From an uncultured Nitrospiraceae bacterium (GTDB taxonomy: Bacteria; Nitrospirota; Thermodesulfovibrionia; Thermodesulfovibrionales; Dissulfurispiraceae): 64,000 bases of DNA. The stretch lies in the NCBI GenBank assembly GCA_963705105.1, contig CAVPIW010000006.1, forward strand, positions 640,001 through 704,000, read 5' to 3'. How positions within the stretch are numbered: the first letter of the stretch is position 1; the number at the start of each line of letters is the position of its first letter. Below, piece by piece: positions 1 to 64,000 of the stretch. The translations under genes and the position numbers were made by a program. The notes beneath the pieces are model-generated. The model saw only the letters and a list, made by a program, of their open reading frames with translations. It had not been told where the DNA came from and made no database searches.

Positions 1-1
1 G

Positions 2-196
2 GTGGCCGTCGTCGACAAACACCGGGCCGAGATGAGCAGTCTCATCGCGGAGCAGATGAGGCAGTGGGACGCCGTGACGATCTCAGACAAGATCGAGCGG
101 GAAGTCGGCAGTGATCTTCAGTATATCAGGATCAACGGGACCATCATCGGCGGGTTCATCGGCCTGCTTATCCATCTGTTTTCGAGGCTTTTCTGA
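2..196 (+). CDS. DUF445-family membrane protein, C-terminal part (runs off window start)
   Basis: C-terminal IEREVGSDLQYIRINGTIIGGFIGL is characteristic of DUF445 proteins. Confidence 0.8.
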   Translation: MAVVDKHRAEMSSLIAEQMRQWDAVTISDKIEREVGSDLQYIRINGTIIGGFIGLLIHLFSRLF

Positions 197-325
197 TGCG
201 GTTCATTACGACAGAGGAGCGCTGTGCCGGGCTCTTTCCGATATCGTCACATTTTATCTTTCGATGACCCTGAGTTTTCAGGTATGCTATTTCTACAGTT
301 TTTGAATAAGCGATACGAGGCCAAA

Positions 326-922
326 ATGACTATGAAAGAGTCTATAAAGAATGACAATGCGTTCCTGAGGGCGATCCTCGATGCCATTCCTTCACCCGTG
401 CTTATCATGAATCGCAATCTGCGGATCATCGATGCAAATCAGGCTGCCAAAGTCCTGTCACCTGAGAATCCCGTCATTCAGAGGAAACTCTGCGGGGACA
501 TGCTCTGTTGTTATTATGCCCTCACATCAGGCAAAGGCTGCGGGTCGACGGAGCACTGCAGGGAGTGTATTGTCAGAAGGACCGTCCGCAGCGCCGTGAA
601 GGGTGAAAAGAGCACCCGCGAGAAGGGCCAGATGGCGATATTAAGAAACGGTGCAACCCTCATACTTCATCTGCTTGTCACCGCCACTCCTTTCACAGAT
701 GGAAACAGGCGCCTCGCCCTCGTCATCCTCGAAGACATAACCGAGCTTGTAGAGCTCAGGAGCATCTTTCGCATCTGCGCGAGTTGTAAACGGATACGCC
801 GCGACGACGAGTACTGGGAACAGATCGAGACTTTTCTGAAAACACATCTGGACCTGCAGTTCAGCCACGGCATCTGCCCGGAGTGCACAAAAAACCTGTA
901 CCCGGATCTCGGTCTTCCGTAG
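326..922 (+). CDS. PAS-domain protein with C-terminal Cys-rich (ICASCKRIR...SHGICPEC) domain
   Basis: LRAILDAIPSPVLIMNRNLRIIDANQAA PAS start; C-terminal CxxC...HGICPxC motif; ATG 326 preceded by GAGG (ORF track start 224 probably too long). Confidence 0.8.
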   Translation: MTMKESIKNDNAFLRAILDAIPSPVLIMNRNLRIIDANQAAKVLSPENPVIQRKLCGDMLCCYYALTSGKGCGSTEHCRECIVRRTVRSAVKGEKSTREKGQMAILRNGATLILHLLVTATPFTDGNRRLALVILEDITELVELRSIFRICASCKRIRRDDEYWEQIETFLKTHLDLQFSHGICPECTKNLYPDLGLP

Positions 923-984
923 CGGGCAGCGGGTATCCTGAGCTTCATCCTCCCGAACAGGATGACCGGGGAACCCCGGTAAAA

Positions 985-1087
985 GCGCAATTCTTGCATT
1001 GAGCGGCGCAATTTTTGCATCCTTTGTCGCACCATGCCATTGTTTTTCAGTTCACGCCGCCCCTTCTATTCATGGCACAGGATTTGA
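985..1087 (+). promoter_or_regulatory. Putative sigma-54 promoter with tandem upstream activator sites
   Basis: GCGCAATTCTTGCAT (985-999) and GCGCAATTTTTGCAT (1006-1020), 21 bp apart; TGGCAC-AGGAT-TTGA at 1073-1087 (-12 box imperfect). Confidence 0.4.
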
Positions 1088-1482
1088 TATTTGCAAAGGC
1101 AACGTCCTATGACTTGTCATTCCGGCTCGTCCGGAATCTTTCTGTGGGAAGGACTCCCGACAAGCTGCAGTGATGGAGAATAGGTCATTTATTATGTTGA
1201 AATTATTAGTCGGCAGTCCGAAGATAATAAAGGATATAAAAGAATATAGAAGTTAAGGCGGTTCCCAAAACGGCCCGATAGATGATCTCCGGTAAGCCGG
1301 CGTTTCTTTGGGCGCTTTGCGGCTTGGCGTGAGACCGCAGTTCCCTGTCAATCGCCGATCAGGCCGAATTGGGAACAATGCGGTCATCTCTGACACCGGC
1401 AGTGCCACCTAATTAATTATGCCTCACACCGACATTGTCGCCGGCGCTGTTGCTTTACGAACCCATTTGAAAGGAGGCCGTA

Positions 1483-2007
1483 ATGAGAAGAACTGAAGAC
1501 GGTGGATGGAATCCTTACCTTGCAGGCTCGCTCAACGGGGTGGTCCTCATCTTGTCCGCCTGGATCGCGGACAAATATGTCGGCACATCGACCACATTTG
1601 TGAAGACGGCGGGTATGATCGAAAAGCTCTTCAATCCCGAACGGGTGGCACAAATGGAATACTTCATCAAGGAAGTGCCGAAGATTGACTGGCAATGGAT
1701 GTTTGTCATCGGCATTTTCATCGGGTCTTTCATCTCATCAGTTACCTCGGGCTCGTTCCGTTTGAAGGCCGTCCCCGATATGTGGGAGCGTCGCTTCGGA
1801 CCGGGCATTGCAGATCGCGGACTCGTGGCATTCATCGGCGGCATCGTCGTGATCTATGGTGCACGCCTTGCCGATGGTTGACCGAGCGGACACGGGCTGA
1901 GCGGTTCGCTCCAGCTTGCAGTAAGCGGCTTCATCGCCCTCGCCGGGTTTTTCATCGGCGGCATGATAATGGCAAACCTGATCTACCGGGGAGGTGACAG
2001 CTCATGA
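1483..2007 (+). CDS. YeeE/YedE-family thiosulfate/sulfur transporter subunit, probable selenoprotein (UGA 1879-1881 = Sec)
   Basis: GGWNPYLAG start; in-frame TGA in GARLADG-U-PSGHGLSG where the family has G-C-x-SGH; frame stays open to TGA 2005-2007, overlapping next ATG; hairpin at 1896-1915. Confidence 0.85.
1896..1915 (+). promoter_or_regulatory. Candidate bacterial SECIS hairpin
   Basis: GCTG-AGCG-GTT-CGCT-C-CAGC stem-loop starting 15 nt after the UGA, G at the start of the loop. Confidence 0.6.
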
Positions 2008-2531
2008 CCACGCTTCTGTACGGCCTTGTCACGGGCATCCTCTTCGGTTTCCTCCTCCAAAAGGCGCGGGTCCTGAGGTACGACAAACAGATCGGCGCCC
2101 TGCGGCTCATGGATATGACCATCGTCAAGTTCATGCTGAGCAGCATCCTTGTCGCCATGGTCGGCGTCTATCTGCTCAAGGACCTCGGCCTCGTCAAACT
2201 CAACCTTAAAACCACCGTCATTGGTGCCCAGGTTCTCGGGGGCATCATCTTCGGTCTCGGGTGGGGACTGCTCGGTTACTGCCCGGGGACACAGATAGGG
2301 GCGCTCGGGGAAGGGAGGCTGGACGCGGTATGGGGAATCATCGGGTCGCTCGTCGGGGCGGCACTCTATGCCGAAACCTATCCTTTTCTAAAGAAGACGG
2401 TGCTTGCCTGGGGCAATTACGGCAAGATAACGGTGCCTCAAACCCTCGGCGTCAACCACTGGTTCGTCATTATCCCCCTCGTCACTGGAGGTCTTCTGCT
2501 CTTCCGGTGGTTCGAGAAAAGGGGGCTGTAG
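2004..2531 (+). CDS. YeeE/YedE-family transporter subunit
   Basis: GILFGFLLQK, IFGLGWGLLGYCPGT motifs; ATGA coupling to upstream gene. Confidence 0.85.
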   Translation: MTTLLYGLVTGILFGFLLQKARVLRYDKQIGALRLMDMTIVKFMLSSILVAMVGVYLLKDLGLVKLNLKTTVIGAQVLGGIIFGLGWGLLGYCPGTQIGALGEGRLDAVWGIIGSLVGAALYAETYPFLKKTVLAWGNYGKITVPQTLGVNHWFVIIPLVTGGLLLFRWFEKRGL

Positions 2532-2548
2532 TAAACCATCAGGAAAAC

Positions 2549-2580
2549 ATGGAGCGGCTGGATGGACCCAGCCGCTCCAT
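2549..2580. terminator. Hairpin between convergent genes, probable bidirectional terminator
   Basis: 13-bp perfect stem ATGGAGCGGCTGG / CCAGCCGCTCCAT with 6-nt loop. Confidence 0.65.
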
Positions 2581-2592
2581 ACACGCCATCCC

Positions 2593-2988
2593 TTACTTCT
2601 TTTTGTGCTCGATCTCCTTTTCCGCCTCCTCTTCCATCTTCTTGAGCCTCGTGTAGTAATCGGGGAACTCCGCGAGGTGATCGATAGAGATCTCGAGGGC
2701 GCGGAACTTGTCAGTCGTATGCTCCTGCTCCACCTTGATCCCCATGAGAAGCTGGTCCAGGTCGAAATCGGTCACCTTTCTCGCATCAGCCCTGCCCCCC
2801 CTGATGCCCTGCCGGAAGTCCCTGATGTCGATCCCGTGGCGCTCCTTGATCGCCTTCCGGTACTCCTCGAATTTCGCATCCTGTCCCTTGACGACCGGTT
2901 TCGACGGTTTCGGCTGCTCCACAGCATAACCAGTGACGACAAAACAAAGCACAAGCATCAACGCAAACAAGATGATTCTTCCTTTCAT
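2593..2988 (-). CDS. Exported DUF5661-like protein
   Basis: Signal peptide MKGRIILFALMLVLCF; MGIKVEQEH...DHLAEFPDYYTRL motif; AGGAGG RBS at 2995-3000. Confidence 0.7.
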   Translation of the reverse strand: MKGRIILFALMLVLCFVVTGYAVEQPKPSKPVVKGQDAKFEEYRKAIKERHGIDIRDFRQGIRGGRADARKVTDFDLDQLLMGIKVEQEHTTDKFRALEISIDHLAEFPDYYTRLKKMEEEAEKEIEHKKK

Positions 2989-3094
2989 AAGAAACCTCCT
3001 TTCGTGATCAAACATAACCTTGTCGTTGTAAGAGCTCTCCGGAAGGGCGTGGCGAGGACCGAAAACTCTCGGTGTGAGATGACCTCTGCAGGCC

Positions 3095-3712
3095 TCATAT
3101 GATCCCCAGCAGCTTCAGCCCGTCGCGAAAAAGAACAATTGCCAAAACACATAAGACGATCCCGAGGAAACGCATCGCGCAGACATAGGGCTTACCGTCC
3201 AGAAATGATCTCGATTTGCCGACCAGCAGGGATAGCAATATTTTTGATCCCACCAAAAAGACATAAAAACCGCAAATGAAGGCGGCCGATGCAAAAATGC
3301 TGATGTTCATAGCCCTGGTCATTGTCGGAGCGCCGACACTAAACCAAAACAAGTAGGGATGCGGGCTGAGAGCGTTTGCCAATATGCCTTTCCTCAGGGA
3401 TTTGGCCTTCTTCGCCTCAGTATTCACCTCAACTCCTTTCGAGCGTATCCCCTCGCAGCCCATACACAGAATGAAGAAACCGCCGGCTAGTGAAATGATC
3501 CCCAATACGGCATGGAAATCGGATAACTTCGCCAAAATGAAACAAGTTGCGATAATGATCGGCAAATCGGTGATGAACGGCGCGAGAGCGACTTTTATGC
3601 CCGATCTGATACCGTGCTGCAGGGTTTCGGAGATGACGAGGGTCAGGAGAGGGCCCGGGGCGAGTCCCGCCGACAGGCCCAGTATGATCCCGATGGTCAG
3701 GTATGTTGTCAT
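3095..3712 (-). CDS. LysE-family translocator
   Basis: GLAPGP N-terminal motif, GILANALSPHPYLFW, multiple hydrophobic helices. Confidence 0.85.
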   Translation of the reverse strand: MTTYLTIGIILGLSAGLAPGPLLTLVISETLQHGIRSGIKVALAPFITDLPIIIATCFILAKLSDFHAVLGIISLAGGFFILCMGCEGIRSKGVEVNTEAKKAKSLRKGILANALSPHPYLFWFSVGAPTMTRAMNISIFASAAFICGFYVFLVGSKILLSLLVGKSRSFLDGKPYVCAMRFLGIVLCVLAIVLFRDGLKLLGII

Positions 3713-4018
3713 TCCGCACTTCTCCTTCCCCGGTCAGGCTGCTTGCCCGGATGCTGACCGGCCGGATCATGGCTTAACCTTGCGGGCACATGAGAAGGCG
3801 GGGCGAAGCGCCTGTCCGGACTCCCTATTGCAACAATACGATTAATATAGCACAGCACCCCTGACCAGAATATTGTGCAGCCAGACTTTGAAAACGAGGA
3901 TAGGATGTGATGCCCCATCCTCGGGCCACGTTATTTTGGACACCAATGATAGCACAGACAACCACAATGACCGCGTGACAGCCGACTGCTGCCTTCCGTC
4001 CCGTCCCACGGGGACCTG

Positions 4019-5395
4019 TCACGTGGACTGGCTGAGGGCGGCATAGACAATCAAAATCGCGACGACCATGACGTGGAGAAACGCGTAATTTCTCCGTGGA
4101 ATCATGCCCTCGAAATCGCCTTTATGAAAAAGACGGAGGACATTGTGGCTTGCCGCCGCCCCGACAGCAAGGATAAGCAACGATAGGATGCCGATGAACC
4201 GTTCATCCACGACAAATCGCCACCGGGAAAGGTCCATCCCCGCCTGACTGCCGAGGGTCGGGAAAAATGAACCCGCTTCCGACAGGAAGTATGCGAGCCG
4301 GTAGACGAGCTCCCCAGTAAAGGTGAAGGGGACGAGCACGGGGACCATCGGCGAAAAACGTCCGAAGACCTCGTCTTCCGTTACCGTGAACAGCCTTGCC
4401 CCGACCCGTATGAGACCGAGAAAAAAGAGGAAGCCAGCTCCGAGAAGCACGGTGAAAGCGACAAGGTCCGACTGATGAAAATAGGTTTTCAGCGGCACGA
4501 ACCAGGCCTTTTCATAAATGAAACGGGCGAGCTGGGAACCCATGAGAAAGGGGATGATAAAAGAGCAGGTGAGGTAACGGCCCTTGTTGATCACCAGTTC
4601 CGCAAAGGGGTTCCGCAGGTTTATCCTCGGCGAATCGTAGGGGCACATCGGGACGCAGTGGCCGCAGACAAGGCAATCGAGGTTGTTCCGCACATTGACG
4701 GCACCGAGATAGACGGGGCAGCCGGCGCCGCCTGCCGTGCCCTTCCGGCAGGAAGCGGTTTTGCAGGTTTTGCAGACAGCGAGATCAGGCCTGAACTCCG
4801 TAATGGAGATGGTGGCGGCGGACCCTATGATCCTGCCCATGGGGCAGACGTGGCGGCACCAGGCCTGTCCCTTGAAGAGGACCTCCATAAGTGTTGCGCC
4901 GGCGATGATCGCCACGAGCAGGATCGCCGTCCCGGACGGCGATTCCTTGAGGTTGAAGACGGATTCCGCCCAGAGAATGACAGCCAGGAAGAATGTAGAC
5001 AGATAGACGCCGTTCTTCTGCAGGAACCGCGGTACGTCGGCGTTGAATCTCATCCCGAAACGGCGCAGGATGCGTCCGACACCGGGGAACGGGCAAAAGC
5101 CGCACCAAAGCCTCCCGGTGAAGAACCAGCTCAGTACGATGGTCGTCCACCAGACACCCCAGACCATGAAAAGGATCGCATTCCGGTCCGGGTCCTGGGG
5201 ACCGAAGAACCCGACAAGGATGATGACGGTGAAAACGATGTCTCCGAAGGTCCGTACCGCCGCAAAATACCGGCGGTCTGCGAAAAACCTCTTCAACGGG
5301 GGAAAGGCTTCGAAAAGGTTTATGCGCGCCTGACGGTCGTCAGGGAGGACGATCCCCAGCGCCTGACGGAGGATTTTTCTCGCTGTCATGTACAC
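4019..5395 (-). CDS. 4Fe-4S-binding membrane protein (NapH/MauN-like)
   Basis: GRLWCGFCPF, WCRHVCPMG, CKTCKTASC...GCP, CLVCGHCVPMCP plus TM helices. Confidence 0.8.
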   Translation of the reverse strand: MYMTARKILRQALGIVLPDDRQARINLFEAFPPLKRFFADRRYFAAVRTFGDIVFTVIILVGFFGPQDPDRNAILFMVWGVWWTTIVLSWFFTGRLWCGFCPFPGVGRILRRFGMRFNADVPRFLQKNGVYLSTFFLAVILWAESVFNLKESPSGTAILLVAIIAGATLMEVLFKGQAWCRHVCPMGRIIGSAATISITEFRPDLAVCKTCKTASCRKGTAGGAGCPVYLGAVNVRNNLDCLVCGHCVPMCPYDSPRINLRNPFAELVINKGRYLTCSFIIPFLMGSQLARFIYEKAWFVPLKTYFHQSDLVAFTVLLGAGFLFFLGLIRVGARLFTVTEDEVFGRFSPMVPVLVPFTFTGELVYRLAYFLSEAGSFFPTLGSQAGMDLSRWRFVVDERFIGILSLLILAVGAAASHNVLRLFHKGDFEGMIPRRNYAFLHVMVVAILIVYAALSQST

Positions 5396-5400
5396 GCCTT

Positions 5401-6144
5401 CTATTCGCTGTAGTTCCTGATCAACCGCGAGCCGTAGAGAAAAAACGCTGCGGCATAGGCGACGAGAACGGCGAGGGAGACGAGGGCCTCCTCGTCGAGC
5501 GACGCCTTCCTGATGACGATATTCGTGTGGGTCAAAGGGAAAACGGTGATGAGCATCCCGATGGCGGCGGGCATGCGGTCGACGGGGAAGAAGGTCCCGC
5601 TGAAGAACGCCATGGGCAGGATGAAGAAGTTGGTATATGTCGCCGTGTCCTCGTGAGACTTGGAGACCATGCCCGTGATGACGCCGAGACTGGCGAAGAG
5701 GAAGCAGTTGAGCAGGAGGGTGCCGGCGAAAAGGGGCGTGAGAAAAAACCCGTCGACGGCGATGAATCCGACGGAGATGATGAGCGACGAGGCGAAGAGA
5801 CCCTTCACCATGCCTGCCAGGACTTCACCGATCATTATGGAGGAAGGGCTGATCGGCGCCTGGACGAAGACCTGGAAAGTCTTGAAGTAGATCCTGTTGA
5901 GGTTGAGGGCGCTCGCGACCCAGGTGTAAGAGTTGTTCATGGAGCTCATGGCCACGATGCCCGGAAGCAGGTACGTGAGGTAATCGACGCCCTGGACTGT
6001 GACGCCCCTGCCGAGGCCGAACCCGAAGGTGATCAGGTAGATGATGGGGACGACCATGGCAGAGAAGAGGTATCCGATCTTGAGCAGTTTCCTCCGGAAA
6101 AGGAGCATCTCCCGGAGAAAGATGGGGTACCATTTCATCATCAT
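5401..6144 (-). CDS. ABC-2 transporter permease
   Basis: YLTYLLPGI, PMAFFSGTFFP, PLTH motifs; about 6 TM segments. Confidence 0.88.
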   Translation of the reverse strand: MMMKWYPIFLREMLLFRRKLLKIGYLFSAMVVPIIYLITFGFGLGRGVTVQGVDYLTYLLPGIVAMSSMNNSYTWVASALNLNRIYFKTFQVFVQAPISPSSIMIGEVLAGMVKGLFASSLIISVGFIAVDGFFLTPLFAGTLLLNCFLFASLGVITGMVSKSHEDTATYTNFFILPMAFFSGTFFPVDRMPAAIGMLITVFPLTHTNIVIRKASLDEEALVSLAVLVAYAAAFFLYGSRLIRNYSE

Positions 6145-6974
6145 GCCATGCGCTCCCCGGTAAGCTTGACGAAGACGTCCTCGAGGTTGGATGCCCTGAT
6201 GGTCACGCCGTTGCGCATCTCGGCTGCCAGCGCGTTGGCTTCCTCACGGGTCCTCCGGATATGCTGGATGAGTTTTCCCCCGGCGTCCACGTGCTCCACC
6301 ACGTACTCTCCGACCATGGCCTTCAGGTTTGACGGCGTGTCGAGGGCGACCAGGCGGCCCCTGGCAAGGATGCCGATCCTGTTGCAGAGGGCCTCGGCCT
6401 CCTCGATGTAGTGCGTGGTGATGACGACGGTCCGGCCCTCGATCCGCACCTTCCTGATATTGTCCCACATCTGCCGCCGTATCTGGGGATCGAGGCCGAG
6501 AGATGGTTCGTCGAGGAAGAGGACTGACGGCTCCGTCAGGAGCGCCCGGGCGAGGAGGAGCCGTCTCTGCATGCCGCCTGAAAATCCCGAGACGACGGAG
6601 TCCTGCCTGTCCGAGAGGCCGACTGTCTTTATGGCCTCTTCAATCACCCGTCGCCTCTGCCGGACATCGTGGAGCATGGAGTAGATAAGTAGGTTCTCAT
6701 AGGCCGTCAGCTCCCTGTCCAGGTTGTTCTCCTGGGGGACGACGGCGATGCGCCTTTTCACCGCAATGGGGTCCTGCCGGACGTCGAAGCCGTCGACCCT
6801 GCAGACACCGCTGTCTGCCCGGCTCAGCGTCGTCAGGACCTTGATCGTCGTCGTCTTGCCCGCGCCGTTCGGCCCCAGGAGGCCGAAGACCTCGCCCTTC
6901 TCGATGGTGAAAGTGACGCCGTCGAGGGCGGTGATTGCGCCGTATCTTTTCGTGAGCCCCTGCACCTCAACCAT
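6141..6974 (-). CDS. ABC transporter ATP-binding protein
   Basis: Walker A GPNGAGKT, FSGGMQRR signature, LFLDEP, TTHY. Confidence 0.93.
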   Translation of the reverse strand: MVEVQGLTKRYGAITALDGVTFTIEKGEVFGLLGPNGAGKTTTIKVLTTLSRADSGVCRVDGFDVRQDPIAVKRRIAVVPQENNLDRELTAYENLLIYSMLHDVRQRRRVIEEAIKTVGLSDRQDSVVSGFSGGMQRRLLLARALLTEPSVLFLDEPSLGLDPQIRRQMWDNIRKVRIEGRTVVITTHYIEEAEALCNRIGILARGRLVALDTPSNLKAMVGEYVVEHVDAGGKLIQHIRRTREEANALAAEMRNGVTIRASNLEDVFVKLTGERMA

Positions 6975-6982
6975 TATATGCC

Positions 6983-7804
6983 CTACTTCCCCAGGCTCCG
7001 GTCATAGAGTTCCCGTGCGCTCAGATCGTATGCTTCAGCGACGATCCTCGACGCCTCCTTCCTGCCCTTCCCTCTTTTCATGAGTTCGCCGACCTCGCGG
7101 AGCGCCTCGTCGACACTCGGCGTTTCCCGGCCCCGGCCTTCCACGATGATCACGTATTCCCCCACCGTCTTTCTGCCCTTCACAAATTCAACGATTTCGG
7201 TCAGTGTGCCCCGCATCGCCTCTTCGTGGATTTTCGTGATTTCCCTGATCAGGGCGGCTTTGCGCGGACCGAAGATGGCCGCCATGTCGTCAAGCGTTTC
7301 CGTGACACGGTGGGGCGCCTCGTAGAAGACGAGGGTCCTGTCCTCGATGGCGAGCGACTTCAGCACCTTCTGTCTCTGCGCCTGTCTGGCCGGCAGGAAA
7401 CCGGCGAAGGTGAACGTGTCCGTCGGGAGGCCCGCGATGGACAGGGCGGCGATTGCAGCCGAGGGGCCGGGAATGGAGACAACGGGCACTCCCTCTTCGA
7501 CAGCCCTCTTTATAAGCACGGAGCCGGGATCGGAAATGCCCGGCGTCCCCGCATCCGATATGAGGGCGACGGACAACCCCTCCTTCAACCTCATGATGAT
7601 CGACTCGGACCTGGTCTTCTCTTTTTCGGACCAGTAGCTGATGAGCGGTTTCGCGATGCCGTAGTGCTGCAGGAGCTTCCGGGAATGGCGCGTGTCCTCG
7701 GCGGCGATGAGATCCACCTCGCCCAGGATTCTGACAGCCCTCAGGGTGATGTCCTCGAGATTGCCGATGGGAGTGGCGACGACGTAGAGGGTACCGACGC
7801 TCAT
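6983..7804 (-). CDS. rsmI: 16S rRNA (cytidine1402-2'-O)-methyltransferase
   Basis: LYVVATPIGNLEDITLRA, AEDTR, SDAGTPGISDPG, FYEAPHR, REITKIHEE. Confidence 0.95.
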   Translation of the reverse strand: MSVGTLYVVATPIGNLEDITLRAVRILGEVDLIAAEDTRHSRKLLQHYGIAKPLISYWSEKEKTRSESIIMRLKEGLSVALISDAGTPGISDPGSVLIKRAVEEGVPVVSIPGPSAAIAALSIAGLPTDTFTFAGFLPARQAQRQKVLKSLAIEDRTLVFYEAPHRVTETLDDMAAIFGPRKAALIREITKIHEEAMRGTLTEIVEFVKGRKTVGEYVIIVEGRGRETPSVDEALREVGELMKRGKGRKEASRIVAEAYDLSARELYDRSLGK

Positions 7805-7868
7805 CGGCGCCCTCTGTCGTTGCTCACATGATGACCCGCCATTTTGACCCGCCGCAGGAGCGGCGAAC

Positions 7869-8345
7869 TTACGACTTCTTCATGAAGCTGTCACGGAACG
7901 CCGCAAGCCAGCGGATGTGGCTCTTTTCCTCGTTGATGATCTCGTCGATGATCTCCTTTTCCTTCACGGCCTCACGGATGCCGTAATAATAGAGGAGCGA
8001 TTCCTTCTCGAAGCCGATGGCGAATCTTATCACCTCTCCGATGTCCGTCGTCGTCTCCATCGATGTCAGGGCCTTGTTGCTGCCGATGAAGAACTTCGAC
8101 TCCACCATCGCCCTCATGTATTGCGACACCTCTTCCCAGCCGTCGGGCTCAGTGTCGCCGACGAGATCCCTGAGATCGGCGAAGGTCTTTTCGTGAACGA
8201 CCTCCTTGTGGGCCAGATCGGTAAAGAAGGCGCTCAAACGCTCGTTGTCTTTGAATCTCTGCGCCATGGCGGAATAGAACTGGTGACCCAGTCTCTCCGT
8301 CTGGACGGCCTGCTCGATCACCTCTCTAATGGAATATTTCTCCAT
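7869..8345 (-). CDS. Ferritin-like / rubrerythrin-family protein
   Basis: AVQTERLGHQFY, LAHKEVVH, AIGFEKESLLYY, IINEEKSH diiron motifs; start at MEKYS after GGAGG. Confidence 0.85.
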   Translation of the reverse strand: MEKYSIREVIEQAVQTERLGHQFYSAMAQRFKDNERLSAFFTDLAHKEVVHEKTFADLRDLVGDTEPDGWEEVSQYMRAMVESKFFIGSNKALTSMETTTDIGEVIRFAIGFEKESLLYYYGIREAVKEKEIIDEIINEEKSHIRWLAAFRDSFMKKS

Positions 8346-8396
8346 CCTTACCTCCGATATAGACATAGTCATTCAGACAGTAGTCAGTACCCTATC

Positions 8397-8583
8397 GTTG
8401 CATACGCCCTCAGGAAATGCGGGGCGAATGAGCCGAAAGCCTCGGTGCTGCGAAACCTTTGCCTTCCCGTAAAGGCCGTGTCAGACCGACGTCATGAAGA
8501 AAAGAGAACCTGTTGCTGACACTCATATACACTGTCACTGACACTATATTTTCAGAGCGCTTTGCCTCGCATTTTTGCGCAAC
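8397..8583 (+). repeat. Intergenic ~190-bp repeat family, copy 1
   Basis: GTTGCA...GCGGGGCG ... GCGCTTTGCCTCGC...GCAAC ends; 3' core GCTGACAC...CACTGACACT...TTCAGAGCGCTT shared with copies at 12658, 33618 and 48548. Confidence 0.8.
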
Positions 8584-8624
8584 TGCAAAATCAGTCATTA
8601 AGTCATTGAGTCAGCAGTTGGTAC

Positions 8625-8936
8625 TCATCTGCATGTTACTCCACCTGCAGCAGTTTTCTCAAGCGCTCTGTCCGCCTGATAGACATCGTCGACGCTGTCG
8701 CCGGTGATGTCCCATGTATATTCCCCCTTGGCGTTCCGGTGCAGTTTCACCCTGACGGGCTTTTTCGGCTTCACCTGCTGGACCTGGGGGTTCTTGCCGA
8801 CCTGGAATGCCTGCTGGCCCTGCGGTTTTTCAGCGGTCTGCGCGAAGACGGGCGATCCCCCAACCAGGAGACCGATTATTGTTGCCGCAACGACGATGCG
8901 TCGTATGGAAACCATGTGCCGCTCCTTATCCCTCAT
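8625..8936 (-). CDS. Small exported hypothetical protein
   Basis: Signal peptide IVVAATIIGLLVGGSPVFAQ; overlaps nadE stop. Confidence 0.6.
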   Translation of the reverse strand: MRDKERHMVSIRRIVVAATIIGLLVGGSPVFAQTAEKPQGQQAFQVGKNPQVQQVKPKKPVRVKLHRNAKGEYTWDITGDSVDDVYQADRALEKTAAGGVTCR

Positions 8937-10677
8937 ACCTGTTCGTTATCGGGAACCTCCGGTCCTTGCCGAAGGCCCTCGGCGTTATCTTGACGCCGGG
9001 GGGCGACTGGCGTCTCTTGTACTCGCTCGTATCGACCATCCTCAGGACACGCCGGACTGCCTGTTCCCCGCACCCCGGGACGGCACGGATTATCTCGTCA
9101 TGACTCATGTCCTTCTCGATGTAATCGCGGAGGATCGGGTCGAGCACGTCGTAGGGAGGAAGGGTGTCCGTGTCACGCTGGTCAGGCTTGAGCTCCGCCG
9201 TCGGCGCCTTGACGAGCACCCGCTCCGGGATGATGGCCCTCCCGGCGTCGTCGTTCCTCCACCGGCAGAGGTCATACACGAGGGTCTTGGGAACATCCTT
9301 GATGACGGCGAACCCGCCCGCCATATCCCCGTACAGCGTGGCATACCCCACGCTCATCTCCGACTTGTTTCCCGTCGTCAGCACGAGCCAGCCGAACTTG
9401 TTCGAGAAGGCCATCAGGATGTTCCCCCTGATCCTCGCCTGGATGTTCTCCTCCGTCGTGTCGACGGGGAGGCCCGAAAACCAGGGACCGAGGGTGGCCA
9501 GGAACTGTTTGAATATGTCGTCAATGGGCACTTCGATGACACGTATGCCGAGGGCCCCGGCAAGGTCCCTCACGTCCTGCCCGCTCTCGTCGGACGTATA
9601 GGGCGAAGGCATGAAGATCCCCGTGACGTGTTCATGCCCGACGGCATCGACGGCGACGGCGGCGACGATGGACGAATCGATGCCGCCGCTCAGGCCGATG
9701 CAGACCCCCGTGAACCTGTTCTTCCGGACATAGTCTCCTGTTCCGAGCACGAGGGCGCGGTAGACTTCTTCCGGCCCTCCCGGCAACTGTTCCATCTTCA
9801 CGGGGACGCGCCGGGGACAGGGAGGACGGCTTAACGCTCCCTGCGCGAAGGGACCGGGCAGGGGCACGCGCTCCGTCAGGCATCCCTGCTGCGACAGCAC
9901 CTGTTTCCTCCTCCTCGGGTCATGGAGCCTTTTCATCAGGACGGCATCAAGATCGATATCGACGACTATGAGGTCCTCTTCGAATGCCTTGCCTTCGGCG
10001 ATGATCTCTCCGCCCTGGTCGATGACGAAGCTGTGGCCGTCGAAGACGAGCTCGTCCTGGCCGCCGACGGTGTTCAGATACGCAACGGCAACGGAATTCT
10101 CCGAGGCGCGCGTCGAGAGCATCTTTCTGCGGAAGTCGGACTTGGCAATGTGGAAAGGAGAGGCGTTGATGTTGATGATGAGTTCCGCTCCTGCCAGGGC
10201 CTGGACCACCGTCGGGCCGTCGGGGTACCAGATGTCCTCGCAGATGTTGACACCGAAGAGGACGCCGTTCATGTCGTAAACGGGGTACCTCGTGCCCGTC
10301 TGGAAATAGCGGAATTCGTCGAAGACGCCGTAGTTCGGCAGGTGTACCTTGTGATAGACATCGACAATCTTTCCGGACCGGATGACCGCCGCGGCGTTGA
10401 AGATGTCGTCTTTCCTGTCTACAAACCCGACGACGACGGTGGCGTCGCCCACCATCTGCCGGACCTCGTCGAGGGCCTCCAGGTTGTCATCGATGAACTT
10501 CGGCCTCAGGAGCAGATCCTCGGGCGGGTAGCCCGTGATCGCAAGTTCCGGGAAGGCGATGATGTCAGGGCACAGCGGGGAGGCGTCGCCGATGAAGCGC
10601 CGTATCAGCTCCGTGTTTCCCCGGAGATCACCGACGGTCGGGTTGATCTGGCAGAGGGCGATGCGAACCGTTCTCAT
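8926..10677 (-). CDS. nadE: Glutamine-dependent NAD+ synthetase
   Basis: Nitrilase domain (FPEL, YHKVHLPNYGVFDE, ICEDIW) plus GLSGGIDS, ENIQARIRG, TGNKSE, GYATLYGD, KAPTAEL. Confidence 0.96.
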   Translation of the reverse strand: MRTVRIALCQINPTVGDLRGNTELIRRFIGDASPLCPDIIAFPELAITGYPPEDLLLRPKFIDDNLEALDEVRQMVGDATVVVGFVDRKDDIFNAAAVIRSGKIVDVYHKVHLPNYGVFDEFRYFQTGTRYPVYDMNGVLFGVNICEDIWYPDGPTVVQALAGAELIININASPFHIAKSDFRRKMLSTRASENSVAVAYLNTVGGQDELVFDGHSFVIDQGGEIIAEGKAFEEDLIVVDIDLDAVLMKRLHDPRRRKQVLSQQGCLTERVPLPGPFAQGALSRPPCPRRVPVKMEQLPGGPEEVYRALVLGTGDYVRKNRFTGVCIGLSGGIDSSIVAAVAVDAVGHEHVTGIFMPSPYTSDESGQDVRDLAGALGIRVIEVPIDDIFKQFLATLGPWFSGLPVDTTEENIQARIRGNILMAFSNKFGWLVLTTGNKSEMSVGYATLYGDMAGGFAVIKDVPKTLVYDLCRWRNDDAGRAIIPERVLVKAPTAELKPDQRDTDTLPPYDVLDPILRDYIEKDMSHDEIIRAVPGCGEQAVRRVLRMVDTSEYKRRQSPPGVKITPRAFGKDRRFPITNRYEG

Positions 10678-10720
10678 GCATCAATTGTAGCGCTCACCGG
10701 TGAAAATGTAAACATTCTAT

Positions 10721-10934
10721 TTGTATAAAAAGGCGGGGCGAGGCGCCTCAAAGCCTCACTGGTAGCTGCGCGGTCTCCGGGACGGCAAATATGGTTCAAA
10801 GCCTTCCCGTCGGTGCGTTTATCGTCCCGTTTCTCTCTTTGCCTGCCGTCTATTGTCTATTGCATTCTGTCTACTGTCTACTGTTTCATGGCGCCTTTGC
10901 CCCGCATTTCCTGAGGGCGTATGCCACGATAAAG
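10721..10934 (-). repeat. Intergenic repeat family, diverged copy with an internal 7-bp tandem array
   Basis: AAAAAGGCGGGGCGAGGCGCCTCAAAGCC ... GCCCCGCATTTCCTGAGGGCGTATGC ends; (TCTAYTG)n at 10849-10883. Confidence 0.7.
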
Positions 10935-10948
10935 CGAACGTTGCCGTT

Positions 10949-10990
10949 GTTCTCTGTGATCTCTGTGACCTCTGTGGCTGAATGGCCTTT
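10949..10990 (+). repeat. 42-bp repeat identical to 13922-13963
   Basis: GTTCTCTGTGATCTCTGTGACCTCTGTGGCTGAATGGCCTTT at both sites. Confidence 0.9.
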
Positions 10991-10999
10991 GTTGCCTGT

Positions 11000-12343
11000 T
11001 TATTTCGGCAGGATAAAGTAGAAGTTGTTCCCGTACTGCGTCGGTTCGTACCCCACGACACCGCAGTGGAGCTCGATGACGTTCTTGATGAAGGCCAGCC
11101 CGTGACCGGTGCCGGGACGTTTCTCGGCATTCGATCCCCTGAAATCCTCATCGAAAATCCTGCCCCTCTCCACGGGCGGAATGTGAGGTCCGGTGCTGAA
11201 GACGTTGTACTTGACACCGTCCCTGCCCTCTCCGAAATAATCCCTGATGATCTCCCGCCCGTAGGCTATATATTTCTTCCTCTCTCCCCAGTAGGTCTCG
11301 ACTTCCTCGGTATACTTCACGGCGTTCGAAAAGAGGTTCGCGTAAACCTGGGCGAGCAGTCCCACATCGACGACGCTGATCGTCTCCTCCTCGGGGATGC
11401 CGCTCGTCTGGTCGTCGACGGCAATCCCCCTGTCCTGGAGCTGGTCGCTGTAGCGGTCGAGCTGCGGCCGCACCACGTCCCGCGTTATGAAACAGGGTTT
11501 CGTCCTGAGGATCAGGCGTCCCTGGTCGAAATGGCTCCTCCTCAGGAGGGTCTCGAGAAAGAGACTCATGTTCTCGTAATGCTTTTCCAGATTCTCCAGT
11601 TCCTCCCTGAGCCCGCGGTTCACGTCGGCCAGCTCCGCAAGGACGCGGTCCTTGCATCCCCTGTCGCAGGGCTCCTCGTCCAGGTGAAGCAGGACGTCCT
11701 CTATCTCCCTGTTCTTGAGGATCTTCGCCTTGATGCGGCGCAGGTAGAGTTTATAGACGATGTTCGGCACGATGATGTTGTGCTCGATATCGGCGACGAG
11801 GTTGCGGATGAACCGCAGGTGCTCTGCATTCTTCTCGGCCATATACCGGTTGTGAATGTTGAATCCGATGCGGTTCGCAAACTTTTCGAAGAACAGCTTC
11901 TGCTGGTCATCCGGCTCCGCGATGGGGAAGACCTCAAGGAACCCGAGGACCTTGTCCGTCGTTTTAAAGGGAAGCTGATTGATGAGCACGTCTTTCCCCC
12001 TGATCATCAGGACGAGACTCTTCAGATCGGTGTAATAGGGCGCGTCACGGGGAACGATATCAGCCGGCGGCGTTGTGTGAAGGGCCGACTCGTCCTCTTC
12101 AGTCGTCGCAACGAGTCTGAGTTCCGCCTTCTTCAATTCTATAAGATAGAGCCTGCATTCAAGCTTGAAAAAGCTTTTCGGGATGGCGACGCAGAGGTTG
12201 TAGAAGTCATCGACCTTGTCGATTTCCTGGGCCAGGTCGAAAAACGTCTTGAGGGCGTCGTTCTCGCGCTGCGAGAAGTTGTACCTCCAATAATCCCCCT
12301 TTTTCTGCTCGATTCTTTCCAGAATGTTTTCCCGGATCGCCAT
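11000..12343 (-). CDS. Soluble sensor histidine kinase (HATPase_c)
   Basis: H-box-like VADIEHNIIVP, N-box QVYANLFSNAVKY, G2 GTGHGL; no TM. Confidence 0.8.
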   Translation of the reverse strand: MAIRENILERIEQKKGDYWRYNFSQRENDALKTFFDLAQEIDKVDDFYNLCVAIPKSFFKLECRLYLIELKKAELRLVATTEEDESALHTTPPADIVPRDAPYYTDLKSLVLMIRGKDVLINQLPFKTTDKVLGFLEVFPIAEPDDQQKLFFEKFANRIGFNIHNRYMAEKNAEHLRFIRNLVADIEHNIIVPNIVYKLYLRRIKAKILKNREIEDVLLHLDEEPCDRGCKDRVLAELADVNRGLREELENLEKHYENMSLFLETLLRRSHFDQGRLILRTKPCFITRDVVRPQLDRYSDQLQDRGIAVDDQTSGIPEEETISVVDVGLLAQVYANLFSNAVKYTEEVETYWGERKKYIAYGREIIRDYFGEGRDGVKYNVFSTGPHIPPVERGRIFDEDFRGSNAEKRPGTGHGLAFIKNVIELHCGVVGYEPTQYGNNFYFILPK

Positions 12344-12657
12344 GGCGTTATCCCCTGCGAGGAATTGATTGATCGGCGCATCGCACCATGCCCATCAATC
12401 CTCACGATTCAAATTACGGATTGAGACAATGATCACATCAGAATGTTGCCCGATATTATATCAGATTCTTCGGCCCGCGGGGTTTTCATAAGAGCTCATT
12501 GGTGTCCAAAATAGCCTGAAACCAGGACAGGAATCGATTTCTTCACAATAAACAAGGGCGCTCTATTTTCCGGCCCTATCCCCTGCATGTCTGAAACATT
12601 TCAGAAATATTTCCTCCCTTGCACGCTGGCTGCGATTTCCATACAATTATTATTACG

Positions 12658-12791
12658 GTTGCATGAAAAGGCGGGGCAAAGCGCTCTGAAAATATAGTGT
12701 CAGTGACAGTGTGAGTGTCAGCAAAAGGTTCTCTTTTCTTCAGACGTCGGCCTATAATGGTCTCTATGGGACGGCAAAGGTGTCGCAGCAC
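12658..12791 (-). repeat. Intergenic repeat family, partial copy
   Basis: GTTGCATGAAAAGGCGGGGCAAAGCGCTCTGAAAATATAGTGTCAGTGACAGTG matches the reverse complement of the 3' part of the copy at 8397. Confidence 0.8.
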
Positions 12792-12832
12792 CACAATACC
12801 ATGACAATCAGGTACCGAAAGGGGGCAAGCGC

Positions 12833-13594
12833 ATGTGCCTCGTACTTCTCGCATGGCATGCACATCGTGATTATCCGCTGATCGTCGCAGCGAACCGCGA
12901 CGAGTTCTTCGATCGCCCCACCGGGCAGGCGGCCTTCTGGGAGGATAACCCTGGAGTGCTCGGGGGCAGAGACCTGGCCCGGGGCGGCACATGGCTCGGC
13001 ATCACCCGCTCAGGCCGGTTCGCAGCACTCACGAACTATCGCGAACCGTCTCTGAAACTCCGCGATGCGCTGTCGCGGGGCGCAGTGGTCGCCCGCTTCC
13101 TGACGGACGAAGAGAGCCCTGCCCGGTTTCGGGACTTCCTTGATACCGAGGGACACAAGTACAACGGGTTCAACATCCTGTTCAGCGACGGCCGCACAAT
13201 GGGCTACTACTCGAACGTCGACGGCGGAGGACGGGTGTTGGCACCCGGCATATACGGGCTGTCCAATCACCTGCTCGACACGCCCTGGCCGAAGGTCGTC
13301 CGCGCGAAGAATGCCGTCTCCTCCGCAATTGACGCACTGCCGGATGTTGAGCCGCTCTTCACGCTGCTGCGGGATGACCGCATCGCCCATGATGAGGAGC
13401 TGCCCGATACCGGCGTGAGCCTCGACTGGGAGAGGCTGCTCTCCGCGGCATTCGTCCGCTCGCCTTCCTACGGGACGCGGTCGAGCACGGTTTTGTTCGT
13501 CACCGCAGGTGGCCTGACGCGATTCGTCGAAAGGACCTTCCTGCACGACGGGGCGCCGGGCGGAGACGCCGCATTCACCTTCTATACAGTGTGA
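12833..13594 (+). CDS. NRDE/TANGO2-family protein
   Basis: MCL start, AANRDEF, GGTWLG, ALTNYRE, YGLSNHLLDTPWPK, YGTRSST. Confidence 0.92.
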   Translation: MCLVLLAWHAHRDYPLIVAANRDEFFDRPTGQAAFWEDNPGVLGGRDLARGGTWLGITRSGRFAALTNYREPSLKLRDALSRGAVVARFLTDEESPARFRDFLDTEGHKYNGFNILFSDGRTMGYYSNVDGGGRVLAPGIYGLSNHLLDTPWPKVVRAKNAVSSAIDALPDVEPLFTLLRDDRIAHDEELPDTGVSLDWERLLSAAFVRSPSYGTRSSTVLFVTAGGLTRFVERTFLHDGAPGGDAAFTFYTV

Positions 13595-13704
13595 GTGTGA
13601 GTGTCAGTGTCAGTGAATGTGCACGTTCTTATCATGGATATGGCCACCCTCCCCCCCAGGGGAAGAGGGGTTGGGAGATAGGCACGGCGATTATTAACCT
13701 TATC

Positions 13705-13902
13705 GTTGCAATACACTCCCGGGAAAGGCGGGGTGTATGCGCCGAAAACCTTGCTGCGGCGACTCCTGTATCAAAACGAAAGATGAACTATACGCCAATG
13801 GTCGATGACACAAAGAGTGGAATCCTGAAACACGAAGATGACAATGCGTATCGTCGCCTTCAGCAAGGCTTTGAGGCGCTTCGCCCCGCCTTTCTATTCA
13901 AC
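13705..13902 (+). repeat. Intergenic repeat family copy (same subtype as 53823-54019)
   Basis: GTTGCAATACACTCCCGGGAAAGGCGGGG...CCTTCAGCAAGGCTTTGAGGCGCTTCGCCCCGCCTTTCTATTCAAC. Confidence 0.85.
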
Positions 13903-13992
13903 GACAGGGTTTATTTCCCCCGTTCTCTGTGATCTCTGTGACCTCTGTGGCTGAATGGCCTTTCTCTGCGCTCTTTGCGGCTTTGCGTGAGA

Positions 13993-16282
13993 CTACAGGA
14001 CGATCGTCACCGTCGCCCCTGTGGAGACGTGAGCCCCGAAGTCCCATCGCTGCATCACCTTCCTAAGACAGTCAGCGACGGGTTTCGATGCCGCAGAGGT
14101 GACGGACGTCACCTTCCCCTTTTTGATGACGATGGACAGCATGATCTGACCGTGAAGCCCTTTGCCTGCGAGGCATCTTTTCATATCGACAAGTTTACCG
14201 CTGAGCACCGCCTCAATCCCGGCTTTGTGCTCCCTCCGGTCCGCTTCGACCTTCGTGATGCGAAGAGAAAGGTCCCCCTCGCCTTCCGAGCGGCCCGTTT
14301 TTTCCTTCGCCGCGTCCTGTGCCATTTCTTTCCGCGACGTCTTGCGCTCCATGACTCCCAAAGCCTGAGGCGCCGCCGATGCCACGGCATAATTTGAAAC
14401 CCCTTCGGGCAGGGGAAGCGGCTGCTTTATCGTCGTCGCATTCCCTCCGGCGTTCCTGACGAGCGTATCGACGGCGACGAACGAGGTGTATGCCGTCAGA
14501 AGGCTGTATTGCAGACCGAGCCTCGTCACCTCGCCGGTCCTGCCCTCGTCGGACCTGAGCGCGTTGTAGTCCGACAGGAGCGCCACCCTGTTCCTCGCCC
14601 AGAGAAAGCGCAGCGCTGAGTTCCTTCTTATCGGGCTTTGCTGCACCCACATCGATGACTTCCGAGTGCTTCGAGTTCCCGGTGATACCGCCGACCCTGA
14701 TGGTGCCTCCCGGCCTGCCCTTCCATTTCCCGCAGATCACTACGGGCCGGTCGGCAAGCACATCCGGAACCGAAGGGGGGTCCACATCGTAGACCTCGAA
14801 TCCCCGGTAATCGATAGAGATGTTGGTGAGCACAGGGGACTGGATGAGCTTCCGGAAGGCCGTTGCCTTCTCCCGGGCTTCCTCCGCCCTCGTCACCACG
14901 AAAGGCTCTCCCGCGCCGACCCTCGCCATGCCTTCGATAAGATGCCTGTTGACGGCTGAGCCGATGCCGAAGGTGAACATATTCGCGTCACCGAGATGTC
15001 TTCGCATGAGATCGAACACCTCCTCCTCGACGGTCACATAACCGTCCGTGACAATGACCACGGTCCTCGAAAACCCCTTCGACCCCGGCAGGGAAAGGGC
15101 CCGTTTGAGTGCCGGCAGCAACTCTGTTCCTCCTCCCCCCGTCTGCCTTTCGATCACGTTCACCGCCTTCGCAATGTTCTCCTGCGTCGCAGGCAGCGAC
15201 TTTTCGGCCATCACCGTGTTGCCGCCGGAAAAGAGGAGCACGTTGAAGACATCCGTCGGTCTCAGGCCGCCGATGAGGTCCTTCAGGAGCTTTTTCGAAA
15301 TATCCAGGGGAAAGCCGTGCATCGATCCGGACACGTCGACGATGAATATGTACTCGCGGCCGGGGATGTCTTTCGCTGTTACCCTCTTCGGCGGCTGCAC
15401 CGTCAGGAGAAAGAAGTTCTCCCTTTCGCCCTCATAGAGGAGGAGTCCGGAGCCGATATGCCTGTCCGCCAGGGTATATCTCAGGATGAAATCCCTGTTG
15501 CCCGATCCTGCCTGCCCCTTCGCCAAAGAGACCGCTGCAGAGGACGGCCCGCTGTAGCGTACATCGATTTTGTGCGACGGCGACGATATGCCGCTGACGG
15601 GAACGCCCGTCAGCAGGCTCGTCCTGATCTCGAATGAATAGGTCGGCGCCTGGCTTTCCTTCAGATAGGGGTTGCTCACCCACTTGTCGCCCGGGGACGT
15701 ACCGCTTCCCGCATACCTCGGCCCCACGACGGTCGGGTAGACGAACTCATAGATCCCGTCGGTGGGCACGACGATTTCGGTGTATTTGAGTTCAACCTTC
15801 ACCACGTCACCGGGCATGATGTTGCCGACGGTCATCTGGAAGACATTGGGCCTCTGCTGTTCCAGGAGCGACGCCGTTTTGCCTTCCCTGACCGCCTCGT
15901 CGTAGCGTTTTCGTGCCTCTTCCTTTTTTTGAATCACCGCGGTGATCGTCCTTTCCCCGATCGTCATCTTCATACCATATACCGCCGCCCGCGTCGAAGC
16001 AGGAAAGACATAGACGGCCTCGATGGCCTTTTTACCGCGGTTTTCATAGACCTGCGTCACCTGTACATCGGCGATCACCCCGGCGATGTTCACCGCAGCA
16101 GATGTCGACGTGAGGGGCAGGCTCTCCGCGCCCTCATCACCGCCGGGGACAAAGAAGTACGGCGCCAGGGTCCTGTCCCCCGATTCATCCTCCTTCGGCC
16201 CGTCGACTCCCTTCGACCAGCACAGACCCGATACAACGAGAACAACGGCAACTGCAAACCCGATCAACTTCATTCTCTCCAT
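13993..16282 (-). pseudogene. VIT + vWA protein with AgmX/PglI-like C-terminal domain; single frameshift near 14620-14630 (real or sequencing error)
   Basis: VIT (AVYVFP, ASLLEQQRPNVF), MIDAS DVSGSM, GGGGTEL, TDG; frame switches at KPDKK to NSALRFLWAR...YTSFVAVD in ORF 13993-14652; start MERMK after GGAGG. Confidence 0.8.
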
Positions 16283-16667
16283 GGTGCTTCCTCCTTGTAT
16301 GAATGGGTTTTGGTTCTTAGATGCCGCAGGGGGAGGAAAAGTTCCCGAAAAAGACAGGCAATACGAGAGCCGGCAGTCAGCAGTCAATATAACAGTCATA
16401 ATAACGAGCACCATGGCGATGATGGTCCCGGGTGAAATCTCAAAGCGCACTACTTCCGCTCGGGCGGGACCATCTTTCGGCGGTGGCTCGTGCCGCTGCC
16501 CCTCCCATCGCGATGATGGTGCGTCGTACCATGCTGCTCATCAGAGTGAGACGTCTTTTCTCCTTCACCGTCAAGGAAGCCCGCTCACTGCCTGATTGAA
16601 GAAGCTTTGACATCTGGGGTCATTGTGTGATAATCTCTATCACAAAAAAACAGGGGGGTACGAGATT

Positions 16668-17099
16668 ATGAAGAAGGCATTATTAGCCGGTTTGGCCGTT
16701 TTTATCAGCATTGCATTTGTGACGAATGTATTTGCCCAGATGTCCGAGAAGAAGGAAACGACTACCACTACCACTACCACAACCACTCCTGCGAAGAAAC
16801 AAACAACTACCACTACCGCAACGAAAAGCAAGGGCATGAAGTTCACGGGCGAAGTCACGAACATGGATATGGCAGGGAAGATGATGACCGTGAAAGGCAA
16901 GAAGGGCGACATGACCTTCGACGTTTCAAGCGCCAAGATGAAGGGCCAGGTTAAGGCCGGCGACATGGTTACGGTGAAGTACATGGAGAAAGACGGCACG
17001 ATGATGGCCTCTTCAGTCACCAAGGGGAAAGCGAAGAAGACGACGACCACAAAGACCACTACCACAACAACAAAGACAAAGGAAGAAACCACGAAGTAA
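16668..17099 (+). CDS. Exported Thr/Lys-rich small beta-barrel protein
   Basis: Signal peptide MKKALLAGLAVF...FAQ; FTGEV...MTVKGKKGDMTF...VKAGDMVTVKY core between poly-Thr tracts. Confidence 0.75.
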   Translation: MKKALLAGLAVFISIAFVTNVFAQMSEKKETTTTTTTTTTPAKKQTTTTTATKSKGMKFTGEVTNMDMAGKMMTVKGKKGDMTFDVSSAKMKGQVKAGDMVTVKYMEKDGTMMASSVTKGKAKKTTTTKTTTTTTKTKEETTK

Positions 17100-17310
17100 G
17101 AATCCAGGTCATACCCAGGGACGGGGGAGACAGAGCGAGTCCCCCCTGTCCAGCACAATCAACGCATCAACCGCGTCAGGCGCTGTTCCTGAGAGTATAA
17201 TGGGGTTGATGTCGATTTCTTAAACATCGTTCCGCCATCGCTTATGTTTACATAGACCTCCGCTCCTCCCTTTCCTTCACGCCGTGGAAGCAAAAAAGCA
17301 AGAGGAATGC

Positions 17311-17341
17311 CTGACATATCAGGAGACTCCTGATATGTCAG
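17311..17341. promoter_or_regulatory. 15-bp perfect inverted repeat, candidate activator binding site
   Basis: CTGACATATCAGGAG-A-CTCCTGATATGTCAG, about 100 bp upstream of a sigma-54-like promoter. Confidence 0.5.
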
Positions 17342-17440
17342 AAGACGGCACTGTTCGCAATATCATTCCCTCATCGCAGCATTCGCTGAAGTTCCTGTCA
17401 TTTCAAAGTCTTAAAGGATCCTTTCTTTCAACGCAGGTCT

Positions 17441-17456
17441 TGGCACAACTTATGCT
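17441..17456 (+). promoter_or_regulatory. Putative sigma-54 (-24/-12) promoter
   Basis: TGGCAC-AACTT-ATGCT with GG-N10-GC spacing. Confidence 0.5.
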
Positions 17457-17501
17457 CATTAACATTATGCAGTAGGCGTTTAGAGAGAAAGGAGAAGAGT
17501 C

Positions 17502-17582
17502 ATGAACACGGAAACCTTACTTATCATCATTTTTTTGATTTTGATCTTCGGCGGAGGTGGATTCTGGTGGAGTCGACGTTAG
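17502..17582 (+). CDS. 26-aa small membrane protein MNTETLLIIIFLILIFGGGGFWWSRR (not in ORF track)
   Basis: AAGGAG RBS at 17489-17494, ATG 17502, TAG 17580-17582; single TM plus GGGG-aromatic tail. Confidence 0.65.
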   Translation: MNTETLLIIIFLILIFGGGGFWWSRR

Positions 17583-17763
17583 GTATTCACAAAGACAGGA
17601 GGAGGCAAATCAGGGTCGTTTTTCTTGTCGTCAGTCGTAGCAGTCAAGTCGAAATCCAAAAGGGGGAATGTCATGAAATCCAGCATGAAGGACAAAGTGA
17701 ACCCCAGCTCGATAGGAGTTTTCTCATATGACTTCTGCGTAAGGGGAACTTAGGAAAAAACCC

Positions 17764-20076
17764 TTGTTGAAACATGGATGGCAAGAAAAACTCTATGAGA
17801 CTTTTTCAGGGATCTCAACCTGGTCCCGGCGTATGCTCGTGGGCGCCCTATCGGTGGTTCGGGGAATCCATAGAATCCGTTTAGGCAAACTGCTTTGGCT
17901 CGTTTACCCCCTCATGTGCACAATAGTCATGACGTCCGCTCTCGTTGCAGCCGGATTTCATTACATCTGTTTTGATCGAACCAACCTGCCTGACATAGAA
18001 CCGTTCGCCCGGTTTGACTTTCCTGCGATCGGCTGCGTCTATGATGCCGATGGCCGGCCGCTCATTGAGGTGGCAAGAGAGTACCGGCGGATCACTCAGT
18101 ATGACGACCTGCCGCCCATTGTTCGTAATGCCATCATCGCCACTGAGGACAAGAACTTCTTCTCACACAGTGGAGTTGACTATTCCACAATTCCTCGCGT
18201 CTTAAGCAAGGTGCGGATAGGCGCCTTGGTGTCCCACCTTACACGATCGGCGGGGAAAGAGGAGGTTACCAGTGGCGGCATCTTCCCGCAAGGCGGATCG
18301 ACAATCACGCAACAGCTCGTGCGAGGTCACTTCCTTAAAAAGCTAACGGCTCAGGAAAACAGCGCACCGCTCCTGCACGGAGCACTTCTGCTCCGCGCAC
18401 TGTCTTACGTGATCGGCCCACGAAGCGTCAACAAGCTGTTTCGGAAGCTGGAGGAGATGAGACTATCGTTGTGGGTCGAGGATGAGATGCAGAAGCGTTT
18501 CGGTTCTAAACGCCGGGCAAAGGAAGAAATTCTGGCACGATATGCCAGCTTTGTTTACATGGGCAACGGTCAGTACGGAATTGCGAGAGCGGCTGAATAC
18601 TACCTTGGTCGGCCTATCAACACGTTCACCGTGGATGATGCTGACAAGGCAGCGCTGCTGGCAGGCATCGCGAAGTCGCCTCGTTTCTATGCGCCCGGCG
18701 CTAAAGAAACCGCGAGAATCTTGCGCCGAAGAAATCAAATCCTGGCTCTTATGGCAGTCAACGGTTTTATCTCTCCGGACAGGGTGAGAGAGGCTGAGCA
18801 ACGCCCGATTCAGGTGGTCGCGCCGCACAGGGACAAAAGGCCTCAGGCGGCGGCGGTCGTTGAAAGTGTCCTGCAGGAGTTAAAAGCCCGCAGCGCCGAC
18901 GTCGGCGTTGAAGACCTTCTGCAGGGACGTATCCATGTTTACTCGACAGTGGACGCCCGTGTGCAGCAAATTATGAATGAGGCGATGGAGCGCGGCCTCG
19001 AGCTTTATGAGAAACGACACCCGAGTTCCAAGGGGCTAATCCAGGGAGCTGTCATCGTGCTGCGGAACGGCGATGCGAGCATCCTCGCCGAGACAGGAGG
19101 TCGTCAGTTTTACAAGGGCCGCTCCACCTCATACGGCGACTTCAACCGCGTCACGCAGTCCCTGCGACAATCCGGATCCGCAATGAAGCCCATTGTCTAC
19201 CTCGCTGCTTTTCAGCAGGGAACATTTACCCTTGAGTCTATGGTTCCCGACGAACCGATCGGTGTTCCGGATAGAGGGGGAAAAAGTACGAAATGGGTCT
19301 CAAACTACGATGGCAAATTCAAGGGCGTGATCACACTCCGGGAGGCGCTTGCAGAATCCAGAAATACCGTTACGATTTGGGTTGCAGAGCAAATCGGCAT
19401 TGACAGCGTCCTGCGGACGTCTTGGAGGCTGGGGATCCAGACGCCGTTGCACCCATACGCCTCGACTGCGTTGGGCGCCTCGGAAGTGAATTTACTGGAG
19501 CTGGCCAATGCATACCGAGCCATGGCATCGGGCATCCTCATCCAGCCGTATGTAATCCGGAAAATCGTCCGCGATCTGGGCGAGGTAGGGGCTGATAAAG
19601 AGGGCAAGCTGTCGCCGGTCGAGGTCCACGACGACGCTCTTTCTCTCATTCAGGAGGGCCTGCGCGGTGTCGTGCGAATTCCCACCGGTACGGCTCATGC
19701 ACTTGACTCCAGAGGTTTCCCGATCGCCGTTATGGGAAAGACAGGGACGACAAATGATTTCAGGGATGCGCTCTTCATAGGCTCGACGTACGGCCGCGAA
19801 GGAATCACTATAGCGGTCCGCATAGGCTTTGACGACAACCGTTCCCTCGGGCCGGAAGAAACCGGCGGCAGGGTAGCTCTTCCGGTGTTCAAGGAAATCA
19901 TGCTCAGAGTATACCGAGAAAGGCTTGCAGGGCCTGTGCCGGAGTTTCCTGCTCAAATGGAACGGAATATTAACGCTTACCTTAAAGGCCATTCGGCCGG
20001 AACGGCAGCGGTGACAGACACTTCTCTTGCTGCGATGTCTGAATTTCGGGTCGTCTCTGCCGATCAGGAGAGATGA
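17764..20076 (+). CDS. Class A penicillin-binding protein (GT51 transglycosylase + transpeptidase)
   Basis: EDKNFFSHSG, GGSTITQQL, RKLEE, YMGNGQYG; SxxK (SAMK), SxN (SRN), KTGT; start uncertain. Confidence 0.9.
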   Translation: MLKHGWQEKLYETFSGISTWSRRMLVGALSVVRGIHRIRLGKLLWLVYPLMCTIVMTSALVAAGFHYICFDRTNLPDIEPFARFDFPAIGCVYDADGRPLIEVAREYRRITQYDDLPPIVRNAIIATEDKNFFSHSGVDYSTIPRVLSKVRIGALVSHLTRSAGKEEVTSGGIFPQGGSTITQQLVRGHFLKKLTAQENSAPLLHGALLLRALSYVIGPRSVNKLFRKLEEMRLSLWVEDEMQKRFGSKRRAKEEILARYASFVYMGNGQYGIARAAEYYLGRPINTFTVDDADKAALLAGIAKSPRFYAPGAKETARILRRRNQILALMAVNGFISPDRVREAEQRPIQVVAPHRDKRPQAAAVVESVLQELKARSADVGVEDLLQGRIHVYSTVDARVQQIMNEAMERGLELYEKRHPSSKGLIQGAVIVLRNGDASILAETGGRQFYKGRSTSYGDFNRVTQSLRQSGSAMKPIVYLAAFQQGTFTLESMVPDEPIGVPDRGGKSTKWVSNYDGKFKGVITLREALAESRNTVTIWVAEQIGIDSVLRTSWRLGIQTPLHPYASTALGASEVNLLELANAYRAMASGILIQPYVIRKIVRDLGEVGADKEGKLSPVEVHDDALSLIQEGLRGVVRIPTGTAHALDSRGFPIAVMGKTGTTNDFRDALFIGSTYGREGITIAVRIGFDDNRSLGPEETGGRVALPVFKEIMLRVYRERLAGPVPEFPAQMERNINAYLKGHSAGTAAVTDTSLAAMSEFRVVSADQER

Positions 20077-20109
20077 GGAGTTGCGTTCAATTCAGGGACG
20101 AAGGCCCTC

Positions 20110-23100
20110 TTGCCTTCCAGTTGCATGGATAACAAAGTGAGGAGACCCCTGAGTTATAGAAAACCATTGGCTTTCAGAATGAAGGAGACTTCAAGGTTGA
20201 AGGTGAGAGACAAGACCATGCTCGGAAGCCTACCTCTATTGCGTGCGGGCTTCCGCGAAGCAGACCTGGCAGAAAAGTGCGCCGTCTGCGAGCCTCCGTT
20301 GAGATCGGAGTTGTTCAGCAGCGATCAGATGGAGCAGCATGGCAAGACCCTGGCGGGCTTGCACAAATTGAGCCCCCTCTATCCTCCTGATCAGCTCCTG
20401 GCCAGACTGGCCGAGAATGAAGGCATCCTGACCGGAACCCGTCGCCTGCTGACGGAGGCGGTCGCGACGGGTCGTCGGATTACGCCGGCAGGTGACTGGT
20501 TGCTCGATAACTTCTATCTGATCGAAGAACAGATACGCACGGCCAGGAGACACCTGCCGAAGGGCTACAGCCGGGAGCTTCCCCGCTTGCGGGACGGCCT
20601 TTCGGCCGGACTTCCGCGCGTGTATGACATCGCTTTGGAGACGATCTCACACAGCGATGGGCGCATAGATCCGCAAAGCCTCAGCAAATTCGTTGCTGCC
20701 TACCAGACAGTCACCGTCCTGAAGTTGGGAGAACTGTGGGCCATCCCTATTATGCTGCGGCTCGCGTTGATCGAGAATCTCCGGCGCGTTGGGGCACGGA
20801 TCGCTGCCGACAGGCTCGACAGAAACCAGGCTGATTATTGGGCGGACAGGATTACCGAGATCGCGGGGAAGGACCCGAAGAGTCTGATATTGGTCATGGC
20901 GGACATGGCGCGGTCGGACCCGCCTCTGAAGAGCGCGTTCGTTGCGGAATTTGCCCGCCGGCTTCAGGGCCGGGGCCCCGCACTGGCAATGCCGCTCACA
21001 TGGATTGAGCAGCGACTCCTGGAGTGCAGTCTCACGATCGAACATCTGGTGCAGTCCGAGAACCAGCAACAGGCGGCTGATCAGGTCTCGATGAGCAACA
21101 GCATCGGCAGCCTCCGCTTCCTCGGCATGATGGACTGGCGCGAGTTCGTCGAGACGATGAGCATTGTCGAGCAGACCCTGCGTGATGATACGGGCGGTAC
21201 ATACGGCAGAATGGACTTCTCCACCCGTGACCGTTACCGCCACGTAGTGGAGAAAATGGCAAAGAGCGGCCGTCTGTCGGAAGACGAGGTGGCAGCCGAA
21301 GCGGTGCGGCTCGCGCATGAAAGCGCGGCCGGCAAAGACGGCGGTCAGGGTGGTGATGATCGCGCCGCCCATGTGGGCTATTATCTGATCGACAAGGGAT
21401 TGCCGCGGCTTGAAGAGCTGGCGCAGTTGCGATTGTCCGTCTCCGGGGCCCTTCGGAAAGTGGGTTCCCGGTTTCCCCTGCTTCTCTATCTGGGCGCGAT
21501 CACGTTCATGACGGCGATTTTTACCGGTGGGTTGCTGGCGAAGGCGTATGCTGACGGCTTGCCTCTTTGGCTGCTCGTGACGACCGGTATCCTCTCAGCG
21601 TTGTGTGCAAGCCAGCTCGCTCTTGCAGTGGTGAACTGGCTTGCGACATTGCTGGTCATTCCGCTGCCGCTGCCGCGAATGGACTTTTCCAAAGGCATCC
21701 CGCCTGAGTCCCGGACCCTCACGATTGTCCCGACTATGCTGACAAACGCCCAGGGCATCGAGGACCTGATCGAAGGTCTGGAAGTCAGGTTCCTTGCAAA
21801 TCGCGACGACAACCTGCACTTCGGCCTGCTGACCGATTTTCAGGATGCGGCAGAGGAAACACTGCCGGAGGACGAACCGCTGTTACTGCTGGCCCGGCAG
21901 AGAATCGAGGGACTGAATGAAAAGTACGGGAACACAAAAGGCGACAGGTTCTTCCTTTTTCACCGCCCGCGCAGGTGGAATGCCCGGGACCGGGTCTGGA
22001 TGGGTTATGAGCGCAAGCGGGGCAAGCTGGCGGCATTGAATGCCTTTTTGCGCGGCAGGAAGGATGACGGAACAGATGGTCTCTCCGGAAATCCCTTCTC
22101 GCTTGTCGTCGGTAATACGGAAATCCTGTCCGACGTAAAGTACGTGATCACCCTTGATACGGATACTCAGCTGCCGCGCGATGCGGCGCGGCAATTTGTG
22201 GGAACCATGGCGCACCCGCTGAACCGTGCGCATTACGACGAAGGCAGGCAGCGCGTCGTTGCCGGGTACGGCATCCTTCAGCCGCGTGTCGCGGTGAGCC
22301 TGCCGGGCACAAACCGCTCTCGGTATGCGCGCCTGTACGGGAGTGATCCCGGCATCGACCCTTACACGCGCGCCGTCTCGGATGTTTACCAGGACGTCTT
22401 CGGTGAAGGCTCCTTTACCGGCAAGGGAATCTATGACGTCGACGCATTCGAGAGGACCCTGGGCGGACGTTTTCCCGATAACCGAATCCTCAGCCACGAT
22501 CTTATCGAAGGGTGTTACGCCCGTGCAGGGCTGTTGAGTGACGTCATGGTCTACGAGGAGTATCCATCCCGCTACAGCGCGGACGTGAGCCGCCGGCACC
22601 GTTGGATTCGCGGGGATTGGCAGCTTCTGCGCTGGCTGCTGCCGGCAGTTCCCGGCCCTGAAGGGCTGCGCCAAAAAAACCCTCTCTCGCTATTGTCCCG
22701 ATGGAAGCTCTTCGACAATCTTCGGCGCAGTCTCGCGCCATCGGCATTGATACTACTCTTGCTGCTGGGCTGGGCGGTCATGTCATCGCCGTGGTTCTGG
22801 ACCTTGTCGGTGATGGGGATCATTTTTATTCCTTCTTTGATAACCTCTGTCCTGGACTTGCTCAAGAAGCCGGACGATATACATTTTGCGCAGCATCTCC
22901 CTGACGTCGGACGCTCCACCGCCGGGCGTCTTGTTCAGGTTGTCTTTACGCTTGCCTGTCTCCCCTACGAGGCGTTTTTCAGTCTCGATGCGATTGTGCG
23001 GACGACCTGGAGAATGCTGGTTGCACGCAAGCGGCTCCTCGAATGGAGTCCTTCGGGCGACGCGGATAAAAATACCCGCAGCTCCCGTATGGGTGGTCTC

Positions 23101-26100
23101 GCCGGTGTCTGCCGGACGATGTGGTTCGCTCCCCTTCTTGCCTCGGCAGCGATAGTCTGTCTGGCCCTTTCCAACCCCGCCGCCCTGGGAGCGGCTGTGC
23201 CCATACTGTTGCTCTGGTTTGCCTCACCCGTTATCGCCTGGCGGATCAGCATGCCTCTTTCCCGCAAGGAAGCGGGGCTCATGCCCGACCAGACCGCTTT
23301 TCTCCAAAAGCTTTCCCGAAAGACCTGGGCCTTCTTCGAGACCTTCGTCGGCCCCGAAGAGCATTGGCTGCCGCCTGATAACTTTCAGGAGCACCCTGCC
23401 CCTGCCGTTGCTCACCGCACGTCTCCCACGAACATGGGACTTTCGCTGCTGGCGAATTTGTCCGCCTATGACTTCGGCTACATTTCGATGGGGCAGCTCA
23501 TCGAACGCACGACGCGTGCCCTCTCCACGATGGAGGCACTGGAGCGCTATGAGGGCCATTTTTATAACTGGTACGACACGCAGTCTCTGAATCCCCTGCC
23601 TCCCCGGTACGTTTCGACGGTGGACAGCGGGAACCTTGCGGGCCATCTGCTGACGCTGCGGCAGGGGCTGCTTGAGCTTCCCGACCGGACGGTCCTGGGT
23701 CCACGGGTGTTTGAGGGACTCCGCGACACGCTATGGGCGCTCCTGGAGGCCGTTGCCGAAGAGCGTCTTGGAGGCGCCGTTTTTGCCGTGCTCGGTCAAC
23801 TGGAGACGGATCTGGAAGAGGCGTGCAGCGTGCCACCGGCTGAGCCGGCGGCGGCGCGGCTCCGCCTCGAACAACTCGCACGGCAGGCTGAGGAGGCCTT
23901 TTCCAGTATAGTTATGCGGGGTGGCGGCCAGGAGAATCAGGCCGGATGGTGGGCGAGCGCCTTTGCCGGGCAATGCCGGGACGCACTCGGGGAACTGACG
24001 CTTCTTGCTCCTTCGTCAGCTCCCGGCATTGACGGGATACCGACGCTCCGCGCACTGGCGGACATGGGAAACGGTCCCGCCGCTGAGAGAATCAGGGCTA
24101 TCGAAAAGCTCGTGCTGCATTCGGGCGAACTCAGCCGCATGCAGTATGACTTCCTGTTGGACCGGTCGAGTCATTTGCTGGCCATCGGGTACAACGTCGA
24201 CGACCGCAGGCGGGACGCGAGTTACTACGACCTGCTGGCTTCGGAAGCGAGGCTCTGCACTTTCGTTGCCATTGCTCAGGGGCAAGTACCGCAGGAGAGC
24301 TGGTTCGCCCTGGGCCGCCTGCTCACGAACATCGGGGGAGAGCCGATCCTCGTTTCCTGGAGCGGTTCGATGTTCGAATACCTCATGCCGCTCCTGGTCA
24401 TGCCGGCGTATGAGCGGACGCTGCTCGACGAGACCTGCAAGGCGGCGGTGGCCAGGCAGATCGAGTATGGGAGGAAGCGCGGGGTACCCTGGGGCATTTC
24501 GGAATCCGGCTACAACACAATCGACGCTCATCTCAACTACCAGTACCGCGCCTTCGGCGTTCCCGGACTGGGACTCAAACGCGGGCTCGCCGACGATCTG
24601 GTCATTGCGCCCTATGCCTCGGCGCTCGCGCTGATGGTGGCGCCCGAGGAGGCGTGCCTGAATATGCAGCGGCTCGCTGCGGAAGGACGTGAGGGCATAT
24701 TCGGCTTCTATGAAGCAATCGATTACACTCCTTCACGTTTGCCGCACAGACAATCGAGTGTCGTGATCCGGTCATTTATGGCTCATCACATGGGCATGAG
24801 CTTTCTCTCCCTGGCCTATCTGCTTCTGGACCGTCCGATGCAGAAGCGATTCGAGTCGGACCCCTTGTTTCAGGCAACGACGCTTCTGCTTCAGGAGCGT
24901 GTACCGAGGGCCGCGGGATTCCATCCGCAGACCGCCGACCTCTCCGTATCACAGACGGCTGCCACCGCAGAGGAGACCTCCGTGCGCTTTTTCAACAGCC
25001 CGGACACGCCCTTTCCCCAGGTGCAGTTGCTGTCGAACGGCAGGTACCACGTGATGATCACGAACGCCGGCGGCGGGTACAGCCGATGGAAGGACATCGC
25101 AATCACGCGCTGGCGTGAAGACAGTACCTGCGACGACTGGGGCACGTTTTGTTATATCCGTGAGGTGGCGAGCGGTGAGTTCTGGTCAGCGGCATATCAG
25201 CCGGCGCTCAAAGGGTCGAGGCATTATGAGGCGATTTTCTCGGAAGGCCGGGCCGAGTTTCGCCGCCGGGACCACGACTTCGAGACACACACCGAGATCG
25301 CTGTTTCTCCCGAGGATGATATTGAGCTGCGCCGGATTACGATCACCAACCGCGGCCGGACACGCAGGGAGATCGACGTCACGAGTTACGCCGAGGTCGT
25401 CCTTGCTTCACCTGCCGCAGACATGCTGCATCCTGCGTTCAGCAATCTTTTTGTTCAGACGGAGATTATCGGTCACAGGCAGGCGATCCTCTGTACCCGC
25501 CGCCCCCGCTCCGTCGAGGAGCACTCGCCTTGGATGTTTCATCTGATGGCCGTCCACGGGACGGAGACGGGCGAGGTTTCCTATGAGACCGACCGCCTGC
25601 GGTTCATCGGTCGCGGAAACACCGTTGCCGACCCGCAGGCCCTGAGCGGCCCGGCCGCGTCAGAAAAAACGGGCGGGTCTGCCGCGCTTTCGGGCAGTGA
25701 GGGCTCAGTGCTCGATCCGATTGTCGCCATACGGTATCGCATAGTCCTTGATCCGGAAAAATCGGCAACGATAAACATTGTCACCGGTATCGGTGAAACC
25801 CGCGACATCTGTATGGGCCTCGTGGAAAAATACCAGGACCGGTATCTTGCAGACCGCGTCTTTGAGCTCGCATGGACACACAGCCAGGTGCTCCTGCGGC
25901 AGATCAACGCCACGGAGTCCGATGCGCAGCTCTATGGACGACTTGCCGGCGCCGTGATCTACGCCAATTCTTCGCTGCGCGCCGACCCGGGCGTTCTCAT
26001 CACAAACCGCCGCGGGCAATCAGGTCTGTGGGGTTACGCCATTTCCGGCGACCTCCCGATCGTGCTGTTGCAGATCGGAGACCCGGCCAACATCGACCTG

Positions 26101-28857
26101 GTGCGCCAGCTCGTCCAGGCCCACGCATACTGGCGTCTCAAAGGACTGGAAGTGGACCTCGTGATCTGGAACGAGGATCACGCCGGCTACCGGCAGGTCC
26201 TGCAGGAGCAGATCATGGGACTCATTGCCGCAGGCGTCGAGGCGAACGTGATGGATCGACCGGGCGGCATCTTCGTGAGACCTGCAGACCAGATATCGGG
26301 CGAGGACCGCATCCTGTTTCAGACGGTCAGCCGCGCCATCATCACCGACACACTCGGCCCGCTCGCGGACCAGATCAATCGCCGCAGTATTATGCCGCTT
26401 GCAGTACCGCGCCTTGCCCCGACCGGGAGCCCCCGCACAGAATCTGCGACTGCCGGGGCGATGACCCGCAGCGATCTGCTGTTCTTCAACGGACTCGGTG
26501 GATTCACCCCTGACGGCCACGAGTACATCATCACGACGGCCCGCGAACAGGTGACGCCGGCGCCCTGGGTGAATGTGATCGCCAACGCGCACTTCGGAAC
26601 GGTTGTTTCGGAAAGCGGAGGCGCGTACACCTGGAGCGAGAATGCCCATGAGTTCCGCCTCACCCCCTGGTGCAACGATCCGGTCAGCGATGCTGGCGGA
26701 GAAGCTTTTTACCTCCGCGATGAAGAGAGCGGCCTCTTCTGGTCCCCTTCGCCGCTGCCGGGCCGGGGGGCGATGCATTACGTCAGCCGCCATGGATTCG
26801 GCTACAGTGTCTTTGAACATACGGAGGACGGCATAAGATCAGAGATGTGGATTTACGTGGCGATGGATGCGTCGGTCAAGTTGACGGTATTGAAGGTAAG
26901 AAACGAATCGGGCCGGTCCCGCCGGCTCTCGGCCACCGGGTATGTGGAATTGGTGCTGGGAGATCTGCGGCAGAAAACGGCAATGCATGTGAGCACCGAA
27001 ATCGACCCCAAAACAGGCGCGCTTTTCTGCCGGAACCCGTACAACACGGAGTTTGCCGGGCGGACCGCCTTCTTCGACACCGATGAGACGACCCGCACCG
27101 TGAGCGGCGACCGGACGGAGTTCCTTGGCCGTAACGGCACGCTCCGGAGCCCGGAGGCGATGACCGGCGCGTGGCTTTCAGGCAGGGTGGGGGCCGCCCT
27201 GGACCCCTGCGCCGCTATCCAGGTCCCCTTCGATCTTGCCGACGGGCAGGAGCGGGAGATCATCTTCAGGCTTGGCGTGGGACGGGATTCATTTGAGGCC
27301 GGCCAACTGGTACACCGCTTCCGCGGATCTGCCGCCGCGCGCGGGGCGCTCGAAAAGGTCTGGCAGCACTGGAATCACACCCTCGGAGCGGTGCAGGTTG
27401 AAACACCGGACCAGTCCGTCAATGTACTGGCCAACGGGTGGCTCTTATATCAAACTCTGGCCTGTCGTCTTTGGGCGCGGAGCGGATACTACCAGTCCGG
27501 GGGCGCCTTCGGCTTCCGCGACCAGTTGCAGGACGTGATGGCGCTTATCCACTCCGAGCCCTCGCTCGTGCGCGAACACCTCCTGCTCTGCGCAGCCCGT
27601 CAGTTCAGGGAGGGAGACGTCCAGCACTGGTGGCATCCCCCTTCAGGACGGGGCGTGCGCACACACTGTTCGGACGACCTTCTCTGGTTGCCCCTGGCTG
27701 TGTGCCGTTATGTGCTGACGACCGGAGACACGGGAGTGCTGGATGAAACCGTCCGCTTCATCGAGGGCCGGCCGGTAAACAAGGACGAGGACTCGTATTA
27801 CGATCTTCCCCACGCGTCCGAAGAGACGGCGAGTTTGTACGATCACTGTGTGCGGGCCATTCTGGGGGGCCTCAGCCGCGGCGAACACGGATTGCCCCTC
27901 ATCGGCTCGGGTGATTGGAACGACGGCATGAACATGGTGGGCGCTCACGGCAGGGGTGAGAGCGTTTGGCTGGCATTCTTCCTTTATAAAGTGCTCATGG
28001 AGTTCTGCGGGATTGCCCGTCTGCACGGTGATCCGCCCTTTGCCGAACGCTGCCGGGAGGAAGCTGCTCAACTGCTCAGAAGTATCGAAGAGCATGGCTG
28101 GGACGGCGAGTGGTACCGGCGCGCCTACTTTGATGACGGCTCCCCCCTGGGTTCGGCAGGCAATCCCGAATGCCGGATCGACTCCATAGCGCAGAGCTGG
28201 TCCGTTCTCTCCGGCGCCGGGGATGCCGGACGCTCGCAGACGGCAATGGAAGCGGTGGACAGGCGCCTTGTTCGACGGGACCATGGCCTTATCCAGCTCC
28301 TCGATCCGCCCTTCGACACATCGGATCTGAATCCCGGCTATATAAAGGGATACGTCCCGGGTGTACGGGAGAACGGGGGGCAATACACGCATGCGGCGAT
28401 CTGGACGGTGATGGCCTTTGCCGCGTTGGGCGACCGCAGTCGCGCATGGGAACTGCTGGCAATGATCAACCCGGTGAACCATGGGAGGACCAGGGAGGAA
28501 ACAGCGACGTATAAAGTTGAACCCTACGTCGTCGCTGCCGACGTCTATGCGGTCTCGCCGCATACCGGCCGCGGCGGATGGACATGGTACACGGGATCGG
28601 CAGGCTGGATGTACAGGCTTATCCTTGAATCACTCCTTGGGCTGAGGCGCGAAGGAGACAGGCTACGTTTCACGCCCTGTCTGCCCGGGGACTGGGAAGC
28701 GTTCAGTGTGCATTACCGGTACGGGGAGACCGTCTATCACATCAACGTTCTTCAACGGGGCGGCGGCAGTGCAGCGGGTGTGACCGTCGATGGCGCTAAT
28801 ACCCTGATAGGCACGTTCGTCCGGCAACTGGCTGCACGCCTCAGGTTGACCGGCTGA
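20110..28857 (+). CDS. ndvB: Cyclic beta-1,2-glucan synthase (Cgs/NdvB; GT84 + GH94 domains); start uncertain, last ~20 codons foreign
   Basis: [92 protein letters not shown]. Confidence 0.92.
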
Positions 28858-28895
28858 AAAGCTCGTAGAGCCGGCGATTGAGATCCTGATCGAAG
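28810..28895 (+). repeat. 86-bp direct repeat of 30339-30424 (3' end of DUF362 gene plus flank)
   Basis: GGCACGTTCGTCCGGCA(A/G)CTGG...GATCCTGATCGAAG at both sites, one mismatch. Confidence 0.92.
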
Positions 28896-29141
28896 ATTGA
28901 ACAGCCCGACACGGCAATTTCCCTTGCTGACGACCATCAGGAACATTCAGTTGAGGTGAGAATACCCGGCTTGTAAACCTGCCGCGCCTGTTTTCCTTAA
29001 CGCTGCAAAAACGACAGGAAAAGGCGGATGGACACCATTTCAGGCCAACATGGATAACACAACGGAAGATTTGAGGAGCCGTCCGAAGTCGTGGCTGATC
29101 GATATAGTGGAAGAGGAAGGGACGATACATGAACTCCGTTC

Positions 29142-30188
29142 TTGACTGTAATACCACCGTCTGGTAGTGTACAAGTAGTGCTTGCTGTCCCTGCAATGGG
29201 TGACGGCGCGTCAGTTTATTCTTACCTTTGGGGAAAGGTGAGGAGGCATATCATAAAGACCGGTTCCGTCGTCGAGAAGTTTTTTGTCCCCTGTCGGGAG
29301 GACGAACACCTGCATGCCGTTTTGTTCTTGCCGCCGAGCGGAAAACCGGAACGGTTGATTTTCGTCGTTCCCCTCGTCGGATCTCGAGCATCCCAGCAGA
29401 TAATCAACTTCCGCTCCTTTGTAAGAAGGCATTCAGCCCTTTTGTCATTCGAATACCGTGGGCATGGCTTGTCCTCCGGGACATTCAACATGGAGAAAAG
29501 CCGCGAGGACACGATCGTCATGCTGCAGTGGGCGATAGATTATGCGCGCGGGCACGGAATCCCCCTGCATGCGATGTCCACGTGTTACAGCACCCTGAGT
29601 CTTCTGTCATGCTTCAGGGAAGGGGCCGGGGACCACGGCATAACGACGATAGGCGCGATTTCCGGCCTTGTGGATACGCGCCGCATTTTGAGTTACCAGG
29701 GTTTCGCTGGCTTCTACGAGATGCATACCGACCAGCCTCCCCTTGACGCAGGTGAATTCTTTCAAAGTCTTGAAGAGGGCGTTATCGATCACGGGAGCGC
29801 CTCTTTCAGACAGGCCCTCTGTATGTACATGAGGGACTTGTTCCCGGAGCTCAGGATCACGCATGATTCGTTCGAGGAGCTCCAGTATTCCCGCGTAGAC
29901 CATATTGCTACATTGAGACAGTTCCATACGTTTGATCCCCTGAAGGGCATCAGGGTTCCGGAAGAGGTTCCCTGCCTTTTCTACTATGGTGTCAACGACG
30001 ATCTCATGGAATTGACGACGCCCGAAGGGAGAGCACGGTACACGTCACAGATAAAGGCGCTGGTTCCACAGGCAGAGATTCGGTGGGGAAATTTTGATCA
30101 TTTCGGCAGGGGAGCGGACAGAGACCGTGTCCTGCAACGGTTCTGCGATTTTTTTGAGATGAATGAGCACACTGGGGTCATAGTCTGA
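29142..30188 (+). CDS. Alpha/beta-hydrolase-fold-like protein; start uncertain
   Basis: FEYRGHGLSSG, nucleophile-elbow-like AMSTCYST, FYYGVNDD, C-terminal DHFG. Confidence 0.6.
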   Translation: MTVIPPSGSVQVVLAVPAMGDGASVYSYLWGKVRRHIIKTGSVVEKFFVPCREDEHLHAVLFLPPSGKPERLIFVVPLVGSRASQQIINFRSFVRRHSALLSFEYRGHGLSSGTFNMEKSREDTIVMLQWAIDYARGHGIPLHAMSTCYSTLSLLSCFREGAGDHGITTIGAISGLVDTRRILSYQGFAGFYEMHTDQPPLDAGEFFQSLEEGVIDHGSASFRQALCMYMRDLFPELRITHDSFEELQYSRVDHIATLRQFHTFDPLKGIRVPEEVPCLFYYGVNDDLMELTTPEGRARYTSQIKALVPQAEIRWGNFDHFGRGADRDRVLQRFCDFFEMNEHTGVIV

Positions 30189-30369
30189 GGCTGGTCCTGC
30201 GCTGCAAAGAAAGGACGCGGCGGAGGCTACTCAAGACTCCATCCAGGACCTCACACTGCCAACAGGTCAGAGTTCCTGAGTTTTTTCAATTGGACGCCGC
30301 ATCGTGCATCAGCTGCAGCCGTGGCTGATGCCCCGCCGGGCACGTTCGTCCGGCAGCTGGCTGCACGCC

Positions 30370-33300
30370 TCAGGTTGACCGGCTGAAAAGCTCGTAGAGC
30401 CGGCGATTGAGATCCTGATCGAAGGTTCCGTCTTTTATCTTCTGGAAAAAAAGATCCGTGATCGGGTCCGCGAGCAATCGGAGAAACTTTTTGGCGAGGC
30501 TTGGGTCCCTGTACTGGAACTTTGGGTCCATGTAGGCGAAGACGGAGTAAATCAGGTTCCCGAAATAGTAGTGTCTATCCATCCCCGTGAAGAGAAACGG
30601 CGGAAAGACATCGGGCACGTTCTCCCAGACGGGATAGACGGATCGGTCTCCCACCAGATTGATCTCAGGTTTTCCGAAGGCCTCCACCGCCAGCTTCATG
30701 TAGTCGCTCACCATAGGGTCCAGCCCCATCTTCTCGGCACCTATCCAGTCGGCTGCGACGATGTCCTCACTGCCGATGATAGTCTCTGTCTCATTCGGGT
30801 CCTTGTCGGCGAAGACCCCGAAGGGACCGTCGGCGCTTCGAAAGGCGTCAATGAAACCAAAGTGGATAGGGAACTGCCTTATGAATTCTATGGCGGTCGA
30901 AAAGATGTCTCTCTCATGATGATACTCGAGAAACTTGTCCTCCATGGGCAGCGCGCCGTAGATATTCTTGATCGTCAGGGTGTAATAGGCGTAGGCATGC
31001 GTTTTGTTCTTGGCGAAGGAGATGCGAAAGTCCGCCTTTCGCCACTCCCGGTTGACATAGTGTGTGCCCAGTTTCCCGGAATAGCGGTACTCCTCGAGGT
31101 CCTCCGAGAGATCGATGATGCGGTAATTCTTCCCCGTCAATCCGATGTATTCGGCCACTGTCCTGACTTCCCGGTTCGTGAAGAACGTGCCGTACGTGCT
31201 CCTTGCCTCGCCGACGGCGAGGTTCCGGTACCCGCGCTCGTACATCCTGTCAAGAAGATATTCGACCAATTCGGGGTCTGCGTAGGTCGTAGGGTCTTTT
31301 GTGGAATACATGAACATGAAGTTCGGCTTCACGATAACGGCAAAATCCTCTTTTTTCTTCCCTGAATGTCCCCAGGCTGCATCGAGTTTCCGGAAGAAAC
31401 CGGTTCCCTCGATCACAGCCTTCAGAGCGCTGAACTTGTCTTTGTCCCTGATCGCCACCACGTCGACGACCCTGTCGGAGTTGATACCCCTCAGGATGTG
31501 AGGGTCCATGTCTTCCTCAAGAGCATAGAAGCGCCTTCCCTCACCGTCTTTCATCACGACCATGCGCCGCTGGAAAGTGCCGGTTGGGAAGTGGTCGTTA
31601 TTGATCTCGAGAAGATTCTCATTCTCCATGGTGAATGATGTCGCCTCATTCCCTGACACCACGTTCCACTCATTTCCCCGGATATCCAGATCCAGGGAGG
31701 CGACGCGTGTGATGACCTTCCCGAGCAGCTGCTCCACCCTGTCTTTCAGGTAATCGGTCCGGTCTTTCCGAAATACATCGGAGCGGATCTTGATGTAGAT
31801 TCGGTCGGAGTCGGGGTCCAGACAGCAAAAATAGTTGTAGTAGAGGGTCGGCCATCGGAGGTTTCTGAGAGTCGAAATCTCCGCCTCCCCCATCGCCTGA
31901 GCGGCTTCAAGGGTGTAGACCTCTGCTTCAGACCCGTCCTGCAGGGTGATCTGTCCCGTGGAAACACGAACCCGATGGGGCGTGAGATGGAGCCCCAGCA
32001 CTCCCAGTCGTCCGACCAGACCCGTCACCTCTGAGAGGTATTGGCGCGGAACGATCTTCTCCATATCGTCGGCTACAGGAAAGGGTAGGTTCACCGTGGG
32101 AAGCGGCTCGGCGCGGAACGAAATCTCGATCTTCGCAGACCTCCTGCGTATATGGCCGGGCAGTGGCGATTTTTCGAGATCCACTTTCGCGACGCCATAA
32201 CCTTCGAGCAGTTGGTAGATAGGTCCTTCGTATCGGTACACTCCCTTTTTCACGTCCAGGTGCAGGGCCTCGATGACGCGCTCTGTCAGAACGAATCTGT
32301 CCCAGCATCCATCGCCTCTCTGGATGACGAGGGCAATGTCCCAGAAGATCTCACCGTCTCCCCAGGGAAAATCTTTGTCGTGAACACCGGAAAAGAAGAA
32401 GAAGTCGTGATGACGCCCTTCCTTCGAGAGCACCCTTCCTCTTAAAACGAGGTTTTCATACTGCGTGTTGTAGAGGAGGCCGGGAAGATACTCCCCCGAG
32501 ACTTTTTCGTAGCAGAACTTGACAAAGGCGGAGATGGTGCGGAGTTTCGTGATGGGCGAAAGGGTGTTCGTCACCTCGAACGAAGCGAGAAGGGACGGGA
32601 AGTCGAGCATCCGAAATATGAGAACGCCCGATCCGACCGGAGTCCCATCGGTCCCTCTCCCCCTGTAGATCCGGGTGAATAACCGCGTCATGTCATCCAT
32701 CACATCGATCCCCGGATCATCGTGAATGACCTTGTAGCCGTAGAGGAAGTAGTCGGCGCCGCTGTTGTCCGCGAACCCGAAGGAGTATGTCATCTGCCTG
32801 ATGCCGTGTGCCGCCTCAGGCCTGAACAAAGTGAATACCCCCTCTGTTTGTGAAAGTAAAAGAAAGAAAAAAGGAAAATAAAGAAAAGTGAAATGGAAAA
32901 GTAAGAGAAAAAGGAAGAAAAAAAATGGTAGGAATGATAGATAAAAAGGTATATGAGAAGATAGGAAAAAAAAAAGAGAAAAGGAAGGGGAAGGATGGAG
33001 AGAGGATAGGGGTAGATAAATAGATGATAATAAGTAGAATCAGATGCTGGATGAGTTTGAGGTTGAATTTAAGGCTCTGTCGGCGGAAATACCGCGTTAT
33101 CGAGAGGAAGAAGAAGGAAGGGGAATAAAGGAAAAGAGAGAAGAAAAGGAGAAAGAGGAAAAGGAAAAAGGGAAAAAAAGGGAAAGGATAAAAGAAGAAA
33201 GAAGAAAGGAGAGATAAGAGAAAATGGAAAAGGAGGGAGATGATAGGCTAGAGAAGATCAGGTACGATCAACTGCTTCGCTGCTGGCTGCGCAAGAGCCG

Positions 33301-33582
33301 AGCTGTCGCGGAAATCGTTTTCAGTTTGAGGGACAAGGGCAGGCTTTGCCCCAGCGGTGCATAGGAGACGGTGCCGGTAATCTTCGCTTTCTGGCCAGAC
33401 AGTTTGATGAAATCGGAGACGCACTCGACCTCGATCTTCACGTCAAAAGAGAGCGTGTTGCCTTGCTCCCGCCCCTTTCTTTCACCCTCTTCAAAGTCCT
33501 CCACCCCTTCGGCCAGATAGCCCGACATCGTCTCTGAGAACCGAAGGCCGACCTTTTTCCCCTTTCCCTCTTCATTGGGCAT
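30370..33582 (-). pseudogene. DUF362-domain protein interrupted by a ~490-bp purine-rich insert (32845-33330)
   Basis: N-part LRFSETMSGY...GTVSYAPLGQSLPL (33582-33334) continues as EGVFTLFRP (from 32844); C-part has VIVKPNFMF, VGEARS, KNKTH...TLTIKNIYG, DIVAAD. Confidence 0.75.
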
Positions 33583-33617
33583 GAAACACTCTCCTTCCCA
33601 TCCTGGTTACCCTCATT

Positions 33618-33797
33618 GTTGCAATACACCCCCGGGAAAGGCGGGGCGTATGCGCCGAAAACCTTGCTGCGGCGACACCTGTATCAAAACGAGAGATGAA
33701 CTATACGCCAATGTCTGAAAAAGGAGCCTTTTTGCTGACACTTACACTGCCACTGACACTGTTCTTCAGAGCGCTTCATCACGCCTTTCTATGCAAC
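33618..33797 (+). repeat. Intergenic repeat family copy; left boundary of the gasdermin cassette
   Basis: Core 33648-33777 matches the copy at 48548 except one base. Confidence 0.9.
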
Positions 33798-33804
33798 TGA
33801 TAGG

Positions 33805-34884
33805 TTACCCCCGTGGCAGACGAAGCACGCTCTCAGCGTTCTCAAGAATGGAATCCGAAAAACCATGAGCCCGTTTGATCATGACGTCCCTGTCAAGGAG
33901 GTTCTTGGTGTTTTTTATCCGTTCGTACTCTTCCCACGATATGTCATGGGTAAACACCGGAAGATGTACCCATCCTTCAATGGGAATGGGAAAGTCTGAA
34001 CCGTGGACGAGCCACTCGGGAGGAAACGTCTCGATGATCTCTTCCAGAATGGGAATCCGCGTCAGCAGAGAAAAGGCGGAGGTATCTCCCCAGAGCTGAA
34101 TCCTGCCGCCCGAGTTAGCGTTATTCATAAAAGCGCCGAATTCCTTCGTCTCATTTTTGTCGATCGGAAACACGGGAGTGGCACAGTGGGCGGCGATCAC
34201 CGTGACGCCGCACTCCAGGGGTGCCTCGAGGAACCTGAAATTGTCCCGCTGCTGTTCCCTGATCCCTTCCGGAAAGGAATACTCGGGTCCGACATGGCAG
34301 AGCAAAGGCATGCGGTTCCTGGCCAGAGATTCGTAATACTCTTTGTGTCTGGGGTCCCGAAGATCGAGGTGCTGCACAGAGGGGATCAGTTTCATGAGCA
34401 CCGCATTCGGATCGCTGAGGACAAACTCCATCTCCTCTGCCCAGTCTTTTCGATTGGGGCTCACCGATGCCGCCCAGTAGAATCTCTTCTCTCTTTTCCT
34501 GGGGTCATCTTCCCTCATCAGCAGGTCATTCAGTTCTTTTACCTTCCTGGACAGAAACCTGTTCGAAACCCAGAGGTCGGTCCTTTTCTTGTCGAGCCTG
34601 CCCGACTTCGGATGGTAGATGGCATCCAGCCCGAGTAACACCATACCGTCGATCTCTTTGGAGTTGGCCAGATGCGAATATATGAGGCTCAGATACTCGT
34701 TCGTATCGACTGTTCCGCTTTCGTCAAAGTCTGCACCGGCTTCTCCGAGGTACTTCTCCACGAGCCTGTAGAGAACTCCCGTGAATAGCGTATTGTTGTC
34801 TTCCGGGTAGAAGAACACGTTTTCGTCGACTTGATTGATGTCCCTCCCTCTCCCCACCACATGTACATGCATGTCGATCTTCAT
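33805..34884 (-). CDS. Amidohydrolase-family protein
   Basis: IDMHVH, LCHVGPE, IAAHCA, GDTSA, HGSDFP. Confidence 0.88.
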   Translation of the reverse strand: MKIDMHVHVVGRGRDINQVDENVFFYPEDNNTLFTGVLYRLVEKYLGEAGADFDESGTVDTNEYLSLIYSHLANSKEIDGMVLLGLDAIYHPKSGRLDKKRTDLWVSNRFLSRKVKELNDLLMREDDPRKREKRFYWAASVSPNRKDWAEEMEFVLSDPNAVLMKLIPSVQHLDLRDPRHKEYYESLARNRMPLLCHVGPEYSFPEGIREQQRDNFRFLEAPLECGVTVIAAHCATPVFPIDKNETKEFGAFMNNANSGGRIQLWGDTSAFSLLTRIPILEEIIETFPPEWLVHGSDFPIPIEGWVHLPVFTHDISWEEYERIKNTKNLLDRDVMIKRAHGFSDSILENAESVLRLPRG

Positions 34885-35244
34885 AGAACACCTCGCTTTC
34901 TTAGCGGTGAAGGCCTGCCGTCATTCATTGCATCTGCAACGAGCTTCATGTTGATGTTTTGCAACAGATCACGGATTGCGCTCGACCGGATATCCTTCTT
35001 CGTAAAGGGCGGAGGCGGACCCATGAAACCGGCAAAGACGGAGCGGCCGTTCTCTTTTTCGTTCAGCGCCTCCTGCATCTAGTCCGCCGAGTATCCGGCT
35101 GCAAGCAGCGTTGCCGTAATAGCTCCGGCTGACGACCCGAGGATTCTTTCAAAGGCATGCCCCCGCCTCGTGAATTCCGAACAGGCCCCAACAAAAACCA
35201 TCCCCCTTCGCTCCACCGCCTTCAAAGACGAGATCATATTTCAT
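34881..35244 (-). pseudogene. Truncated patatin-like phospholipase, copy A (frameshift plus TAG)
   Basis: MKYDLVFEGGGAKG, extra G in a G-run near 35202-35206, then MVFVGA...GSSAGAITA, in-frame TAG 35079-35081; C-terminal catalytic half absent. Confidence 0.8.
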
Positions 35245-35421
35245 GCTCGCACGCTCCCTTGGCAAGTCGTTGTTACACCACTACTGACTCACCCATCTGC
35301 GACGAGCGCATCGTCGGCCGCTGAGGTAGTCAGGATCAACGCGCCATCCCGCAGTTGAGGCAAATCCGGCATCAACCGACCACACAGTCGCATCAGCAAT
35401 TTGGACGTTCCTGTTGCGTAT

Positions 35422-36007
35422 CTATTCTGCACCCCACCAACTGTCTACATCTTGGACGGCCTCGTACACGTGCCGTAATGTAAGACCCTGATCTATGATC
35501 GCCAGCGCGCGCGCCCCAGTTTCCAGCACATAAAACAAGCCCTCGCGTCCAGCCAGTCGGCTTGTCCAGAAGCCATTGCGCAAGACCTGCAGGGCCTTCG
35601 TGTCTTGCCCTATCTGAGCCATGGCCTGTGCCACAGCGCTTAAGGCAGACGCTTTTGACCACTCATACGAAATCGTCTGGGCCATCATCTCCTCGATGAT
35701 GTCTGGCAGGAACTTCATGTTGACATGCGCAGCAGGTCGCGGGTTGCGCTGTTCTTGATTTCCTCATCCGTAAAGGGGCGGACCCATGAACTCGTCAAAG
35801 ACGGACCTGCCGTTCTCCTGCTCGTTCAACGCCGCCTCCATCTCTTCCGCCGAGTATCCGGCGGCAAGCAGCGTCGCCGTAAGAGCACCGGCTGATGTCC
35901 CGAGGATTCGTCGGAAGGTATGGCCCCGCATCGTGAATTCCGAACAGGCTCCGAAAATAACCGATCCCCTTCGCCGCGCCACCTTCAAAGACAAGATCGT
36001 ATTTCAT
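35422..36007 (-). pseudogene. Truncated patatin-like phospholipase, copy B, fused to an unrelated helical-repeat C-terminal fragment
   Basis: MKYDLVFEGGAAKG, frameshift, GTSAGALTA...ALNEQENGRSVF, further frameshifts, MKFLPDII, then KASALSAVAQAMAQIG...VDSWWGAE. Confidence 0.7.
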
Positions 36008-36249
36008 GCTCTGCTCCTCTATCTCGAGAAGGCAGCCTTCCCTTGAGCTTTTTGTTTCTTTACCAACAATTGATGGGTCCCCGATGGACGAGATTGATTT
36101 GAAGACAGAACAGCGTCAGTTGGAAACCACCTTCCTGACCAACAATCCATCCATTCCGTTTGACATCTTTATACCCTATGTGATGCTCCTATACAACAAT
36201 CATTGAGTCAACCGCCCATAAAGATTTACTGCCTTTTGTTGACATTTAT

Positions 36250-39200
36250 CTATTGCTTAGTATGGCACTTCGTGCCAATTAACTTCTTGGCTGAGTCATA
36301 CTTTGCCGTCCAGCGATTGCAATACTGATAGTCAGGGGAGAGGCCTAATACTGGCTCTTCGTTGATGCCCAGATATCTTTCTTCGATCTTGTTTCCAGCC
36401 GGGTCATACGCAAACTTCGTAATGTGTTGGTATCTGCCAAGAAGTCTTGCAGGCTTACCATCTGTTCCAAAATATCTTTTCTCGATAACTCGCCGCTGGC
36501 TGTCATACTTCTGTGTCATTCGAGCATAACCGATTAACTTATCGTACAAAGCGTTATCGTCTCCATAGCAAGCACGCTCTACTTGATTGCCGGCGGAGTC
36601 GTATTTATAGGTCTGGACCGCACAGCTACTGTTCGGAAGTATCTTCGGTCTGCCATCGCCTCCAAAGTAAGCTTCCTCTACGAGATTGCCGCGAGCATCA
36701 TATTTCATACTCATACGCGCATACCCATACTTCGCTTCCGAGGGCTTACTTTTATCATCAAATGCAGAGATTTCCGTGAGGTTCCCTCGATCATCGTATT
36801 TCTTCAATAAGCGTGAGTATTTCGATGCATTCATCACCGGCTGCCCCTCATCGTCAAAGGTCATTTGTTCCACGAGTTGCCTTCGACTATTAAATTTTTG
36901 TGTACATCGATGATATCTGTTCCCTGTCATAATGGGTTTGTTGTCATCTATTCCAAAATAGGCTATCTCCGTCTGATTGCCGTAACCATCGTACTTGGCT
37001 CTGTAACTCGCAAAACCCCATTCATTATTTTCTCCCTGCCATGGAATAAGAACTGGCTTTCTCTCGGTATTCAGATAGACCTGATAGCTCACTTTGCCTT
37101 TAACATCATATTTCATACGAGTTTCTGCATATCCCAGTACGCCTTGTGTAAGTTTCCCATTCGTATCAAAATAGGATTCGCTTGTCATTTGTCCCAATGG
37201 GTCGTACGTCCGTACGATCTTGGCAAATCCTTCGTTGCTATTAGTCAGTTTTCTATTTACAGCATAGTAGGCTATCTCCCGTTCCTTGCCTTGGGTGTTC
37301 CTTTTGATTTCAACTGTTGCGTATCTTGTTCGCTTATTCATAACTACCTTACCATCTAGCCCTTTGTAGGTAACTTCTGTTTCGTTTCCAAGATGATCAT
37401 ACTTATATCCGATCTTGTGGTATCCATCGCGATGGACAATGGGGCCTTCAGGACCAAAATATGCCTTCTCTATTGGACATCCTTCCTCCTTTAAACATCC
37501 CCGTTCGTCGTAAAGCCTCACTTCCCTATGGAACCCTTCATCCTTGTAGAAAGCCGGTTTGTCTTTAGCATCGTAAAACAATTGTTCAGTAACCCTCCCA
37601 AACGGGTCATACTTCTTGACGAGAAGTGCGTAGCCCTCTTCAGAGGTAACACGACTGTCATCAATGCCATAATATGATATTTCGATGGCTTTGCCCTGGT
37701 CGTTATAGCGTCGTTCGACTGAGTGGTAACCACCTTTTATGAACACTTTCTCAACATAGACCCCAAAGTAGGCGCTCTTCTTCTTGTTTCCGCGTAAGTC
37801 ATACTCGTGAATCGCACGCGCCCATCCGTCCTTATGCAAGACAGGCTCCCCATTAATGCCGAAATATGCCTCCTCAATAGGCTGATTTTGCGGATTAAAC
37901 TCTTTCTTCCAATAAGAATACCCGCCAGCTCTTTCATCTTGCCAAGGAACAAATGCTGGCTTGCTGTTGATATCCAAATATCGCAGATCTATAACATTTC
38001 CATGAGCATCATACTTCCTAGTCCAGCCCGCGTAGCCCTTTCGGTGCGTTACCGGACTTCCGTCTAATCCGAAGTACTTTTGCTCTATCTCATTGCCAAG
38101 AGGGTCATATTCGGATGTGTACCCTGCCACTCCGTCGCTTGATAACGTTTGCTCACCCCTTAAGCCTGTGTATGTGCGTCGCCTTTCGTTTCCTCTCTCA
38201 TCATACTCTGATTTCCAACCAGCATAGCCGTCATGCCCACGCATCGGTTTATCCATGACATTCAAATACACAGTCTCAATCTGGTTCCCGCTCGCATCAT
38301 GTTTTGCGGTCCATCCTGTGTATCCCTCAGTGCTTACGATTCGTTTACCATCGGGACCATAATAGCGAACTCTTACGACGTTGCCATAGTTATCAAATTC
38401 CTGTTCCCATCGCGAATAACCCTTGTTAGAAGCAACGGGCTCTCCCTTGATTCCGAAGTAGGTCGCGCCGATCAATTGTCCATGAACATCATAGCCTCCT
38501 GTCACCTGCGCATATCCTTCCTTGATTAAAGTCCGTGCGCCATCAGCCCCAAAATAGGAACTGTCTTCGAGTTTCCCGGAATCATTGTAACGGTACGTCG
38601 CCCGGGCATAGCCGTCCTTAAACTGCGTTAGTCTCCCTGCAGTATCATAGTAGGATGTTTCCACTAGTTTCTTTAGCCTGACGTCATATTTGCCTTTCCA
38701 GACGGCATAGCCATCCTTATTCGCTGTGAGCTTTTGATCGAGGCCAAAGCAACTCAGTTGGATAGGAAGATTGTCTTCGTCATAAGCCAAAACCAGGCTG
38801 TAGCACCCCCTATCGCCCACCGTAGGCTTATCCTCCATATCCAAGTACATCTCTTTGATGATGTTTCCCTGACCATCTCGTTTCCACTTAACTTTATGAT
38901 AGCCTTTTACGTTGAGTGTTTTTTTCCCATTCTCGTCAAAGTAACCCTCCTCAGTCATATTACCATTGTCGTCATATTCACTTCGTATGACCGAATAACC
39001 GCTCTTTAATGTAACTTTCTCTCCTAATGCATCTAAAGCCTCTTGTTTACGCGGGTTCCCAAAACCAAAGGGATCCAGATCCGTTACCTTTATAGTTGCA
39101 TTGCCGGCCTCGTCGTTCATATATTCATCATTTGGCCCCAATGATGTCTGTTCGAGCAATATTCCTTTCTTGTTGTAGCGCCTTAATTGCCCAAAAGCTT

Positions 39201-41550
39201 TATCGGGCCCACGTATGGCCTGATTGCCTCGATTCCGGTAGCGTCTGTATTCTTCGATGCCTTTCCCGGTATCTCTATATTCAATTTCTACATAACTCTC
39301 AGCGTACTGCTTATCCTTGCGAGGATAACCAGTGTCGTCTACAAAATATCCGGTTCGGACTCTCTCCCGCCCGCCTTCGGGAGGTAAATAGACAAATCCC
39401 CATATTCGCTTCCCTTTGTTATCAAGTGCTGTTTCATAAGAAACACGTTCTTGGGCATCGTAATTGAACTCCCAGGCAACCTCATTGGGTATTCGCTCTT
39501 CCGATGATTCGAGATAAGTGCCGATACGATGAATGGGGGTTAATTTTCCCTTGCTATTGACTGTTTCCATGCGAAGAACGGGACCCCATTTGCCTTTTCT
39601 TATGATTTTGATCGAGACAGGACGATGCTGGACCTGTGCGAGCGTCAATTCACCGACTCCTCTCGGCTCGCCTAAGAAAGGGCGATGCTTGACTTTTGCA
39701 AGAATCAATTCGCCGAACCCCTTCGGCTCACTATGGACCTTAACAAAAGAGCTGAAGTATTCGACATAGTCCCAATGCGTCAGATAGCGATGCAGAAGAA
39801 TGCCTACAATCAGCATCAACACCGCTGTGCCGAAACCCACGGCAAGCCGACGCATCATCTTAAGCTTTTCACGTTGTTCGGCCTCACGCTGCAGTGCCGC
39901 TTCCTTCTCCCGCTGCGCGCGATCAAGAGCTTCGGTGCTTGCCTGAACAAACTCCTTCTCGAGACGCGTGAGGTCTGCCTGCTTTCTTGCCTCTTCCAGC
40001 TGCCATTCCCTAAACAGACCATCCCAGTCTTTGGATTTTCCTTTTGCCTCCCATTGATGCGCCGCCTGAGTAAGGGAGAGGCGATCACGAAGGATGCGGC
40101 GTTTATCATCGATCCACCCTGCTAAGAGCGGCCAGTTGCGGACCAGTGACTCGTGCTTGATCTCGACCACATCGTCGGCACCACTGACGCCGGGCGTGAT
40201 GCGCAAGTAGTCGTTCTTCTTAAGCAGTTCAAGCACTTCCTCCGTGTTCGCCTTGCCAGCCTGCAGCAAGCGGCTTTTGGGCAATGGCTGGCGATAAGCC
40301 TCGAGCATCTCATCGACGCGTACCAACTCGAGGAGTATACGCTTGATCTCTGTCTGGGTTTGCTCTATTTGTGCGAGGTAGAAGGTATCGGCGGCGTTCT
40401 TGAGTGCCTCCAGGGGATCGCCTACTGTTCTGTAAACCTCCCAGGTGATTCGGTTTCGTTTGCGTTTCTCCCAAAGTGCGTGCAAGGTGAATTGTAACAA
40501 CGGAAGCGCCGCGGGCTGGCCGAGCACCTTCTTCACTAGGTCGTCTACAATTCCTGATTGGAACTGTAAGTTTACAAGGGCAGCAGGCTTCTCTACCGCC
40601 GCCGTTAATTCCTCATAACTCATTGGCCGCATCCAGTACCTTGAGGGGCTCAGTTCACGCAACTCATTGATCTTACTATCGAACTCAGCACGCACGGTCA
40701 GAATCACACGGTGGCCCCGAGCGGCATCCAATAGATGAGCGAGGTTTCTTACCAGTGCCTCACGGTCTGCGGGGTCGGACAGCGTGAACACTTCCTCGAA
40801 CTGGTCGATAGTGATCAGTGCAGTCACCGCGTTTTCTTCGCCAAGCATGGCATAAAGATATTTGGGATCCTGCCGAAGGCGTGTCACCTCCTCTGCGACG
40901 ATGCTGTTCGCGGCTGGGTGGGCTTGTCGAACAGCATTTACTAGGTTGTCGAGTACGGAATTACCCGGAACAAATGGCGGAATGACGAACAACTCAGGCA
41001 TCGCGCCTTTCTCCTTGAGCGCCGGCAGAATGCCCCCCATCACAAGGGAAGACTTCCCGCTACCAGACGCGCCAAGCACGACAACAAGCGGCTCTTGACG
41101 AAGTTTCGTCAGCAGCTCCTTTATGTCATCCTCTCGGCCGAAGAAGTTCGCCCGGTCGCGAAAGGCATCGAGGCCGACATAGGGACATAGCTTGTCCTTC
41201 AGGTCCGGCAGTTTCTCGCTGTCGAAGGGGGCCAGGTTTGCAGGCGGTACCACGATCCCCGCCCTAAACAGGCAGGAGACCCAATAGTCCAAAAGCACCT
41301 GGCAATCAGAGCGCTGAAGGATCTCTTCGATATAGACCCCTGTCGCTGCCCCACGTTCCAAGAATTGCCTGAGCTTTGGTTCAAGCCTCGCCAATGCGAC
41401 TGCTTCGCTCTTATCGGCTGCGTCTTTCTTAAGCTCAATACTCAAAGCTTTCATGAAGGCGGCGTGCTCATCCTGCAGCTCGGTCGCACTCTCGAAGGGC
41501 TCCACTCGGCGAAACTGGTCCGGATTTGACATATCTTCCCTTTCTAACAT
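36250..41550 (-). CDS. NLR-like nSTAND1 NTPase with N-terminal helical domain, one TM helix and C-terminal YD/RHS-like repeats
   Basis: CPYVGLDAF...FFGRE, Walker A GASGSGKSS, Walker B IDQFEEVFT, LPLLQFTL, IKHESLVRNW; TM LAVGFGTAVLMLIVGILL; more than 20 GY-x5-YD-x2-G-x6-Y-x-G/D-x-DG repeats; alternative start 41532. Confidence 0.88.
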   Translation of the reverse strand: MLEREDMSNPDQFRRVEPFESATELQDEHAAFMKALSIELKKDAADKSEAVALARLEPKLRQFLERGAATGVYIEEILQRSDCQVLLDYWVSCLFRAGIVVPPANLAPFDSEKLPDLKDKLCPYVGLDAFRDRANFFGREDDIKELLTKLRQEPLVVVLGASGSGKSSLVMGGILPALKEKGAMPELFVIPPFVPGNSVLDNLVNAVRQAHPAANSIVAEEVTRLRQDPKYLYAMLGEENAVTALITIDQFEEVFTLSDPADREALVRNLAHLLDAARGHRVILTVRAEFDSKINELRELSPSRYWMRPMSYEELTAAVEKPAALVNLQFQSGIVDDLVKKVLGQPAALPLLQFTLHALWEKRKRNRITWEVYRTVGDPLEALKNAADTFYLAQIEQTQTEIKRILLELVRVDEMLEAYRQPLPKSRLLQAGKANTEEVLELLKKNDYLRITPGVSGADDVVEIKHESLVRNWPLLAGWIDDKRRILRDRLSLTQAAHQWEAKGKSKDWDGLFREWQLEEARKQADLTRLEKEFVQASTEALDRAQREKEAALQREAEQREKLKMMRRLAVGFGTAVLMLIVGILLHRYLTHWDYVEYFSSFVKVHSEPKGFGELILAKVKHRPFLGEPRGVGELTLAQVQHRPVSIKIIRKGKWGPVLRMETVNSKGKLTPIHRIGTYLESSEERIPNEVAWEFNYDAQERVSYETALDNKGKRIWGFVYLPPEGGRERVRTGYFVDDTGYPRKDKQYAESYVEIEYRDTGKGIEEYRRYRNRGNQAIRGPDKAFGQLRRYNKKGILLEQTSLGPNDEYMNDEAGNATIKVTDLDPFGFGNPRKQEALDALGEKVTLKSGYSVIRSEYDDNGNMTEEGYFDENGKKTLNVKGYHKVKWKRDGQGNIIKEMYLDMEDKPTVGDRGCYSLVLAYDEDNLPIQLSCFGLDQKLTANKDGYAVWKGKYDVRLKKLVETSYYDTAGRLTQFKDGYARATYRYNDSGKLEDSSYFGADGARTLIKEGYAQVTGGYDVHGQLIGATYFGIKGEPVASNKGYSRWEQEFDNYGNVVRVRYYGPDGKRIVSTEGYTGWTAKHDASGNQIETVYLNVMDKPMRGHDGYAGWKSEYDERGNERRRTYTGLRGEQTLSSDGVAGYTSEYDPLGNEIEQKYFGLDGSPVTHRKGYAGWTRKYDAHGNVIDLRYLDINSKPAFVPWQDERAGGYSYWKKEFNPQNQPIEEAYFGINGEPVLHKDGWARAIHEYDLRGNKKKSAYFGVYVEKVFIKGGYHSVERRYNDQGKAIEISYYGIDDSRVTSEEGYALLVKKYDPFGRVTEQLFYDAKDKPAFYKDEGFHREVRLYDERGCLKEEGCPIEKAYFGPEGPIVHRDGYHKIGYKYDHLGNETEVTYKGLDGKVVMNKRTRYATVEIKRNTQGKEREIAYYAVNRKLTNSNEGFAKIVRTYDPLGQMTSESYFDTNGKLTQGVLGYAETRMKYDVKGKVSYQVYLNTERKPVLIPWQGENNEWGFASYRAKYDGYGNQTEIAYFGIDDNKPIMTGNRYHRCTQKFNSRRQLVEQMTFDDEGQPVMNASKYSRLLKKYDDRGNLTEISAFDDKSKPSEAKYGYARMSMKYDARGNLVEEAYFGGDGRPKILPNSSCAVQTYKYDSAGNQVERACYGDDNALYDKLIGYARMTQKYDSQRRVIEKRYFGTDGKPARLLGRYQHITKFAYDPAGNKIEERYLGINEEPVLGLSPDYQYCNRWTAKYDSAKKLIGTKCHTKQ

Positions 41551-42668
41551 ACTCGCAAGAGAGTCTGTAACGGTTGGTTTAGTTCACTCAGCCGGTTGCA
41601 AAAATCCTTAAGTCTTCTGTCGGCTTCCCGGAACGCGGTACCCACAAACTGCGAGTAGTTCATGAGTAAGATCCTCGCCTGCTTCTTGTCATTATGATCT
41701 AGTGCTTCATCGATAACGATTTCCATCTGACTCAGCTTTTCCTTAAGATTGTCCATGTCTTTGTCTATGAAGGGTGGTATGAGCTCTGAAGCTGCCGTCT
41801 TGGTCAATTCCCACTCACAATCCAGCCCCCCCGGTGAGAGTTTATTTGCAAGCAGGGCGCGCAACCCATCATCTAGCCTCTGTAGTTGGCCATGCTCCCT
41901 GACTCGTCTCTCAAGATCTGCTCGCAACCCGTTCAGTGCATTTATGCTCTGAACAAACTGCACAAGTAAGACATCGTTCTCAGGATGCTCCACGGACAGA
42001 GTTTCCTTTACCGACTCTAATAGCTCCACAAGACGATTCAGCTTCAGCTCCTTTGCAGCGTTAGATATCATAGAATCGAGCCTCGGTGGAATTCTGGAAC
42101 GCAGCTGTTCGAGCCCAGTCTTCACCTTGTCTAAGATAGCAGTATTTTCGGGTGCATTCACAGCCTCTTGGAAGTCCGCTTCAATTAAATCGAGTCGCTT
42201 ACCAAGATCTGGAAAGGGGTCGGTCTCACGTCCCCTGATTGCCTCCTTGATCTGATGAGATTGTTGATCAAATTGAAATTGAAGCGGATCCAGCCAAATT
42301 CTGGTCCTCCTAAGTGCCTGCATTTGGCGAAGGATTTCGAATTCAATAGTATGCAAGGAATCATGAATGGTCTTCAAAAGTTGCATCTCACTGATTCGCT
42401 GTGCAGTATCCCGCATTTCTTGGGAGAGGGTTACCCCGTTGCATGCCGTTGGATCATTGGAAATCCGGTCTGTGAGCTGTTTGAGGCCTATCTTTACAGA
42501 GTCAAGTAAACCCGGAAAGTTGATAACTATCTTGTCGCCTCTCACCTCATCCCCATGGACGAGTTTGTCACGTCCTACAGAATCGCCGCCGACGCTGACA
42601 TTGTCCTTGAAGTACGCGCCACCGGCCTTTTGATCAGCCCCTGATTCCTTTCCGTCTTCAGTCGTCAT
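41544..42668 (-). CDS. Alpha-helical hypothetical protein with N-terminal GGAY...VSVGGD.VGRDK.VHGDEVRGDKI motif (putative adaptor)
   Basis: 374-aa ORF overlapping the STAND gene start; motif shared with caspase 42753-44150. Confidence 0.75.
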   Translation of the reverse strand: MTTEDGKESGADQKAGGAYFKDNVSVGGDSVGRDKLVHGDEVRGDKIVINFPGLLDSVKIGLKQLTDRISNDPTACNGVTLSQEMRDTAQRISEMQLLKTIHDSLHTIEFEILRQMQALRRTRIWLDPLQFQFDQQSHQIKEAIRGRETDPFPDLGKRLDLIEADFQEAVNAPENTAILDKVKTGLEQLRSRIPPRLDSMISNAAKELKLNRLVELLESVKETLSVEHPENDVLLVQFVQSINALNGLRADLERRVREHGQLQRLDDGLRALLANKLSPGGLDCEWELTKTAASELIPPFIDKDMDNLKEKLSQMEIVIDEALDHNDKKQARILLMNYSQFVGTAFREADRRLKDFCNRLSELNQPLQTLLRVC

Positions 42669-42752
42669 GGCAAACCTTACAAACCCTAAATAACCTCAAC
42701 TTGAGTCGTCAACGATCTCGACGATATATACACATACTTGGAACGTTTGAAC

Positions 42753-44150
42753 CTATTTCCCCTGAATCTTATCCAGCACGAATTTGGTGACCGGCCCGGC
42801 GATTCCACCCAGAATCGGGGAGGCAAAAATACTCGCAATACCACTCACTGCTTCTGGAACTAGGGCAATCAGTCCATCGATCAGCTTGCCCATCTTGTTA
42901 TCATCAGCTGCCTTCCCTTTTGCTACTTCCTGTTTTAGCTCCTCTACCTTCTTCAGAGCCTCTGTCTGATTGGCGGCGGGCACTTCCCGAATGGATGACA
43001 TCAACGGTTCGAACAATCTTTGAAGGTCCTGATCAGATATCCCTGTGGTGACGGTGGACCGGGCGCCCCGGCCGATGGCGATCCCCTGACCAGAAATGTC
43101 CCCCACCGTTATCCTGTCGCCTAGAATTTTATCGCCTCTCACCTCGTCTCCATGGACGACCTTGTCACGGCCTACAAAATCGCCGCCGACGCTGACAGCC
43201 CCCCCGATGTACGCACCGCCGCCAGTATCAATAGTGGTCACAGTACCTGCTTTTTCACCCTCAAGAGGTGCGAGCGGATCGGGTGCTGCCAAACCCTTCG
43301 CTATACCTTTGCCGCCCAGGAGCAATGCGATCGGGAAGTTCCCGCTTACCTGGTAATCCGGCTCCTGCGGCTGACCCCAGTCAGCTTTCACGCTTTCCGG
43401 TACGTTGCGCCACACATAACTCATCACGTCGGAGACTAACACCTCCTTGGCACCCTCTTCGGGCTGCGCATGGCCAGTCAGCGCTTCGATCAAGTGATAG
43501 GTAAAGATGCTCATCTTCCCGTCCTTGCGCATATAAGAAGGTTGTTCTCCCTGTGAGGAACTCAGCACAGCCCGACCTGCTCCTTTGGTCAGCACTTCCA
43601 AACCCTTAGCGCCTTCCTTTGGAGTTACTCCCTTGGCTGCTGACATGAATATTTGCGTTGGAATGGCAGATCGCTTGTAAGAAGCAATGCCTTTAATTCC
43701 CATGCCGCCGGAATGACAACAGTCAAGTACTACGAAGAGACGCTGTGGTTTAAGAGCATTAATGGCATCAGCGAAGTCCTCTGCCCTGAGAGCACTTGAT
43801 TTGAATGCCTCCTCGTCCACGTCGTACGGAATGAGAAAATACTGAGGCTGCTGGCCGTCGTCTCGGTCTCCATGTCCTGAGTAAAACACGATAGCCGTGG
43901 CATTTCCGCTTGCATCATCGTTAATCTTCTTCTTTAGTCGGGTTAGCCCTCCAAGGATATTCGCGCGAGTCGAATTCGACCCCAGGATGACTTCGACGTT
44001 TTTCTCAAGATAGGCACACCGCTCCGGATGGACAAGTACATTTTGCAGAGCCGTAACATCTTTTTCCACATCAGGAAGAGCCCATGTGGGATTGCTGTTT
44101 TCGTTAACTCCAATCAACAACGCATATCCACTAATGAATTGCTTTGCCAT
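42753..44150 (-). CDS. Caspase-like (peptidase C14) protease with Gly-rich repeat motif and C-terminal helical domain
   Basis: YALLIGVN, catalytic FYSGHG and LDCCHSG, SIFTYHLIEALTG; GGAGGAGG RBS before ATG 44150. Confidence 0.9.
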   Translation of the reverse strand: MAKQFISGYALLIGVNENSNPTWALPDVEKDVTALQNVLVHPERCAYLEKNVEVILGSNSTRANILGGLTRLKKKINDDASGNATAIVFYSGHGDRDDGQQPQYFLIPYDVDEEAFKSSALRAEDFADAINALKPQRLFVVLDCCHSGGMGIKGIASYKRSAIPTQIFMSAAKGVTPKEGAKGLEVLTKGAGRAVLSSSQGEQPSYMRKDGKMSIFTYHLIEALTGHAQPEEGAKEVLVSDVMSYVWRNVPESVKADWGQPQEPDYQVSGNFPIALLLGGKGIAKGLAAPDPLAPLEGEKAGTVTTIDTGGGAYIGGAVSVGGDFVGRDKVVHGDEVRGDKILGDRITVGDISGQGIAIGRGARSTVTTGISDQDLQRLFEPLMSSIREVPAANQTEALKKVEELKQEVAKGKAADDNKMGKLIDGLIALVPEAVSGIASIFASPILGGIAGPVTKFVLDKIQGK

Positions 44151-44281
44151 TTCCTCCTCCACCTATGGTCGGTTCTGATAAAGAGTGAGACATCCAACAC
44201 GGTACAAGCGTTCCCCTTAGTCATCTCATTCGAGAACCTGTTGTACTAGAGTAGAGCTGATCGGCATTTCTCTTTGTTTGT

Positions 44282-45079
44282 TCAGAAGCCGGAGACCTTG
44301 ACAAAGGCGCTCTCACTGGCGAGCTGCCCCACTCTATCTGACTTTTTCTTCTTGATCCCTTTAATGGCCGCTGATCCTGTCTCCAGCGGCTCGTATGTCG
44401 TGTAGCGCCCCTGATCATAGAAAAGACGCACTGCCTGAAAGCCGAACACAAGCGGAATGGAGGACTCGTATGTCACCTTGGAGGTTACCGAGGATGCGCC
44501 TGAGGTTTTCACGTTCCCGCCCACGATGCCTTGAATCTCAGGGATGCTGACATCGAGCGCCGCTCCATTTGATTTCTTCGCTTCAACAGTGAACTTCGTC
44601 CCCTTGATGGTCGCCGTGGTGACATACAGTTCATCCGCTTCCAACAAGTCCGCGACGTAGCGGGAGAAAGGGCTCACATCAGCGTCTGCCAGGTACTGGT
44701 CAAGTTTGATAATCTCAACGCTGTCCTCGAACACATCCTGAAATTCGAACGCGGCTGTCTTTGCCTGCTCATACTTCATATCGAGCCCGAGTTTTGAGCC
44801 GCCCATCGCACCGATTATGCTGCCGAGGATCGACAAACCAACTCCTATGCTCAGGTCACCTGTGCGCTGACCCGAGATATCGGCAGTACGGGCATTCTGG
44901 ATGGCCGGCGGGGAAATATTCTTGCCGGCCACGAGGAGTGTTGTCAGATCGCCCAGGCGAGTGAGGTCCTTCCCGTTGCGGGATAACACTTGAAGCGGCT
45001 TGACATCTGCCTTGGGCAAACGAATCACATTATAGCCAAAAGACTTGAGATAGGTGAGGAATGGATCGTTGCAGAACAT
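44282..45079 (-). CDS. bGSDM: Bacterial gasdermin
   Basis: N-terminus MFCNDPFLTYLKSFGYNVIRLPKADVKPL resembles, from memory, Runella gasdermin (MECNDPF...GYSLVAYPK) including Cys3; 265 aa; alternating beta-strand core; PLVFGF near C-terminus; lies between two caspase-like proteases. Confidence 0.88.
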   Translation of the reverse strand: MFCNDPFLTYLKSFGYNVIRLPKADVKPLQVLSRNGKDLTRLGDLTTLLVAGKNISPPAIQNARTADISGQRTGDLSIGVGLSILGSIIGAMGGSKLGLDMKYEQAKTAAFEFQDVFEDSVEIIKLDQYLADADVSPFSRYVADLLEADELYVTTATIKGTKFTVEAKKSNGAALDVSIPEIQGIVGGNVKTSGASSVTSKVTYESSIPLVFGFQAVRLFYDQGRYTTYEPLETGSAAIKGIKKKKSDRVGQLASESAFVKVSGF

Positions 45080-45247
45080 TGTCTGACCTCCATATTAAAC
45101 GCGGTACCTGAGTTCCGCAAGATGGTTGTCGAGGTTGCCGACTTCTCCCTGCAGAATCCGGTAGAGGGCAGAAGCCGGCAACCTTCACATCAAGTCATCA
45201 AAGTGACCCTTGTCAATATCGCCATTGCTCACTCAAGGCATCGCAGT

Positions 45248-46072
45248 CTACACAAAGCGGGCCTTCCTCTTGGTCGCCTCGCACTCCAGCTGAGGTATCT
45301 GGCTGTAATGACCGGCTTGAAGTCCTTTTCTGACCTGCTCGAGCACCTTTTTTCGGGAAAGCTTGTTTTTGCTGTCATTCATCACCTTGCAGAAGTGGTA
45401 GGTGAAGGCCCCGTGCCAGCCCCCAGCGATGTATGCATCAGCGCTGGTCTGATCAGACCGGCAGCCTGCCCAGAGGATGTGATGGATAATGCCTTTTTCG
45501 AGCATCGATTCATACAGTCCGCGGGATCGACGCCCCTCGACCATCTTGAAGGCTTCGTAGGAAGGGGGCGGCATCCATCGCGGTTTGCGGTCAGGCAGGA
45601 AATCAAGAGCTTTGATGCCCGTGCCGCTGTGGCAGGTATCAAGATAGACTTCCAGTAGGACGTTCGCCGGCAACTGGACGAAGAGATCATGCAATTCGTC
45701 ATCGACAATGATGTATTTCGGGTCCCAGATACTCCCGGCCGACGCCAGGTCATGGGGGCAGACGGCCTCGTCTGCTCTATCCGGCTCGTCCCCGCTCGTA
45801 TCCGGCACCTGGGTCCCGTGGCTGGACAGGCTGAAGACCAGGTAACTGTATTTCCCCTTCTTGGCCCCGTCTACCATTTCCTTGAGATTCTTCATGATGT
45901 TCGCTTTCGTGGCCTGGGTGTCTGTCAACTTGACGATATCTCCAGGGCCAAAACCGAGCCACTTCTTGAGCAGGGCTTCCATGTCATTGGCGTCATTCAC
46001 ACAACCCTGTAACGCGCTGCCGGGATAGTTTTTGAAGTTGTTGATCCCCACACACAGAGCTCTCTTTGCCAT
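45248..46072 (-). CDS. Caspase-like (metacaspase, peptidase C14) protease, single domain
   Basis: KRALCVGIN, LQGCVNDA, SSHGTQ, DEAVCPHD, DDEL, LDTCHSG, GAFTY, QIPQL; GGAGG RBS before 46072. Confidence 0.93.
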   Translation of the reverse strand: MAKRALCVGINNFKNYPGSALQGCVNDANDMEALLKKWLGFGPGDIVKLTDTQATKANIMKNLKEMVDGAKKGKYSYLVFSLSSHGTQVPDTSGDEPDRADEAVCPHDLASAGSIWDPKYIIVDDELHDLFVQLPANVLLEVYLDTCHSGTGIKALDFLPDRKPRWMPPPSYEAFKMVEGRRSRGLYESMLEKGIIHHILWAGCRSDQTSADAYIAGGWHGAFTYHFCKVMNDSKNKLSRKKVLEQVRKGLQAGHYSQIPQLECEATKRKARFV

Positions 46073-46120
46073 GATTTTCTCCTCCTTGTTCGTTTTCATG
46101 CTCATGACCTCCTTCTGAGA

Positions 46121-48217
46121 TCATTCCGTTACAATCCATATGGGGTTTGTTACGCACCGGAAAAGCCCCTCGCCCGTCTTGGGGTTTATGCGTGAAGCGG
46201 CCTCCATCCGCAGGTAGCAGGGACTCTCTGTCCATGCTGAAAATGTGTGTACGATGCTGCCATGGAAGCCGCTTTCTTTGTTCCCGAGAGTCGGGAGACC
46301 GATTTCATCGGTTATGTCTGTTTCGGCATCAGCAGTGCCCCGAAAGAGATGTATTCTTTCAATGGGCCCGAACTCCTCATTACTTTGCCATTCAATATGC
46401 AGGTCGAGACTTTCGCCGGGTGGAATAGTGAAAGTGTCGCCAAATCGGTACTCCTTCTCATCTCCTTTCTTGCGGAGGGAGAAAAACACAATGGGGCCAT
46501 CGCTCAGAAGGGCCCTGCCGGCTTTCAGAGCGCCGAGAAGATCAGCCTCAGTCAGCGCCTCGCCAGCCTCTTTCGGCAGATACGCCAGGGTGCGCACCTT
46601 GCCAAAGGCGTTGTCGTTGAGAGTGTGGATGAAGAACACAGGATGGGGGCGGAAGGCACAGTTGAAGTCCATATGGGCGTCTGAGCCGGCGAGGACAAAG
46701 TACTTCTTCAGTGTCTTTATCTGCGTATATTCCCGCAATGACGGCCGGAGAAAGTGCTCAACCCAGTGCTCACGGATTCCCGTGTCAAGATCATGCGACC
46801 AGGACTTCTTCTTGTCAGTCTTTTTGAACATCTCATAGGGATCGAGGTAGGGGCGGTCGATCGAGGAGTCGGTAGTACACTCCATGAGGATCTTTTCATT
46901 GAAGATCTGAAGACCACAGAACAGGTCTCTGTATCGGGGATTCATGACGACGGCATAATCCTCTTCGTGCCAGATGTACCCGTTTGAGGAGGGGTGAGCG
47001 GCATACAGGAATCCCTGTCGGGGCTGCGGACTCAGTAGTATCCGTTCAAAAACCTCTGCCATCGTCAGGGTTCCGAATCCCGCGATGTGCGTGTCCTCGA
47101 TGAAGGGATTATCGTAAGAAAGGACATGCAGGCCGGCAAAGTATTTCCTCACGGTGACCTCTTCGGCGGCGACCAAGAGGACATCGGGATATCGTATGTT
47201 TGTATCAGCCACTGCCTTCTTGTAAGAAGACCAGCGGTTTCCCTGCTCTTCTTCCTCGTCGGTCTTCGTGTGGCCAAGGCAATAGGAATGGTCGGTCACT
47301 GTCACCCAGGCAAGACCCGTTGCTCTGGCTACCTCGGCACTCATCGGCAGGGGGCTGCCGTACTCGTAAGGGTTGTCGGTAAAGTCAGAGTGGAAATGCG
47401 TGTCACCATACAGCCATCCGTCAACCCGGGGTAGATCGTATTCAGAGACAAGAGTGCGGAGGACGATCTGCTTACTCCTGTCGATTCCGAGAAAGCCTTC
47501 AAATGTGATGATGACGCAATAATGGAGGTAACGGGCCTTTCCATACGCGGGATGGGTCCAGTCGACGGGCGTGAAACATTTCCTGTCGAGATGAATGATC
47601 CTGTACCAGGGATCGGTGTTGACCGTCTCGTAATCCTCGCCTTCGTCGAACCTCAGGGGAGCAGGCATGCCGTTTTCCTCGACCTCTGCACCTTTGGTGT
47701 CAAGCACCTTCACTATACTGCCGGGAGGAAGCGACTGCGGCGTGCCTCCCGATGACGACGTCCAATGATTGAAGGCGATGGATCGGATTCTGATCTTTAC
47801 GGGACCAACGTCTTTAAGGTATACAATCACAGGGACATAAGGGCAGCTCTTTTCAAGCCGGTAGGGCGCGTCGACCACGAGATCCATGGCAGGCGTATTC
47901 GGCTGTTTTGCGGCTGCTCTCTTTTCAAATTTGTGTTCTACTTTGTCCTTGTCCAGCTCTATTGTTTGGCCCTTGACGATAGGACGTCCGGTGTCGGCAT
48001 CTATGACCTTGAGCGTATAGGTGCCCCTTGGAATGCCTTCAATCTCGACGTAATATGTGCCATTATCTTTCTTTAGCTTGGTGTAGTCCTCCAGGGCGGT
48101 TCGAATCACTTTCCTGGATCTCTCTCGCTTGAGCTCGATGATCACCGGCTGCCAAAAGCGACCCATTTCATGGTCACCGATGTCGAAAGCAACCCGTATT
48201 GTTCCTCTATCTCCCAT
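46121..48217 (-). CDS. PHP-domain (CehA/McbA-like) metallohydrolase with N-terminal beta-sandwich domains
   Basis: GDTHFHS, VTDHS, AAEE, AAHP, AGSDAH, ALKAGR, C-terminal TNPIW. Confidence 0.8.
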   Translation of the reverse strand: MGDRGTIRVAFDIGDHEMGRFWQPVIIELKRERSRKVIRTALEDYTKLKKDNGTYYVEIEGIPRGTYTLKVIDADTGRPIVKGQTIELDKDKVEHKFEKRAAAKQPNTPAMDLVVDAPYRLEKSCPYVPVIVYLKDVGPVKIRIRSIAFNHWTSSSGGTPQSLPPGSIVKVLDTKGAEVEENGMPAPLRFDEGEDYETVNTDPWYRIIHLDRKCFTPVDWTHPAYGKARYLHYCVIITFEGFLGIDRSKQIVLRTLVSEYDLPRVDGWLYGDTHFHSDFTDNPYEYGSPLPMSAEVARATGLAWVTVTDHSYCLGHTKTDEEEEQGNRWSSYKKAVADTNIRYPDVLLVAAEEVTVRKYFAGLHVLSYDNPFIEDTHIAGFGTLTMAEVFERILLSPQPRQGFLYAAHPSSNGYIWHEEDYAVVMNPRYRDLFCGLQIFNEKILMECTTDSSIDRPYLDPYEMFKKTDKKKSWSHDLDTGIREHWVEHFLRPSLREYTQIKTLKKYFVLAGSDAHMDFNCAFRPHPVFFIHTLNDNAFGKVRTLAYLPKEAGEALTEADLLGALKAGRALLSDGPIVFFSLRKKGDEKEYRFGDTFTIPPGESLDLHIEWQSNEEFGPIERIHLFRGTADAETDITDEIGLPTLGNKESGFHGSIVHTFSAWTESPCYLRMEAASRINPKTGEGLFRCVTNPIWIVTE

Positions 48218-48547
48218 GTCTCCTCCTAAAGGCTATACCCCGCAGTCAAAAAGGTTCCGGCAAAAAGGCCGAGCCCACTGAACGCGTCTATCCTTCGGCA
48301 GCTCTGCCACCTTATCGTTACATAAGACCCGCCGCTTTCCGTCGCACCCTCGCAGATGGGTTCTTCTTCGTGATTCAAAGGCTGATGCGGCGCTGCGCAG
48401 TACCCGCAGGTCGTCTGTTTCGAGCTGGCTATCAATCGTCGCATTTATCCTATTTCTGATTTCTATATACATATATAACAGAAAATATCGACATTGTCTT
48501 GACATTTCTTCTCTTTCTTTTGATCTTTTTTGCTTTTTTACCTTATC

Positions 48548-48728
48548 GTTGCAATGTACTCCCGGGAAAGGGGGGGTGTATGCGCCGAAAACCTTGCTGC
48601 GGCGACACCTGTATCAAAACGCGAGATGAACTATACGCCAATGTCTGAAAAAGGAGCCTTTTTGCTGACACTTACACTGCCACTGACACTGTTCTTCAGA
48701 GCGCTTCGCCCCCCCTTTTTTATGCAAC
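48548..48728 (+). repeat. Intergenic repeat family copy; right boundary of the gasdermin cassette
   Basis: Direct repeat of 33618-33797. Confidence 0.9.
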
Positions 48729-48917
48729 TCAAAGGTTTACAATTAGGTCGAAGCGGACATCGGGGAGTGCGCAACTCTTGGGCGCAGATGATTGTCAGGA
48801 AAAACCTTGCCTTTGCCCGCACAGGCGCCTTCGCGGGTTATCGGCATGAATTGAGAATAATCCTGGACTCTTTGAAACGATGACGTGTCAGTAAAAGCCG
48901 CGGTCCGGCATTCCCCG

Positions 48918-49424
48918 CCGCACCTGTTATCTCTGCATCTTCCTGATTATTTCGCCCAGCTTCTTGATTTCTTCTCCGTATAACGCCCAGTTCCCCTCCC
49001 TTTGGGCATTCATAGCGCGGTCATAATGCTCCCTGGCATTCGAAGCGAGATTCTTTTCATCCTTCACAGCAGGAAGCTGCAGGGACTTCAAAGGCGCCGC
49101 CTCTTCCGAGACCCTGACATCGCCGAATATCCTCGAAAGCGCGGCATCGAGCGTCTCCTCCATGGCGATGCGGTTTTCGTATGCGACGACGACCCTTTTG
49201 AGTTCCGGTATCTTGCCCTTGTCCGCCCTGAGGTAAAGCGGCTGAACATATATCAGGGAATTTTCGATCGGTATAACCAGCAGGGTCCCCTGCATCACCT
49301 GTGAGCCGCGCTGGTCCCAGAGAGATACCTGCCTTGATATCTCGGTATCCTGATTGATTCTGGCGACTATCTGTTTCGGCCCGTACACGAGCCTGTCCTT
49401 CGGAAAACGGTATTACGAGCTTCC
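48918..49424 (-). pseudogene. Duplicated 3' ~500 bp of the UPF0182 gene
   Basis: Near-identical to 51044-51552 with scattered substitutions (IIRKMQR vs IIKKMQK); 5' part of the gene missing. Confidence 0.9.
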
Positions 49425-49427
49425 GGC

Positions 49428-49898
49428 ATGAGGTTCCGCTACGACCAATCGCGGCCGAAGTTCGACGCCGTCACGGCCATTAAGCTGGGTGATCTCGATC
49501 GCGGCTACAAGACTATCGACATCAGTGGCAAGGACGGACGCTTGTACAGCCTCACCTGCCCCCTGATGGTCGGCCAGTTTATCGTGGCCATCCCCAAGTA
49601 CACCAAGGGCAAACTGCCGCTCGTAGCCAAAAACAGGAAGGGACAGCAGCTCAAGTCCAAGGTCGAGGCGCTCGAAGAGCCGCACGACAGCACTACTCCG
49701 TACGTGCTGCCGCCGCAGGGCAAGATGGACGGGAAGAGTGTCGCCACCGTCGGGAAGAGTAAAGCCGGTCGTGAGATCAAGGAGTGGCAGGCGATCATGG
49801 ATTACCTCCGTAGCCTGCCGGTCAAGAGCAAAGGCGATCTGCCCGTGATCCCGGTCGATGAGCGCGCCGCAGAGGTCCGGGCGATCAAAGAGGGATGA
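49428..49898 (+). pseudogene. C-terminal fragment of a 5'-nucleotidase / UDP-sugar-hydrolase-like protein
   Basis: Begins abruptly at the duplication junction with (SG)MRFRYD..R.KFD.VT.I; ends EIKEWQAIMDYL. Confidence 0.55.
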
Positions 49899-50262
49899 TG
49901 GCATCAACCAGAAACGAACGATTTTGTTCGCAAACTAAAGACGCATAAGTCGGGGGGGTAAGGTCGATATCTCACCCATTTTACGTCACAGCACTACCAG
50001 ACTGCTGAATCACTTGACCTGTCAAGAAATATCGTTTTGTAGCTGTACTTCTTTTCCTCAGTTTTCTCTCAGGGTGTTTTATTCTGGTTGAAGAACAAAA
50101 CCGCTGCGCGGTTGGTGATGAGTAGTCAGTGCAGTGAAACAAGATAGAGCTTTTCTGCGGATTTGGCGGATTCGTCGCATATGTCGCAGCCCTCCTCGAG
50201 GATACCTTGAATCTCGATTGCAGGGCCACGACGCCCCTTCTGAAAATAACCATTAGGAAATT

Positions 50263-50309
50263 TGACGGCCCACAAACCCCTGGCTTCAGCCATGGGTTAA
50301 GGGCCGTCA
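50263..50309. mobile_element. IS200/IS605-like terminal hairpin remnant
   Basis: AAACCCCTGGCTTCAGCCATGGG, enclosed by inverted TGACGGCCC / GGGCCGTCA; no transposase nearby. Confidence 0.5.
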
Positions 50310-50396
50310 TGCCGGAGAGAAAATAAGGAAGAAAGGAAAGATAGGTCTGAACGACCTTTTTTTTTGATATAATGAGAACGAGACGGAGGTGCTGAC

Positions 50397-50630
50397 ATGA
50401 GTGAAAAGAAAGAATATAGATTTACCGTCCTCGTTGAACCCTGTGCAGAAGGTGGGTATTTTGCCATGTGTCCCGCTTTCCCGGGATGTCACGTGGAAGG
50501 AGAAACGTATGAAGAAACGCTTCAAGAGATGAGACGGGCGATAGATGCATTTATCGAGGACTATATCGAGGAGGGAGAGGCAATTCCCGATGATGATGTA
50601 ACCATCACCACCCTGAAGGTGGCTGTGTGA
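50397..50630 (+). CDS. hicB: HicB-family antitoxin
   Basis: FTVLVEPCAEGGYFAMCPAFPGCHVEGETYEE. Confidence 0.88.
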   Translation: MSEKKEYRFTVLVEPCAEGGYFAMCPAFPGCHVEGETYEETLQEMRRAIDAFIEDYIEEGEAIPDDDVTITTLKVAV

Positions 50631-50866
50631 GTCCGAAGTTTCCCGCCGTAACGTCAGATGAGGTCATCAGGATAATCACGAAGATGGGTTTCAGGTTCAA
50701 GCGCCAGGCCGGTACCAGCCACGCTATTTATTTCAGGGAGAGTGATAAGCGCAGGACGACCATTCCTGTGCACTCCGGCAAGACCGTAAAACGAAAAACC
50801 CTCAAGTCAATACTATTCGACATAGGCCTGACAGTTGAGGAATTCTCCGAACTCCTTCACAAATAA
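50627..50866 (+). CDS. hicA: HicA-family toxin (mRNA interferase)
   Basis: IITKMGFRFKRQAGTSHAIY...TTIPVHSGK...TLKSIL; GTGA overlap with hicB. Confidence 0.88.
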   Translation: MSPKFPAVTSDEVIRIITKMGFRFKRQAGTSHAIYFRESDKRRTTIPVHSGKTVKRKTLKSILFDIGLTVEEFSELLHK

Positions 50867-51052
50867 TGCAATACCTCCCATAGGTTATGAACGGAAATCC
50901 TCGAGCAGGCAGCCCTTAGTGATCGGAGTTGGCAACACCGATCAGGCCATCTCATGAGCAGTCACTTGACGCAAATTCGTGATGTCGCGCAATGGCGAGT
51001 CACCTTTCTCGAAAAAGGTCGAAAAATCTGCCTGTCTCATTTTCCGCACCTG

Positions 51053-53752
51053 TTATTTCTGCATCTTCTTGATTATTTCGCCCAGCTTCTTGATTTCTTC
51101 TCCGTATAACGCCCAGTTCCCTTCCCTCTGGGCATTCATAGCGCGGTCATAATGCTCCCTGGCATTCGAAGCGAGATTCTTTTCATCCTTCACAGCAGGA
51201 AGCTGCAGGGACTTCAAAGGCGCCGCCTCTTCCGAGACCCTGACATCGCCGAATATCCTCGAAAGCGCGGCATCGAGCGTCTCCTCCATGGCGATGCGGT
51301 TTTCGTATGCGACGACGACCCTTTTCAGCTCCGGTATCTTGCCCTTATCCGCCCTGAGATAAAGCGGCTGAACATATATCAGAGAATTTTCGATCGGTAT
51401 AACCAGCAGGGTCCCCTGCATCACCTGTGAGCCGCGCTGGTCCCAGAGAGATACCTGCCTTGATATCTCGGTATCCTGATTGATTCTGGCGACTATCTGT
51501 TTCGGCCCGTACACGAGCCTGTCCTTCGGAAATCGGTATACCACGAGCTTCCCGTAGTTATCTCCGTCACTGCGTGCAACCATCCAGGCCGAGAGGTTGT
51601 CCTTTTTCTTCGGGTTGAAGGGAAGCATCAGGATAAACTCTTCCTTCTTCTCTTCAGGCAGTTTCATGATCGTGTAATACGGCTCCATCACCTCTTCTTT
51701 CGCGGCGGTCCCCATTGCGGGTATCTCCCACTGGTCTTCCTTGTTGTAGAAGATCTGCGGGACCTCCATGTGATAGGTCGAATACACCAGGGTCTGAAGA
51801 CCGAAGATATCCAGGGGATACCTGACATGTCTCTTCAGGTCAGCCGGCATTTCAGAAAAGGGCAGAAGCGTGCCGGGGAAAATCCTGCTTATCGTCCTGA
51901 TAATGGGGTCATCCTTGTCTGCCATGTAAAACTTCATGCTGCCGTCGTATGCGCTGATGGTCACTTTCACCGAGTTCCGTATGTAATTGATCCCGTTCCC
52001 TATGGGCTGCGAATAGGGGAATCGTCTGCTCATTGTATAGGCGTCGTACATCCAGAAAAGTCGGCCGTCATCAGACACGACCATGTACGGGTCGTGGTCA
52101 AACTGAAGAAACGGCATCACCTTGCTGACTCTCTGAAGGATATTTCTGTTGTACAGGACCCTGCTTTTATCGGTTATGTCATTGGAGAGGAGCAGCTTCA
52201 GCGAGCCGTAATAGACCGAGAAAGCGAGTTTCCTGAAGAATGAATCTATGACGACCCCGCTTTTGCCTGCATACTCCGCAAAGACATTCGCCTCTCCTGA
52301 CGGATAATCGAACTCCTTTGACTTTGTATTGACGATGACATATTTGCTGGACAGCTTGCCGTAGTAGATTTCGGGCCTGCTGACCTTTATGTTGGCCACA
52401 GCCGACACCGGGGGAATATCCTTAATAAGCAGCACCGGGAGTCCTTCGGGTGTCACCTGGTTCACCGGCCCGAGGGTCAGGCCGTATCCATGGGTAAAGG
52501 TCAGGGTCTCGTTTATCCAGTTTCGTGTCGGGATGCTTTCCGTCGACAGTTCTCTGGGGGAAAGCATCGTCTGGCGGTATTCCCCGTTGATCATATAACG
52601 GTCATTGCCGACCATGGTGAAGTCGTAATAGGTGCGTATCTCCTGAATCTGGCTGAAGGTATCAAGCAGCGGACGGTGGTCCCAGAGGCGGATATTCTTT
52701 ATGGTCGCACTGTTTTTCTTAATGTCATCCCGGTTAATCGTGGTGCTGCCCGAGGTGTCCCTTTCTTCGACCGAGTCAAGGCCGAAGCCCTTCCTTGTTG
52801 ACGCTATATTATGCTTGATATAGGGGGTTTCCTTTACGAGTTCATTCGGCGCGACGACCAGTTTCTGGAGAATGGCCGGGTACAGGGAGTTGCCGATAAG
52901 CGATGCTGCGAAATAGAGCGCTACGGTCCCGATCAGGATCAGATTGCGTCTCAGGACGATATTGCCTATGAAGAGGGCTGCGGAGGCCAGCGCGATGAAT
53001 ATCTGTGCTTTCATGAAGGGGATGACCGCATGAACGTCCGTGTAGATCGCACCTGCCACGTGACCATGCGACGAATACAGGATGGCATGCATCCCCGTAT
53101 ACGTCCTGAATGCCAGCACAAGAAAAATGAGAGACCCGATCACGGAGAGATGTGCTGAGGCGGAGCGCTCAGAGACGAAGCCTCTCGGGGTCAGCAACAC
53201 GGCGCCCTTCACCAGGTAGTTCAGGACTGATACAACAAGGGATGCCCCCAGAGTGAACATCAGGACCGAGGATATGATGTCGTATGCAGGGAGGGTAAAC
53301 AGATAGAACGAGACGTCTTTGCCGAATATCGGATCAGTATAACCGGCATCAACCTTATTGAAATAAGAGAGGACTTCCAGCCAGCTGTTATTGAGCAATA
53401 ATCCCGTAAAAAATCCGATTGCTGCCGGCGCAATGATCTTCAGGCGGTCAACATGTCTCAGGATATAAAGCTGAGGCATTGCCTGATTGTCAAAGGTCAG
53501 GGCGACAGACCTGCCCTTTGTCGCCTGCATGGAGATCCAGATGTTTATAAAGGAGATGATAAAGCCCGCAAGCCCGCCGGCCAATGCCAGGATTGCCTGG
53601 GCACGTAACCGGACAGTAAACATATCCTCGAAGTTGACATCTTTAAACCACAGCCAGTCAACATACAGAGAAATGAACTGCGGCAGAAGAAACAGGGCAA
53701 GAATGAATGCGAATAAGACTGACAGTATCTTTTTCGGTAATCTTACGGGCAT
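51053..53752 (-). CDS. UPF0182-family membrane protein
   Basis: YVDWLWF, DPIFGKDVSFYLF, NIRLWD, QEIRTYY, THGYG, NYIRNSVK, FYNKEDQW, YVQPLYL. Confidence 0.92.
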   Translation of the reverse strand: MPVRLPKKILSVLFAFILALFLLPQFISLYVDWLWFKDVNFEDMFTVRLRAQAILALAGGLAGFIISFINIWISMQATKGRSVALTFDNQAMPQLYILRHVDRLKIIAPAAIGFFTGLLLNNSWLEVLSYFNKVDAGYTDPIFGKDVSFYLFTLPAYDIISSVLMFTLGASLVVSVLNYLVKGAVLLTPRGFVSERSASAHLSVIGSLIFLVLAFRTYTGMHAILYSSHGHVAGAIYTDVHAVIPFMKAQIFIALASAALFIGNIVLRRNLILIGTVALYFAASLIGNSLYPAILQKLVVAPNELVKETPYIKHNIASTRKGFGLDSVEERDTSGSTTINRDDIKKNSATIKNIRLWDHRPLLDTFSQIQEIRTYYDFTMVGNDRYMINGEYRQTMLSPRELSTESIPTRNWINETLTFTHGYGLTLGPVNQVTPEGLPVLLIKDIPPVSAVANIKVSRPEIYYGKLSSKYVIVNTKSKEFDYPSGEANVFAEYAGKSGVVIDSFFRKLAFSVYYGSLKLLLSNDITDKSRVLYNRNILQRVSKVMPFLQFDHDPYMVVSDDGRLFWMYDAYTMSRRFPYSQPIGNGINYIRNSVKVTISAYDGSMKFYMADKDDPIIRTISRIFPGTLLPFSEMPADLKRHVRYPLDIFGLQTLVYSTYHMEVPQIFYNKEDQWEIPAMGTAAKEEVMEPYYTIMKLPEEKKEEFILMLPFNPKKKDNLSAWMVARSDGDNYGKLVVYRFPKDRLVYGPKQIVARINQDTEISRQVSLWDQRGSQVMQGTLLVIPIENSLIYVQPLYLRADKGKIPELKRVVVAYENRIAMEETLDAALSRIFGDVRVSEEAAPLKSLQLPAVKDEKNLASNAREHYDRAMNAQREGNWALYGEEIKKLGEIIKKMQK

Positions 53753-53822
53753 ATGACCCCCTCACCGGCATTACGGTATCTCTAACACATCTTACCACCA
53801 TCGAGTCTTAAAAAACCTTTCA

Positions 53823-54019
53823 GTTGCATGAAAAGGCGGGGCGAAGCGCCTCAAAGCCTTGCTGAAGGCGACGATGAGCCTCGTCGGGTTCGTCATTCAG
53901 GATTCCACTCTTCGTGTCATCGACCATTGGTGTATGGATTGTCTTTCGTTCTGATACAGGTGTCGCCGCAGCAAGGTTTTCGGCGCATACACCCCGCCTT
54001 TCCAGAGGGCGTATGCAAC
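53823..54019 (-). repeat. Intergenic repeat family copy (same subtype as 13705-13902)
   Basis: Reverse complement closely matches 13705-13902. Confidence 0.85.
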
Positions 54020-54174
54020 GATAAGGAAAAGATATCGGATTGAGTCGTTGAACAATGCAACTCGGGAGTTTCGCGGTGATGAATGGCATGCCTTGCAGAA
54101 TTTGACACACCATCCGTTCACTGGTAACATGTTTCTATAAATCTCATACCTCCAGAAAGGAAAAGGAGACAAGC

Positions 54175-54381
54175 ATGCCGAAGAAAAAAAACGTTGCAGC
54201 CCCTTCTGAATCCCCGTGGATGACCGAATGTGATGTCATCAGGTATAACCTTAAAATACCGGAGGACCTGAAAGAACAGCTGAAGAAAGAGGCGTTGGAT
54301 AGGGAGATGGATATGAGCTCATACATGTGCGGGCTCCTCGCCGGCGACATTAAAAGAAAGAGATCACGGAAAAAAATCTGA
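54175..54381 (+). CDS. Small ribbon-helix-helix-like DNA-binding protein
   Basis: RYNLKIPEDLKEQLKKEALDREMDMSSY; AAGGAG RBS. Confidence 0.6.
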   Translation: MPKKKNVAAPSESPWMTECDVIRYNLKIPEDLKEQLKKEALDREMDMSSYMCGLLAGDIKRKRSRKKI

Positions 54382-54512
54382 AGACCCCCCGCTTTCATGG
54401 TCGCCACTCCCGCTCTTGCCTTCGGCGCATGCTTTTGGTAACATTCATCGTGAGGAACACCGGTCCCCAAACCGCGGGAATATGACCGGCACAATACCAT
54501 AAGGAGGCATAC

Positions 54513-54629
54513 ATGGGAGACAAGGGCGGCAAAAAGGACAAAGACAAGGGCCAGAAACAGAAGGCGACCAAACAGGCAAAAGACCTGAAAGAGAAGAAGG
54601 ACAAACAACCCAAAAGCACACTGAAATAG
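54513..54629 (+). CDS. 38-aa Lys-rich small protein MGDKGGKKDKDKGQKQKATKQAKDLKEKKDKQPKSTLK (not in ORF track)
   Basis: AAGGAGG RBS at 54501-54507; followed by hairpin GGGAGCGG/CCGCTCCC. Confidence 0.65.
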   Translation: MGDKGGKKDKDKGQKQKATKQAKDLKEKKDKQPKSTLK

Positions 54630-54650
54630 GGAGCGGTCTCCGCCGCTCCC
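54629..54650 (+). terminator. Putative terminator hairpin
   Basis: GGGAGCGG-TCTCCG-CCGCTCCC directly after the stop; no strong U tract. Confidence 0.4.
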
Positions 54651-54945
54651 ACAGGTTCTCGCAAAACATTGAGACTGCAGATACGGTGATTTTTCATATG
54701 AACCATCGTCAAAGGACTTCCGTCGGATTCACATGCTTCCTCGTCGGTGTGATTAACCCCGACGTTGATTATCGTGTAGTCCATGCCCGGGATTTCTTCC
54801 AGTCTCCAGTCGACATGCTTGTGTAAAACATCTTTGATTGTCGGGGTCCTGTGTCTGCAATCAATCTGGACAAATGGATTCGCCAGTTCAAGAATACAAA
54901 GAGGCTGGGTCTACCATGGGATTTGCCGCATTCGGAAGGGGAGCG

Positions 54946-56565
54946 TCAGCGTCGGCTGCGGTCGCGGCGCAAGGCACCAAGACAGACGATGATCGTGCCG
55001 AGAATGCCACTAATAACCATTGTTTCGCCGAGAATGTGATGCCAACCGCCCTGCGGAGCAATCACCAGCATCGCGCCGCCGATCACCAGCGCCGCGGCAC
55101 CGATGGCACCGGTGAGCCACTCGAGGTTGCGGCCGACTCGAGCGCCCAGGGCTTCAATACGCGGAGCCTGCAGTCGGCCCAGATTGCCCTCGGCGATACG
55201 TCGGAGGACGCGTCGCGTGTCGCTGGGCGCATCGCTCATCAAGCGCTCCAGGTCTCGTCCAAGCTTGGTTGTCTTTTCCTTTATCCGTGCCAGCGAGAAG
55301 TGCTGCGCGGTCAGGCGTGAGATCTCCTCGCGAAATGATTCCATGTAGCTATGGTGCGGGTCGAGTTGGCGTATCATCGATTCCAGGATGACGAAAGCGC
55401 GCGTCAGCAGGAAAAACTCGCCGGGATTGTGAACCCCGTGCCGGCTCCCGGCACGCAGCAGCGAATCGAGCGCGGACCCGACCGAAACATCCGCCGGGTC
55501 GCCCCTGTGGATTTCATAGAGCACTGCCTTGATGTCCACCAACAGCGCCGCACGGTTGACCCTTTCGCTCGCCAGTGCCATTTCGAGATAAGCCTCGGTG
55601 GCGGCCCGCGCATCGCCTTTGACGACCGCTTCGAGCAGGAGTGTCAGCGACTCGCGCATCGGCTCGTCAAGCTCGCCCGTCATCCCGAAATCGAGAAGGC
55701 TCAGCCGCCCGTCGGGCAGAACGAAAACATTGCCGGGATGCGGGTCGGCGTGAAACAACCCTTCTTCGAAGATCGTTTGCAGCATCAGCCTTACGAGGGT
55801 GTTGATCGACCGCGGAACCGCTTCCGGGTGCAGCCTGGCGTAGAGATCCAGCCGTTCGCCGGCCGAAAACTCCAGCGTGATCACGGTTGCGCTCGAATAC
55901 TCCGACACGACATCCGGAATCCAGAGGTCGGGGACATCTGCCAGCGCGGTGCGAAAGAGCACTATGGAACGGGCTTCGCGACTGAAATCGGTTTCCCGGT
56001 TCAGACTGTTGGCAAATTCAAGCACCACAACGGGGAGGTCGAGTGCGCGGAGACTCGGGAAGAGCCTTTCTCCCAGCGCTACCAGATACCTCAGTGCCGC
56101 GATATCCGTGGAGATCATTGCTTCAAGGCCGGGCCGCTGCACCTTCACGGCCACGTGACGCCCGTCCTGCATTGTCGCCTCATGCACCTGGGCGATGGTG
56201 GCGGCGGCGAGCGGGGTTTCGCTGAATGATGCGAACAATTCCGTCAACGGTGCGCCCAGTTCGGCTTCGACCGTCGCGCGCACCGCGTCAATGCCCAGCG
56301 CCGGCAACTGGTCATGCAGCAACTCCAACTCATCGATGTAGGCGTCCGGTAGCATGTCGCGCCGCATCGCGAGCACTTGTCCGAATTTGAGAAAGGTCAG
56401 CCCCAGTTCCTCGAAGGTTTCCCGTACCTCTTTCGGCGGCGGCCAATGTCTTTTGCCGCGCAGGGCGCCCAGGAACTTGTGTCGGGCGAGCACGCGCAGG
56501 ATTTGCATAAGTCGCGGCGCCGCTCTCAGCAGGCTGCTTTTCTCCGGGTCGATCCTTAAAGCCAT
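54946..56565 (-). CDS. ABC1/AarF/UbiB-family protein kinase
   Basis: FLKFGQ, PLAAATIAQVH, VAVKVQRPG, FHADPHPGN, LLDFGM. Confidence 0.92.
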   Translation of the reverse strand: MALRIDPEKSSLLRAAPRLMQILRVLARHKFLGALRGKRHWPPPKEVRETFEELGLTFLKFGQVLAMRRDMLPDAYIDELELLHDQLPALGIDAVRATVEAELGAPLTELFASFSETPLAAATIAQVHEATMQDGRHVAVKVQRPGLEAMISTDIAALRYLVALGERLFPSLRALDLPVVVLEFANSLNRETDFSREARSIVLFRTALADVPDLWIPDVVSEYSSATVITLEFSAGERLDLYARLHPEAVPRSINTLVRLMLQTIFEEGLFHADPHPGNVFVLPDGRLSLLDFGMTGELDEPMRESLTLLLEAVVKGDARAATEAYLEMALASERVNRAALLVDIKAVLYEIHRGDPADVSVGSALDSLLRAGSRHGVHNPGEFFLLTRAFVILESMIRQLDPHHSYMESFREEISRLTAQHFSLARIKEKTTKLGRDLERLMSDAPSDTRRVLRRIAEGNLGRLQAPRIEALGARVGRNLEWLTGAIGAAALVIGGAMLVIAPQGGWHHILGETMVISGILGTIIVCLGALRRDRSRR

Positions 56566-56899
56566 GCGCTCCTCCAAAAGTTAAGGGTAGAATAATTCCG
56601 GAAACATGTTATCCTTTTTGTGTCCCCGACTTTGCCCGGCTATTCCCCCTTTATTTATTGTAATATATTTTCTTGCAGTTACAAATCTGCACCGAGCAGG
56701 CTGCAGAAAGAGAACAAAATGGCACAGCCGGAAAATCCGCCTGCTCCATTTCGCAAGTCCCGGATGCTGTTGCGGCTACTTGTCATCCGGTCTTATCTTT
56801 GGTACATTTAATTTATGGTTCTCTCGCCACGGTCGTGATTGCCCTTCTCAGTGCAGAAGATGTGGCAATAATCTTTTTTGTTCGGTGCACAGGTTATTG

Positions 56900-57004
56900 C
56901 AGAACATCACAAAAGCTGAAACCCTTTTAGGCTTCGACCCAAGGGTTTCGCTCTCGGAGGGAGCCCAATTAACCTTTGAATGATACAAAATGCTTATGAT
57001 ATGA
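56900..57004 (+). pseudogene. Remnant C-terminus of an NAD-dependent epimerase/dehydratase
   Basis: NITKAETLLGFDPRVSLSEGAQLTFE*YK matches the D.TKA..LLGF.P.VSL.EG...T.EWY tail, with TGA in place of TGG. Confidence 0.5.
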
Positions 57005-57019
57005 GAACGAGGTGATTCA

Positions 57020-58201
57020 ATGGATATTTTTGAAAAGTGCGTACAAGCCACGGAGTATGAAACCGGATTGAAGCAAAGTGGCCACTATTTCTTTTTTCGG
57101 AGGCTCGAATCCCCGCAGGATCCTGAGGTGATGGTCAACGGGAAGAGGGTCATCATGATCGGCTCCAACAACTATCTTGGACTCACCAACCACCCCCGGG
57201 TGAAGGAAGCAGCGATCAAGGCCGTTGAAAAATATGGTAGTGGCTGTGCAGGTTCACGATTTCTAAACGGGAATCTTGAGATCCATGAAGAACTGGAAAA
57301 GAAGTTGGCCAAATTCTTGCGGAAAGAGGCTGCTCTGGTTTTCGCAACCGGCTACCAAACCAATTTGGGAGTGATCTCTGCTCTTGTGGGCCGCAACGAC
57401 GTCGCTATTATCGATATGCACGATCATGCAAGCATCATGGATGGCTGTCGCCTCTCCTTCGGCGAGGTCAAGAAATACCGGCATAACGACATGGCCGCAC
57501 TGGAAAGAGCTCTCGAAGGAACCAAGGGAAAAGACAGACTGATCATCGTCGATGGCGTCTTCAGCATGGAAGGCGATATTGCTGACCTCCCTGCCATTGT
57601 GAATCTGGCCAAGGCCTATGGGGCGAGGATCATGCTGGATGACGCCCACGGGGTCGGCGTTCTTGGAAATGGTGGACGGGGAACAGCGGAGCATTTTGAT
57701 CTGGAAAACGAAGTGGATCTTATCATGGGAACCCACAGCAAGTCCCTTGCGGCGATCGGCGGGTTTGTCGCTGGGCCATCAGATGTGATAAGTTGGATCA
57801 AACACCTTGCTCGCTCGATGATGTTCAGCGCCAGTCTCCCCCCGTCCCTGGTGGCATCGGTGAGTACCGCTTTGGACATCATTGAAGAACAGCCCGAATT
57901 AAGAGCCAGGCTTTGGAGAAATACGCACAAGATGCTGAAAGGATATAAAACGCTCGGATACGATACAGGAACGAGCGAAACCCCGATCATTCCCGTCTTT
58001 ATTAAAGACACCATGAAAACTTACGAGATGTGCAGGCTCCTCTTCGAAAACGGGGTCTTTGTCAATGCGGTCATAAGCCCTGCAGTCCCGCACGGGCAAG
58101 AACTCCTTAGGACAAGTTACATGGCGACTCATACGGAGGAACAGTTGGATAGGGTCTTGGCTGCCTTCGAAAAAGTGGGAAGACAGGTGGGAGTGATCTG
58201 A
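57020..58201 (+). CDS. PLP-dependent alpha-oxoamine synthase (serine palmitoyltransferase / BioF-like)
   Basis: GSNNYLGL, GSRFLNG, TGYQTN, DHASI, DGVFSMEGD, DDAHG, GTHSKS (PLP Lys). Confidence 0.9.
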   Translation: MDIFEKCVQATEYETGLKQSGHYFFFRRLESPQDPEVMVNGKRVIMIGSNNYLGLTNHPRVKEAAIKAVEKYGSGCAGSRFLNGNLEIHEELEKKLAKFLRKEAALVFATGYQTNLGVISALVGRNDVAIIDMHDHASIMDGCRLSFGEVKKYRHNDMAALERALEGTKGKDRLIIVDGVFSMEGDIADLPAIVNLAKAYGARIMLDDAHGVGVLGNGGRGTAEHFDLENEVDLIMGTHSKSLAAIGGFVAGPSDVISWIKHLARSMMFSASLPPSLVASVSTALDIIEEQPELRARLWRNTHKMLKGYKTLGYDTGTSETPIIPVFIKDTMKTYEMCRLLFENGVFVNAVISPAVPHGQELLRTSYMATHTEEQLDRVLAAFEKVGRQVGVI

Positions 58202-58265
58202 CTTGAGATTTTGAACATTTCTTCTTTAGTATTTTACAGTGAGTTTGATAGCGGAGGGAGGAGCG

Positions 58266-58538
58266 GTGTACACCACACTGGAAAGACTGCAGCAGCTTTT
58301 CATAGCCCGCTTTGATTACAAAATTGAAGAACTTACGGCCGCGACGACGCTCGAAAATTTAGGCCTCGATTCTCTCGATATCATCGAATTCATGTTTGAT
58401 ATCGAAAAGGAATTCAAAGTCAGAATTCCTGACCGGGAGTTTAAGGTAACAACGATACAGGACATGGTGGATGCTCTGGACAGGTTCCTCTCGGAAGAGG
58501 ACACGAAACACGATGCGGGGTCTTCGCGTCATGATTGA
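58266..58538 (+). CDS. Acyl carrier protein
   Basis: LGLDSLDIIE phosphopantetheine motif; GTG start after GGAGGGAGGAG. Confidence 0.88.
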   Translation: MYTTLERLQQLFIARFDYKIEELTAATTLENLGLDSLDIIEFMFDIEKEFKVRIPDREFKVTTIQDMVDALDRFLSEEDTKHDAGSSRHD

Positions 58539-58556
58539 GTTCAATACGAATTATTT

Positions 58557-59795
58557 ATGAAACGGAGAGTCGCCGTCACAGGACTGGGCATTATTTCCCC
58601 TTGTGGGAATACTATCGATGACTTTTCATTCAATCTCATGTCTGGCAAGTCCGGAGTCAGAAGAATCTCGTCACCCTATTCAAGCCTCCTTTCAGTAAAG
58701 ATTGCCGCTGAAGTCGATTTTAATCCCCTCGACTATTTCATTAAGAAACAAGTGTCCGGTATGGACCGTGTCAACCAATTCGCGTTAGCTGCCGTTTCTC
58801 AAGCCTGGAAAGATTCAGAGCTGTCTCTCGATGCGAAAGAGAAAGAGCGGGCGGGAGTATATATCGGTTGCAGTGTGGGAGGGGCGAATACCATAGAGGA
58901 TTTATACGATCAACTATTTAAACAGAACGCCGACCGGGTAAAACCGCTCACGGTGCTCATGGTGATGAATAGCGCTTCCGCCTCCCATATATCGATAGCG
59001 TATGGTCTATCAGGGCCCTGTTTGACACTATCCACTGCCTGTGCTTCCTCGGCAAACTCTATCGGGGAGGCTTTCCGGCAAGTCAGAGATGGATATGTTG
59101 ACGTGATGCTCGCAGGAGGGGTCGAGGCCTTTTTGAACTATGGAGGTTTCCGAGGCTGGGAATCTCTCAGGGTGCTCGCTGTCGAAGACCCTGAAGACCC
59201 GTCAAAATCCTGCAAGCCATTCTCTAAAGACCGTACCGGTTTAGTACTGGGTGAAGGTGCTGCCATGGTGGTGCTTGAGGAGATGGAAAGGGCCGTACGA
59301 CGGGGAGCACCGATTTACGCAGAGCTTATTGGCTATAGTTCGACATCCGATGCCGGTCATATTACCAGACCCTCTCTCGAAGGGCAGGCACGAGCGATGT
59401 CAGAAGCGCTCAAAGAGGCAGGTTTATTGCCCGAAGATATAGACTACATCAATGCCCATGGGACGGCAACTCATTGGAATGATCTCTTGGAGACACTGGC
59501 TATCAAGAAGGTATTCGGCGATTATGCCTGCAACGTTCCCGTCAGTTCTACAAAATCGATGCATGGCCACACCATGGGAGCAACCGGCGCCATTGAATTT
59601 ATTGCTTCGCTGCTTGCGATAAGAAATCAAGCCGTTCCCCCAACGATTAACCTGGACCAACCTGACCCGGAATGCGACCTCGACTATGTTCCGAATGTTG
59701 GCCGTAAAGGGGTGAAAGTAAATACCGTGATGTCAAATTCTTTCGCCTTCGGGGGAACCAATGCAGTGCTTATTGCCAGGAAGATGGGGGAATAG
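58557..59795 (+). CDS. fabF: Beta-ketoacyl-ACP synthase II (FabF-like)
   Basis: VAVTGLG, TACAS, GEGA, YINAHGTAT, KSMHGH, SNSFAFGGTN. Confidence 0.92.
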   Translation: MKRRVAVTGLGIISPCGNTIDDFSFNLMSGKSGVRRISSPYSSLLSVKIAAEVDFNPLDYFIKKQVSGMDRVNQFALAAVSQAWKDSELSLDAKEKERAGVYIGCSVGGANTIEDLYDQLFKQNADRVKPLTVLMVMNSASASHISIAYGLSGPCLTLSTACASSANSIGEAFRQVRDGYVDVMLAGGVEAFLNYGGFRGWESLRVLAVEDPEDPSKSCKPFSKDRTGLVLGEGAAMVVLEEMERAVRRGAPIYAELIGYSSTSDAGHITRPSLEGQARAMSEALKEAGLLPEDIDYINAHGTATHWNDLLETLAIKKVFGDYACNVPVSSTKSMHGHTMGATGAIEFIASLLAIRNQAVPPTINLDQPDPECDLDYVPNVGRKGVKVNTVMSNSFAFGGTNAVLIARKMGE

Positions 59796-59824
59796 GCTTA
59801 CCGGGGCATGGAAGAGGAACGACA

Positions 59825-60643
59825 ATGAAGGCCCTGACCATACTGTTACTGTTGATGACGGCTCCCGGCATCGCCGGTTGCGTTAACCAGACCAGGCTTC
59901 ACAGTCCAATGCAACCCGATGGCTGGAGTGCCCAACCCTTATCGATTGCGTGCCGTTTTGCCCCTGATGCCAGCCTTGATCCCGCCACCGGAACGCCCGT
60001 GGGAGATGAGGGATATTATCTCTATATCCTGACCGACAGCGCCGGCAACAGGGACTTCAGCACTTCCCTGTCAGTTGCATTCACGTTTAAGAAGAATCCG
60101 GGAGGGCACAGCTGGATCATGCTGGAAAGTCCTCAGAATCGCGTGGAATACGGCCACAACGGCAACTTCGGGCTGGAGAAACTGCATTATCTGGAGGGCG
60201 TGTATCAGAGATTTCGGGATAATCATCCCAATCCCATTGCTTATTTGTGGGAGGCGATGGACGACGGCCGGTTAGAGATCGGCAGTCCTGATCATACCCC
60301 CACGTTTGCCTGGAGAATGCCGATCACCAAACAGCGGTATCAGGCGATTTATGATTACGTGATGCAGCGAAAGTATGACCAGTTCCGTTTGAGGGATAAC
60401 AACTGTGTCGATATGGTGACTGACGCAGCGGCGCTGGCGGGTATCAATTTGATCCACCGTCTTCGTCTCACCATCCCGCAGGAAACGGAGATACTGGGCA
60501 GCAAGTTGCGTCCCTGGACGGACCCAAAATACCGCATACTGGAGTTCAGTACCCCTGACGTGCTGCAGATGGACCTGCGCGGGCTTGCCCGGTTCGGAAT
60601 CGGGAATGATGTGACCGAATGGTATCTGGGTTTAAAGCGGTGA
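59825..60643 (+). CDS. Predicted lipoprotein with permuted papain-like His...Asn-Cys motifs
   Basis: Lipobox IAGC; GGHSWI and DNNCVD. Confidence 0.55.
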   Translation: MKALTILLLLMTAPGIAGCVNQTRLHSPMQPDGWSAQPLSIACRFAPDASLDPATGTPVGDEGYYLYILTDSAGNRDFSTSLSVAFTFKKNPGGHSWIMLESPQNRVEYGHNGNFGLEKLHYLEGVYQRFRDNHPNPIAYLWEAMDDGRLEIGSPDHTPTFAWRMPITKQRYQAIYDYVMQRKYDQFRLRDNNCVDMVTDAAALAGINLIHRLRLTIPQETEILGSKLRPWTDPKYRILEFSTPDVLQMDLRGLARFGIGNDVTEWYLGLKR

Positions 60644-60666
60644 CCAGGTGGGAGGGTCAGTCATTA

Positions 60667-62427
60667 TCAATCAGACTTGGGACCATTGCCGACAGGTCGC
60701 GATACGCCCCAACCCTCATCCGGTGGTGTAACTATCCTCTTCACCACGTAATCGCCCAATCCGTGAAGAGATCCGCTCATATAGTAACGCACTCTGTTGT
60801 CCCCGGCTGTCAGAGAGAAGATCGATTTGTCGTAAGGACGAACCCTTAAAGACATCGGTACGCCCATCAGGTCGAGAAGGGTCGCGAAATTGTTGAGATG
60901 GGAAACCCTGAGGCCGGGGGGAATGCCGGCTAAGAGCCCTTTCTTGCTATACCGCTCACCTGACACGAGGAAATCGGGCACATCGACGATCACATTGTCA
61001 GGCTTCATGTGGGTATACACTTGCCCGTGCTCCGCCAAAGTCTGGCCATGGTCCGATGTGTACAGAATGACATAGTTCTGATTTGTCGTACCGGAAACAA
61101 ACACCCGGAAGAATTCATCCACTTGAAAGCGGATTCCATTGTCATAGGTATTGACGAGCTTCTCACGTCCTGTCGCGCTGGGGTCGATGGATTCCGATGT
61201 TTCCATAACCGGCTTCCAGATCGTAGATGCCATATCGTCCGGATATCTATTGCGATAGTGGAAATGGAGACCCTTCTTGTTGACGAGAACGAAATAGCCG
61301 CCCCTTTCATTCAGAAGACTACTGAGAAAGCGGGCGATGCCCAAATCCTTCGTGGTGTCAAGATCGACGTGGCGCTCCTTGAACGACTGATCGGTCATCC
61401 ACAGGTCCAGGGATCTCACGGGACCATCCCCGGCCGCCTTCACGAGCTGAGAAAGATAGCCTTTATCGATGTCAATGTAGATCGTTTCGTAGCCCATTTT
61501 CTTTGCGTAATCAAGGATGGTCGGATTCCTGGCGGTGCGAAAGGCGTCGTCGGGAAATGCGTTGTGACCGGTAATGAGATAGGCATTGCTGATGTGGGAA
61601 TAGGAACTGGCTGCGACACAAATGCCGAGATTCTTCAGGTGGCCCCGGGTTTCGAGGGATTGAAGGAACGGGGTGGTGGGGCGCGGGTAGCCGTTCAGGC
61701 TGAGATTGCTGCCGCGAACTGACTCATCGATGACATAGATGATGCTGTCCAGTGGCCGTTGGGAGGCGAAAAAGACCGGCAGGTCGTCCCGCGGTCCCTG
61801 ATATGCGCGGAGGTTTTGAAACTCGTAATGAAGTGTTGAACGGAGGAAGGAGGTCAGGGGATTCAGATGGAAGCTGCGTTCCGGCACGTGGAGGAAGAGG
61901 ACGTAATTGGAAGCGAGGAGGTAGAGCGCCGGCAGGAGGCAGAGGGCAAGGGCCTTTCGGAAGGCGGATACAGGGGGGGCGAGGATCAGTGCGGACAGAA
62001 CGAGTACGTAGGGGAGAGCATCCAATAAGACGAGCGGCTTAAAGAAGCTTGAAATGGCTTCTGCCCGATGGTCCCCGCCGACGGTCAGGGCGAGAAGAAC
62101 GTCGGTGCTGGTCATGAACTGGGATAGCGTCTGCCAATAGGAAAATTGGAGGACGACAACAAAAACAGAAAGAAGGAGGGCGACCGTGCGGAGAGGTCTC
62201 GGGAGGAGGGTGATGAGATAGAAGAGTGCGACCACCTGCAGGAAGACCAGCGTGAAGGCGCCTGAGAACTTCATGATGCCGACGACCGGGAGTGAGTGCA
62301 GGAGAGCACGGTAATCGCTGAACCTGAAAATGGGATCAATGATGACAGCGAGGGTCGCTGCAACCAAGGCGGTCAAGGCGCGGGGATAGGGTGCTTGAGT
62401 GATGGCGCGAAGGGAGCACTTTGGCAT
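60667..62427 (-). CDS. Sulfatase-like / phosphoethanolamine-transferase-family membrane protein
   Basis: N-terminal TMs; IDESVRG, LNGYPRPTTP, KGLHFHY, NTYDN, YTSDHG. Confidence 0.8.
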   Translation of the reverse strand: MPKCSLRAITQAPYPRALTALVAATLAVIIDPIFRFSDYRALLHSLPVVGIMKFSGAFTLVFLQVVALFYLITLLPRPLRTVALLLSVFVVVLQFSYWQTLSQFMTSTDVLLALTVGGDHRAEAISSFFKPLVLLDALPYVLVLSALILAPPVSAFRKALALCLLPALYLLASNYVLFLHVPERSFHLNPLTSFLRSTLHYEFQNLRAYQGPRDDLPVFFASQRPLDSIIYVIDESVRGSNLSLNGYPRPTTPFLQSLETRGHLKNLGICVAASSYSHISNAYLITGHNAFPDDAFRTARNPTILDYAKKMGYETIYIDIDKGYLSQLVKAAGDGPVRSLDLWMTDQSFKERHVDLDTTKDLGIARFLSSLLNERGGYFVLVNKKGLHFHYRNRYPDDMASTIWKPVMETSESIDPSATGREKLVNTYDNGIRFQVDEFFRVFVSGTTNQNYVILYTSDHGQTLAEHGQVYTHMKPDNVIVDVPDFLVSGERYSKKGLLAGIPPGLRVSHLNNFATLLDLMGVPMSLRVRPYDKSIFSLTAGDNRVRYYMSGSLHGLGDYVVKRIVTPPDEGWGVSRPVGNGPKSD

Positions 62428-63386
62428 CACTGGCCCTCTTCGAGAAGCCGGCGGCAGACATTCGCGATGTTGAAGGCCGCCGAGCCGTTCTGAACCGGCA
62501 TCAGCCGGCGCAATTTCCATGTCGAAGTCCGAGTAGGATTCTTTCCGAGTGCAATGCCGACGAAGGCAGTTGACGAAAATTGAGTGATCAGGACATCGCA
62601 GTTCGCGATCATTTCTTCTGCACTTCCGGTCGTGAACACCATGGCTCCCGGCGCGTGCCGGCTGATTTCCCGGATGGCGCGCTTGACATTTTCGTTCGGG
62701 TGAAGCTTGAAGATAAGTTGCCTCCCGCCGGCGAACTCGACAGCTCTTCGGATGAAGGCCCTGCGGTTTTCGCCGCGGAATGTCTCCCTCAGCGGCGACG
62801 TGCAGGCCAGCACGTAGTGTCTATAGGGAAACTCATTGCTGCAATATCGCCCGCAGTCATCGAAATTGGGTATTCCCGTAACGACGATCTTCGCGGGGCT
62901 CACACCTTTTCGGATGAAAAATTCGCGATATCCCTCACTTGCGACGCAAAAAGCCCTGTAGGCATCGCTGAGACCCGTCGTTGACGTACCCGCCCACCAG
63001 AGAGGAAGGAATCGGAGGCGCTTGACGAGATGGAACATCATGGATTCCGGGTCCGTAATCCCTTCCTGTACCAGGACGATCCTGTTGCCCCGAATGTTCT
63101 TCTGAAGGTAGACGTCCGAGCAGGTGACCACCAGGTCGTAGGGCCGATTCCTTCCCTGGTAGTCGATGGGGAGGTGATGATCCTGAAGATACCTCCGGCA
63201 GCGTCCCGCCAGTTTGTCCCCTGAGATCGTGAACTCGAGCAACCCGAGTCTTCGAAGAATCTCGTCAAAACCGTGGACGTAGTAGGGCGAGAAGGAGTGC
63301 TCATACTCGGGAAGATGCCCGGAGATCTGGTGCATCTGGGTTGTCTGATTCATCGAACCACATATAAAGAATATCCTTTTTCTCAT
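62427..63386 (-). CDS. Conserved hypothetical protein, GT-B-like fold
   Basis: VVTGIPNFD, IFKLHPNE, MIANCDVLITQFSST...ALGK; start MRKRIFF. Confidence 0.65.
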   Translation of the reverse strand: MRKRIFFICGSMNQTTQMHQISGHLPEYEHSFSPYYVHGFDEILRRLGLLEFTISGDKLAGRCRRYLQDHHLPIDYQGRNRPYDLVVTCSDVYLQKNIRGNRIVLVQEGITDPESMMFHLVKRLRFLPLWWAGTSTTGLSDAYRAFCVASEGYREFFIRKGVSPAKIVVTGIPNFDDCGRYCSNEFPYRHYVLACTSPLRETFRGENRRAFIRRAVEFAGGRQLIFKLHPNENVKRAIREISRHAPGAMVFTTGSAEEMIANCDVLITQFSSTAFVGIALGKNPTRTSTWKLRRLMPVQNGSAAFNIANVCRRLLEEGQ

Positions 63387-63494
63387 CGCGCACTTCCCGT
63401 CGTCGCCTGGGCGCCCGGCGGTCATTCTCCCGGGGAAGATGATAAGGCACAGGCATGGCGTGCCTGAGTGATGGTGCGAGGGGGCACTTTGCGA

Positions 63495-63998
63495 TTACTT
63501 GTCATCTTCCCATTTGGTGGTCATGATGCCCAGGACGAAGGCCACGGCGGCGAAAGCCCCTATGACCATGGAATATCTCAGCGCGGCCGTGTTGTCGGCA
63601 AGTACCATGGATGCCCGGAGCCCCTCGTTCACATAAAAGAGAGGCAGTACCTTGGCGAACTTCTGCAGGAATTCCGGCATCATCTCGATCGGGAAGAAGG
63701 TCCCCGAGAGGAACATCATCGGGAACATGATGGCGTTTGCCGCCGCTGCGGCGCTCTCCGCCTCCTTCGCGACACGGGTGAGTATCATCCCGAGCCCGAC
63801 GAACGCAAAGACGGCAAGCACAATGAACAGCGGGAGCCAGGCATTTATCTCGAGGCTGACATTGAACACACCATAGCTCACCAGCAATATCACAATGGTG
63901 GACAGAACCGCGAGGATGAACTGGTACAGGACGTTCGACAGGATCCAGTCGGTATGGGTGATGGGGGTGGTAGACAGCCTCCTGATGATGCCCTTCTG
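63495..63998 (-). CDS. ABC-2 transporter permease, C-terminal part (runs off window end)
   Basis: IIRRLSTTP, FPMMFLSGTFFP, LPLFYVNEGLR. Confidence 0.85.
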   Translation of the reverse strand, partial: QKGIIRRLSTTPITHTDWILSNVLYQFILAVLSTIVILLVSYGVFNVSLEINAWLPLFIVLAVFAFVGLGMILTRVAKEAESAAAAANAIMFPMMFLSGTFFPIEMMPEFLQKFAKVLPLFYVNEGLRASMVLADNTAALRYSMVIGAFAAVAFVLGIMTTKWEDDK

Positions 63999-64000
63999 CC

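What the first reader, a model, noticed from the sequence alone, without database searches (positions are those of the whole stretch)
36250..39860. NLR-like protein whose sensor is about 1150 aa of YD/RHS-like repeats beyond a TM helix
Seen: after the nSTAND1 module and a coiled coil comes one hydrophobic helix preceded by KLKMMRR, then many ~32-aa GY...YD..GN..E..Y.G.DG repeats with scattered Cys. Known: nSTAND1 proteins usually end in WD40, TPR or FGE-sulfatase sensors; YD repeats form beta-sheet shells in RHS toxins and teneurins. Inference: cytoplasmic NTPase with a periplasmic shell-like sensor, so the system may detect envelope-level attack (phage injection, contact-dependent toxins, predators). 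No RHS-core PxxxxDPxG motif or toxin tip is visible.
Basis: partly seen in the sequence, partly recalled or inferred. Interest (0 to 1): 0.75.

Follow-up and report, generated by a model that had tools for sequence, protein, structure and literature searches.

The report
Bacterial suicide receptor with cocoon-like sensor
This gene encodes an immune-type ATPase switch joined through one predicted membrane helix to a large repeat domain predicted to coil into a toxin-container-like shell, and it ends a caspase–gasdermin gene cluster, so it likely lets the bacterium sense an attack on its envelope from outside the cytoplasm and kill itself.

Summary
ORF 36250–41550(−), 1766 aa, reads: unnamed N-domain, nSTAND1 NTPase (motifs intact), coiled coil, one positive-inside hydrophobic helix, then 1176 aa of 32-aa β-hairpin repeats. 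AlphaFold models these as a 70-strand meander (pLDDT 91) whose best structural matches are RHS/teneurin shells, not propellers; there is no RHS core motif or toxin tip.

(1) The gene ends a caspase–gasdermin–caspase–adaptor cluster. (2) The helix is general to this NTPase clade (116 of 118, including WD40/TPR forms), so it is not special to this sensor. (3) The repeat domain is a mobile ectodomain, found behind nSTAND1, Ser/Thr kinase, TIR or only a signal peptide, often ending in PDZ. This gene is a chimera: its NTPase and ectodomain trees conflict.

Best reading (0.6): a type-II membrane STAND receptor that senses a periplasmic signal and triggers gasdermin death via an adaptor. Ligand, topology and coupling are untested. 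Receptor-like NTPases with periplasmic sensors are already predicted in print; I found no report of this repeat sensor. The scan had not noted it on other DNA. New variant of a known kind.

The parts
36250..41550 (-). Receptor gene, 1766 aa: N-domain, nSTAND1, coiled coil, predicted TM helix, 32-aa repeat ectodomain
41191..41526 (-). Unnamed N-terminal domain (residues 9-120), conserved in the clade; likely docks the adaptor
   Evidence: no Pfam hit at E<=1; present in 118 of 120 proteins examined; upstream adaptor in 26 of 27 loci
40030..41184 (-). nSTAND1 NTPase module (residues 123-507) with intact Walker A and B
   Evidence: PF20703 E 3e-88; motifs
39790..39867 (-). Basic patch KLKMMRR (562-568) and predicted single transmembrane helix (569-587)
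   Evidence: hydropathy; conserved with positive-inside bias in homologues
39001..39780 (-). Membrane-proximal cap (591-850), 14 predicted strands, with a 20-aa tandem duplication at 608-647
36253..39000 (-). 28 regular 32-aa YD-like hairpin units (851-1766), predicted continuous beta-meander spiral; no RHS core motif, no toxin tip
41544..42668 (-). Adaptor, 374 aa: N-terminal beta-rich motif shared with the caspase, then a conserved ~320-aa domain predicted as two four-helix bundles; overlaps the receptor start by 7 bp
42753..44162 (-). Caspase-like protease, 469 aa, His/Cys motifs present, carrying the shared motif at residues ~314-346
   Evidence: PF00656 E 3e-18
44282..45079 (-). Bacterial gasdermin, 265 aa, with Cys3
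   Evidence: NCBIfam NF051890 220 bits, cut-off 100; PADLOC bGSDM E 2e-87; PDB 7n51 E 4e-45
45248..46105 (-). Second caspase-like protease, 285 aa, His/Cys motifs present
   Evidence: PF00656 E 8e-30
46121..48217 (-). CehA/McbA-like metallohydrolase, 698 aa, first gene of the run; membership in the system not shown
   Evidence: NF038032 64 bits, below its cut-off of 80; a 56%-identical paralogue lies on contig C14

Best explanation
The gene encodes an nSTAND1 NTPase followed by one hydrophobic helix and 1176 aa of 32-aa repeats at the end of a caspase-gasdermin gene cluster, and it likely works as an inner-membrane receptor whose predicted periplasmic beta-shell would detect an envelope-level threat and trigger gasdermin cell death. 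Steps: (1) predicted: type-II topology, NTPase in the cytoplasm, repeats in the periplasm. (2) predicted: the repeats wind into an RHS-like hollow spiral without cargo. (3) inferred, untested: a foreign or damage-derived macromolecule binds the shell and clusters the receptors, so the STAND modules oligomerise, as known for Avs/NLR proteins. (4) inferred: the N-domain recruits the 374-aa adaptor. (5) inferred: the adaptor's N-terminal motif binds the 76%-identical motif in the 469-aa caspase, possibly as an amyloid. (6) inferred from established bGSDM biology: a caspase removes the gasdermin tail and pores kill the cell. The ectodomain is one of several interchangeable sensors on this chassis and was probably swapped in.
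For: Topology: 219 of 241 repeat-family proteins have a hydrophobic helix before the repeats, 213 of those 219 have more K/R on the N side, and only 4 of 241 have one within or after the repeats. The same repeats follow Ser/Thr kinase (56), TIR (35) or nSTAND1 (124) domains; 8 proteins have, by eye, only a signal peptide before them; 70 end in PDZ and 2 in a TAXI binding protein. Cys pairs 18 apart occur 114 times against 37+/-6 in 200 shuffles, 79 of them in one register in 50 proteins. The host has BamA and LpxC. Other post-helix domains on related NTPases include bacterial SH3, subtilase and FGE. Fold: pLDDT 90.7, pTM 0.79; the top Foldseek hits are RHS effectors and teneurins; VIA Z 10.9, rmsd 13.5, 646 aligned. 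Output: six same-strand genes with intact motifs. The adaptor domain lies directly upstream in 26 of 27 N-domain loci, fused to TIR, CHAT or EAD1/7/10. Three YD-type nSTAND1 genes from metagenomes follow a TIR gene. Adaptor with receptor residues 5-330 gave weak support: score 0.47, best control 0.00, runs agree in at least 46% of contacts, partner pLDDT 72; the mark was reached by 116 of 157 solved and 2 of 215 mismatched pairs, but at 0.60 or under by only 18 solved pairs and by both mismatches. Swap.
Against: No real TM predictor or experiment; hydropathy only. No ligand evidence of any kind. A gasdermin is near only 1 of the 27 other N-domain loci (L032, divergent), and near none of the 4 metagenome YD loci, so the gasdermin link rests mostly on this locus. 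The Cys co-occurrence per unit is modest: 12 seen against 3.1 expected, and 109 of 121 position-20 Cys lack the partner. The global match to RHS shells is poor (TM 0.38), and I could not inspect the model for a lumen. The receptor itself does not carry the shared motif. Signs of decay flank the cluster: two broken patatin genes and a sub-threshold riboswitch. PADLOC does not recognise the receptor.
Confidence: 0.6

Rival explanations
1. The ectodomain is a guard or mechanical gauge rather than a pattern receptor: it would bind a host envelope component (peptidoglycan, outer-membrane or periplasmic proteins) and fire when that is damaged or displaced, as proposed for Zorya.
For: Sister chassis proteins carry bacterial SH3 domains after the helix (L004, L024). 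70 of 241 repeat proteins end in PDZ. The same ectodomain serves Ser/Thr kinases, which need not be immune. The PCTM proposal invokes peptidoglycan perturbation (10.64898/2026.10.19.760177, passages).
Against: Repeats diverge faster than the NTPase: mean 78% against 92% identity over 105 pairs of a 15-member clade, and 76-79% against 91% in a close trio. That fits a changing foreign ligand, though relaxed constraint gives the same pattern. Ectodomains are swapped between chassis.
Confidence: 0.15
2. The helix is not a membrane span but a buried helix, and the whole protein would be an ordinary cytoplasmic Avs-like NLR that binds a phage protein with an unusual beta sensor.
For: Characterised Avs proteins sense phage proteins inside the cell (PMC13581612, abstract). 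WD40 and TPR, the commonest sensors in this clade, are usually cytoplasmic (general knowledge). Only hydropathy was run.
Against: The helix varies in sequence but keeps hydrophobicity and basic N-flank in 116 of 118 clade members. The repeats also occur behind signal peptides only and with PDZ or TAXI domains. Paired Cys.
Confidence: 0.08
3. The receptor-adaptor pair signals, but not to this gasdermin: the caspase-gasdermin genes would be a separate module in a defence island, or the locus is a recent, decaying assembly that no longer works.
For: Gasdermin near 1 of 27 other N-domain loci; 0 of 40 relatives and 0 of 400 phylum genomes matched the adaptor with this query; broken patatins and weak riboswitch beside the cluster; gaps of 84-168 bp between some genes.
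Against: The adaptor has no effector domain of its own, and its N-terminal motif matches only the neighbouring caspase in this genome. All six frames and catalytic motifs are intact. Gasdermins also lie beside helix-bearing nSTAND1 genes in L032 and L117.
Confidence: 0.14
4. It is an RHS-type toxin container or export device that would hold and release a cargo protein.
For: The fold's best matches are RHS toxin shells; weak RHS_repeat and YD_repeat_2x scores.
Against: No PxxxxDPxG in this protein; the pattern occurs in only 3 of 241 family members. The protein ends in a repeat unit, has a membrane anchor, and Pfam finds no PAAR or toxin domain.
Confidence: 0.03

Closest known systems
Lysobacter gasdermin system: gasdermin, two proteases, NLR-like STAND ATPase (PMC10312443, passages)
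   Same: Gasdermin, two proteases and a STAND receptor in one cluster; an adaptor-type link between receptor and protease.
   Different: Here the proteases are C14 caspases, no CARD was found, a separate helical adaptor gene is present, and the receptor has a predicted TM helix and a beta-repeat ectodomain. The word 'transmembrane' does not occur in that paper.
PCTM and receptor-like TIR-ParA systems (10.64898/2026.10.19.760177, passages)
   Same: Cytoplasmic NTPase, single TM, variable periplasmic sensor, upstream effector gene (caspase among them), TAXI association; predicted to sense periplasmic perturbation. Closest in logic.
   Different: The NTPase is ParA, not STAND; listed sensors are TPR, pentapeptide, SPOR, PASTA, SH3 and others. 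'RHS' and 'gasdermin' do not occur in the main text. Prediction only.
nSTAND1-FGE/EAD conflict systems and Avs receptors (PMC8195603 section 7; 10.1101/2023.09.22.558884 passages; PMC13581612 section 5)
   Same: Same NTPase family, variable C-terminal sensor, effector on a neighbouring gene linked by an adaptor domain; one NACHT-CLec target was already predicted to have a periplasmic sensor.
   Different: Described sensors are TPR, WD40 and FGE. The N-domain and the 320-aa adaptor domain match no Pfam family.
RHS/YD shells (RhsA 7q97, Salmonella Rhs 8qjc, TcB-TcC) and teneurins
   Same: Continuous antiparallel beta-meander wound as a spiral with YD-like turns; teneurins are also type-II membrane proteins (search listing).
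   Different: 32-aa unit with an extra ~12-residue loop, TM-score at most 0.38 to any solved shell, no core motif, no toxin, fused to an NTPase, kinase or TIR.
BASS amyloid signalling pairs (10.1101/2020.01.06.895854 and 10.1101/2024.11.07.622273, passages)
   Same: A short beta-rich motif shared between neighbouring genes of a death pathway.
   Different: In BASS pairs the motif is at the receptor's N-terminus and the effector's C-terminus; here it is on a separate adaptor and inside a caspase. I did not compare the motif with BASS consensus sequences, which are in figures.

Membership tests
nSTAND1 STAND NTPase (PF20703) | Profile match above cut-off over the whole model | tested here: met
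   297.5 bits, cut-off 27.1, positions 1-378 of 379
nSTAND1 STAND NTPase (PF20703) | Intact Walker A and Walker B | tested here: met
   GASGSGKS and ITIDQFEE; K166, D249 and E252 invariant in 16 clade members
NLR-like / Avs pattern receptor | N-terminal effector or adaptor domain, NTPase, C-terminal repeat sensor | tested here: met
NLR-like / Avs pattern receptor | Sensor in the cytoplasm | tested here: not met
   Predicted only: helix, positive-inside bias and exported homologues; no experiment
NLR-like / Avs pattern receptor | Ligand-induced oligomerisation and anti-phage activity | not testable with these tools
   needs experiment
RHS/YD polymorphic toxin | YD/RHS repeats | tested here: inconclusive
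   RHS_repeat 31.2 bits (cut-off 22) and YD_repeat_2x 24.6 bits (cut-off 15.8), but no single stretch passes on its own; period is 32
RHS/YD polymorphic toxin | Spiral beta-sheet shell | tested here: inconclusive
   Best matches are RHS shells, but TM 0.38 with rmsd 20 A and Z 10.9 with rmsd 13.5; coordinates not available to check closure
   absent
RHS/YD polymorphic toxin | C-terminal toxin domain | tested here: not met
   the last residues are a repeat hairpin
Bacterial gasdermin system | bGSDM with N-terminal Cys and short C-terminal tail | tested here: met
Bacterial gasdermin system | Adjacent caspase-like protease with His/Cys motifs | tested here: met
   two C14 proteases
Bacterial gasdermin system | Protease cleaves the gasdermin downstream of this receptor | not testable with these tools
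   needs experiment
PCTM (ParA with C-terminal TM) | ParA-family NTPase | tested here: not met
   NTPase is nSTAND1
PCTM (ParA with C-terminal TM) | Single TM, periplasmic sensor, upstream effector gene | tested here: met
   by prediction and gene order
BASS amyloid signalling | [quoted passage not shown] | tested here: not met
   the motif is on the adaptor and the caspase, not the receptor
BASS amyloid signalling | Motif forms templating amyloid | not testable with these tools
   needs experiment

The most novel reading that the evidence does not exclude
The RHS-like cocoon has been turned from a toxin container into a periplasmic trap that captures polypeptides threading through the envelope (phage ejection or tape-measure proteins, injected toxins), read out across the membrane by STAND, TIR or kinase modules: a widespread, undescribed class of Toll-like surface receptors in bacteria, here wired through an adaptor and an amyloid-like motif to a transmembrane inflammasome that fires gasdermin before the invader's genes are expressed.
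Probability: 0.2. Interest if true: 0.88.

Novelty: new variant of a known kind. Interest (0 to 1): 0.66.

Why it matters
The STAND receptors characterised in the papers I read detect phage proteins inside the cell. A STAND receptor that signals across the inner membrane to a caspase-gasdermin pathway would join surface sensing (Toll-like) and inflammasome output in one bacterial protein. The repeat ectodomain is a large family (1286 clusters at 50% identity with E<=1e-30) shared by STAND, TIR and kinase receptors, with no function assigned in my searches. This locus offers a built-in readout (gasdermin cleavage and death) for finding its ligand, and for testing whether the many helix-bearing nSTAND1-WD40/TPR proteins also sense outside the cytoplasm.

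Tried and rejected
Propeller fold: rejected; the model is a continuous meander and the listed top PDB hits are RHS/teneurin shells. Sequence search of the ectodomain against PDB: nothing below E 0.16. Viral structure library: only MORN-repeat and similar matches, TM-score at most 0.17. Adaptor fold search: generic four-helix bundles, best Z 13.1 over 107 residues, within the range the tool calls common for helical bundles; Foldseek nothing at E<=0.001. ESM Atlas on homologue P0083 (450-1000): unnamed or partly RHS_repeat clusters, best 0.91; the window's own sequence could not be searched there. Paralogues of the receptor in the genome: none at E<=1e-4. Ectodomain in plasmids: no match. In 400 own-phylum genomes 29 matched alignment A3, all listed matches within the NTPase part. 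In 351 genomes of the phylum of G411 neither the ectodomain nor the chassis query matched at strict cut-offs, with no positive control. No RNA holder listed. Literature searches for this architecture gave no paper describing it; one search returned only mammalian papers. Term search of 7 supplementary files of PMC13581612 for RHS, YD repeat, transmembrane, periplasm, gasdermin, teneurin found nothing, but its sensor clusters are numbered and its figures are not held, so the sensor could be there unnamed; bioRxiv supplements could not be seen. The careful NTPase tree did not finish; quick trees were used. L021 was left out of the adaptor alignment because its upstream ORF call looked spurious.
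Full report
1. The observation. The stretch is the C-terminal part of one ORF, 36250-41550 on the minus strand, 1766 aa. Pfam finds nSTAND1 over residues 123-507 (E 3e-88) and only weak RHS_repeat, DUF2963 and MORN_2 scores further on. Walker A and B are intact. After a coiled-coil-like segment come KLKMMRR (562-568) and the single strongly hydrophobic window of the protein (569-587, mean 2.31; next 1.44). The region beyond has a clear 32-residue period (autocorrelation 0.166 against at most 0.082 in 100 shuffles scored at other lags) and no PxxxxDPxG. A profile built from the units gives the pattern G-Y-A-x-x-x-x-x-Y-D-x-R-G-N-x-I-E-x-x-Y-F-G-x-D-G-x-P over 4670 aligned units of the family.

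2. Fold. With 92 aligned sequences AlphaFold2 gave a confident model of residues 591-1766 (pLDDT 90.7, pTM 0.79), all beta, 70 strands: a 14-strand cap and 28 regular hairpins. Foldseek ranks RhsA, other T6SS Rhs shells, teneurins and TcB-TcC first (E 5e-40) but with TM-score at most 0.38 and rmsd near 20 A. The independent aligner agrees: Z 10.9, rmsd 13.5, 646 aligned; Z 9.7, rmsd 4.9, 511 aligned for RhsP. Matches of roughly 300-residue stretches to VDAC and Tom40 barrels in the same list suggest about that many residues per turn (inference). So it is RHS-like in construction but not a copy of any solved shell, and not a propeller. I could not open the coordinates, so a closed lumen is inferred, not shown.

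3. Topology. No dedicated predictor was available, so I used the family. The repeat domain has 493 relatives at E<=1e-20 in the first search and 1286 clusters at E<=1e-30 in the second. I analysed 241 proteins: the 120 listed (this protein included) and the 121 further ones listed. N-terminal parts by BLAST to exemplars: nSTAND1 124, kinase 56 (one with both), TIR 35 (two with nSTAND1), AAA_35 7, unassigned 22 (exemplars checked by Pfam). 219 of 241 have a hydrophobic helix before the repeats, 213 of these 219 with more K/R on the N side; 4 of 241 have one within or after the repeats. Eight proteins look, by eye, like signal peptide plus repeats only; 70 end in a PDZ domain and 2 in a TAXI binding protein. 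Cys pairs 18 residues apart are enriched (114 against 37+/-6), 79 in the register that replaces the two conserved Tyr of a hairpin, in 50 proteins; this protein has three such pairs. Against this, per-unit co-occurrence is modest (12 against 3.1) and sequences are related. The host has BamA and LpxC, so a periplasm exists; I did not determine its taxon. Together these make type-II topology likely.

4. The helix is not special to this sensor. Searching with residues 1-330 gave 295 relatives, mostly WD40, also TPR, FGE and subtilase forms. Of 120 examined, 118 share the unnamed N-domain and 116 of those have the same helix. Related genes in genomes carry SH3, FGE, WD40, TPR or a weak trypsin match after it. 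The chassis is thus a membrane-anchored STAND with interchangeable ectodomains.

5. The gene is a chimera. Its ectodomain is 68-71% identical to P0002, whose NTPase is only 26% identical; its NTPase is 62-69% identical to P0099, P0072, P0121 and P0122, whose ectodomains are about 30% identical or unrelated. In the NTPase tree it groups with P0099 (98), far from P0002; forcing it with P0002 is rejected (p-AU 3e-38), and so is one clade of all 17 repeat-bearing NTPases (p-AU 0.003). In the cap tree it pairs with P0002 (99), and a clade with P0099 and P0072 is rejected (p-AU 0.0002). These are quick, unrooted trees, so they show exchange but not donor or order. G+C at fourfold sites drops from 0.60 to 0.49 across the helix (p 0.002), the ectodomain lying in the lowest 0.4% of 563 long ORFs on two contigs. 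One contig of run X1 spans the junction without differences. Repeats also diverge faster than the NTPase among close relatives.

6. The output side. Upstream on the same strand lie a 374-aa gene overlapping the receptor start, a 469-aa caspase, a gasdermin, a 285-aa caspase and a metallohydrolase. The gasdermin has Cys3 and both caspases keep their His and Cys motifs. The 374-aa protein and the 469-aa caspase share a 34-aa beta-rich motif, 76% identical. The rest of the 374-aa protein is a conserved domain predicted as two four-helix bundles with no Pfam match. Of 79 loci fetched, 27 have the N-domain, and in 26 of these the gene just upstream aligns to this domain with nine invariant residues. 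There it is fused to TIR (L001, L003), CHAT (L007, L032), EAD1, EAD7 or EAD10, and all 6 further homologues carry TIR. So N-domain and adaptor are a constant pair carrying variable effectors. A complex prediction gave weak support only (0.47, best control 0.00; at least 46% contact agreement; pLDDT 72; such low passes are, by the tool's counts, 18 of 157 solved pairs and both of the 2 false passes among 215). In this locus the adaptor has no enzyme, only the motif that matches the caspase, which is the main reason to link receptor and gasdermin. That link is rare elsewhere: 1 of 27 loci (L032), plus a gasdermin beside a kinase-nSTAND1-helix-WD40 gene in L117. Three repeat-bearing nSTAND1 genes without the N-domain follow TIR genes instead. 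The adaptor was not found in 40 relatives or 400 phylum genomes with this query, the patchy spread usual for defence loci.

7. Mechanism. Most likely (0.6): an inner-membrane receptor; a periplasmic ligand clusters it; the STAND modules oligomerise; the N-domain recruits the adaptor; the shared motif recruits the caspase; the gasdermin is cut and the cell dies. Shown: gene content, motifs, repeat period, gene order, chimerism. Predicted: topology and fold. Inferred: every signalling step and the defensive role. The ligand is unknown. A hollow shell suited to extended polypeptides and the frequent terminal PDZ point to a protein ligand, but a guard role on the host envelope (0.15), a missing or dead link to the gasdermin (0.14), a cytoplasmic sensor (0.08) and a toxin container (0.03) remain.

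8. Comparison with print. bGSDMs next to C14/CHAT proteases and NACHT or repeat domains are known (10.1101/2021.06.07.447441, passages), as is a STAND-controlled gasdermin system (PMC10312443, passages). nSTAND1 was defined with FGE sensors and EAD adaptors (PMC8195603, passages and section 7). TM-bearing STANDs are mentioned: NACHTs with TM regions likely recognising periplasmic signals (10.1101/2022.07.19.500537, passages), one periplasmic CLec (10.1101/2023.09.22.558884, passages), and 'transmembrane STAND ATPases' as sensors (PMC12642450, passages). Receptor-like NTPases with periplasmic sensors are predicted for ParA (10.64898/2026.10.19.760177, passages) and for GAP1-N2 systems (PMC7159879, passages). 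Envelope-level phage sensing is established for Zorya, Kiwa and SNIPE (review PMC13434031, passages). The STAND survey PMC13581612 (abstract, passages, section 5, term search of supplements) names TPR, WD40 and FGE sensors. None of these passages, nor the listings, describes an RHS-like STAND sensor, this adaptor pair, or a membrane-spanning receptor for a gasdermin. The library lacks most subscription papers.

9. Verdict. A real, intact and unusual receptor: a new variant of a known kind. The concept of a periplasm-sensing NTPase receptor is anticipated in print, which lowers surprise; the cocoon-like mobile ectodomain, the unnamed adaptor pair and the gasdermin readout make it directly testable. 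Interest 0.66.

Noticed in passing
window 34930-35245 and 35560-36010 (-): Two frameshifted patatin-like gene remnants directly downstream of the receptor; an intact patatin gene (Pfam PF01734) lies in the related cluster L007, so patatin may belong to such loci.
   Followed up: partly
window 48293-48372 (-): Sub-threshold c-di-GMP-I-GGC riboswitch match (30.4 bits, gathering score 59, E 8e-4) ahead of the cluster.
   Followed up: partly
window 41544-42503 (-) and 26 loci among L001-L039: An unnamed ~320-aa two-bundle helical domain with invariant K99, H102, D103, H259, Q263, W286, F346, D350, L353, always upstream of N-domain nSTAND1 genes and fused to varied effectors; the invariant His/Asp could bind a metal or ligand.
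   Followed up: partly
window 39610-39729 (-): A 20-aa tandem duplication in the cap (residues 608-647), low confidence in the model.
   Followed up: no
G000 contig C13 53339-60382; C14 143768-145864 and 310334-311044: Three caspase genes close together on C13 (two with identical match statistics), a 56%-identical paralogue of the metallohydrolase, and a further caspase on C14.
   Followed up: no
L007:5060-9959: Two CHAT proteases in a Nitrospira cluster share a repeated beta-rich stretch (…GGQVIG…QGNQ…), a second apparent case of a paired motif linking protease and adaptor.
   Followed up: no
P0122, P0159, P0167, P0174, P0176, P0197, P0208: A group of ~1750-1770-aa chassis proteins; P0122, the one scanned, has a ~1200-aa post-helix region with no Pfam match: another unknown ectodomain.
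   Followed up: no
P0074, P0272: ~2890-aa proteins in which a two-helix plus repeat module appears twice in tandem.
   Followed up: no
window 20110-28857 (+): A 2915-aa ORF that looks like cyclic beta-1,2-glucan synthase (recalled from sequence; not scanned).
   Followed up: no

Follow-up and report, generated by a model that had tools for sequence, protein, structure and literature searches.

The window, by which we mean the whole 64,000-nucleotide stretch that was analysed, carries a cluster of six genes, every one on the minus strand, encoding an nSTAND1 sensor, an adaptor, a caspase-like protease (caspase 2), a gasdermin, a second caspase-like protease (caspase 1) and a 698-aa protein whose gene is the first of this same-strand cluster:

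36250..41550, minus strand: nSTAND1 NTPase with about 1,100 aa of C-terminal YD/RHS-like repeats (Pfam nSTAND1, 3e-88, and RHS_repeat; NCBIfam YD_repeat)
42668-41544, minus strand: adaptor ORF of 374 aa, in the gene next to caspase 2
44162-42753, minus strand: caspase 2 ORF of 469 aa
44282..45079, minus strand: bacterial gasdermin (PADLOC bGSDM, 1.9e-87; NCBIfam prok_gasdermin, 2.5e-65)
45248..46105, minus strand: caspase 1, a stand-alone Peptidase_C14 protein without the motif described below (Pfam, 8.2e-30)
46121..48217, minus strand: 698-aa protein with a partial match to CehA/McbA (PHP-type) metallohydrolases (NCBIfam NF038032, 1.2e-17, below the cut-off)

The 698-aa protein has no match in Pfam or PADLOC. 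A sequence-only reading of this DNA had proposed that the adaptor is translationally coupled to the STAND gene, and the overlap is indeed present: the start of the nSTAND1 gene and the stop of the adaptor gene share 7 nt (junction ATGTTAG). Within caspase 2 and the adaptor, the following parts can be recognized:

43410..44129, minus strand: protease domain of caspase 2, Peptidase_C14 (Pfam PF00656, 2.9e-18), with His (SGHG) and Cys (DCCHSG) present
43125..43232, minus strand: motif unit A, the effector-side copy, caspase 2 residues 311-346, IDTGGGAYIGGAVSVGGDFVGRDKVVHGDEVRGDKI (motif HMM, i-E 9e-19)
43047..43124, minus strand: beta-region unit B, caspase 2 residues 347-372, LGDRITVGDISGQGIAIGRGARSTVTTG, conserved in the alignment of module homologues
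42756..43040, minus strand: TCAD2-like C-terminal helical tail of caspase 2, with a Gly-rich hydrophobic stretch at residues 427-456
42528..42626, minus strand: N-terminal motif copy of the adaptor, residues 15-47 (motif HMM, i-E 2.9e-12; AF2 pLDDT about 27)
41547..42509, minus strand: all-alpha domain of the adaptor, residues 54-374, ten helices by AF2, without Pfam family

The protease domain of caspase 2 finds its nearest model in NCBIfam caspase_w_EACC1 (‘caspase, EACC1-associated type’; 3.5e-26), below the cut-off of that model (92 vs 140 bits). As it begins at residue 12, it leaves no room for an N-terminal domain, and Pfam detects no Death-fold family on either caspase 1 or caspase 2. 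The C-terminal tail is modelled as five helices with a pLDDT of about 90, and its Kyte-Doolittle maximum is 1.69. Caspase 2 itself does not match Pfam TCAD2 at E<=0.01; its homologues do (PF19971; P0103 at 3e-21, L055 at 1.5e-17, L050 at 7e-13), and P0103 and L055 are among the TCAD2-matching proteins that align with the tail at 47-64% identity. A fold search with the tail gave a top Z of 7.7 (PDZD7 HHD), which reflects a generic likeness of helical bundles only, and a look-up in the atlas returned only leads below 0.9, to small proteins of TCAD2 type. The closest orthologues of caspase 2 (P0008-P0016) are 64-81% identical to it in the module formed by the beta-region and the tail.

The two motif copies of the window are caspase 2 residues 315-346 (GGAYIGGAVSVGGDFVGRDKVVHGDEVRGDKI) and adaptor residues 16-47 (GGAYFKDNVSVGGDSVGRDKLVHGDEVRGDKI), which are identical at 26 of 32 positions; the Gly/Val/Asp motif that had been noticed in caspase 2 and the next protein is therefore real, and the DNA at 43132-43197 and 42535-42600 differs, as first noted, at exactly 6 of 66 nt. 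At a constant offset of 597 nt, the similarity extends over approximately 42528-42626 and is at background level beyond; when the whole proteins are compared by BLASTP (E = 5e-15), the motif is the only significant likeness between them. In the 32 codons that the two copies share, there are differences at 18 of 96 nt, spread over 15 codons, of which nine carry synonymous changes only and six change the residue. The likeness is thus neither chance nor the result of a recent duplication, and, as read from these codons, the peptide is conserved while silent sites have drifted.

An internal pseudo-repeat had also been described, and GD[FE]V[GR][RG]DK does occur twice, 11 residues apart. Hydrophobic residues of the beta-region tend to be spaced five positions apart, with autocorrelation maxima at lags 5 and 10. 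The motif is rich in G (27%), V (13%) and I (7%) and poor in L (0.9%) and P (0.7%), shows no enrichment of Q (2.6%) or N (4.2%) and contains a charged GRDK core. Both copies are predicted by AF2 to be disordered as monomers, beside confidently modelled helical domains; for unit A, this holds for a segment that aligns with 19 module homologues. A complex prediction for caspase 2 residues 300-372 with adaptor residues 1-62 scored 0.00, was run without controls and counts neither way. Six-frame regex and profile searches of the 4.2-Mb genome found no motif sites besides these two copies, and among 401 genomes of the same phylum a profile search found the motif in two, the source genome and another with a marginal match (E 4.8e-4).

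Across bacteria, the motif belongs to something larger. The peptide of about 30 aa on which the sequence-only reading was centred is not confined to this locus: it is the first unit of a widespread and conserved C-terminal module of about 170 aa, in which a Gly/Val/Asp beta-region (units A and B) is followed by the TCAD2 helical tail, and of which the adaptor has only a part. Caspase 2 residues 296-469, used as query against 1,931 candidates, retrieved 307 proteins at E<=1e-3, and the N-terminal domains carried by proteins with the module include caspase, CHAT, Macro, TIR, EAD1 and zinc ribbon. A strict regex finds the motif core in 92 of the 120 module proteins listed. With a profile of 33 positions, 1,511 cluster representatives (clusters at 50% identity) were matched at E<=1e-3, and the distribution includes Chloroflexota, Proteobacteria and Acidobacteriota. 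The number of GDK-type five-residue units differs between homologues. The motif-TCAD2 combination also exists on its own, in small proteins of 128-181 aa (L019, L028, L044, L048, L055, L060, L072 and L079), and single proteins combine the motif with bDLD1, EAD1, EAD7 or EAD9.

Nine motif-only segments searched against Pfam at E<=10 matched no family, EAD models included; matches to EAD1, EAD7 and EAD9 adjoin the motif and never overlie it. The literature searched on TCAD2 contained no relevant paper, and a limited literature search returned no account of the motif, nor of any bacterial gasdermin operon with a motif of amyloid type. The main text of Kaur 2020 does not contain the terms TCAD, nSTAND1, ‘glycine-rich’ or ‘amyloid’, and its source-data files may describe the module. 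The motif family appears to be widespread, strongly conserved and so far unnamed, and has no Pfam model.

Sensor-effector pairing was examined in 79 genome loci, 52 of which hold an ORF with motif and tail. The profile reveals a second motif-bearing ORF nearby in 22 of these 52 effector loci (9 of 25 loci flanked by 5 kb or more on each side, 13 of 27 with shorter flanks), while the DNA examined around the other 30 yielded none. The partner in 20 of the 22 pairs is a STAND NTPase (NACHT-FGE-sulfatase, NB-ARC or nSTAND1) that carries the motif close to its N-terminus. In an independent sample, the best 150 profile matches, nine proteins have an N-terminal motif followed by at least 300 aa, and seven of the nine are STAND NTPases. 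Unit B, absent from the adaptor, is elsewhere paired with nSTAND1 N-termini, and stands N-terminally in the nSTAND1 protein of L014 and in a 713-aa ORF of L002, each adjoining a tail-bearing effector.

Copies from the same locus are also the most alike. Their identity is 0.665 within loci against 0.61 between loci (0.43 against 0.34 at variable columns), and 0 of 20,000 shuffles attain the observed within-locus identity on all or on variable columns, in a test that shared lineage can inflate. The co-variation is modest, and the window's own pair ranks fifth of 23 on the 27-residue core. Taken together, adjacent-gene pairs and the resemblance of copies within loci bear out the suggestion that the motif links receptors to effectors, and we consider that it very probably acts as a homotypic tag that couples sensor to effector. 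The NTPase of the window does not itself bear the second copy, which sits on its helical partner.

This arrangement becomes clearer from the relatives of the adaptor. Its helical domain is 35-38% identical to six TIR-fused proteins; a TIR domain takes the place of the motif in all six of these protein homologues and in 21 of 21 metagenome loci, and the ORF directly downstream is nSTAND1 in all nine cases checked with Pfam and in 19 of 21 with phmmer. The reading of this protein as an adaptor is thereby strengthened: by its relatives, it is the helical partner, otherwise TIR-fused, of nSTAND1 genes, in which the motif apparently replaces TIR in the window. The nearest relatives of its motif are motifs of the caspase 2 clade and an NLR N-terminus. 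Gene order suggests that the helical domain may bind the NTPase. Among longer proteins we found no fused adaptor-nSTAND1 form, just one CHAT protein that matches via the motif, which is weak evidence. Within the 401 genomes of the phylum the helical domain occurs in the source genome only, and other matches cover the TIR part alone. In a fold search, this domain reached a top Z of 12.3 (IpaD), again only a generic helical bundle. Small proteins of L050 and L055 with a motif and a helical part, tried as short relatives of the adaptor, were rejected (hhalign probability 0.5%).

Our preferred explanation, to which we attribute a probability of about 0.6, is that the motif acts as a homotypic tag which links a STAND sensor unit to a separately encoded death effector. 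The sensor unit would be split in this locus into the nSTAND1-YD-repeat NTPase and its 374-aa helical partner, which has the tag on a disordered N-terminal arm, and caspase 2 bears the matching tag between its protease domain and its TCAD2 helical tail. By analogy with known STAND and NLR proteins, the NTPase would detect a trigger via its repeat region and oligomerise, and oligomerisation would gather the adaptor tags. The gathered tags could then fold as a stacked beta arrangement with five-residue periodicity, capturing or templating the tag of caspase 2; for this step the coupling is supported by comparative genomics, and we infer the beta-stack or amyloid geometry. Induced proximity would switch on caspase 2, which, as gene order suggests, might cleave caspase 1 and/or gasdermin and may free or activate its own TCAD2 tail.

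How the copies meet is a separate matter. The tag might be a finite docking element and not an amyloid, its copies joining through beta-strand augmentation to give a closed complex with a fixed stoichiometry, like those of Death-fold or EAD adaptors, with no self-propagating polymer. The genomic evidence for coupling fits such docking equally well, and the conserved charged residues (GRDK, GDK), the low Q/N content, the folded TCAD2 domain after the motif and the presence of the motif in the same proteins as helical EAD and Death-like adaptors speak for it. Yet both copies are predicted to be disordered alone, the number of GDK-type units is variable, as stackable rungs would show, and length, Gly/Val composition and NLR N-terminal placement match those of described amyloid signalling motifs. 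We regard finite docking as rather unlikely, and give an open-ended amyloid-like polymer, as opposed to a finite complex, slightly less than an even chance.

It is also conceivable, if improbable, that the copy on the adaptor serves as a cap or decoy. The motif would then mainly drive self-assembly of motif-TCAD2 effectors, and the sensor-side copy would keep caspase 2 inactive until its release by the NTPase. A Gly-rich segment of borderline hydrophobicity in the tail would allow the module to be an effector in its own right; the existence of the stand-alone motif-TCAD2 proteins agrees with this, as do EAD1-motif-TCAD2 proteins, which couple through another domain. Nothing in our data separates inhibition from activation, but in the BASS11 and HET-S/NWD2 paired systems the sensor-side copy activates, according to the available parts of the reports. 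Very improbable is the idea that the shared peptide is a common recognition or cleavage site for a protease, with both proteins as substrates of caspase 1 or caspase 2. The locus does encode two caspase-like proteases, Asp, Arg and Lys are present in the motif at several positions, and related EACC1 effectors are described, in the part of the source available, as activated by caspase cleavage (10.1101/2025.11.14.688446). However, the pairs of L005, L044, L060 and L079 have no protease domain on either partner, the effector being TIR-like or motif-TCAD2 only and the partner a NACHT-FGE-sulfatase protein.

Returning to the homotypic tag, its output via gasdermin is suggested by gene order and is in our view a matter of even odds. 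Homologues of gasdermin, caspase 1 and the PHP-like protein were found by phmmer in 0 of 100 other loci, and PADLOC detects no gasdermin in the three loci with the nearest relatives of caspase 2; as 0 of 100 other loci hold a gasdermin, this link depends on a single gene order. In a more ambitious form, which we consider doubtful, the motif would represent a new and abundant family of stackable beta motifs (amyloid-like, solenoid-rung), nucleated by the NTPase and polymerising caspase-TCAD2 into a speck-like platform, from which a caspase cascade would reach gasdermin. If this is true, it would be the first example of a bacterium that connects amyloid-type signalling in series to gasdermin pyroptosis, the adaptor acting as the counterpart of ASC; in fungi and bacteria the two have so far been regarded as separate death pathways.

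To our knowledge, paired short motifs are the only known route besides Death-fold and EAD domains by which an NLR-like sensor signals to a separate executioner, and we know of few bacterial families of such motifs that have been tested experimentally. The window offers a compact test bed of six genes for the question of whether a beta-motif can stand in for a CARD in caspase recruitment, and the natural swap of TIR for the tag in the adaptor provides a built-in control.

Among known systems, the core tetrad of RHIM is (I/V)-Q-(I/V)-G. A RHIM-type motif had been proposed, and this must be abandoned: neither copy of the window contains any Q or an I/V-Q-I/V-G core, and there is no Pfam match at E<=10. 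The proposed comparison with BASS motifs (BASS1-10, Dyrka et al. 2020, 10.1101/2020.01.06.895854) survives in part. As described in the available parts of that work, BASS motifs are likewise Gly/Val-rich and Pro/Leu-poor, span about 25-35 aa and are common to adjacent, mostly collinear and often overlapping genes, with one copy on a NACHT or NB-ARC N-terminus and the other on a death effector; they too occur with CHAT, TIR and EAD7 domains, and the composition bias of our motif resembles the one reported for them (10.1101/2020.01.06.895854). What stands is thus the sharing between an effector and an adjacent NLR N-terminus. The exact core words do not agree: in a word search only, the BASS1-10 sequences listed in the PMC8086366 supplement contain neither GGAY[IV] nor GGGDF nor VGRDK, and the single GGAYV match there is a PDB-derived entry of the negative set, and among the sequences listed a few BASS2 members are loosely alike (G-[ST]-G-x-F-[IV]-G-R-D, including F[IV]GRD). 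In BASS11 of Bab/Agp, single proline substitutions in the strands lead to loss of function (10.1101/2024.11.07.622273), and the conserved residues Q92, D99 and N100, as given in the available part of that report, have no obvious counterpart here. In BASS/HET-s pairs, as far as these sources describe them, a Bell/HeLo-type membrane-targeting domain comes first and the effector motif closes the protein at its C-terminus, whereas here it is internal, after caspase, CHAT, TIR or other domains and before some 95 aa of TCAD2-like tail. Q and N, frequent in many amyloid signalling motifs, are not enriched in this one.

The principle of EAD coupling in NTP-dependent conflict systems (Kaur et al. 2020, PMC7159879; Kaur et al. 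2021, PMC8195603), as presented in the available parts of these papers, is that the same domain occurs on the N-terminus of the NTPase and on separate effectors, adjacent copies being the most alike, and the motif behaves in the same way. The partner repertoire matches as well (NACHT or nSTAND1 with FGS (FGE-sulfatase), caspase, TIR), and TCAD2 is a Pfam family of the EAD-system domain series. However, the EADs described are helical, and one is alpha+beta, whereas the motif is short, disordered, Gly-rich and probably beta, and has no EAD-model match. In the two-gene EACC1-caspase systems (Kaur 2020; Evans et al. 2025, 10.1101/2025.11.14.688446), the caspase is similarly accompanied by a small module that contains a Gly-rich hydrophobic helix, according to the available text; here, the caspase has a TCAD2-like tail as part of its own chain, and the locus has no EACC1 gene or model match.

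The closest parallel in operon content is the CARD-dependent gasdermin system of Lysobacter (Wein et al. 2023, PMC10312443), which in the available account brings together a STAND ATPase, a gasdermin and a pair of proteases, one of which has an extra homotypic-interaction module needed for activation. The window likewise combines gasdermin, proteases and STAND ATPase in one operon. Its proteases are caspase-like and those of Lysobacter trypsin-like, the extra module is a C-terminal beta motif with TCAD2 in place of an N-terminal six-helix CARD, and, in distinction from Lysobacter, the matching copy sits on a separate helical adaptor.

The caspase 2 tag lies in a minus-strand cluster of six genes in the window:

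48217-46121, minus strand: 698-aa protein, partial CehA/McbA metallohydrolase match
46105-45248, minus strand: caspase 1, stand-alone caspase-like protease (Peptidase_C14, 8.2e-30)
45079-44282, minus strand: bacterial gasdermin (PADLOC 1.9e-87; NCBIfam 2.5e-65)
44162-42753, minus strand: caspase 2, 469 aa (Peptidase_C14 at residues 12-251)
42668-41544, minus strand: 374-aa protein, hereafter the adaptor, no family
41550-36250, minus strand: nSTAND1 NTPase, 1,766 aa (nSTAND1, 3e-88), then YD/RHS-like repeats

The beginning of the NTPase gene overlaps the end of the adaptor gene (junction string ATGTTAG), and YD/RHS-like repeats make up the C-terminal part of the NTPase over about 1,100 aa (36250-39700). 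The 698-aa protein, whose match is PHP-type, is encoded first in the cluster, 15 nt ahead of caspase 1, and could be a second, protease-gated effector.

The sequence-only reading proposed a Gly/Val/Asp peptide shared by caspase 2 and the adaptor as a candidate homotypic, amyloid-like adaptor. The peptide is indeed present at residues 315-346 of caspase 2 and 16-47 of the adaptor, 26 of 32 residues being identical, and the DNA of the two copies (43132-43197 and 42535-42600) differs at 6 of 66 nt. Whole-protein BLASTP between the two returns 5e-15 over this peptide and otherwise nothing of note, and a genome-wide search found no third copy. Fifteen of the 32 codons differ between the copies; since nine of these changes are synonymous only, both copies have been under purifying selection since their divergence, which excludes a fresh duplication.

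In caspase 2 the tag is part of a C-terminal module. Searching 1,931 candidate proteins with residues 296-469 gave 307 matches at E ≤ 1e-3, of which the 120 listed align across a module of ~170 aa and three parts. Unit A, the tag itself, reads I-D-T-G-G-G-A-Y-[IV]-G-G-x-V-x-x-G-G-D-F-V-G-R-D-K and is often lengthened by V-H-G-D-E-V-x-G-D-K and more GDK-type five-residue units; unit B reads G-D-K-I-T-V-G-D-I-S-G-x-G-x-A-I-G-R-G-A; the third part is a helical tail, homologues of which match Pfam TCAD2 (protein P0103, 3e-21; locus L055, 1.5e-17). Among the matches listed, the module is preceded by a caspase, CHAT, Macro, TIR or EAD1 (with or without EAD7) domain, by a zinc ribbon, or by none. AF2 on the module alignment gives five confident helices for the tail (pLDDT ~90), the structural matches of which are generic, and pLDDT below 50 for residues 1-75, the entire beta-region. 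Pfam models do not match the motif even at E ≤ 10; a unit A-only profile recovers 1,511 cluster representatives (clustering at 50% identity) with E ≤ 1e-3, and 50 with E ≤ 1e-10. In two small proteins (P0220 and P0258, 176-189 aa) the long motif form precedes a different helical tail with a hydrophobic end segment; use of the motif is therefore not confined to the TCAD2-like tail. Elsewhere, single proteins (L061:983-1996 and L073:9398-10393) unite three adaptor modules, namely bacterial Death-like domain 1, the Gly-rich motif and EAD7, which suggests hubs bridging different coupling systems. The closest relative of caspase 2 in the genome collection (L041:8946-10639, phmmer 2e-104) occupies two overlapping frames, caspase in one and motif plus tail in the other, a split due to a frameshift or else to faulty assembly.

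The pairing expected by the sequence-only reading recurs in other genomes. A scan with the module alignment, in which each species was represented by a single genome, yielded 79 loci, mostly from Chloroflexota (Caldilineaceae, Anaerolineales), Burkholderiales/Rhodocyclaceae and other Proteobacteria, and Acidobacteriota, on all stop-to-stop ORFs of which (at least 40 aa) we ran HMMs of unit A and of the tail. An ORF with motif and tail was found in 52 loci, only motif-without-tail ORFs in 21 and only the tail in 6. A second motif-bearing ORF without tail accompanies the first in 22 of the 52 (9/25 loci flanked by 5 kb or more on either side, 13/27 with less flank). By Pfam, this partner is a NACHT (mostly with C-terminal FGE-sulfatase), NB-ARC or nSTAND1 protein with the motif near its N-terminus in 20 of the 22; in the remaining two (L050, L055) the motif heads a small helical protein. 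Paired genes are mostly collinear and abutting or overlapping, and two loci (L043, L044) have two NTPases per effector. Unit B is paired likewise: behind a CHAT-unit B-TCAD2 protein comes an nSTAND1 protein that opens with unit B (L014), and behind the L002 effector a 713-aa ORF that does so too. In an independent list, the best 150 unit A profile matches, the motif is N-terminal and followed by 300 aa or more in nine proteins, seven of them STAND NTPases (four nSTAND1, two NB-ARC-TPR, one NACHT-FGE-sulfatase).

Next to one motif-bearing caspase, a NACHT-FGE-sulfatase gene (L066:7764-10736, minus strand) opens on another Gly-rich sequence, G-V-A-I-G-G-N ... I-T-G-D-G-N-x-Y-I-V-G-N, which escapes the profiles of both units. 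Further pairable units probably exist, which makes 22/52 a likely underestimate. A Caldilineaceae locus (L018:1317-10648) aligns three protease types, a CHAT-AAA_16 ATPase-TPR protein, a subtilase and a caspase-motif-TCAD2 protein; the motif scan of its ORFs detected no second copy. In L063:9863-14609, a 366-aa motif-FGE-sulfatase fusion without NTPase is followed by a SIR2-like and then an nSTAND1-WD40 protein.

Partners also resemble each other more than chance would have it. In 23 loci (the 22 and the window), each represented by an effector copy and the closest copy without tail, identity over the 27-residue core is 0.665 within loci versus 0.61 between loci, and over 14 variable columns 0.43 versus 0.34; 0 of 20,000 shuffles matched either within-locus value. 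The effect is modest and shared lineage can contribute to it. Loci also differ individually: the own partner ranks among the top six in 13/23 loci, fifth in the window and 15th or lower in four. The adaptor copy is nearest to P0167 (27/34), an NB-ARC-type fragment starting with the long motif form, then to a caspase 2 orthologue, P0008 (26/32), and to caspase 2 of the window (26/33).

AF2 models the adaptor as ten long helices (residues 54-374) behind a disordered start (residues 1-51). Its homologues, 6/6 proteins and 21/21 metagenome loci, align to the helical part only; all carry an N-terminal TIR domain and none the motif. The ORF directly downstream is nSTAND1 in 9/9 tested by Pfam and resembles the window NTPase (phmmer) in 19/21 loci, the other two ending too early. 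These NTPase relatives carry WD40 or TPR repeats, whereas the window NTPase has YD/RHS-like ones. Since TIR-helical homologues directly precede nSTAND1, the two-gene arrangement of an N-terminal output with the helical domain, then nSTAND1, is conserved. Of the members seen, only that of the window has the tag instead of TIR in the output slot, as would be expected of an adaptor passing its signal to an effector that has a gene of its own and bears the same tag. In other cases (L069, P0132, P0159, P0237, P0273) nSTAND1 itself carries the tag.

Pairing, motif position and the TIR-to-tag swap lend good support to the tag as a homotypic sensor-effector adaptor. That it works as an amyloid is a reasonable hypothesis. 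Disorder of the beta-region and adaptor-copy monomers in AF2, a five-residue hydrophobic periodicity, varying numbers of GDK-type units among homologues, a composition rich in Gly/Val/Ile and poor in Leu/Pro, and a genomic logic identical to that of bacterial amyloid signalling sequences (BASS) point to it; a low Q and N content, the charge of the GRDK core and a location before a folded tail, not at the very C-terminus, are neutral or against. An output to gasdermin is likewise a reasonable hypothesis, suggested by the gene order in this locus: phmmer found no homologues of gasdermin, caspase 1 or the PHP-like protein in the 100 other loci, nor did PADLOC find a gasdermin in the three loci holding the closest relatives of caspase 2.

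The locus was likely acquired horizontally. Among 401 sampled genomes of the phylum the motif occurs in two, one marginal, and the adaptor helical domain in the window's genome only; GC is 44-54% in the locus versus 55-63% towards the left of the window, and the YD/RHS-like repeats have the lowest value of the whole window (44-48%).

Two forms of this design principle are already described, NLR-associated amyloid motifs (Dyrka et al. 2020, 10.1101/2020.01.06.895854; Bab/Agp BASS11, 10.1101/2024.11.07.622273) and effector-associated domains (EADs; Kaur et al. 2020, PMC7159879; 2021, PMC8195603), the latter reported on NACHT/nSTAND1-FGS sensors with N-terminal EADs swapped for one another. A word search of the BASS1-10 sequence sets consulted (PMC8086366 supplement) did not find the core words GGAY[IV], GGGDF or VGRDK; a loose G-x-F-[IV]-G-R-D element is common to the motif and a few BASS2 members. 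Residues that are conserved in BASS11 according to 10.1101/2024.11.07.622273 are not evident in the window motif. The motif family appears undescribed. As far as the sources consulted go, amyloid signalling and gasdermin proteolysis are treated as separate routes, and our literature search turned up no bacterial gasdermin operon described with an amyloid-type tag; in the Lysobacter operon, as described in PMC10312443, a CARD-like domain does the step proposed here for the tag. The kind of system is already known; what differs is the motif family, an unusual layout combining tag, TCAD2 tail and split adaptor, and an association with gasdermin that is unique among the loci examined.

Follow-up and report, generated by a model that had tools for sequence, protein, structure and literature searches.

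A Bacterial Gasdermin Between Two C14 Caspases and Its Predicted Cleavage After a Conserved Basic Loop Residue

The window analyzed here, a stretch of 64,000 nucleotides from an uncultured Nitrospiraceae bacterium, encodes a bacterial gasdermin (bGSDM) between two C14 caspases. Across the models considered, this gasdermin is very probably cut after Lys240, in the loop that precedes its C-terminal tail. The full model gives caspase 2 a preference for Lys and has it read both K157 and K186 in its own loop as well as cleave the gasdermin after K240; it appears to us evenly poised between right and wrong. Residue numbering is that of the window's ORFs throughout, and papers given by identifier are cited from the portions of their text that were available.

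Gene Organization of the Locus

The genes lie on the minus strand in the order CehA-like hydrolase, caspase 1, gasdermin, caspase 2, 374-aa protein and nSTAND1 NTPase.

46121..48217, minus strand: CehA/McbA-like metallohydrolase, upstream of caspase 1 (NF038032 match below cut-off)
45248..46105, minus strand: caspase 1, type-I-metacaspase-like C14 protease (PF00656, E 8e-30)
44282..45079, minus strand: bacterial gasdermin, 265 aa (NCBIfam NF051890, PADLOC bGSDM, model vs 7N51)
42753..44162, minus strand: caspase 2, C14 protease with C-terminal Gly-rich motif and helical domain (PF00656, E 3e-18)
43119..43226, minus strand: Gly/Val-rich GGDxVGRDK motif in caspase 2 (BLASTP vs 374-aa protein)
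41544..42668, minus strand: 374-aa putative adaptor, GGDxVGRDK motif at residues 15-47 (motif match to caspase 2)
36250..41550, minus strand: nSTAND1 NTPase, putative sensor, with a hydrophobic segment and long RHS/YD-like repeats (PF20703, E 3e-88; PF05593, E 3e-7)

PF00656 genes flank the gasdermin on both sides, with a protease adjacent as in other bGSDM systems. At another locus, L002, an 85% identical orthologue of the metallohydrolase occupies the same position. Caspase 2 shares the Gly/Val-rich motif with the 374-aa protein, where it is N-terminal (42531-42626; BLASTP E 5e-15); it is possibly an amyloid-like or beta-solenoid recruitment motif. The arrangement recalls that of BASS pairs, where one short motif occurs in an effector's C-terminal region and at the N-terminus of a neighboring NLR (10.1101/2020.01.06.895854, whose available text does not give GGDxVGRDK); here the partner is the 374-aa protein upstream of the NTPase, and the pair is a putative one. 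The 374-aa protein has no match in Pfam, NCBIfam, PADLOC or Atlas, and direct comparison reveals no similarity to the nSTAND1 protein. A promoter and terminator scan gave matches at chance level only.

Further features were recorded around the cluster. A patatin remnant (window 35764-36007), split over two frames, follows the nSTAND1 gene and resembles the intact patatin that ends a second caspase cluster, on contig C13. Downstream of the gasdermin cluster, both the window (33805-34884) and L004 (7288-8793) have an amidohydrolase-like gene, and BLASTP between the two gives no match at E 1e-3. The 3' end of the gene for an 899-aa membrane protein is duplicated almost exactly about 2.1 kb away (window 48927-49388 and 51053-51430), and a small toxin-antitoxin-like gene pair (50397-50866) lies between the copies of this apparent duplication.

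The Gasdermin and Its Loop

The 265-aa protein matches NF051890 at 220 bits (cut-off 100) and PADLOC bGSDM (PDLC02986) at E 1.9e-87. Its AlphaFold2 model has the bGSDM fold, superposing on 7N51 with Z 27.8 and rmsd 2.7 over 252 aligned residues (range 1-265). The following features are assigned.

45071..45073, minus strand: Cys3 (codon TGC), predicted palmitoylation site, aligned to Cys3 of the Runella structure
44360..44362, minus strand: K240, predicted P1 residue (conservation, loop position)
44285..44359, minus strand: C-terminal tail G241-F265, 25 residues and 2.67 kDa, predicted inhibitory peptide (model, alignment to 7N51)

Re-reading of the ORF bears out the C-terminus given by the earlier sequence-only reading, GSAAIK-GIKKKKSDRVGQLASESAFVKVSGF, in which K is residue 240 and 25 residues follow. 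Cys3 is Cys in 91 of 119 relatives. Residues 238-247, the predicted disordered loop with K240, have pLDDT below 50 in the model; the tail becomes ordered near residue 250 and lies inside the part aligned to 7N51.

Among the 119 close relatives (the best 120 of 546 homologues minus the query), Arg fills column 240 in 69, Lys in 36 and Glu in 13, with one gap. The column is basic in 105/119, and the site has the form hydrophobic-K/R-[GASD] in 85/119. On a quick tree of 118 rows the column undergoes 21 changes of K/R, at least six of them forced by starred branches, and Glu needs two changes. In the distant set (the best 150 of 1423 representatives, reduced to 144 by dropping six tail-less rows) column 240 is the sole basic peak of the loop, with K or R in 74; the other 70 carry A, S, E, G and others. 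The 13 close relatives with Glu and the 70 distant ones with neither K nor R count against the main model.

Conservation alone does not mark a cut, because K261 of the tail is K/R in 98/119 close relatives yet is placed in a strand of the model. By analogy, a role in the pore could also explain the conservation of column 240: in the Runella protein, residues preceding the cut are packed within the activated domain and have a structural role in the pore (PMC13475620, available text). A cut after K240, as the sequence-only reading proposed, finds good support in conservation, in position, in the fusions and in the acidic S1 residues kept by the neighboring proteases. K159, in the other [IA]K[GA] of the gasdermin, was rejected as a cut site, being in a beta-strand of the model.

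Acidic S1 Residues and Caspase 1

The pocket residues of TbMCA2 are D95, S156 and D211, of which D95 and D211 are the acidic S1 residues (PMC4357240, available text). Both caspases keep residues matching these three (D38/D156 in caspase 1, D35/D147 in caspase 2), and a basic P1 is therefore predicted for both. Caspase 1 has an H96/C158 dyad together with C35, D38, S94, D156, D223 and G232, the dyad and the listed pocket residues being fixed in 120 relatives taken from 2456 homologues. It matches Yca1, AtMC9, AtMC4 and TbMCA2 at E 1e-25 to 1e-15, and its GCVND, DxxGDE..DE, DDEL and SAD motifs, which stand for the Cys92-like pocket Cys, the acidic Ca-binding motifs and the L5 Ser-x-Asp, align with Yca1 and the Candida enzyme, as in type I metacaspases at the level of sequence. 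From the spacing we infer that D223 is the match of the AtMC4 pocket S350-x-D352 (10.1101/2020.03.09.983940, available text). Basic residues follow the catalytic Cys at two sites.

45611..45613, minus strand: caspase 1 K165 (Cys+7), K in 101 and R in 19 of 120 relatives
45521..45523, minus strand: caspase 1 R195 (SR-GL), second basic loop site, R in 106/120 relatives

Given these counts, caspase 1 probably accepts both Lys and Arg. The conserved SR195-GL site was absent from the list of the sequence-only reading.

Protease Partners at Other Loci and in Fusion Proteins

Single-sequence scans returned one genome locus and nine metagenome loci, and a profile scan was positive in 2/61, 3/401 and 4/317 genomes, the window's own genome included; the gasdermin scans of plasmids and of viral contigs returned none. 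The distinct cases compared are few: the window, L001, L002, L004 and L005. L001, L003, L008 and L013 share one gasdermin or caspase and count as a single case. L009 is a gasdermin fragment, L010 was set aside as a weak match, and L006 and L007 show no protease in the DNA examined.

The gasdermins of L002 and L001 are 95% and 86% identical to that of the window and both keep AAIK-GI. The caspases encoded downstream of them share only 31% (L002) and 28% (L001) identity with caspase 2, and both are of the Ser/Lys type described in the next section. In the window, L002 and L001 alike, the gene directly downstream of the gasdermin encodes a Ser-type caspase, the only protease seen at L001. This swapping of protease partners around a near-constant gasdermin fits the recognition of a short motif. 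The L012 and L014 gasdermins, which read PMK/R-AL and have no adjacent protease in the DNA examined, and L005, where an Arg gasdermin precedes a CHAT protease, count against the main model.

Two loci drew separate attention. At L001 (670-4629) replication- and partition-like genes precede the gasdermin, caspase-TIR and TIR-NTPase-WD40 genes, which suggests that a mobile element carries the set. At L015 (4346-6248 and 12092-14302) a distant gasdermin lies between a membrane protein gene and a metallophosphoesterase-like gene, with no adjacent protease, and an HNH/RuvC-like nuclease gene is found nearby.

Gasdermin-C14 fusions are represented by five sequences (four of 936-954 aa, one partial) and by a sixth case in which a caspase-like segment begins and an apparent frameshift follows. 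Column 240 is Arg in 6/6 of these, and Cys+7 is Arg in all five with a readable catalytic region; in the gasdermin-subtilase fusions column 240 is Ser in 2/2, beside Met or Phe. In fusions, the loop column tracks the protease class. The gasdermin parts of the caspase fusions are 40-50% identical, and these proteins have probably diverged from a single origin, so they do not amount to six independent events. Single-chain gasdermin-C14 fusions include P0260, P0262, P0271 and P0273 (also P0328, P0258 and P0511), one with a weak DUF4384 match. P0250, P0332, P0277 and P0310 carry other fusion partners: a subtilase in two of them, otherwise a GDSL-like domain or a combination of peptidoglycan-binding and GH19 domains.

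These data bear on which enzyme would cut. We consider it unlikely, though deserving of serious weight, that caspase 1, a calcium-type and Lys/Arg-tolerant protease, cuts after K240, alone or once activated by caspase 2. Such a role is consistent with L004, where a Lys gasdermin lies directly downstream of a 69% identical caspase 1 orthologue, with the full metacaspase pocket including D223, with the fused caspases, whose GCVxD and GxLT motifs resemble those of caspase 1's type, and, by analogy, with the published two-protease cascade of SAVED-CHAT and PCaspase. Against it, L001 shows no caspase 1-like gene beside its 86% identical gasdermin, and the upstream caspase of L002 differs from caspase 1 (28% identical), being again of the Ser/Lys type. 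In our reading the most likely enzyme is caspase 2.

Caspase 2 and the Lys-to-Arg Switch

Caspase 2, which likely starts at the ATG at ORF residue 5, has an H97/C149 dyad with D35, S95 and D147; among 120 relatives (of 859 homologues) H97 is retained in 120/120 and C149 in 119/120. Its model has a pLDDT of 86, and its nearest folds are AtMC9, GSU0716 and MALT1. V32 and M211 occupy the positions at which type I metacaspases have the Cys92-like Cys and the L5 acidic residue. By sequence it is a predicted basic-P1-type C14 enzyme and not a canonical type I metacaspase.

43692..43694, minus strand: caspase 2 K157 (Cys+8), predicted self-read site, K in 116 and R in 3 of 120 relatives
43605..43607, minus strand: caspase 2 K186, second predicted self-read site, K in 112 and R in 4 of 120
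43509..43532, minus strand: caspase 2 M211 and S218, predicted to line S1; S218G and M211N in 4/4 of one clade and 0/115 others
43296..43298, minus strand: caspase 2 K289, candidate site where the protease domain gives way to the C-terminal region, K in 94 and R in 4 of 120

The four motifs that the sequence-only reading listed for caspase 2 (MGIK157-GI, AAK177-GV, GAK186-GL and IAK289-GL) are all present in the ORF 42753-44162; K177 was rejected as a key site, being K in 73/120 relatives. TGIK165-AL of caspase 1 is likewise present, but its supposedly equivalent place is off by one (Cys+7 vs Cys+8 in caspase 2). Tested as a motif defined after the data were seen, and against a crude proteome of 1907 ORFs and shuffles, [IA]K[GA] occurs five times in caspase 2 vs 0.51 expected from the ORFs (shuffle mean 1.17, P=0.004); at least five copies occur in 2/533 ORFs of similar length, a set that should include caspase 2 itself. 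Caspase 1 is not enriched (1 vs 0.31 expected, P=0.27), and the broader gasdermin-type motif is unremarkable in caspase 2 (4 vs 1.5 expected, with 53/533 ORFs reaching 4). The strict [I/A]K[G/A] form was rejected as a family rule. It fits 3/119 gasdermins, 14/120 sequences at K157 and 14/120 at K165, so the single [I/A]K|[G/A] specificity proposed for both caspases is too narrow. Of the shared caspase and gasdermin specificity proposed with it, the part that finds support is the recognition by caspase 2 of its own loop lysines, through the concerted switch described below; caspase 1, with both Lys and Arg sites, does not conform.

The loop Arg variants of caspase 2 are confined to one four-member clade (SH-aLRT 97, quick tree). 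Among the 117 columns that are at least 90% conserved in the other 115 caspase 2 sequences (one misaligned row omitted), this clade changes only Y13 (F in 2/4), K157 (Arg in 3/4), K186 (Arg in 4/4) and S218 (G in 4/4). Being found in one clade, the switch is a single event. Two separate loop sites change together with pocket residues, which argues that pocket contact is needed. This concerted change of loop and pocket suggests that the enzyme reads its own loop lysines, and contact between the pocket and these lysines is, in our estimate, fairly probable.

The profile-profile alignment of the two caspases is unreliable after the catalytic Cys, and a 22-sequence MAFFT alignment was used, in which M211 of caspase 2 aligns with D223 of caspase 1 and S218 with G232. 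By its motif, we take S218 to be at the position of Ser347 of caspase-1, the hyphenated enzyme of the literature. That Ser347 is a P1-pocket residue (PMC6438033, available text). The roles of S218 and M211 are predicted from motif alignment.

The 22 caspases were chosen by hand and include 7 of 18 plasmid matches. With Ser at the 218 position, Lys is found at Cys+7 to +9 in 11/11, in one case with Arg next to it; one of these Ser-type enzymes, the upstream caspase of L002, is a separate lineage. With Gly at this position (11 caspases), eight have Arg at Cys+7 to +9 and three have Lys with Arg at the second site. More distant caspases show mixed loops, including a Gly type with Lys, so Gly at the 218 position does not force Arg.

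The distant caspases of L030 and L047 carry ALES-F or ALER-F directly after the catalytic Cys. Separately, 13 Glu-class gasdermins (P0057, P0061, P0077, P0098 and others) have ALES-V/ALER-V loops that mirror them, and no locus links both. We note the ALES/ALER loops of L030 and L047 as a lead toward a putative Glu-reading caspase class.

The window's genome holds seven C14 matches. Three gasdermin-free C14 paralogues on C13 have TR-AA or LR-AA after the catalytic Cys, and a 402-aa gene product near them carries AVTR-GA and ITR-AA. A basic loop residue is therefore not specific to gasdermin systems, occurring as it does in caspases of the same genome with no gasdermin nearby; judging from these motifs, the caspase loop residue may mirror the substrates of each system. 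In the second cluster itself (L055, G000:C13:43000-61125), the three C14 paralogues are joined by a papain-family gene in two copies, a CHAT protein, the 402-aa TR-GA protein, a TPR protein, an NTPase and a patatin, and an apparent transposase interrupts the cluster.

The same data would also allow a gasdermin cut after K240 together with caspase loop lysines that stay uncut, as pseudo-substrates or structural residues, with no autoprocessing, a reading to which we assign a low probability. Several observations are in line with it. Cys+7 and Cys+8 may be too near the catalytic residue for a cut in cis, Asp or Glu follows K157 in 67/120 relatives, a helix of the model begins at K186, gasdermin-free caspases commonly have a basic residue at this place, and MALT1 is listed as dimerization-activated, with self-inhibition by a loop (PMC4357240, available text). 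Against these stand the joint switching of two separate sites with the pocket residues and, by analogy, the inhibitory Lys225 of AtMC4, which is also cut, and the orthocaspase MaOC1, which autoprocesses (PMC5756287, available text). In the model of caspase 2, K157 lies in a segment with pLDDT below 50. We retain the reading in which caspase 2 would cut its own loop.

Other Cut Positions in the Gasdermin Loop

The Runella gasdermin is cut at L247|G248 by a CHAT protease, with Gly needed at P1' (10.1101/2021.06.07.447441, available text). The alignment with the Runella protein ends at gasdermin residue 228 (Runella 236), and an ungapped extrapolation over 11 residues puts the Runella bond at I239|K240. 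A cut elsewhere in the loop (within KKKK 243-246 or after I239), with K240 kept for folding, membrane contact or pore assembly, is very improbable: the hydrophobic Runella P1 that maps to I239 by extrapolation, and four further lysines that a promiscuous basic-specific protease could use, are outweighed in our view by the lack of conservation of the KKKK run (K/R in 6, 42, 1 and 10 of 119 close relatives at columns 243-246), the Gly requirement and CHAT enzyme of the Runella system, the tracking of protease class in fusions, and the Glu, Ala and Ser that replace K240 in other clades, by which a basic charge there is not universally needed.

Relation to Known Systems

The locus resembles the bGSDM systems of Johnson et al. 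(Vitiosangium 7N51, Runella 7N52) in fold, Cys3, the short tail after a flexible loop and the adjacent caspase-like proteases; C14 neighbors account for 15 of the 59 proteases in the bGSDM survey (10.1101/2021.06.07.447441, available text). The Runella system differs in its CHAT protease and non-polar P1, whereas here a basic P1, C14 enzymes, two caspases and an nSTAND1 sensor are found or predicted. In the literature searched, the Runella bond was the only natural bacterial gasdermin cut found mapped. Other bGSDM sites have been predicted and engineered (PMC10153256), and the available text on the Lysobacter gasdermin gives no cut residue (PMC10312443). The fungal HET-Q1/HET-Q2 pair has a short-tailed gasdermin cut at a similar position, F238; its protease is a subtilase and its P1 is hydrophobic, and its counterpart is found in the gasdermin-subtilase fusions, not in this locus (PMC8851545, available text).

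Among bacterial caspases, the LcCaspase-LcHydrolase module is close, a C14-type caspase cutting a neighboring death effector at conserved putative Arg-Gly sites; it differs in having a hydrolase as its effector and Arg at P1, and the available text (PMC12642450) reports no matching site within the protease. PsCaspase of type IV Thoeris (10.1101/2024.10.24.620036) is a C14 enzyme with a basic P1, as predicted here, but is Arg-strict and promiscuous, and PCaspase (10.1101/2023.06.23.546230) is a C14 enzyme activated by cleavage, but cut by another protease; the available parts of these two reports give no gasdermin substrate. Like both caspases here, the metacaspases AtMC4, TbMCA2 and Yca1 have acidic S1 residues. 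Caspase 2 differs from metacaspases in having no Cys92 equivalent and no L5 acidic residue, and in a Ser where the aligned metacaspases have Gly. AtMC4 self-cleaves at linker Lys225, which sits in its own pocket (10.1101/2020.03.09.983940, available text); that site lies 86 residues after the Cys, vs 8 and 37 in caspase 2.

bGSDM-C14 operons and Arg-cutting bacterial caspases are already known. In the openly accessible main texts searched, no C14 cleavage site mapped on a bacterial gasdermin turned up, nor did a lysine-specific bacterial caspase or a natural gasdermin-caspase fusion.

Proposed Mechanism and Conclusions

The preferred model would proceed as follows. The nSTAND1 sensor and the 374-aa adaptor would recruit caspase 2 through the common Gly/Val-rich motif, and the clustered caspase 2 would cut its own loop after the catalytic Cys. 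It would likewise cleave the gasdermin after K240, within a short hydrophobic-Lys/Arg-small motif; with the 25-residue tail released, the N-terminal domain would assemble pores that kill the infected cell. Caspase 1, which probably tolerates both Lys and Arg, may amplify the cutting or serve as its backup.

A wider and rather doubtful proposal, drawn from the same sequence comparisons, is that bacterial C14 caspases carry their own target motif after the catalytic Cys, and that gasdermin loops are swappable cassettes matching it. Lys loops would go with Ser-pocket, Lys-specific caspases, Arg loops with Gly-pocket caspases (including the fusions), and possibly Glu loops with the ALE-loop class. 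If this were true, both the cleavage site and its cognate enzyme could be read from sequence alone.

The analysis names a candidate class of lysine-specific bacterial caspases and two residues predicted to set Lys vs Arg preference, and the gasdermin-caspase fusions offer a one-gene system for activation tests. With a basic-P1 rule, roughly half of the best-scoring distant gasdermin representatives (74/144) would be covered, and C14-activated gasdermins could be tested for precisely and cheaply.
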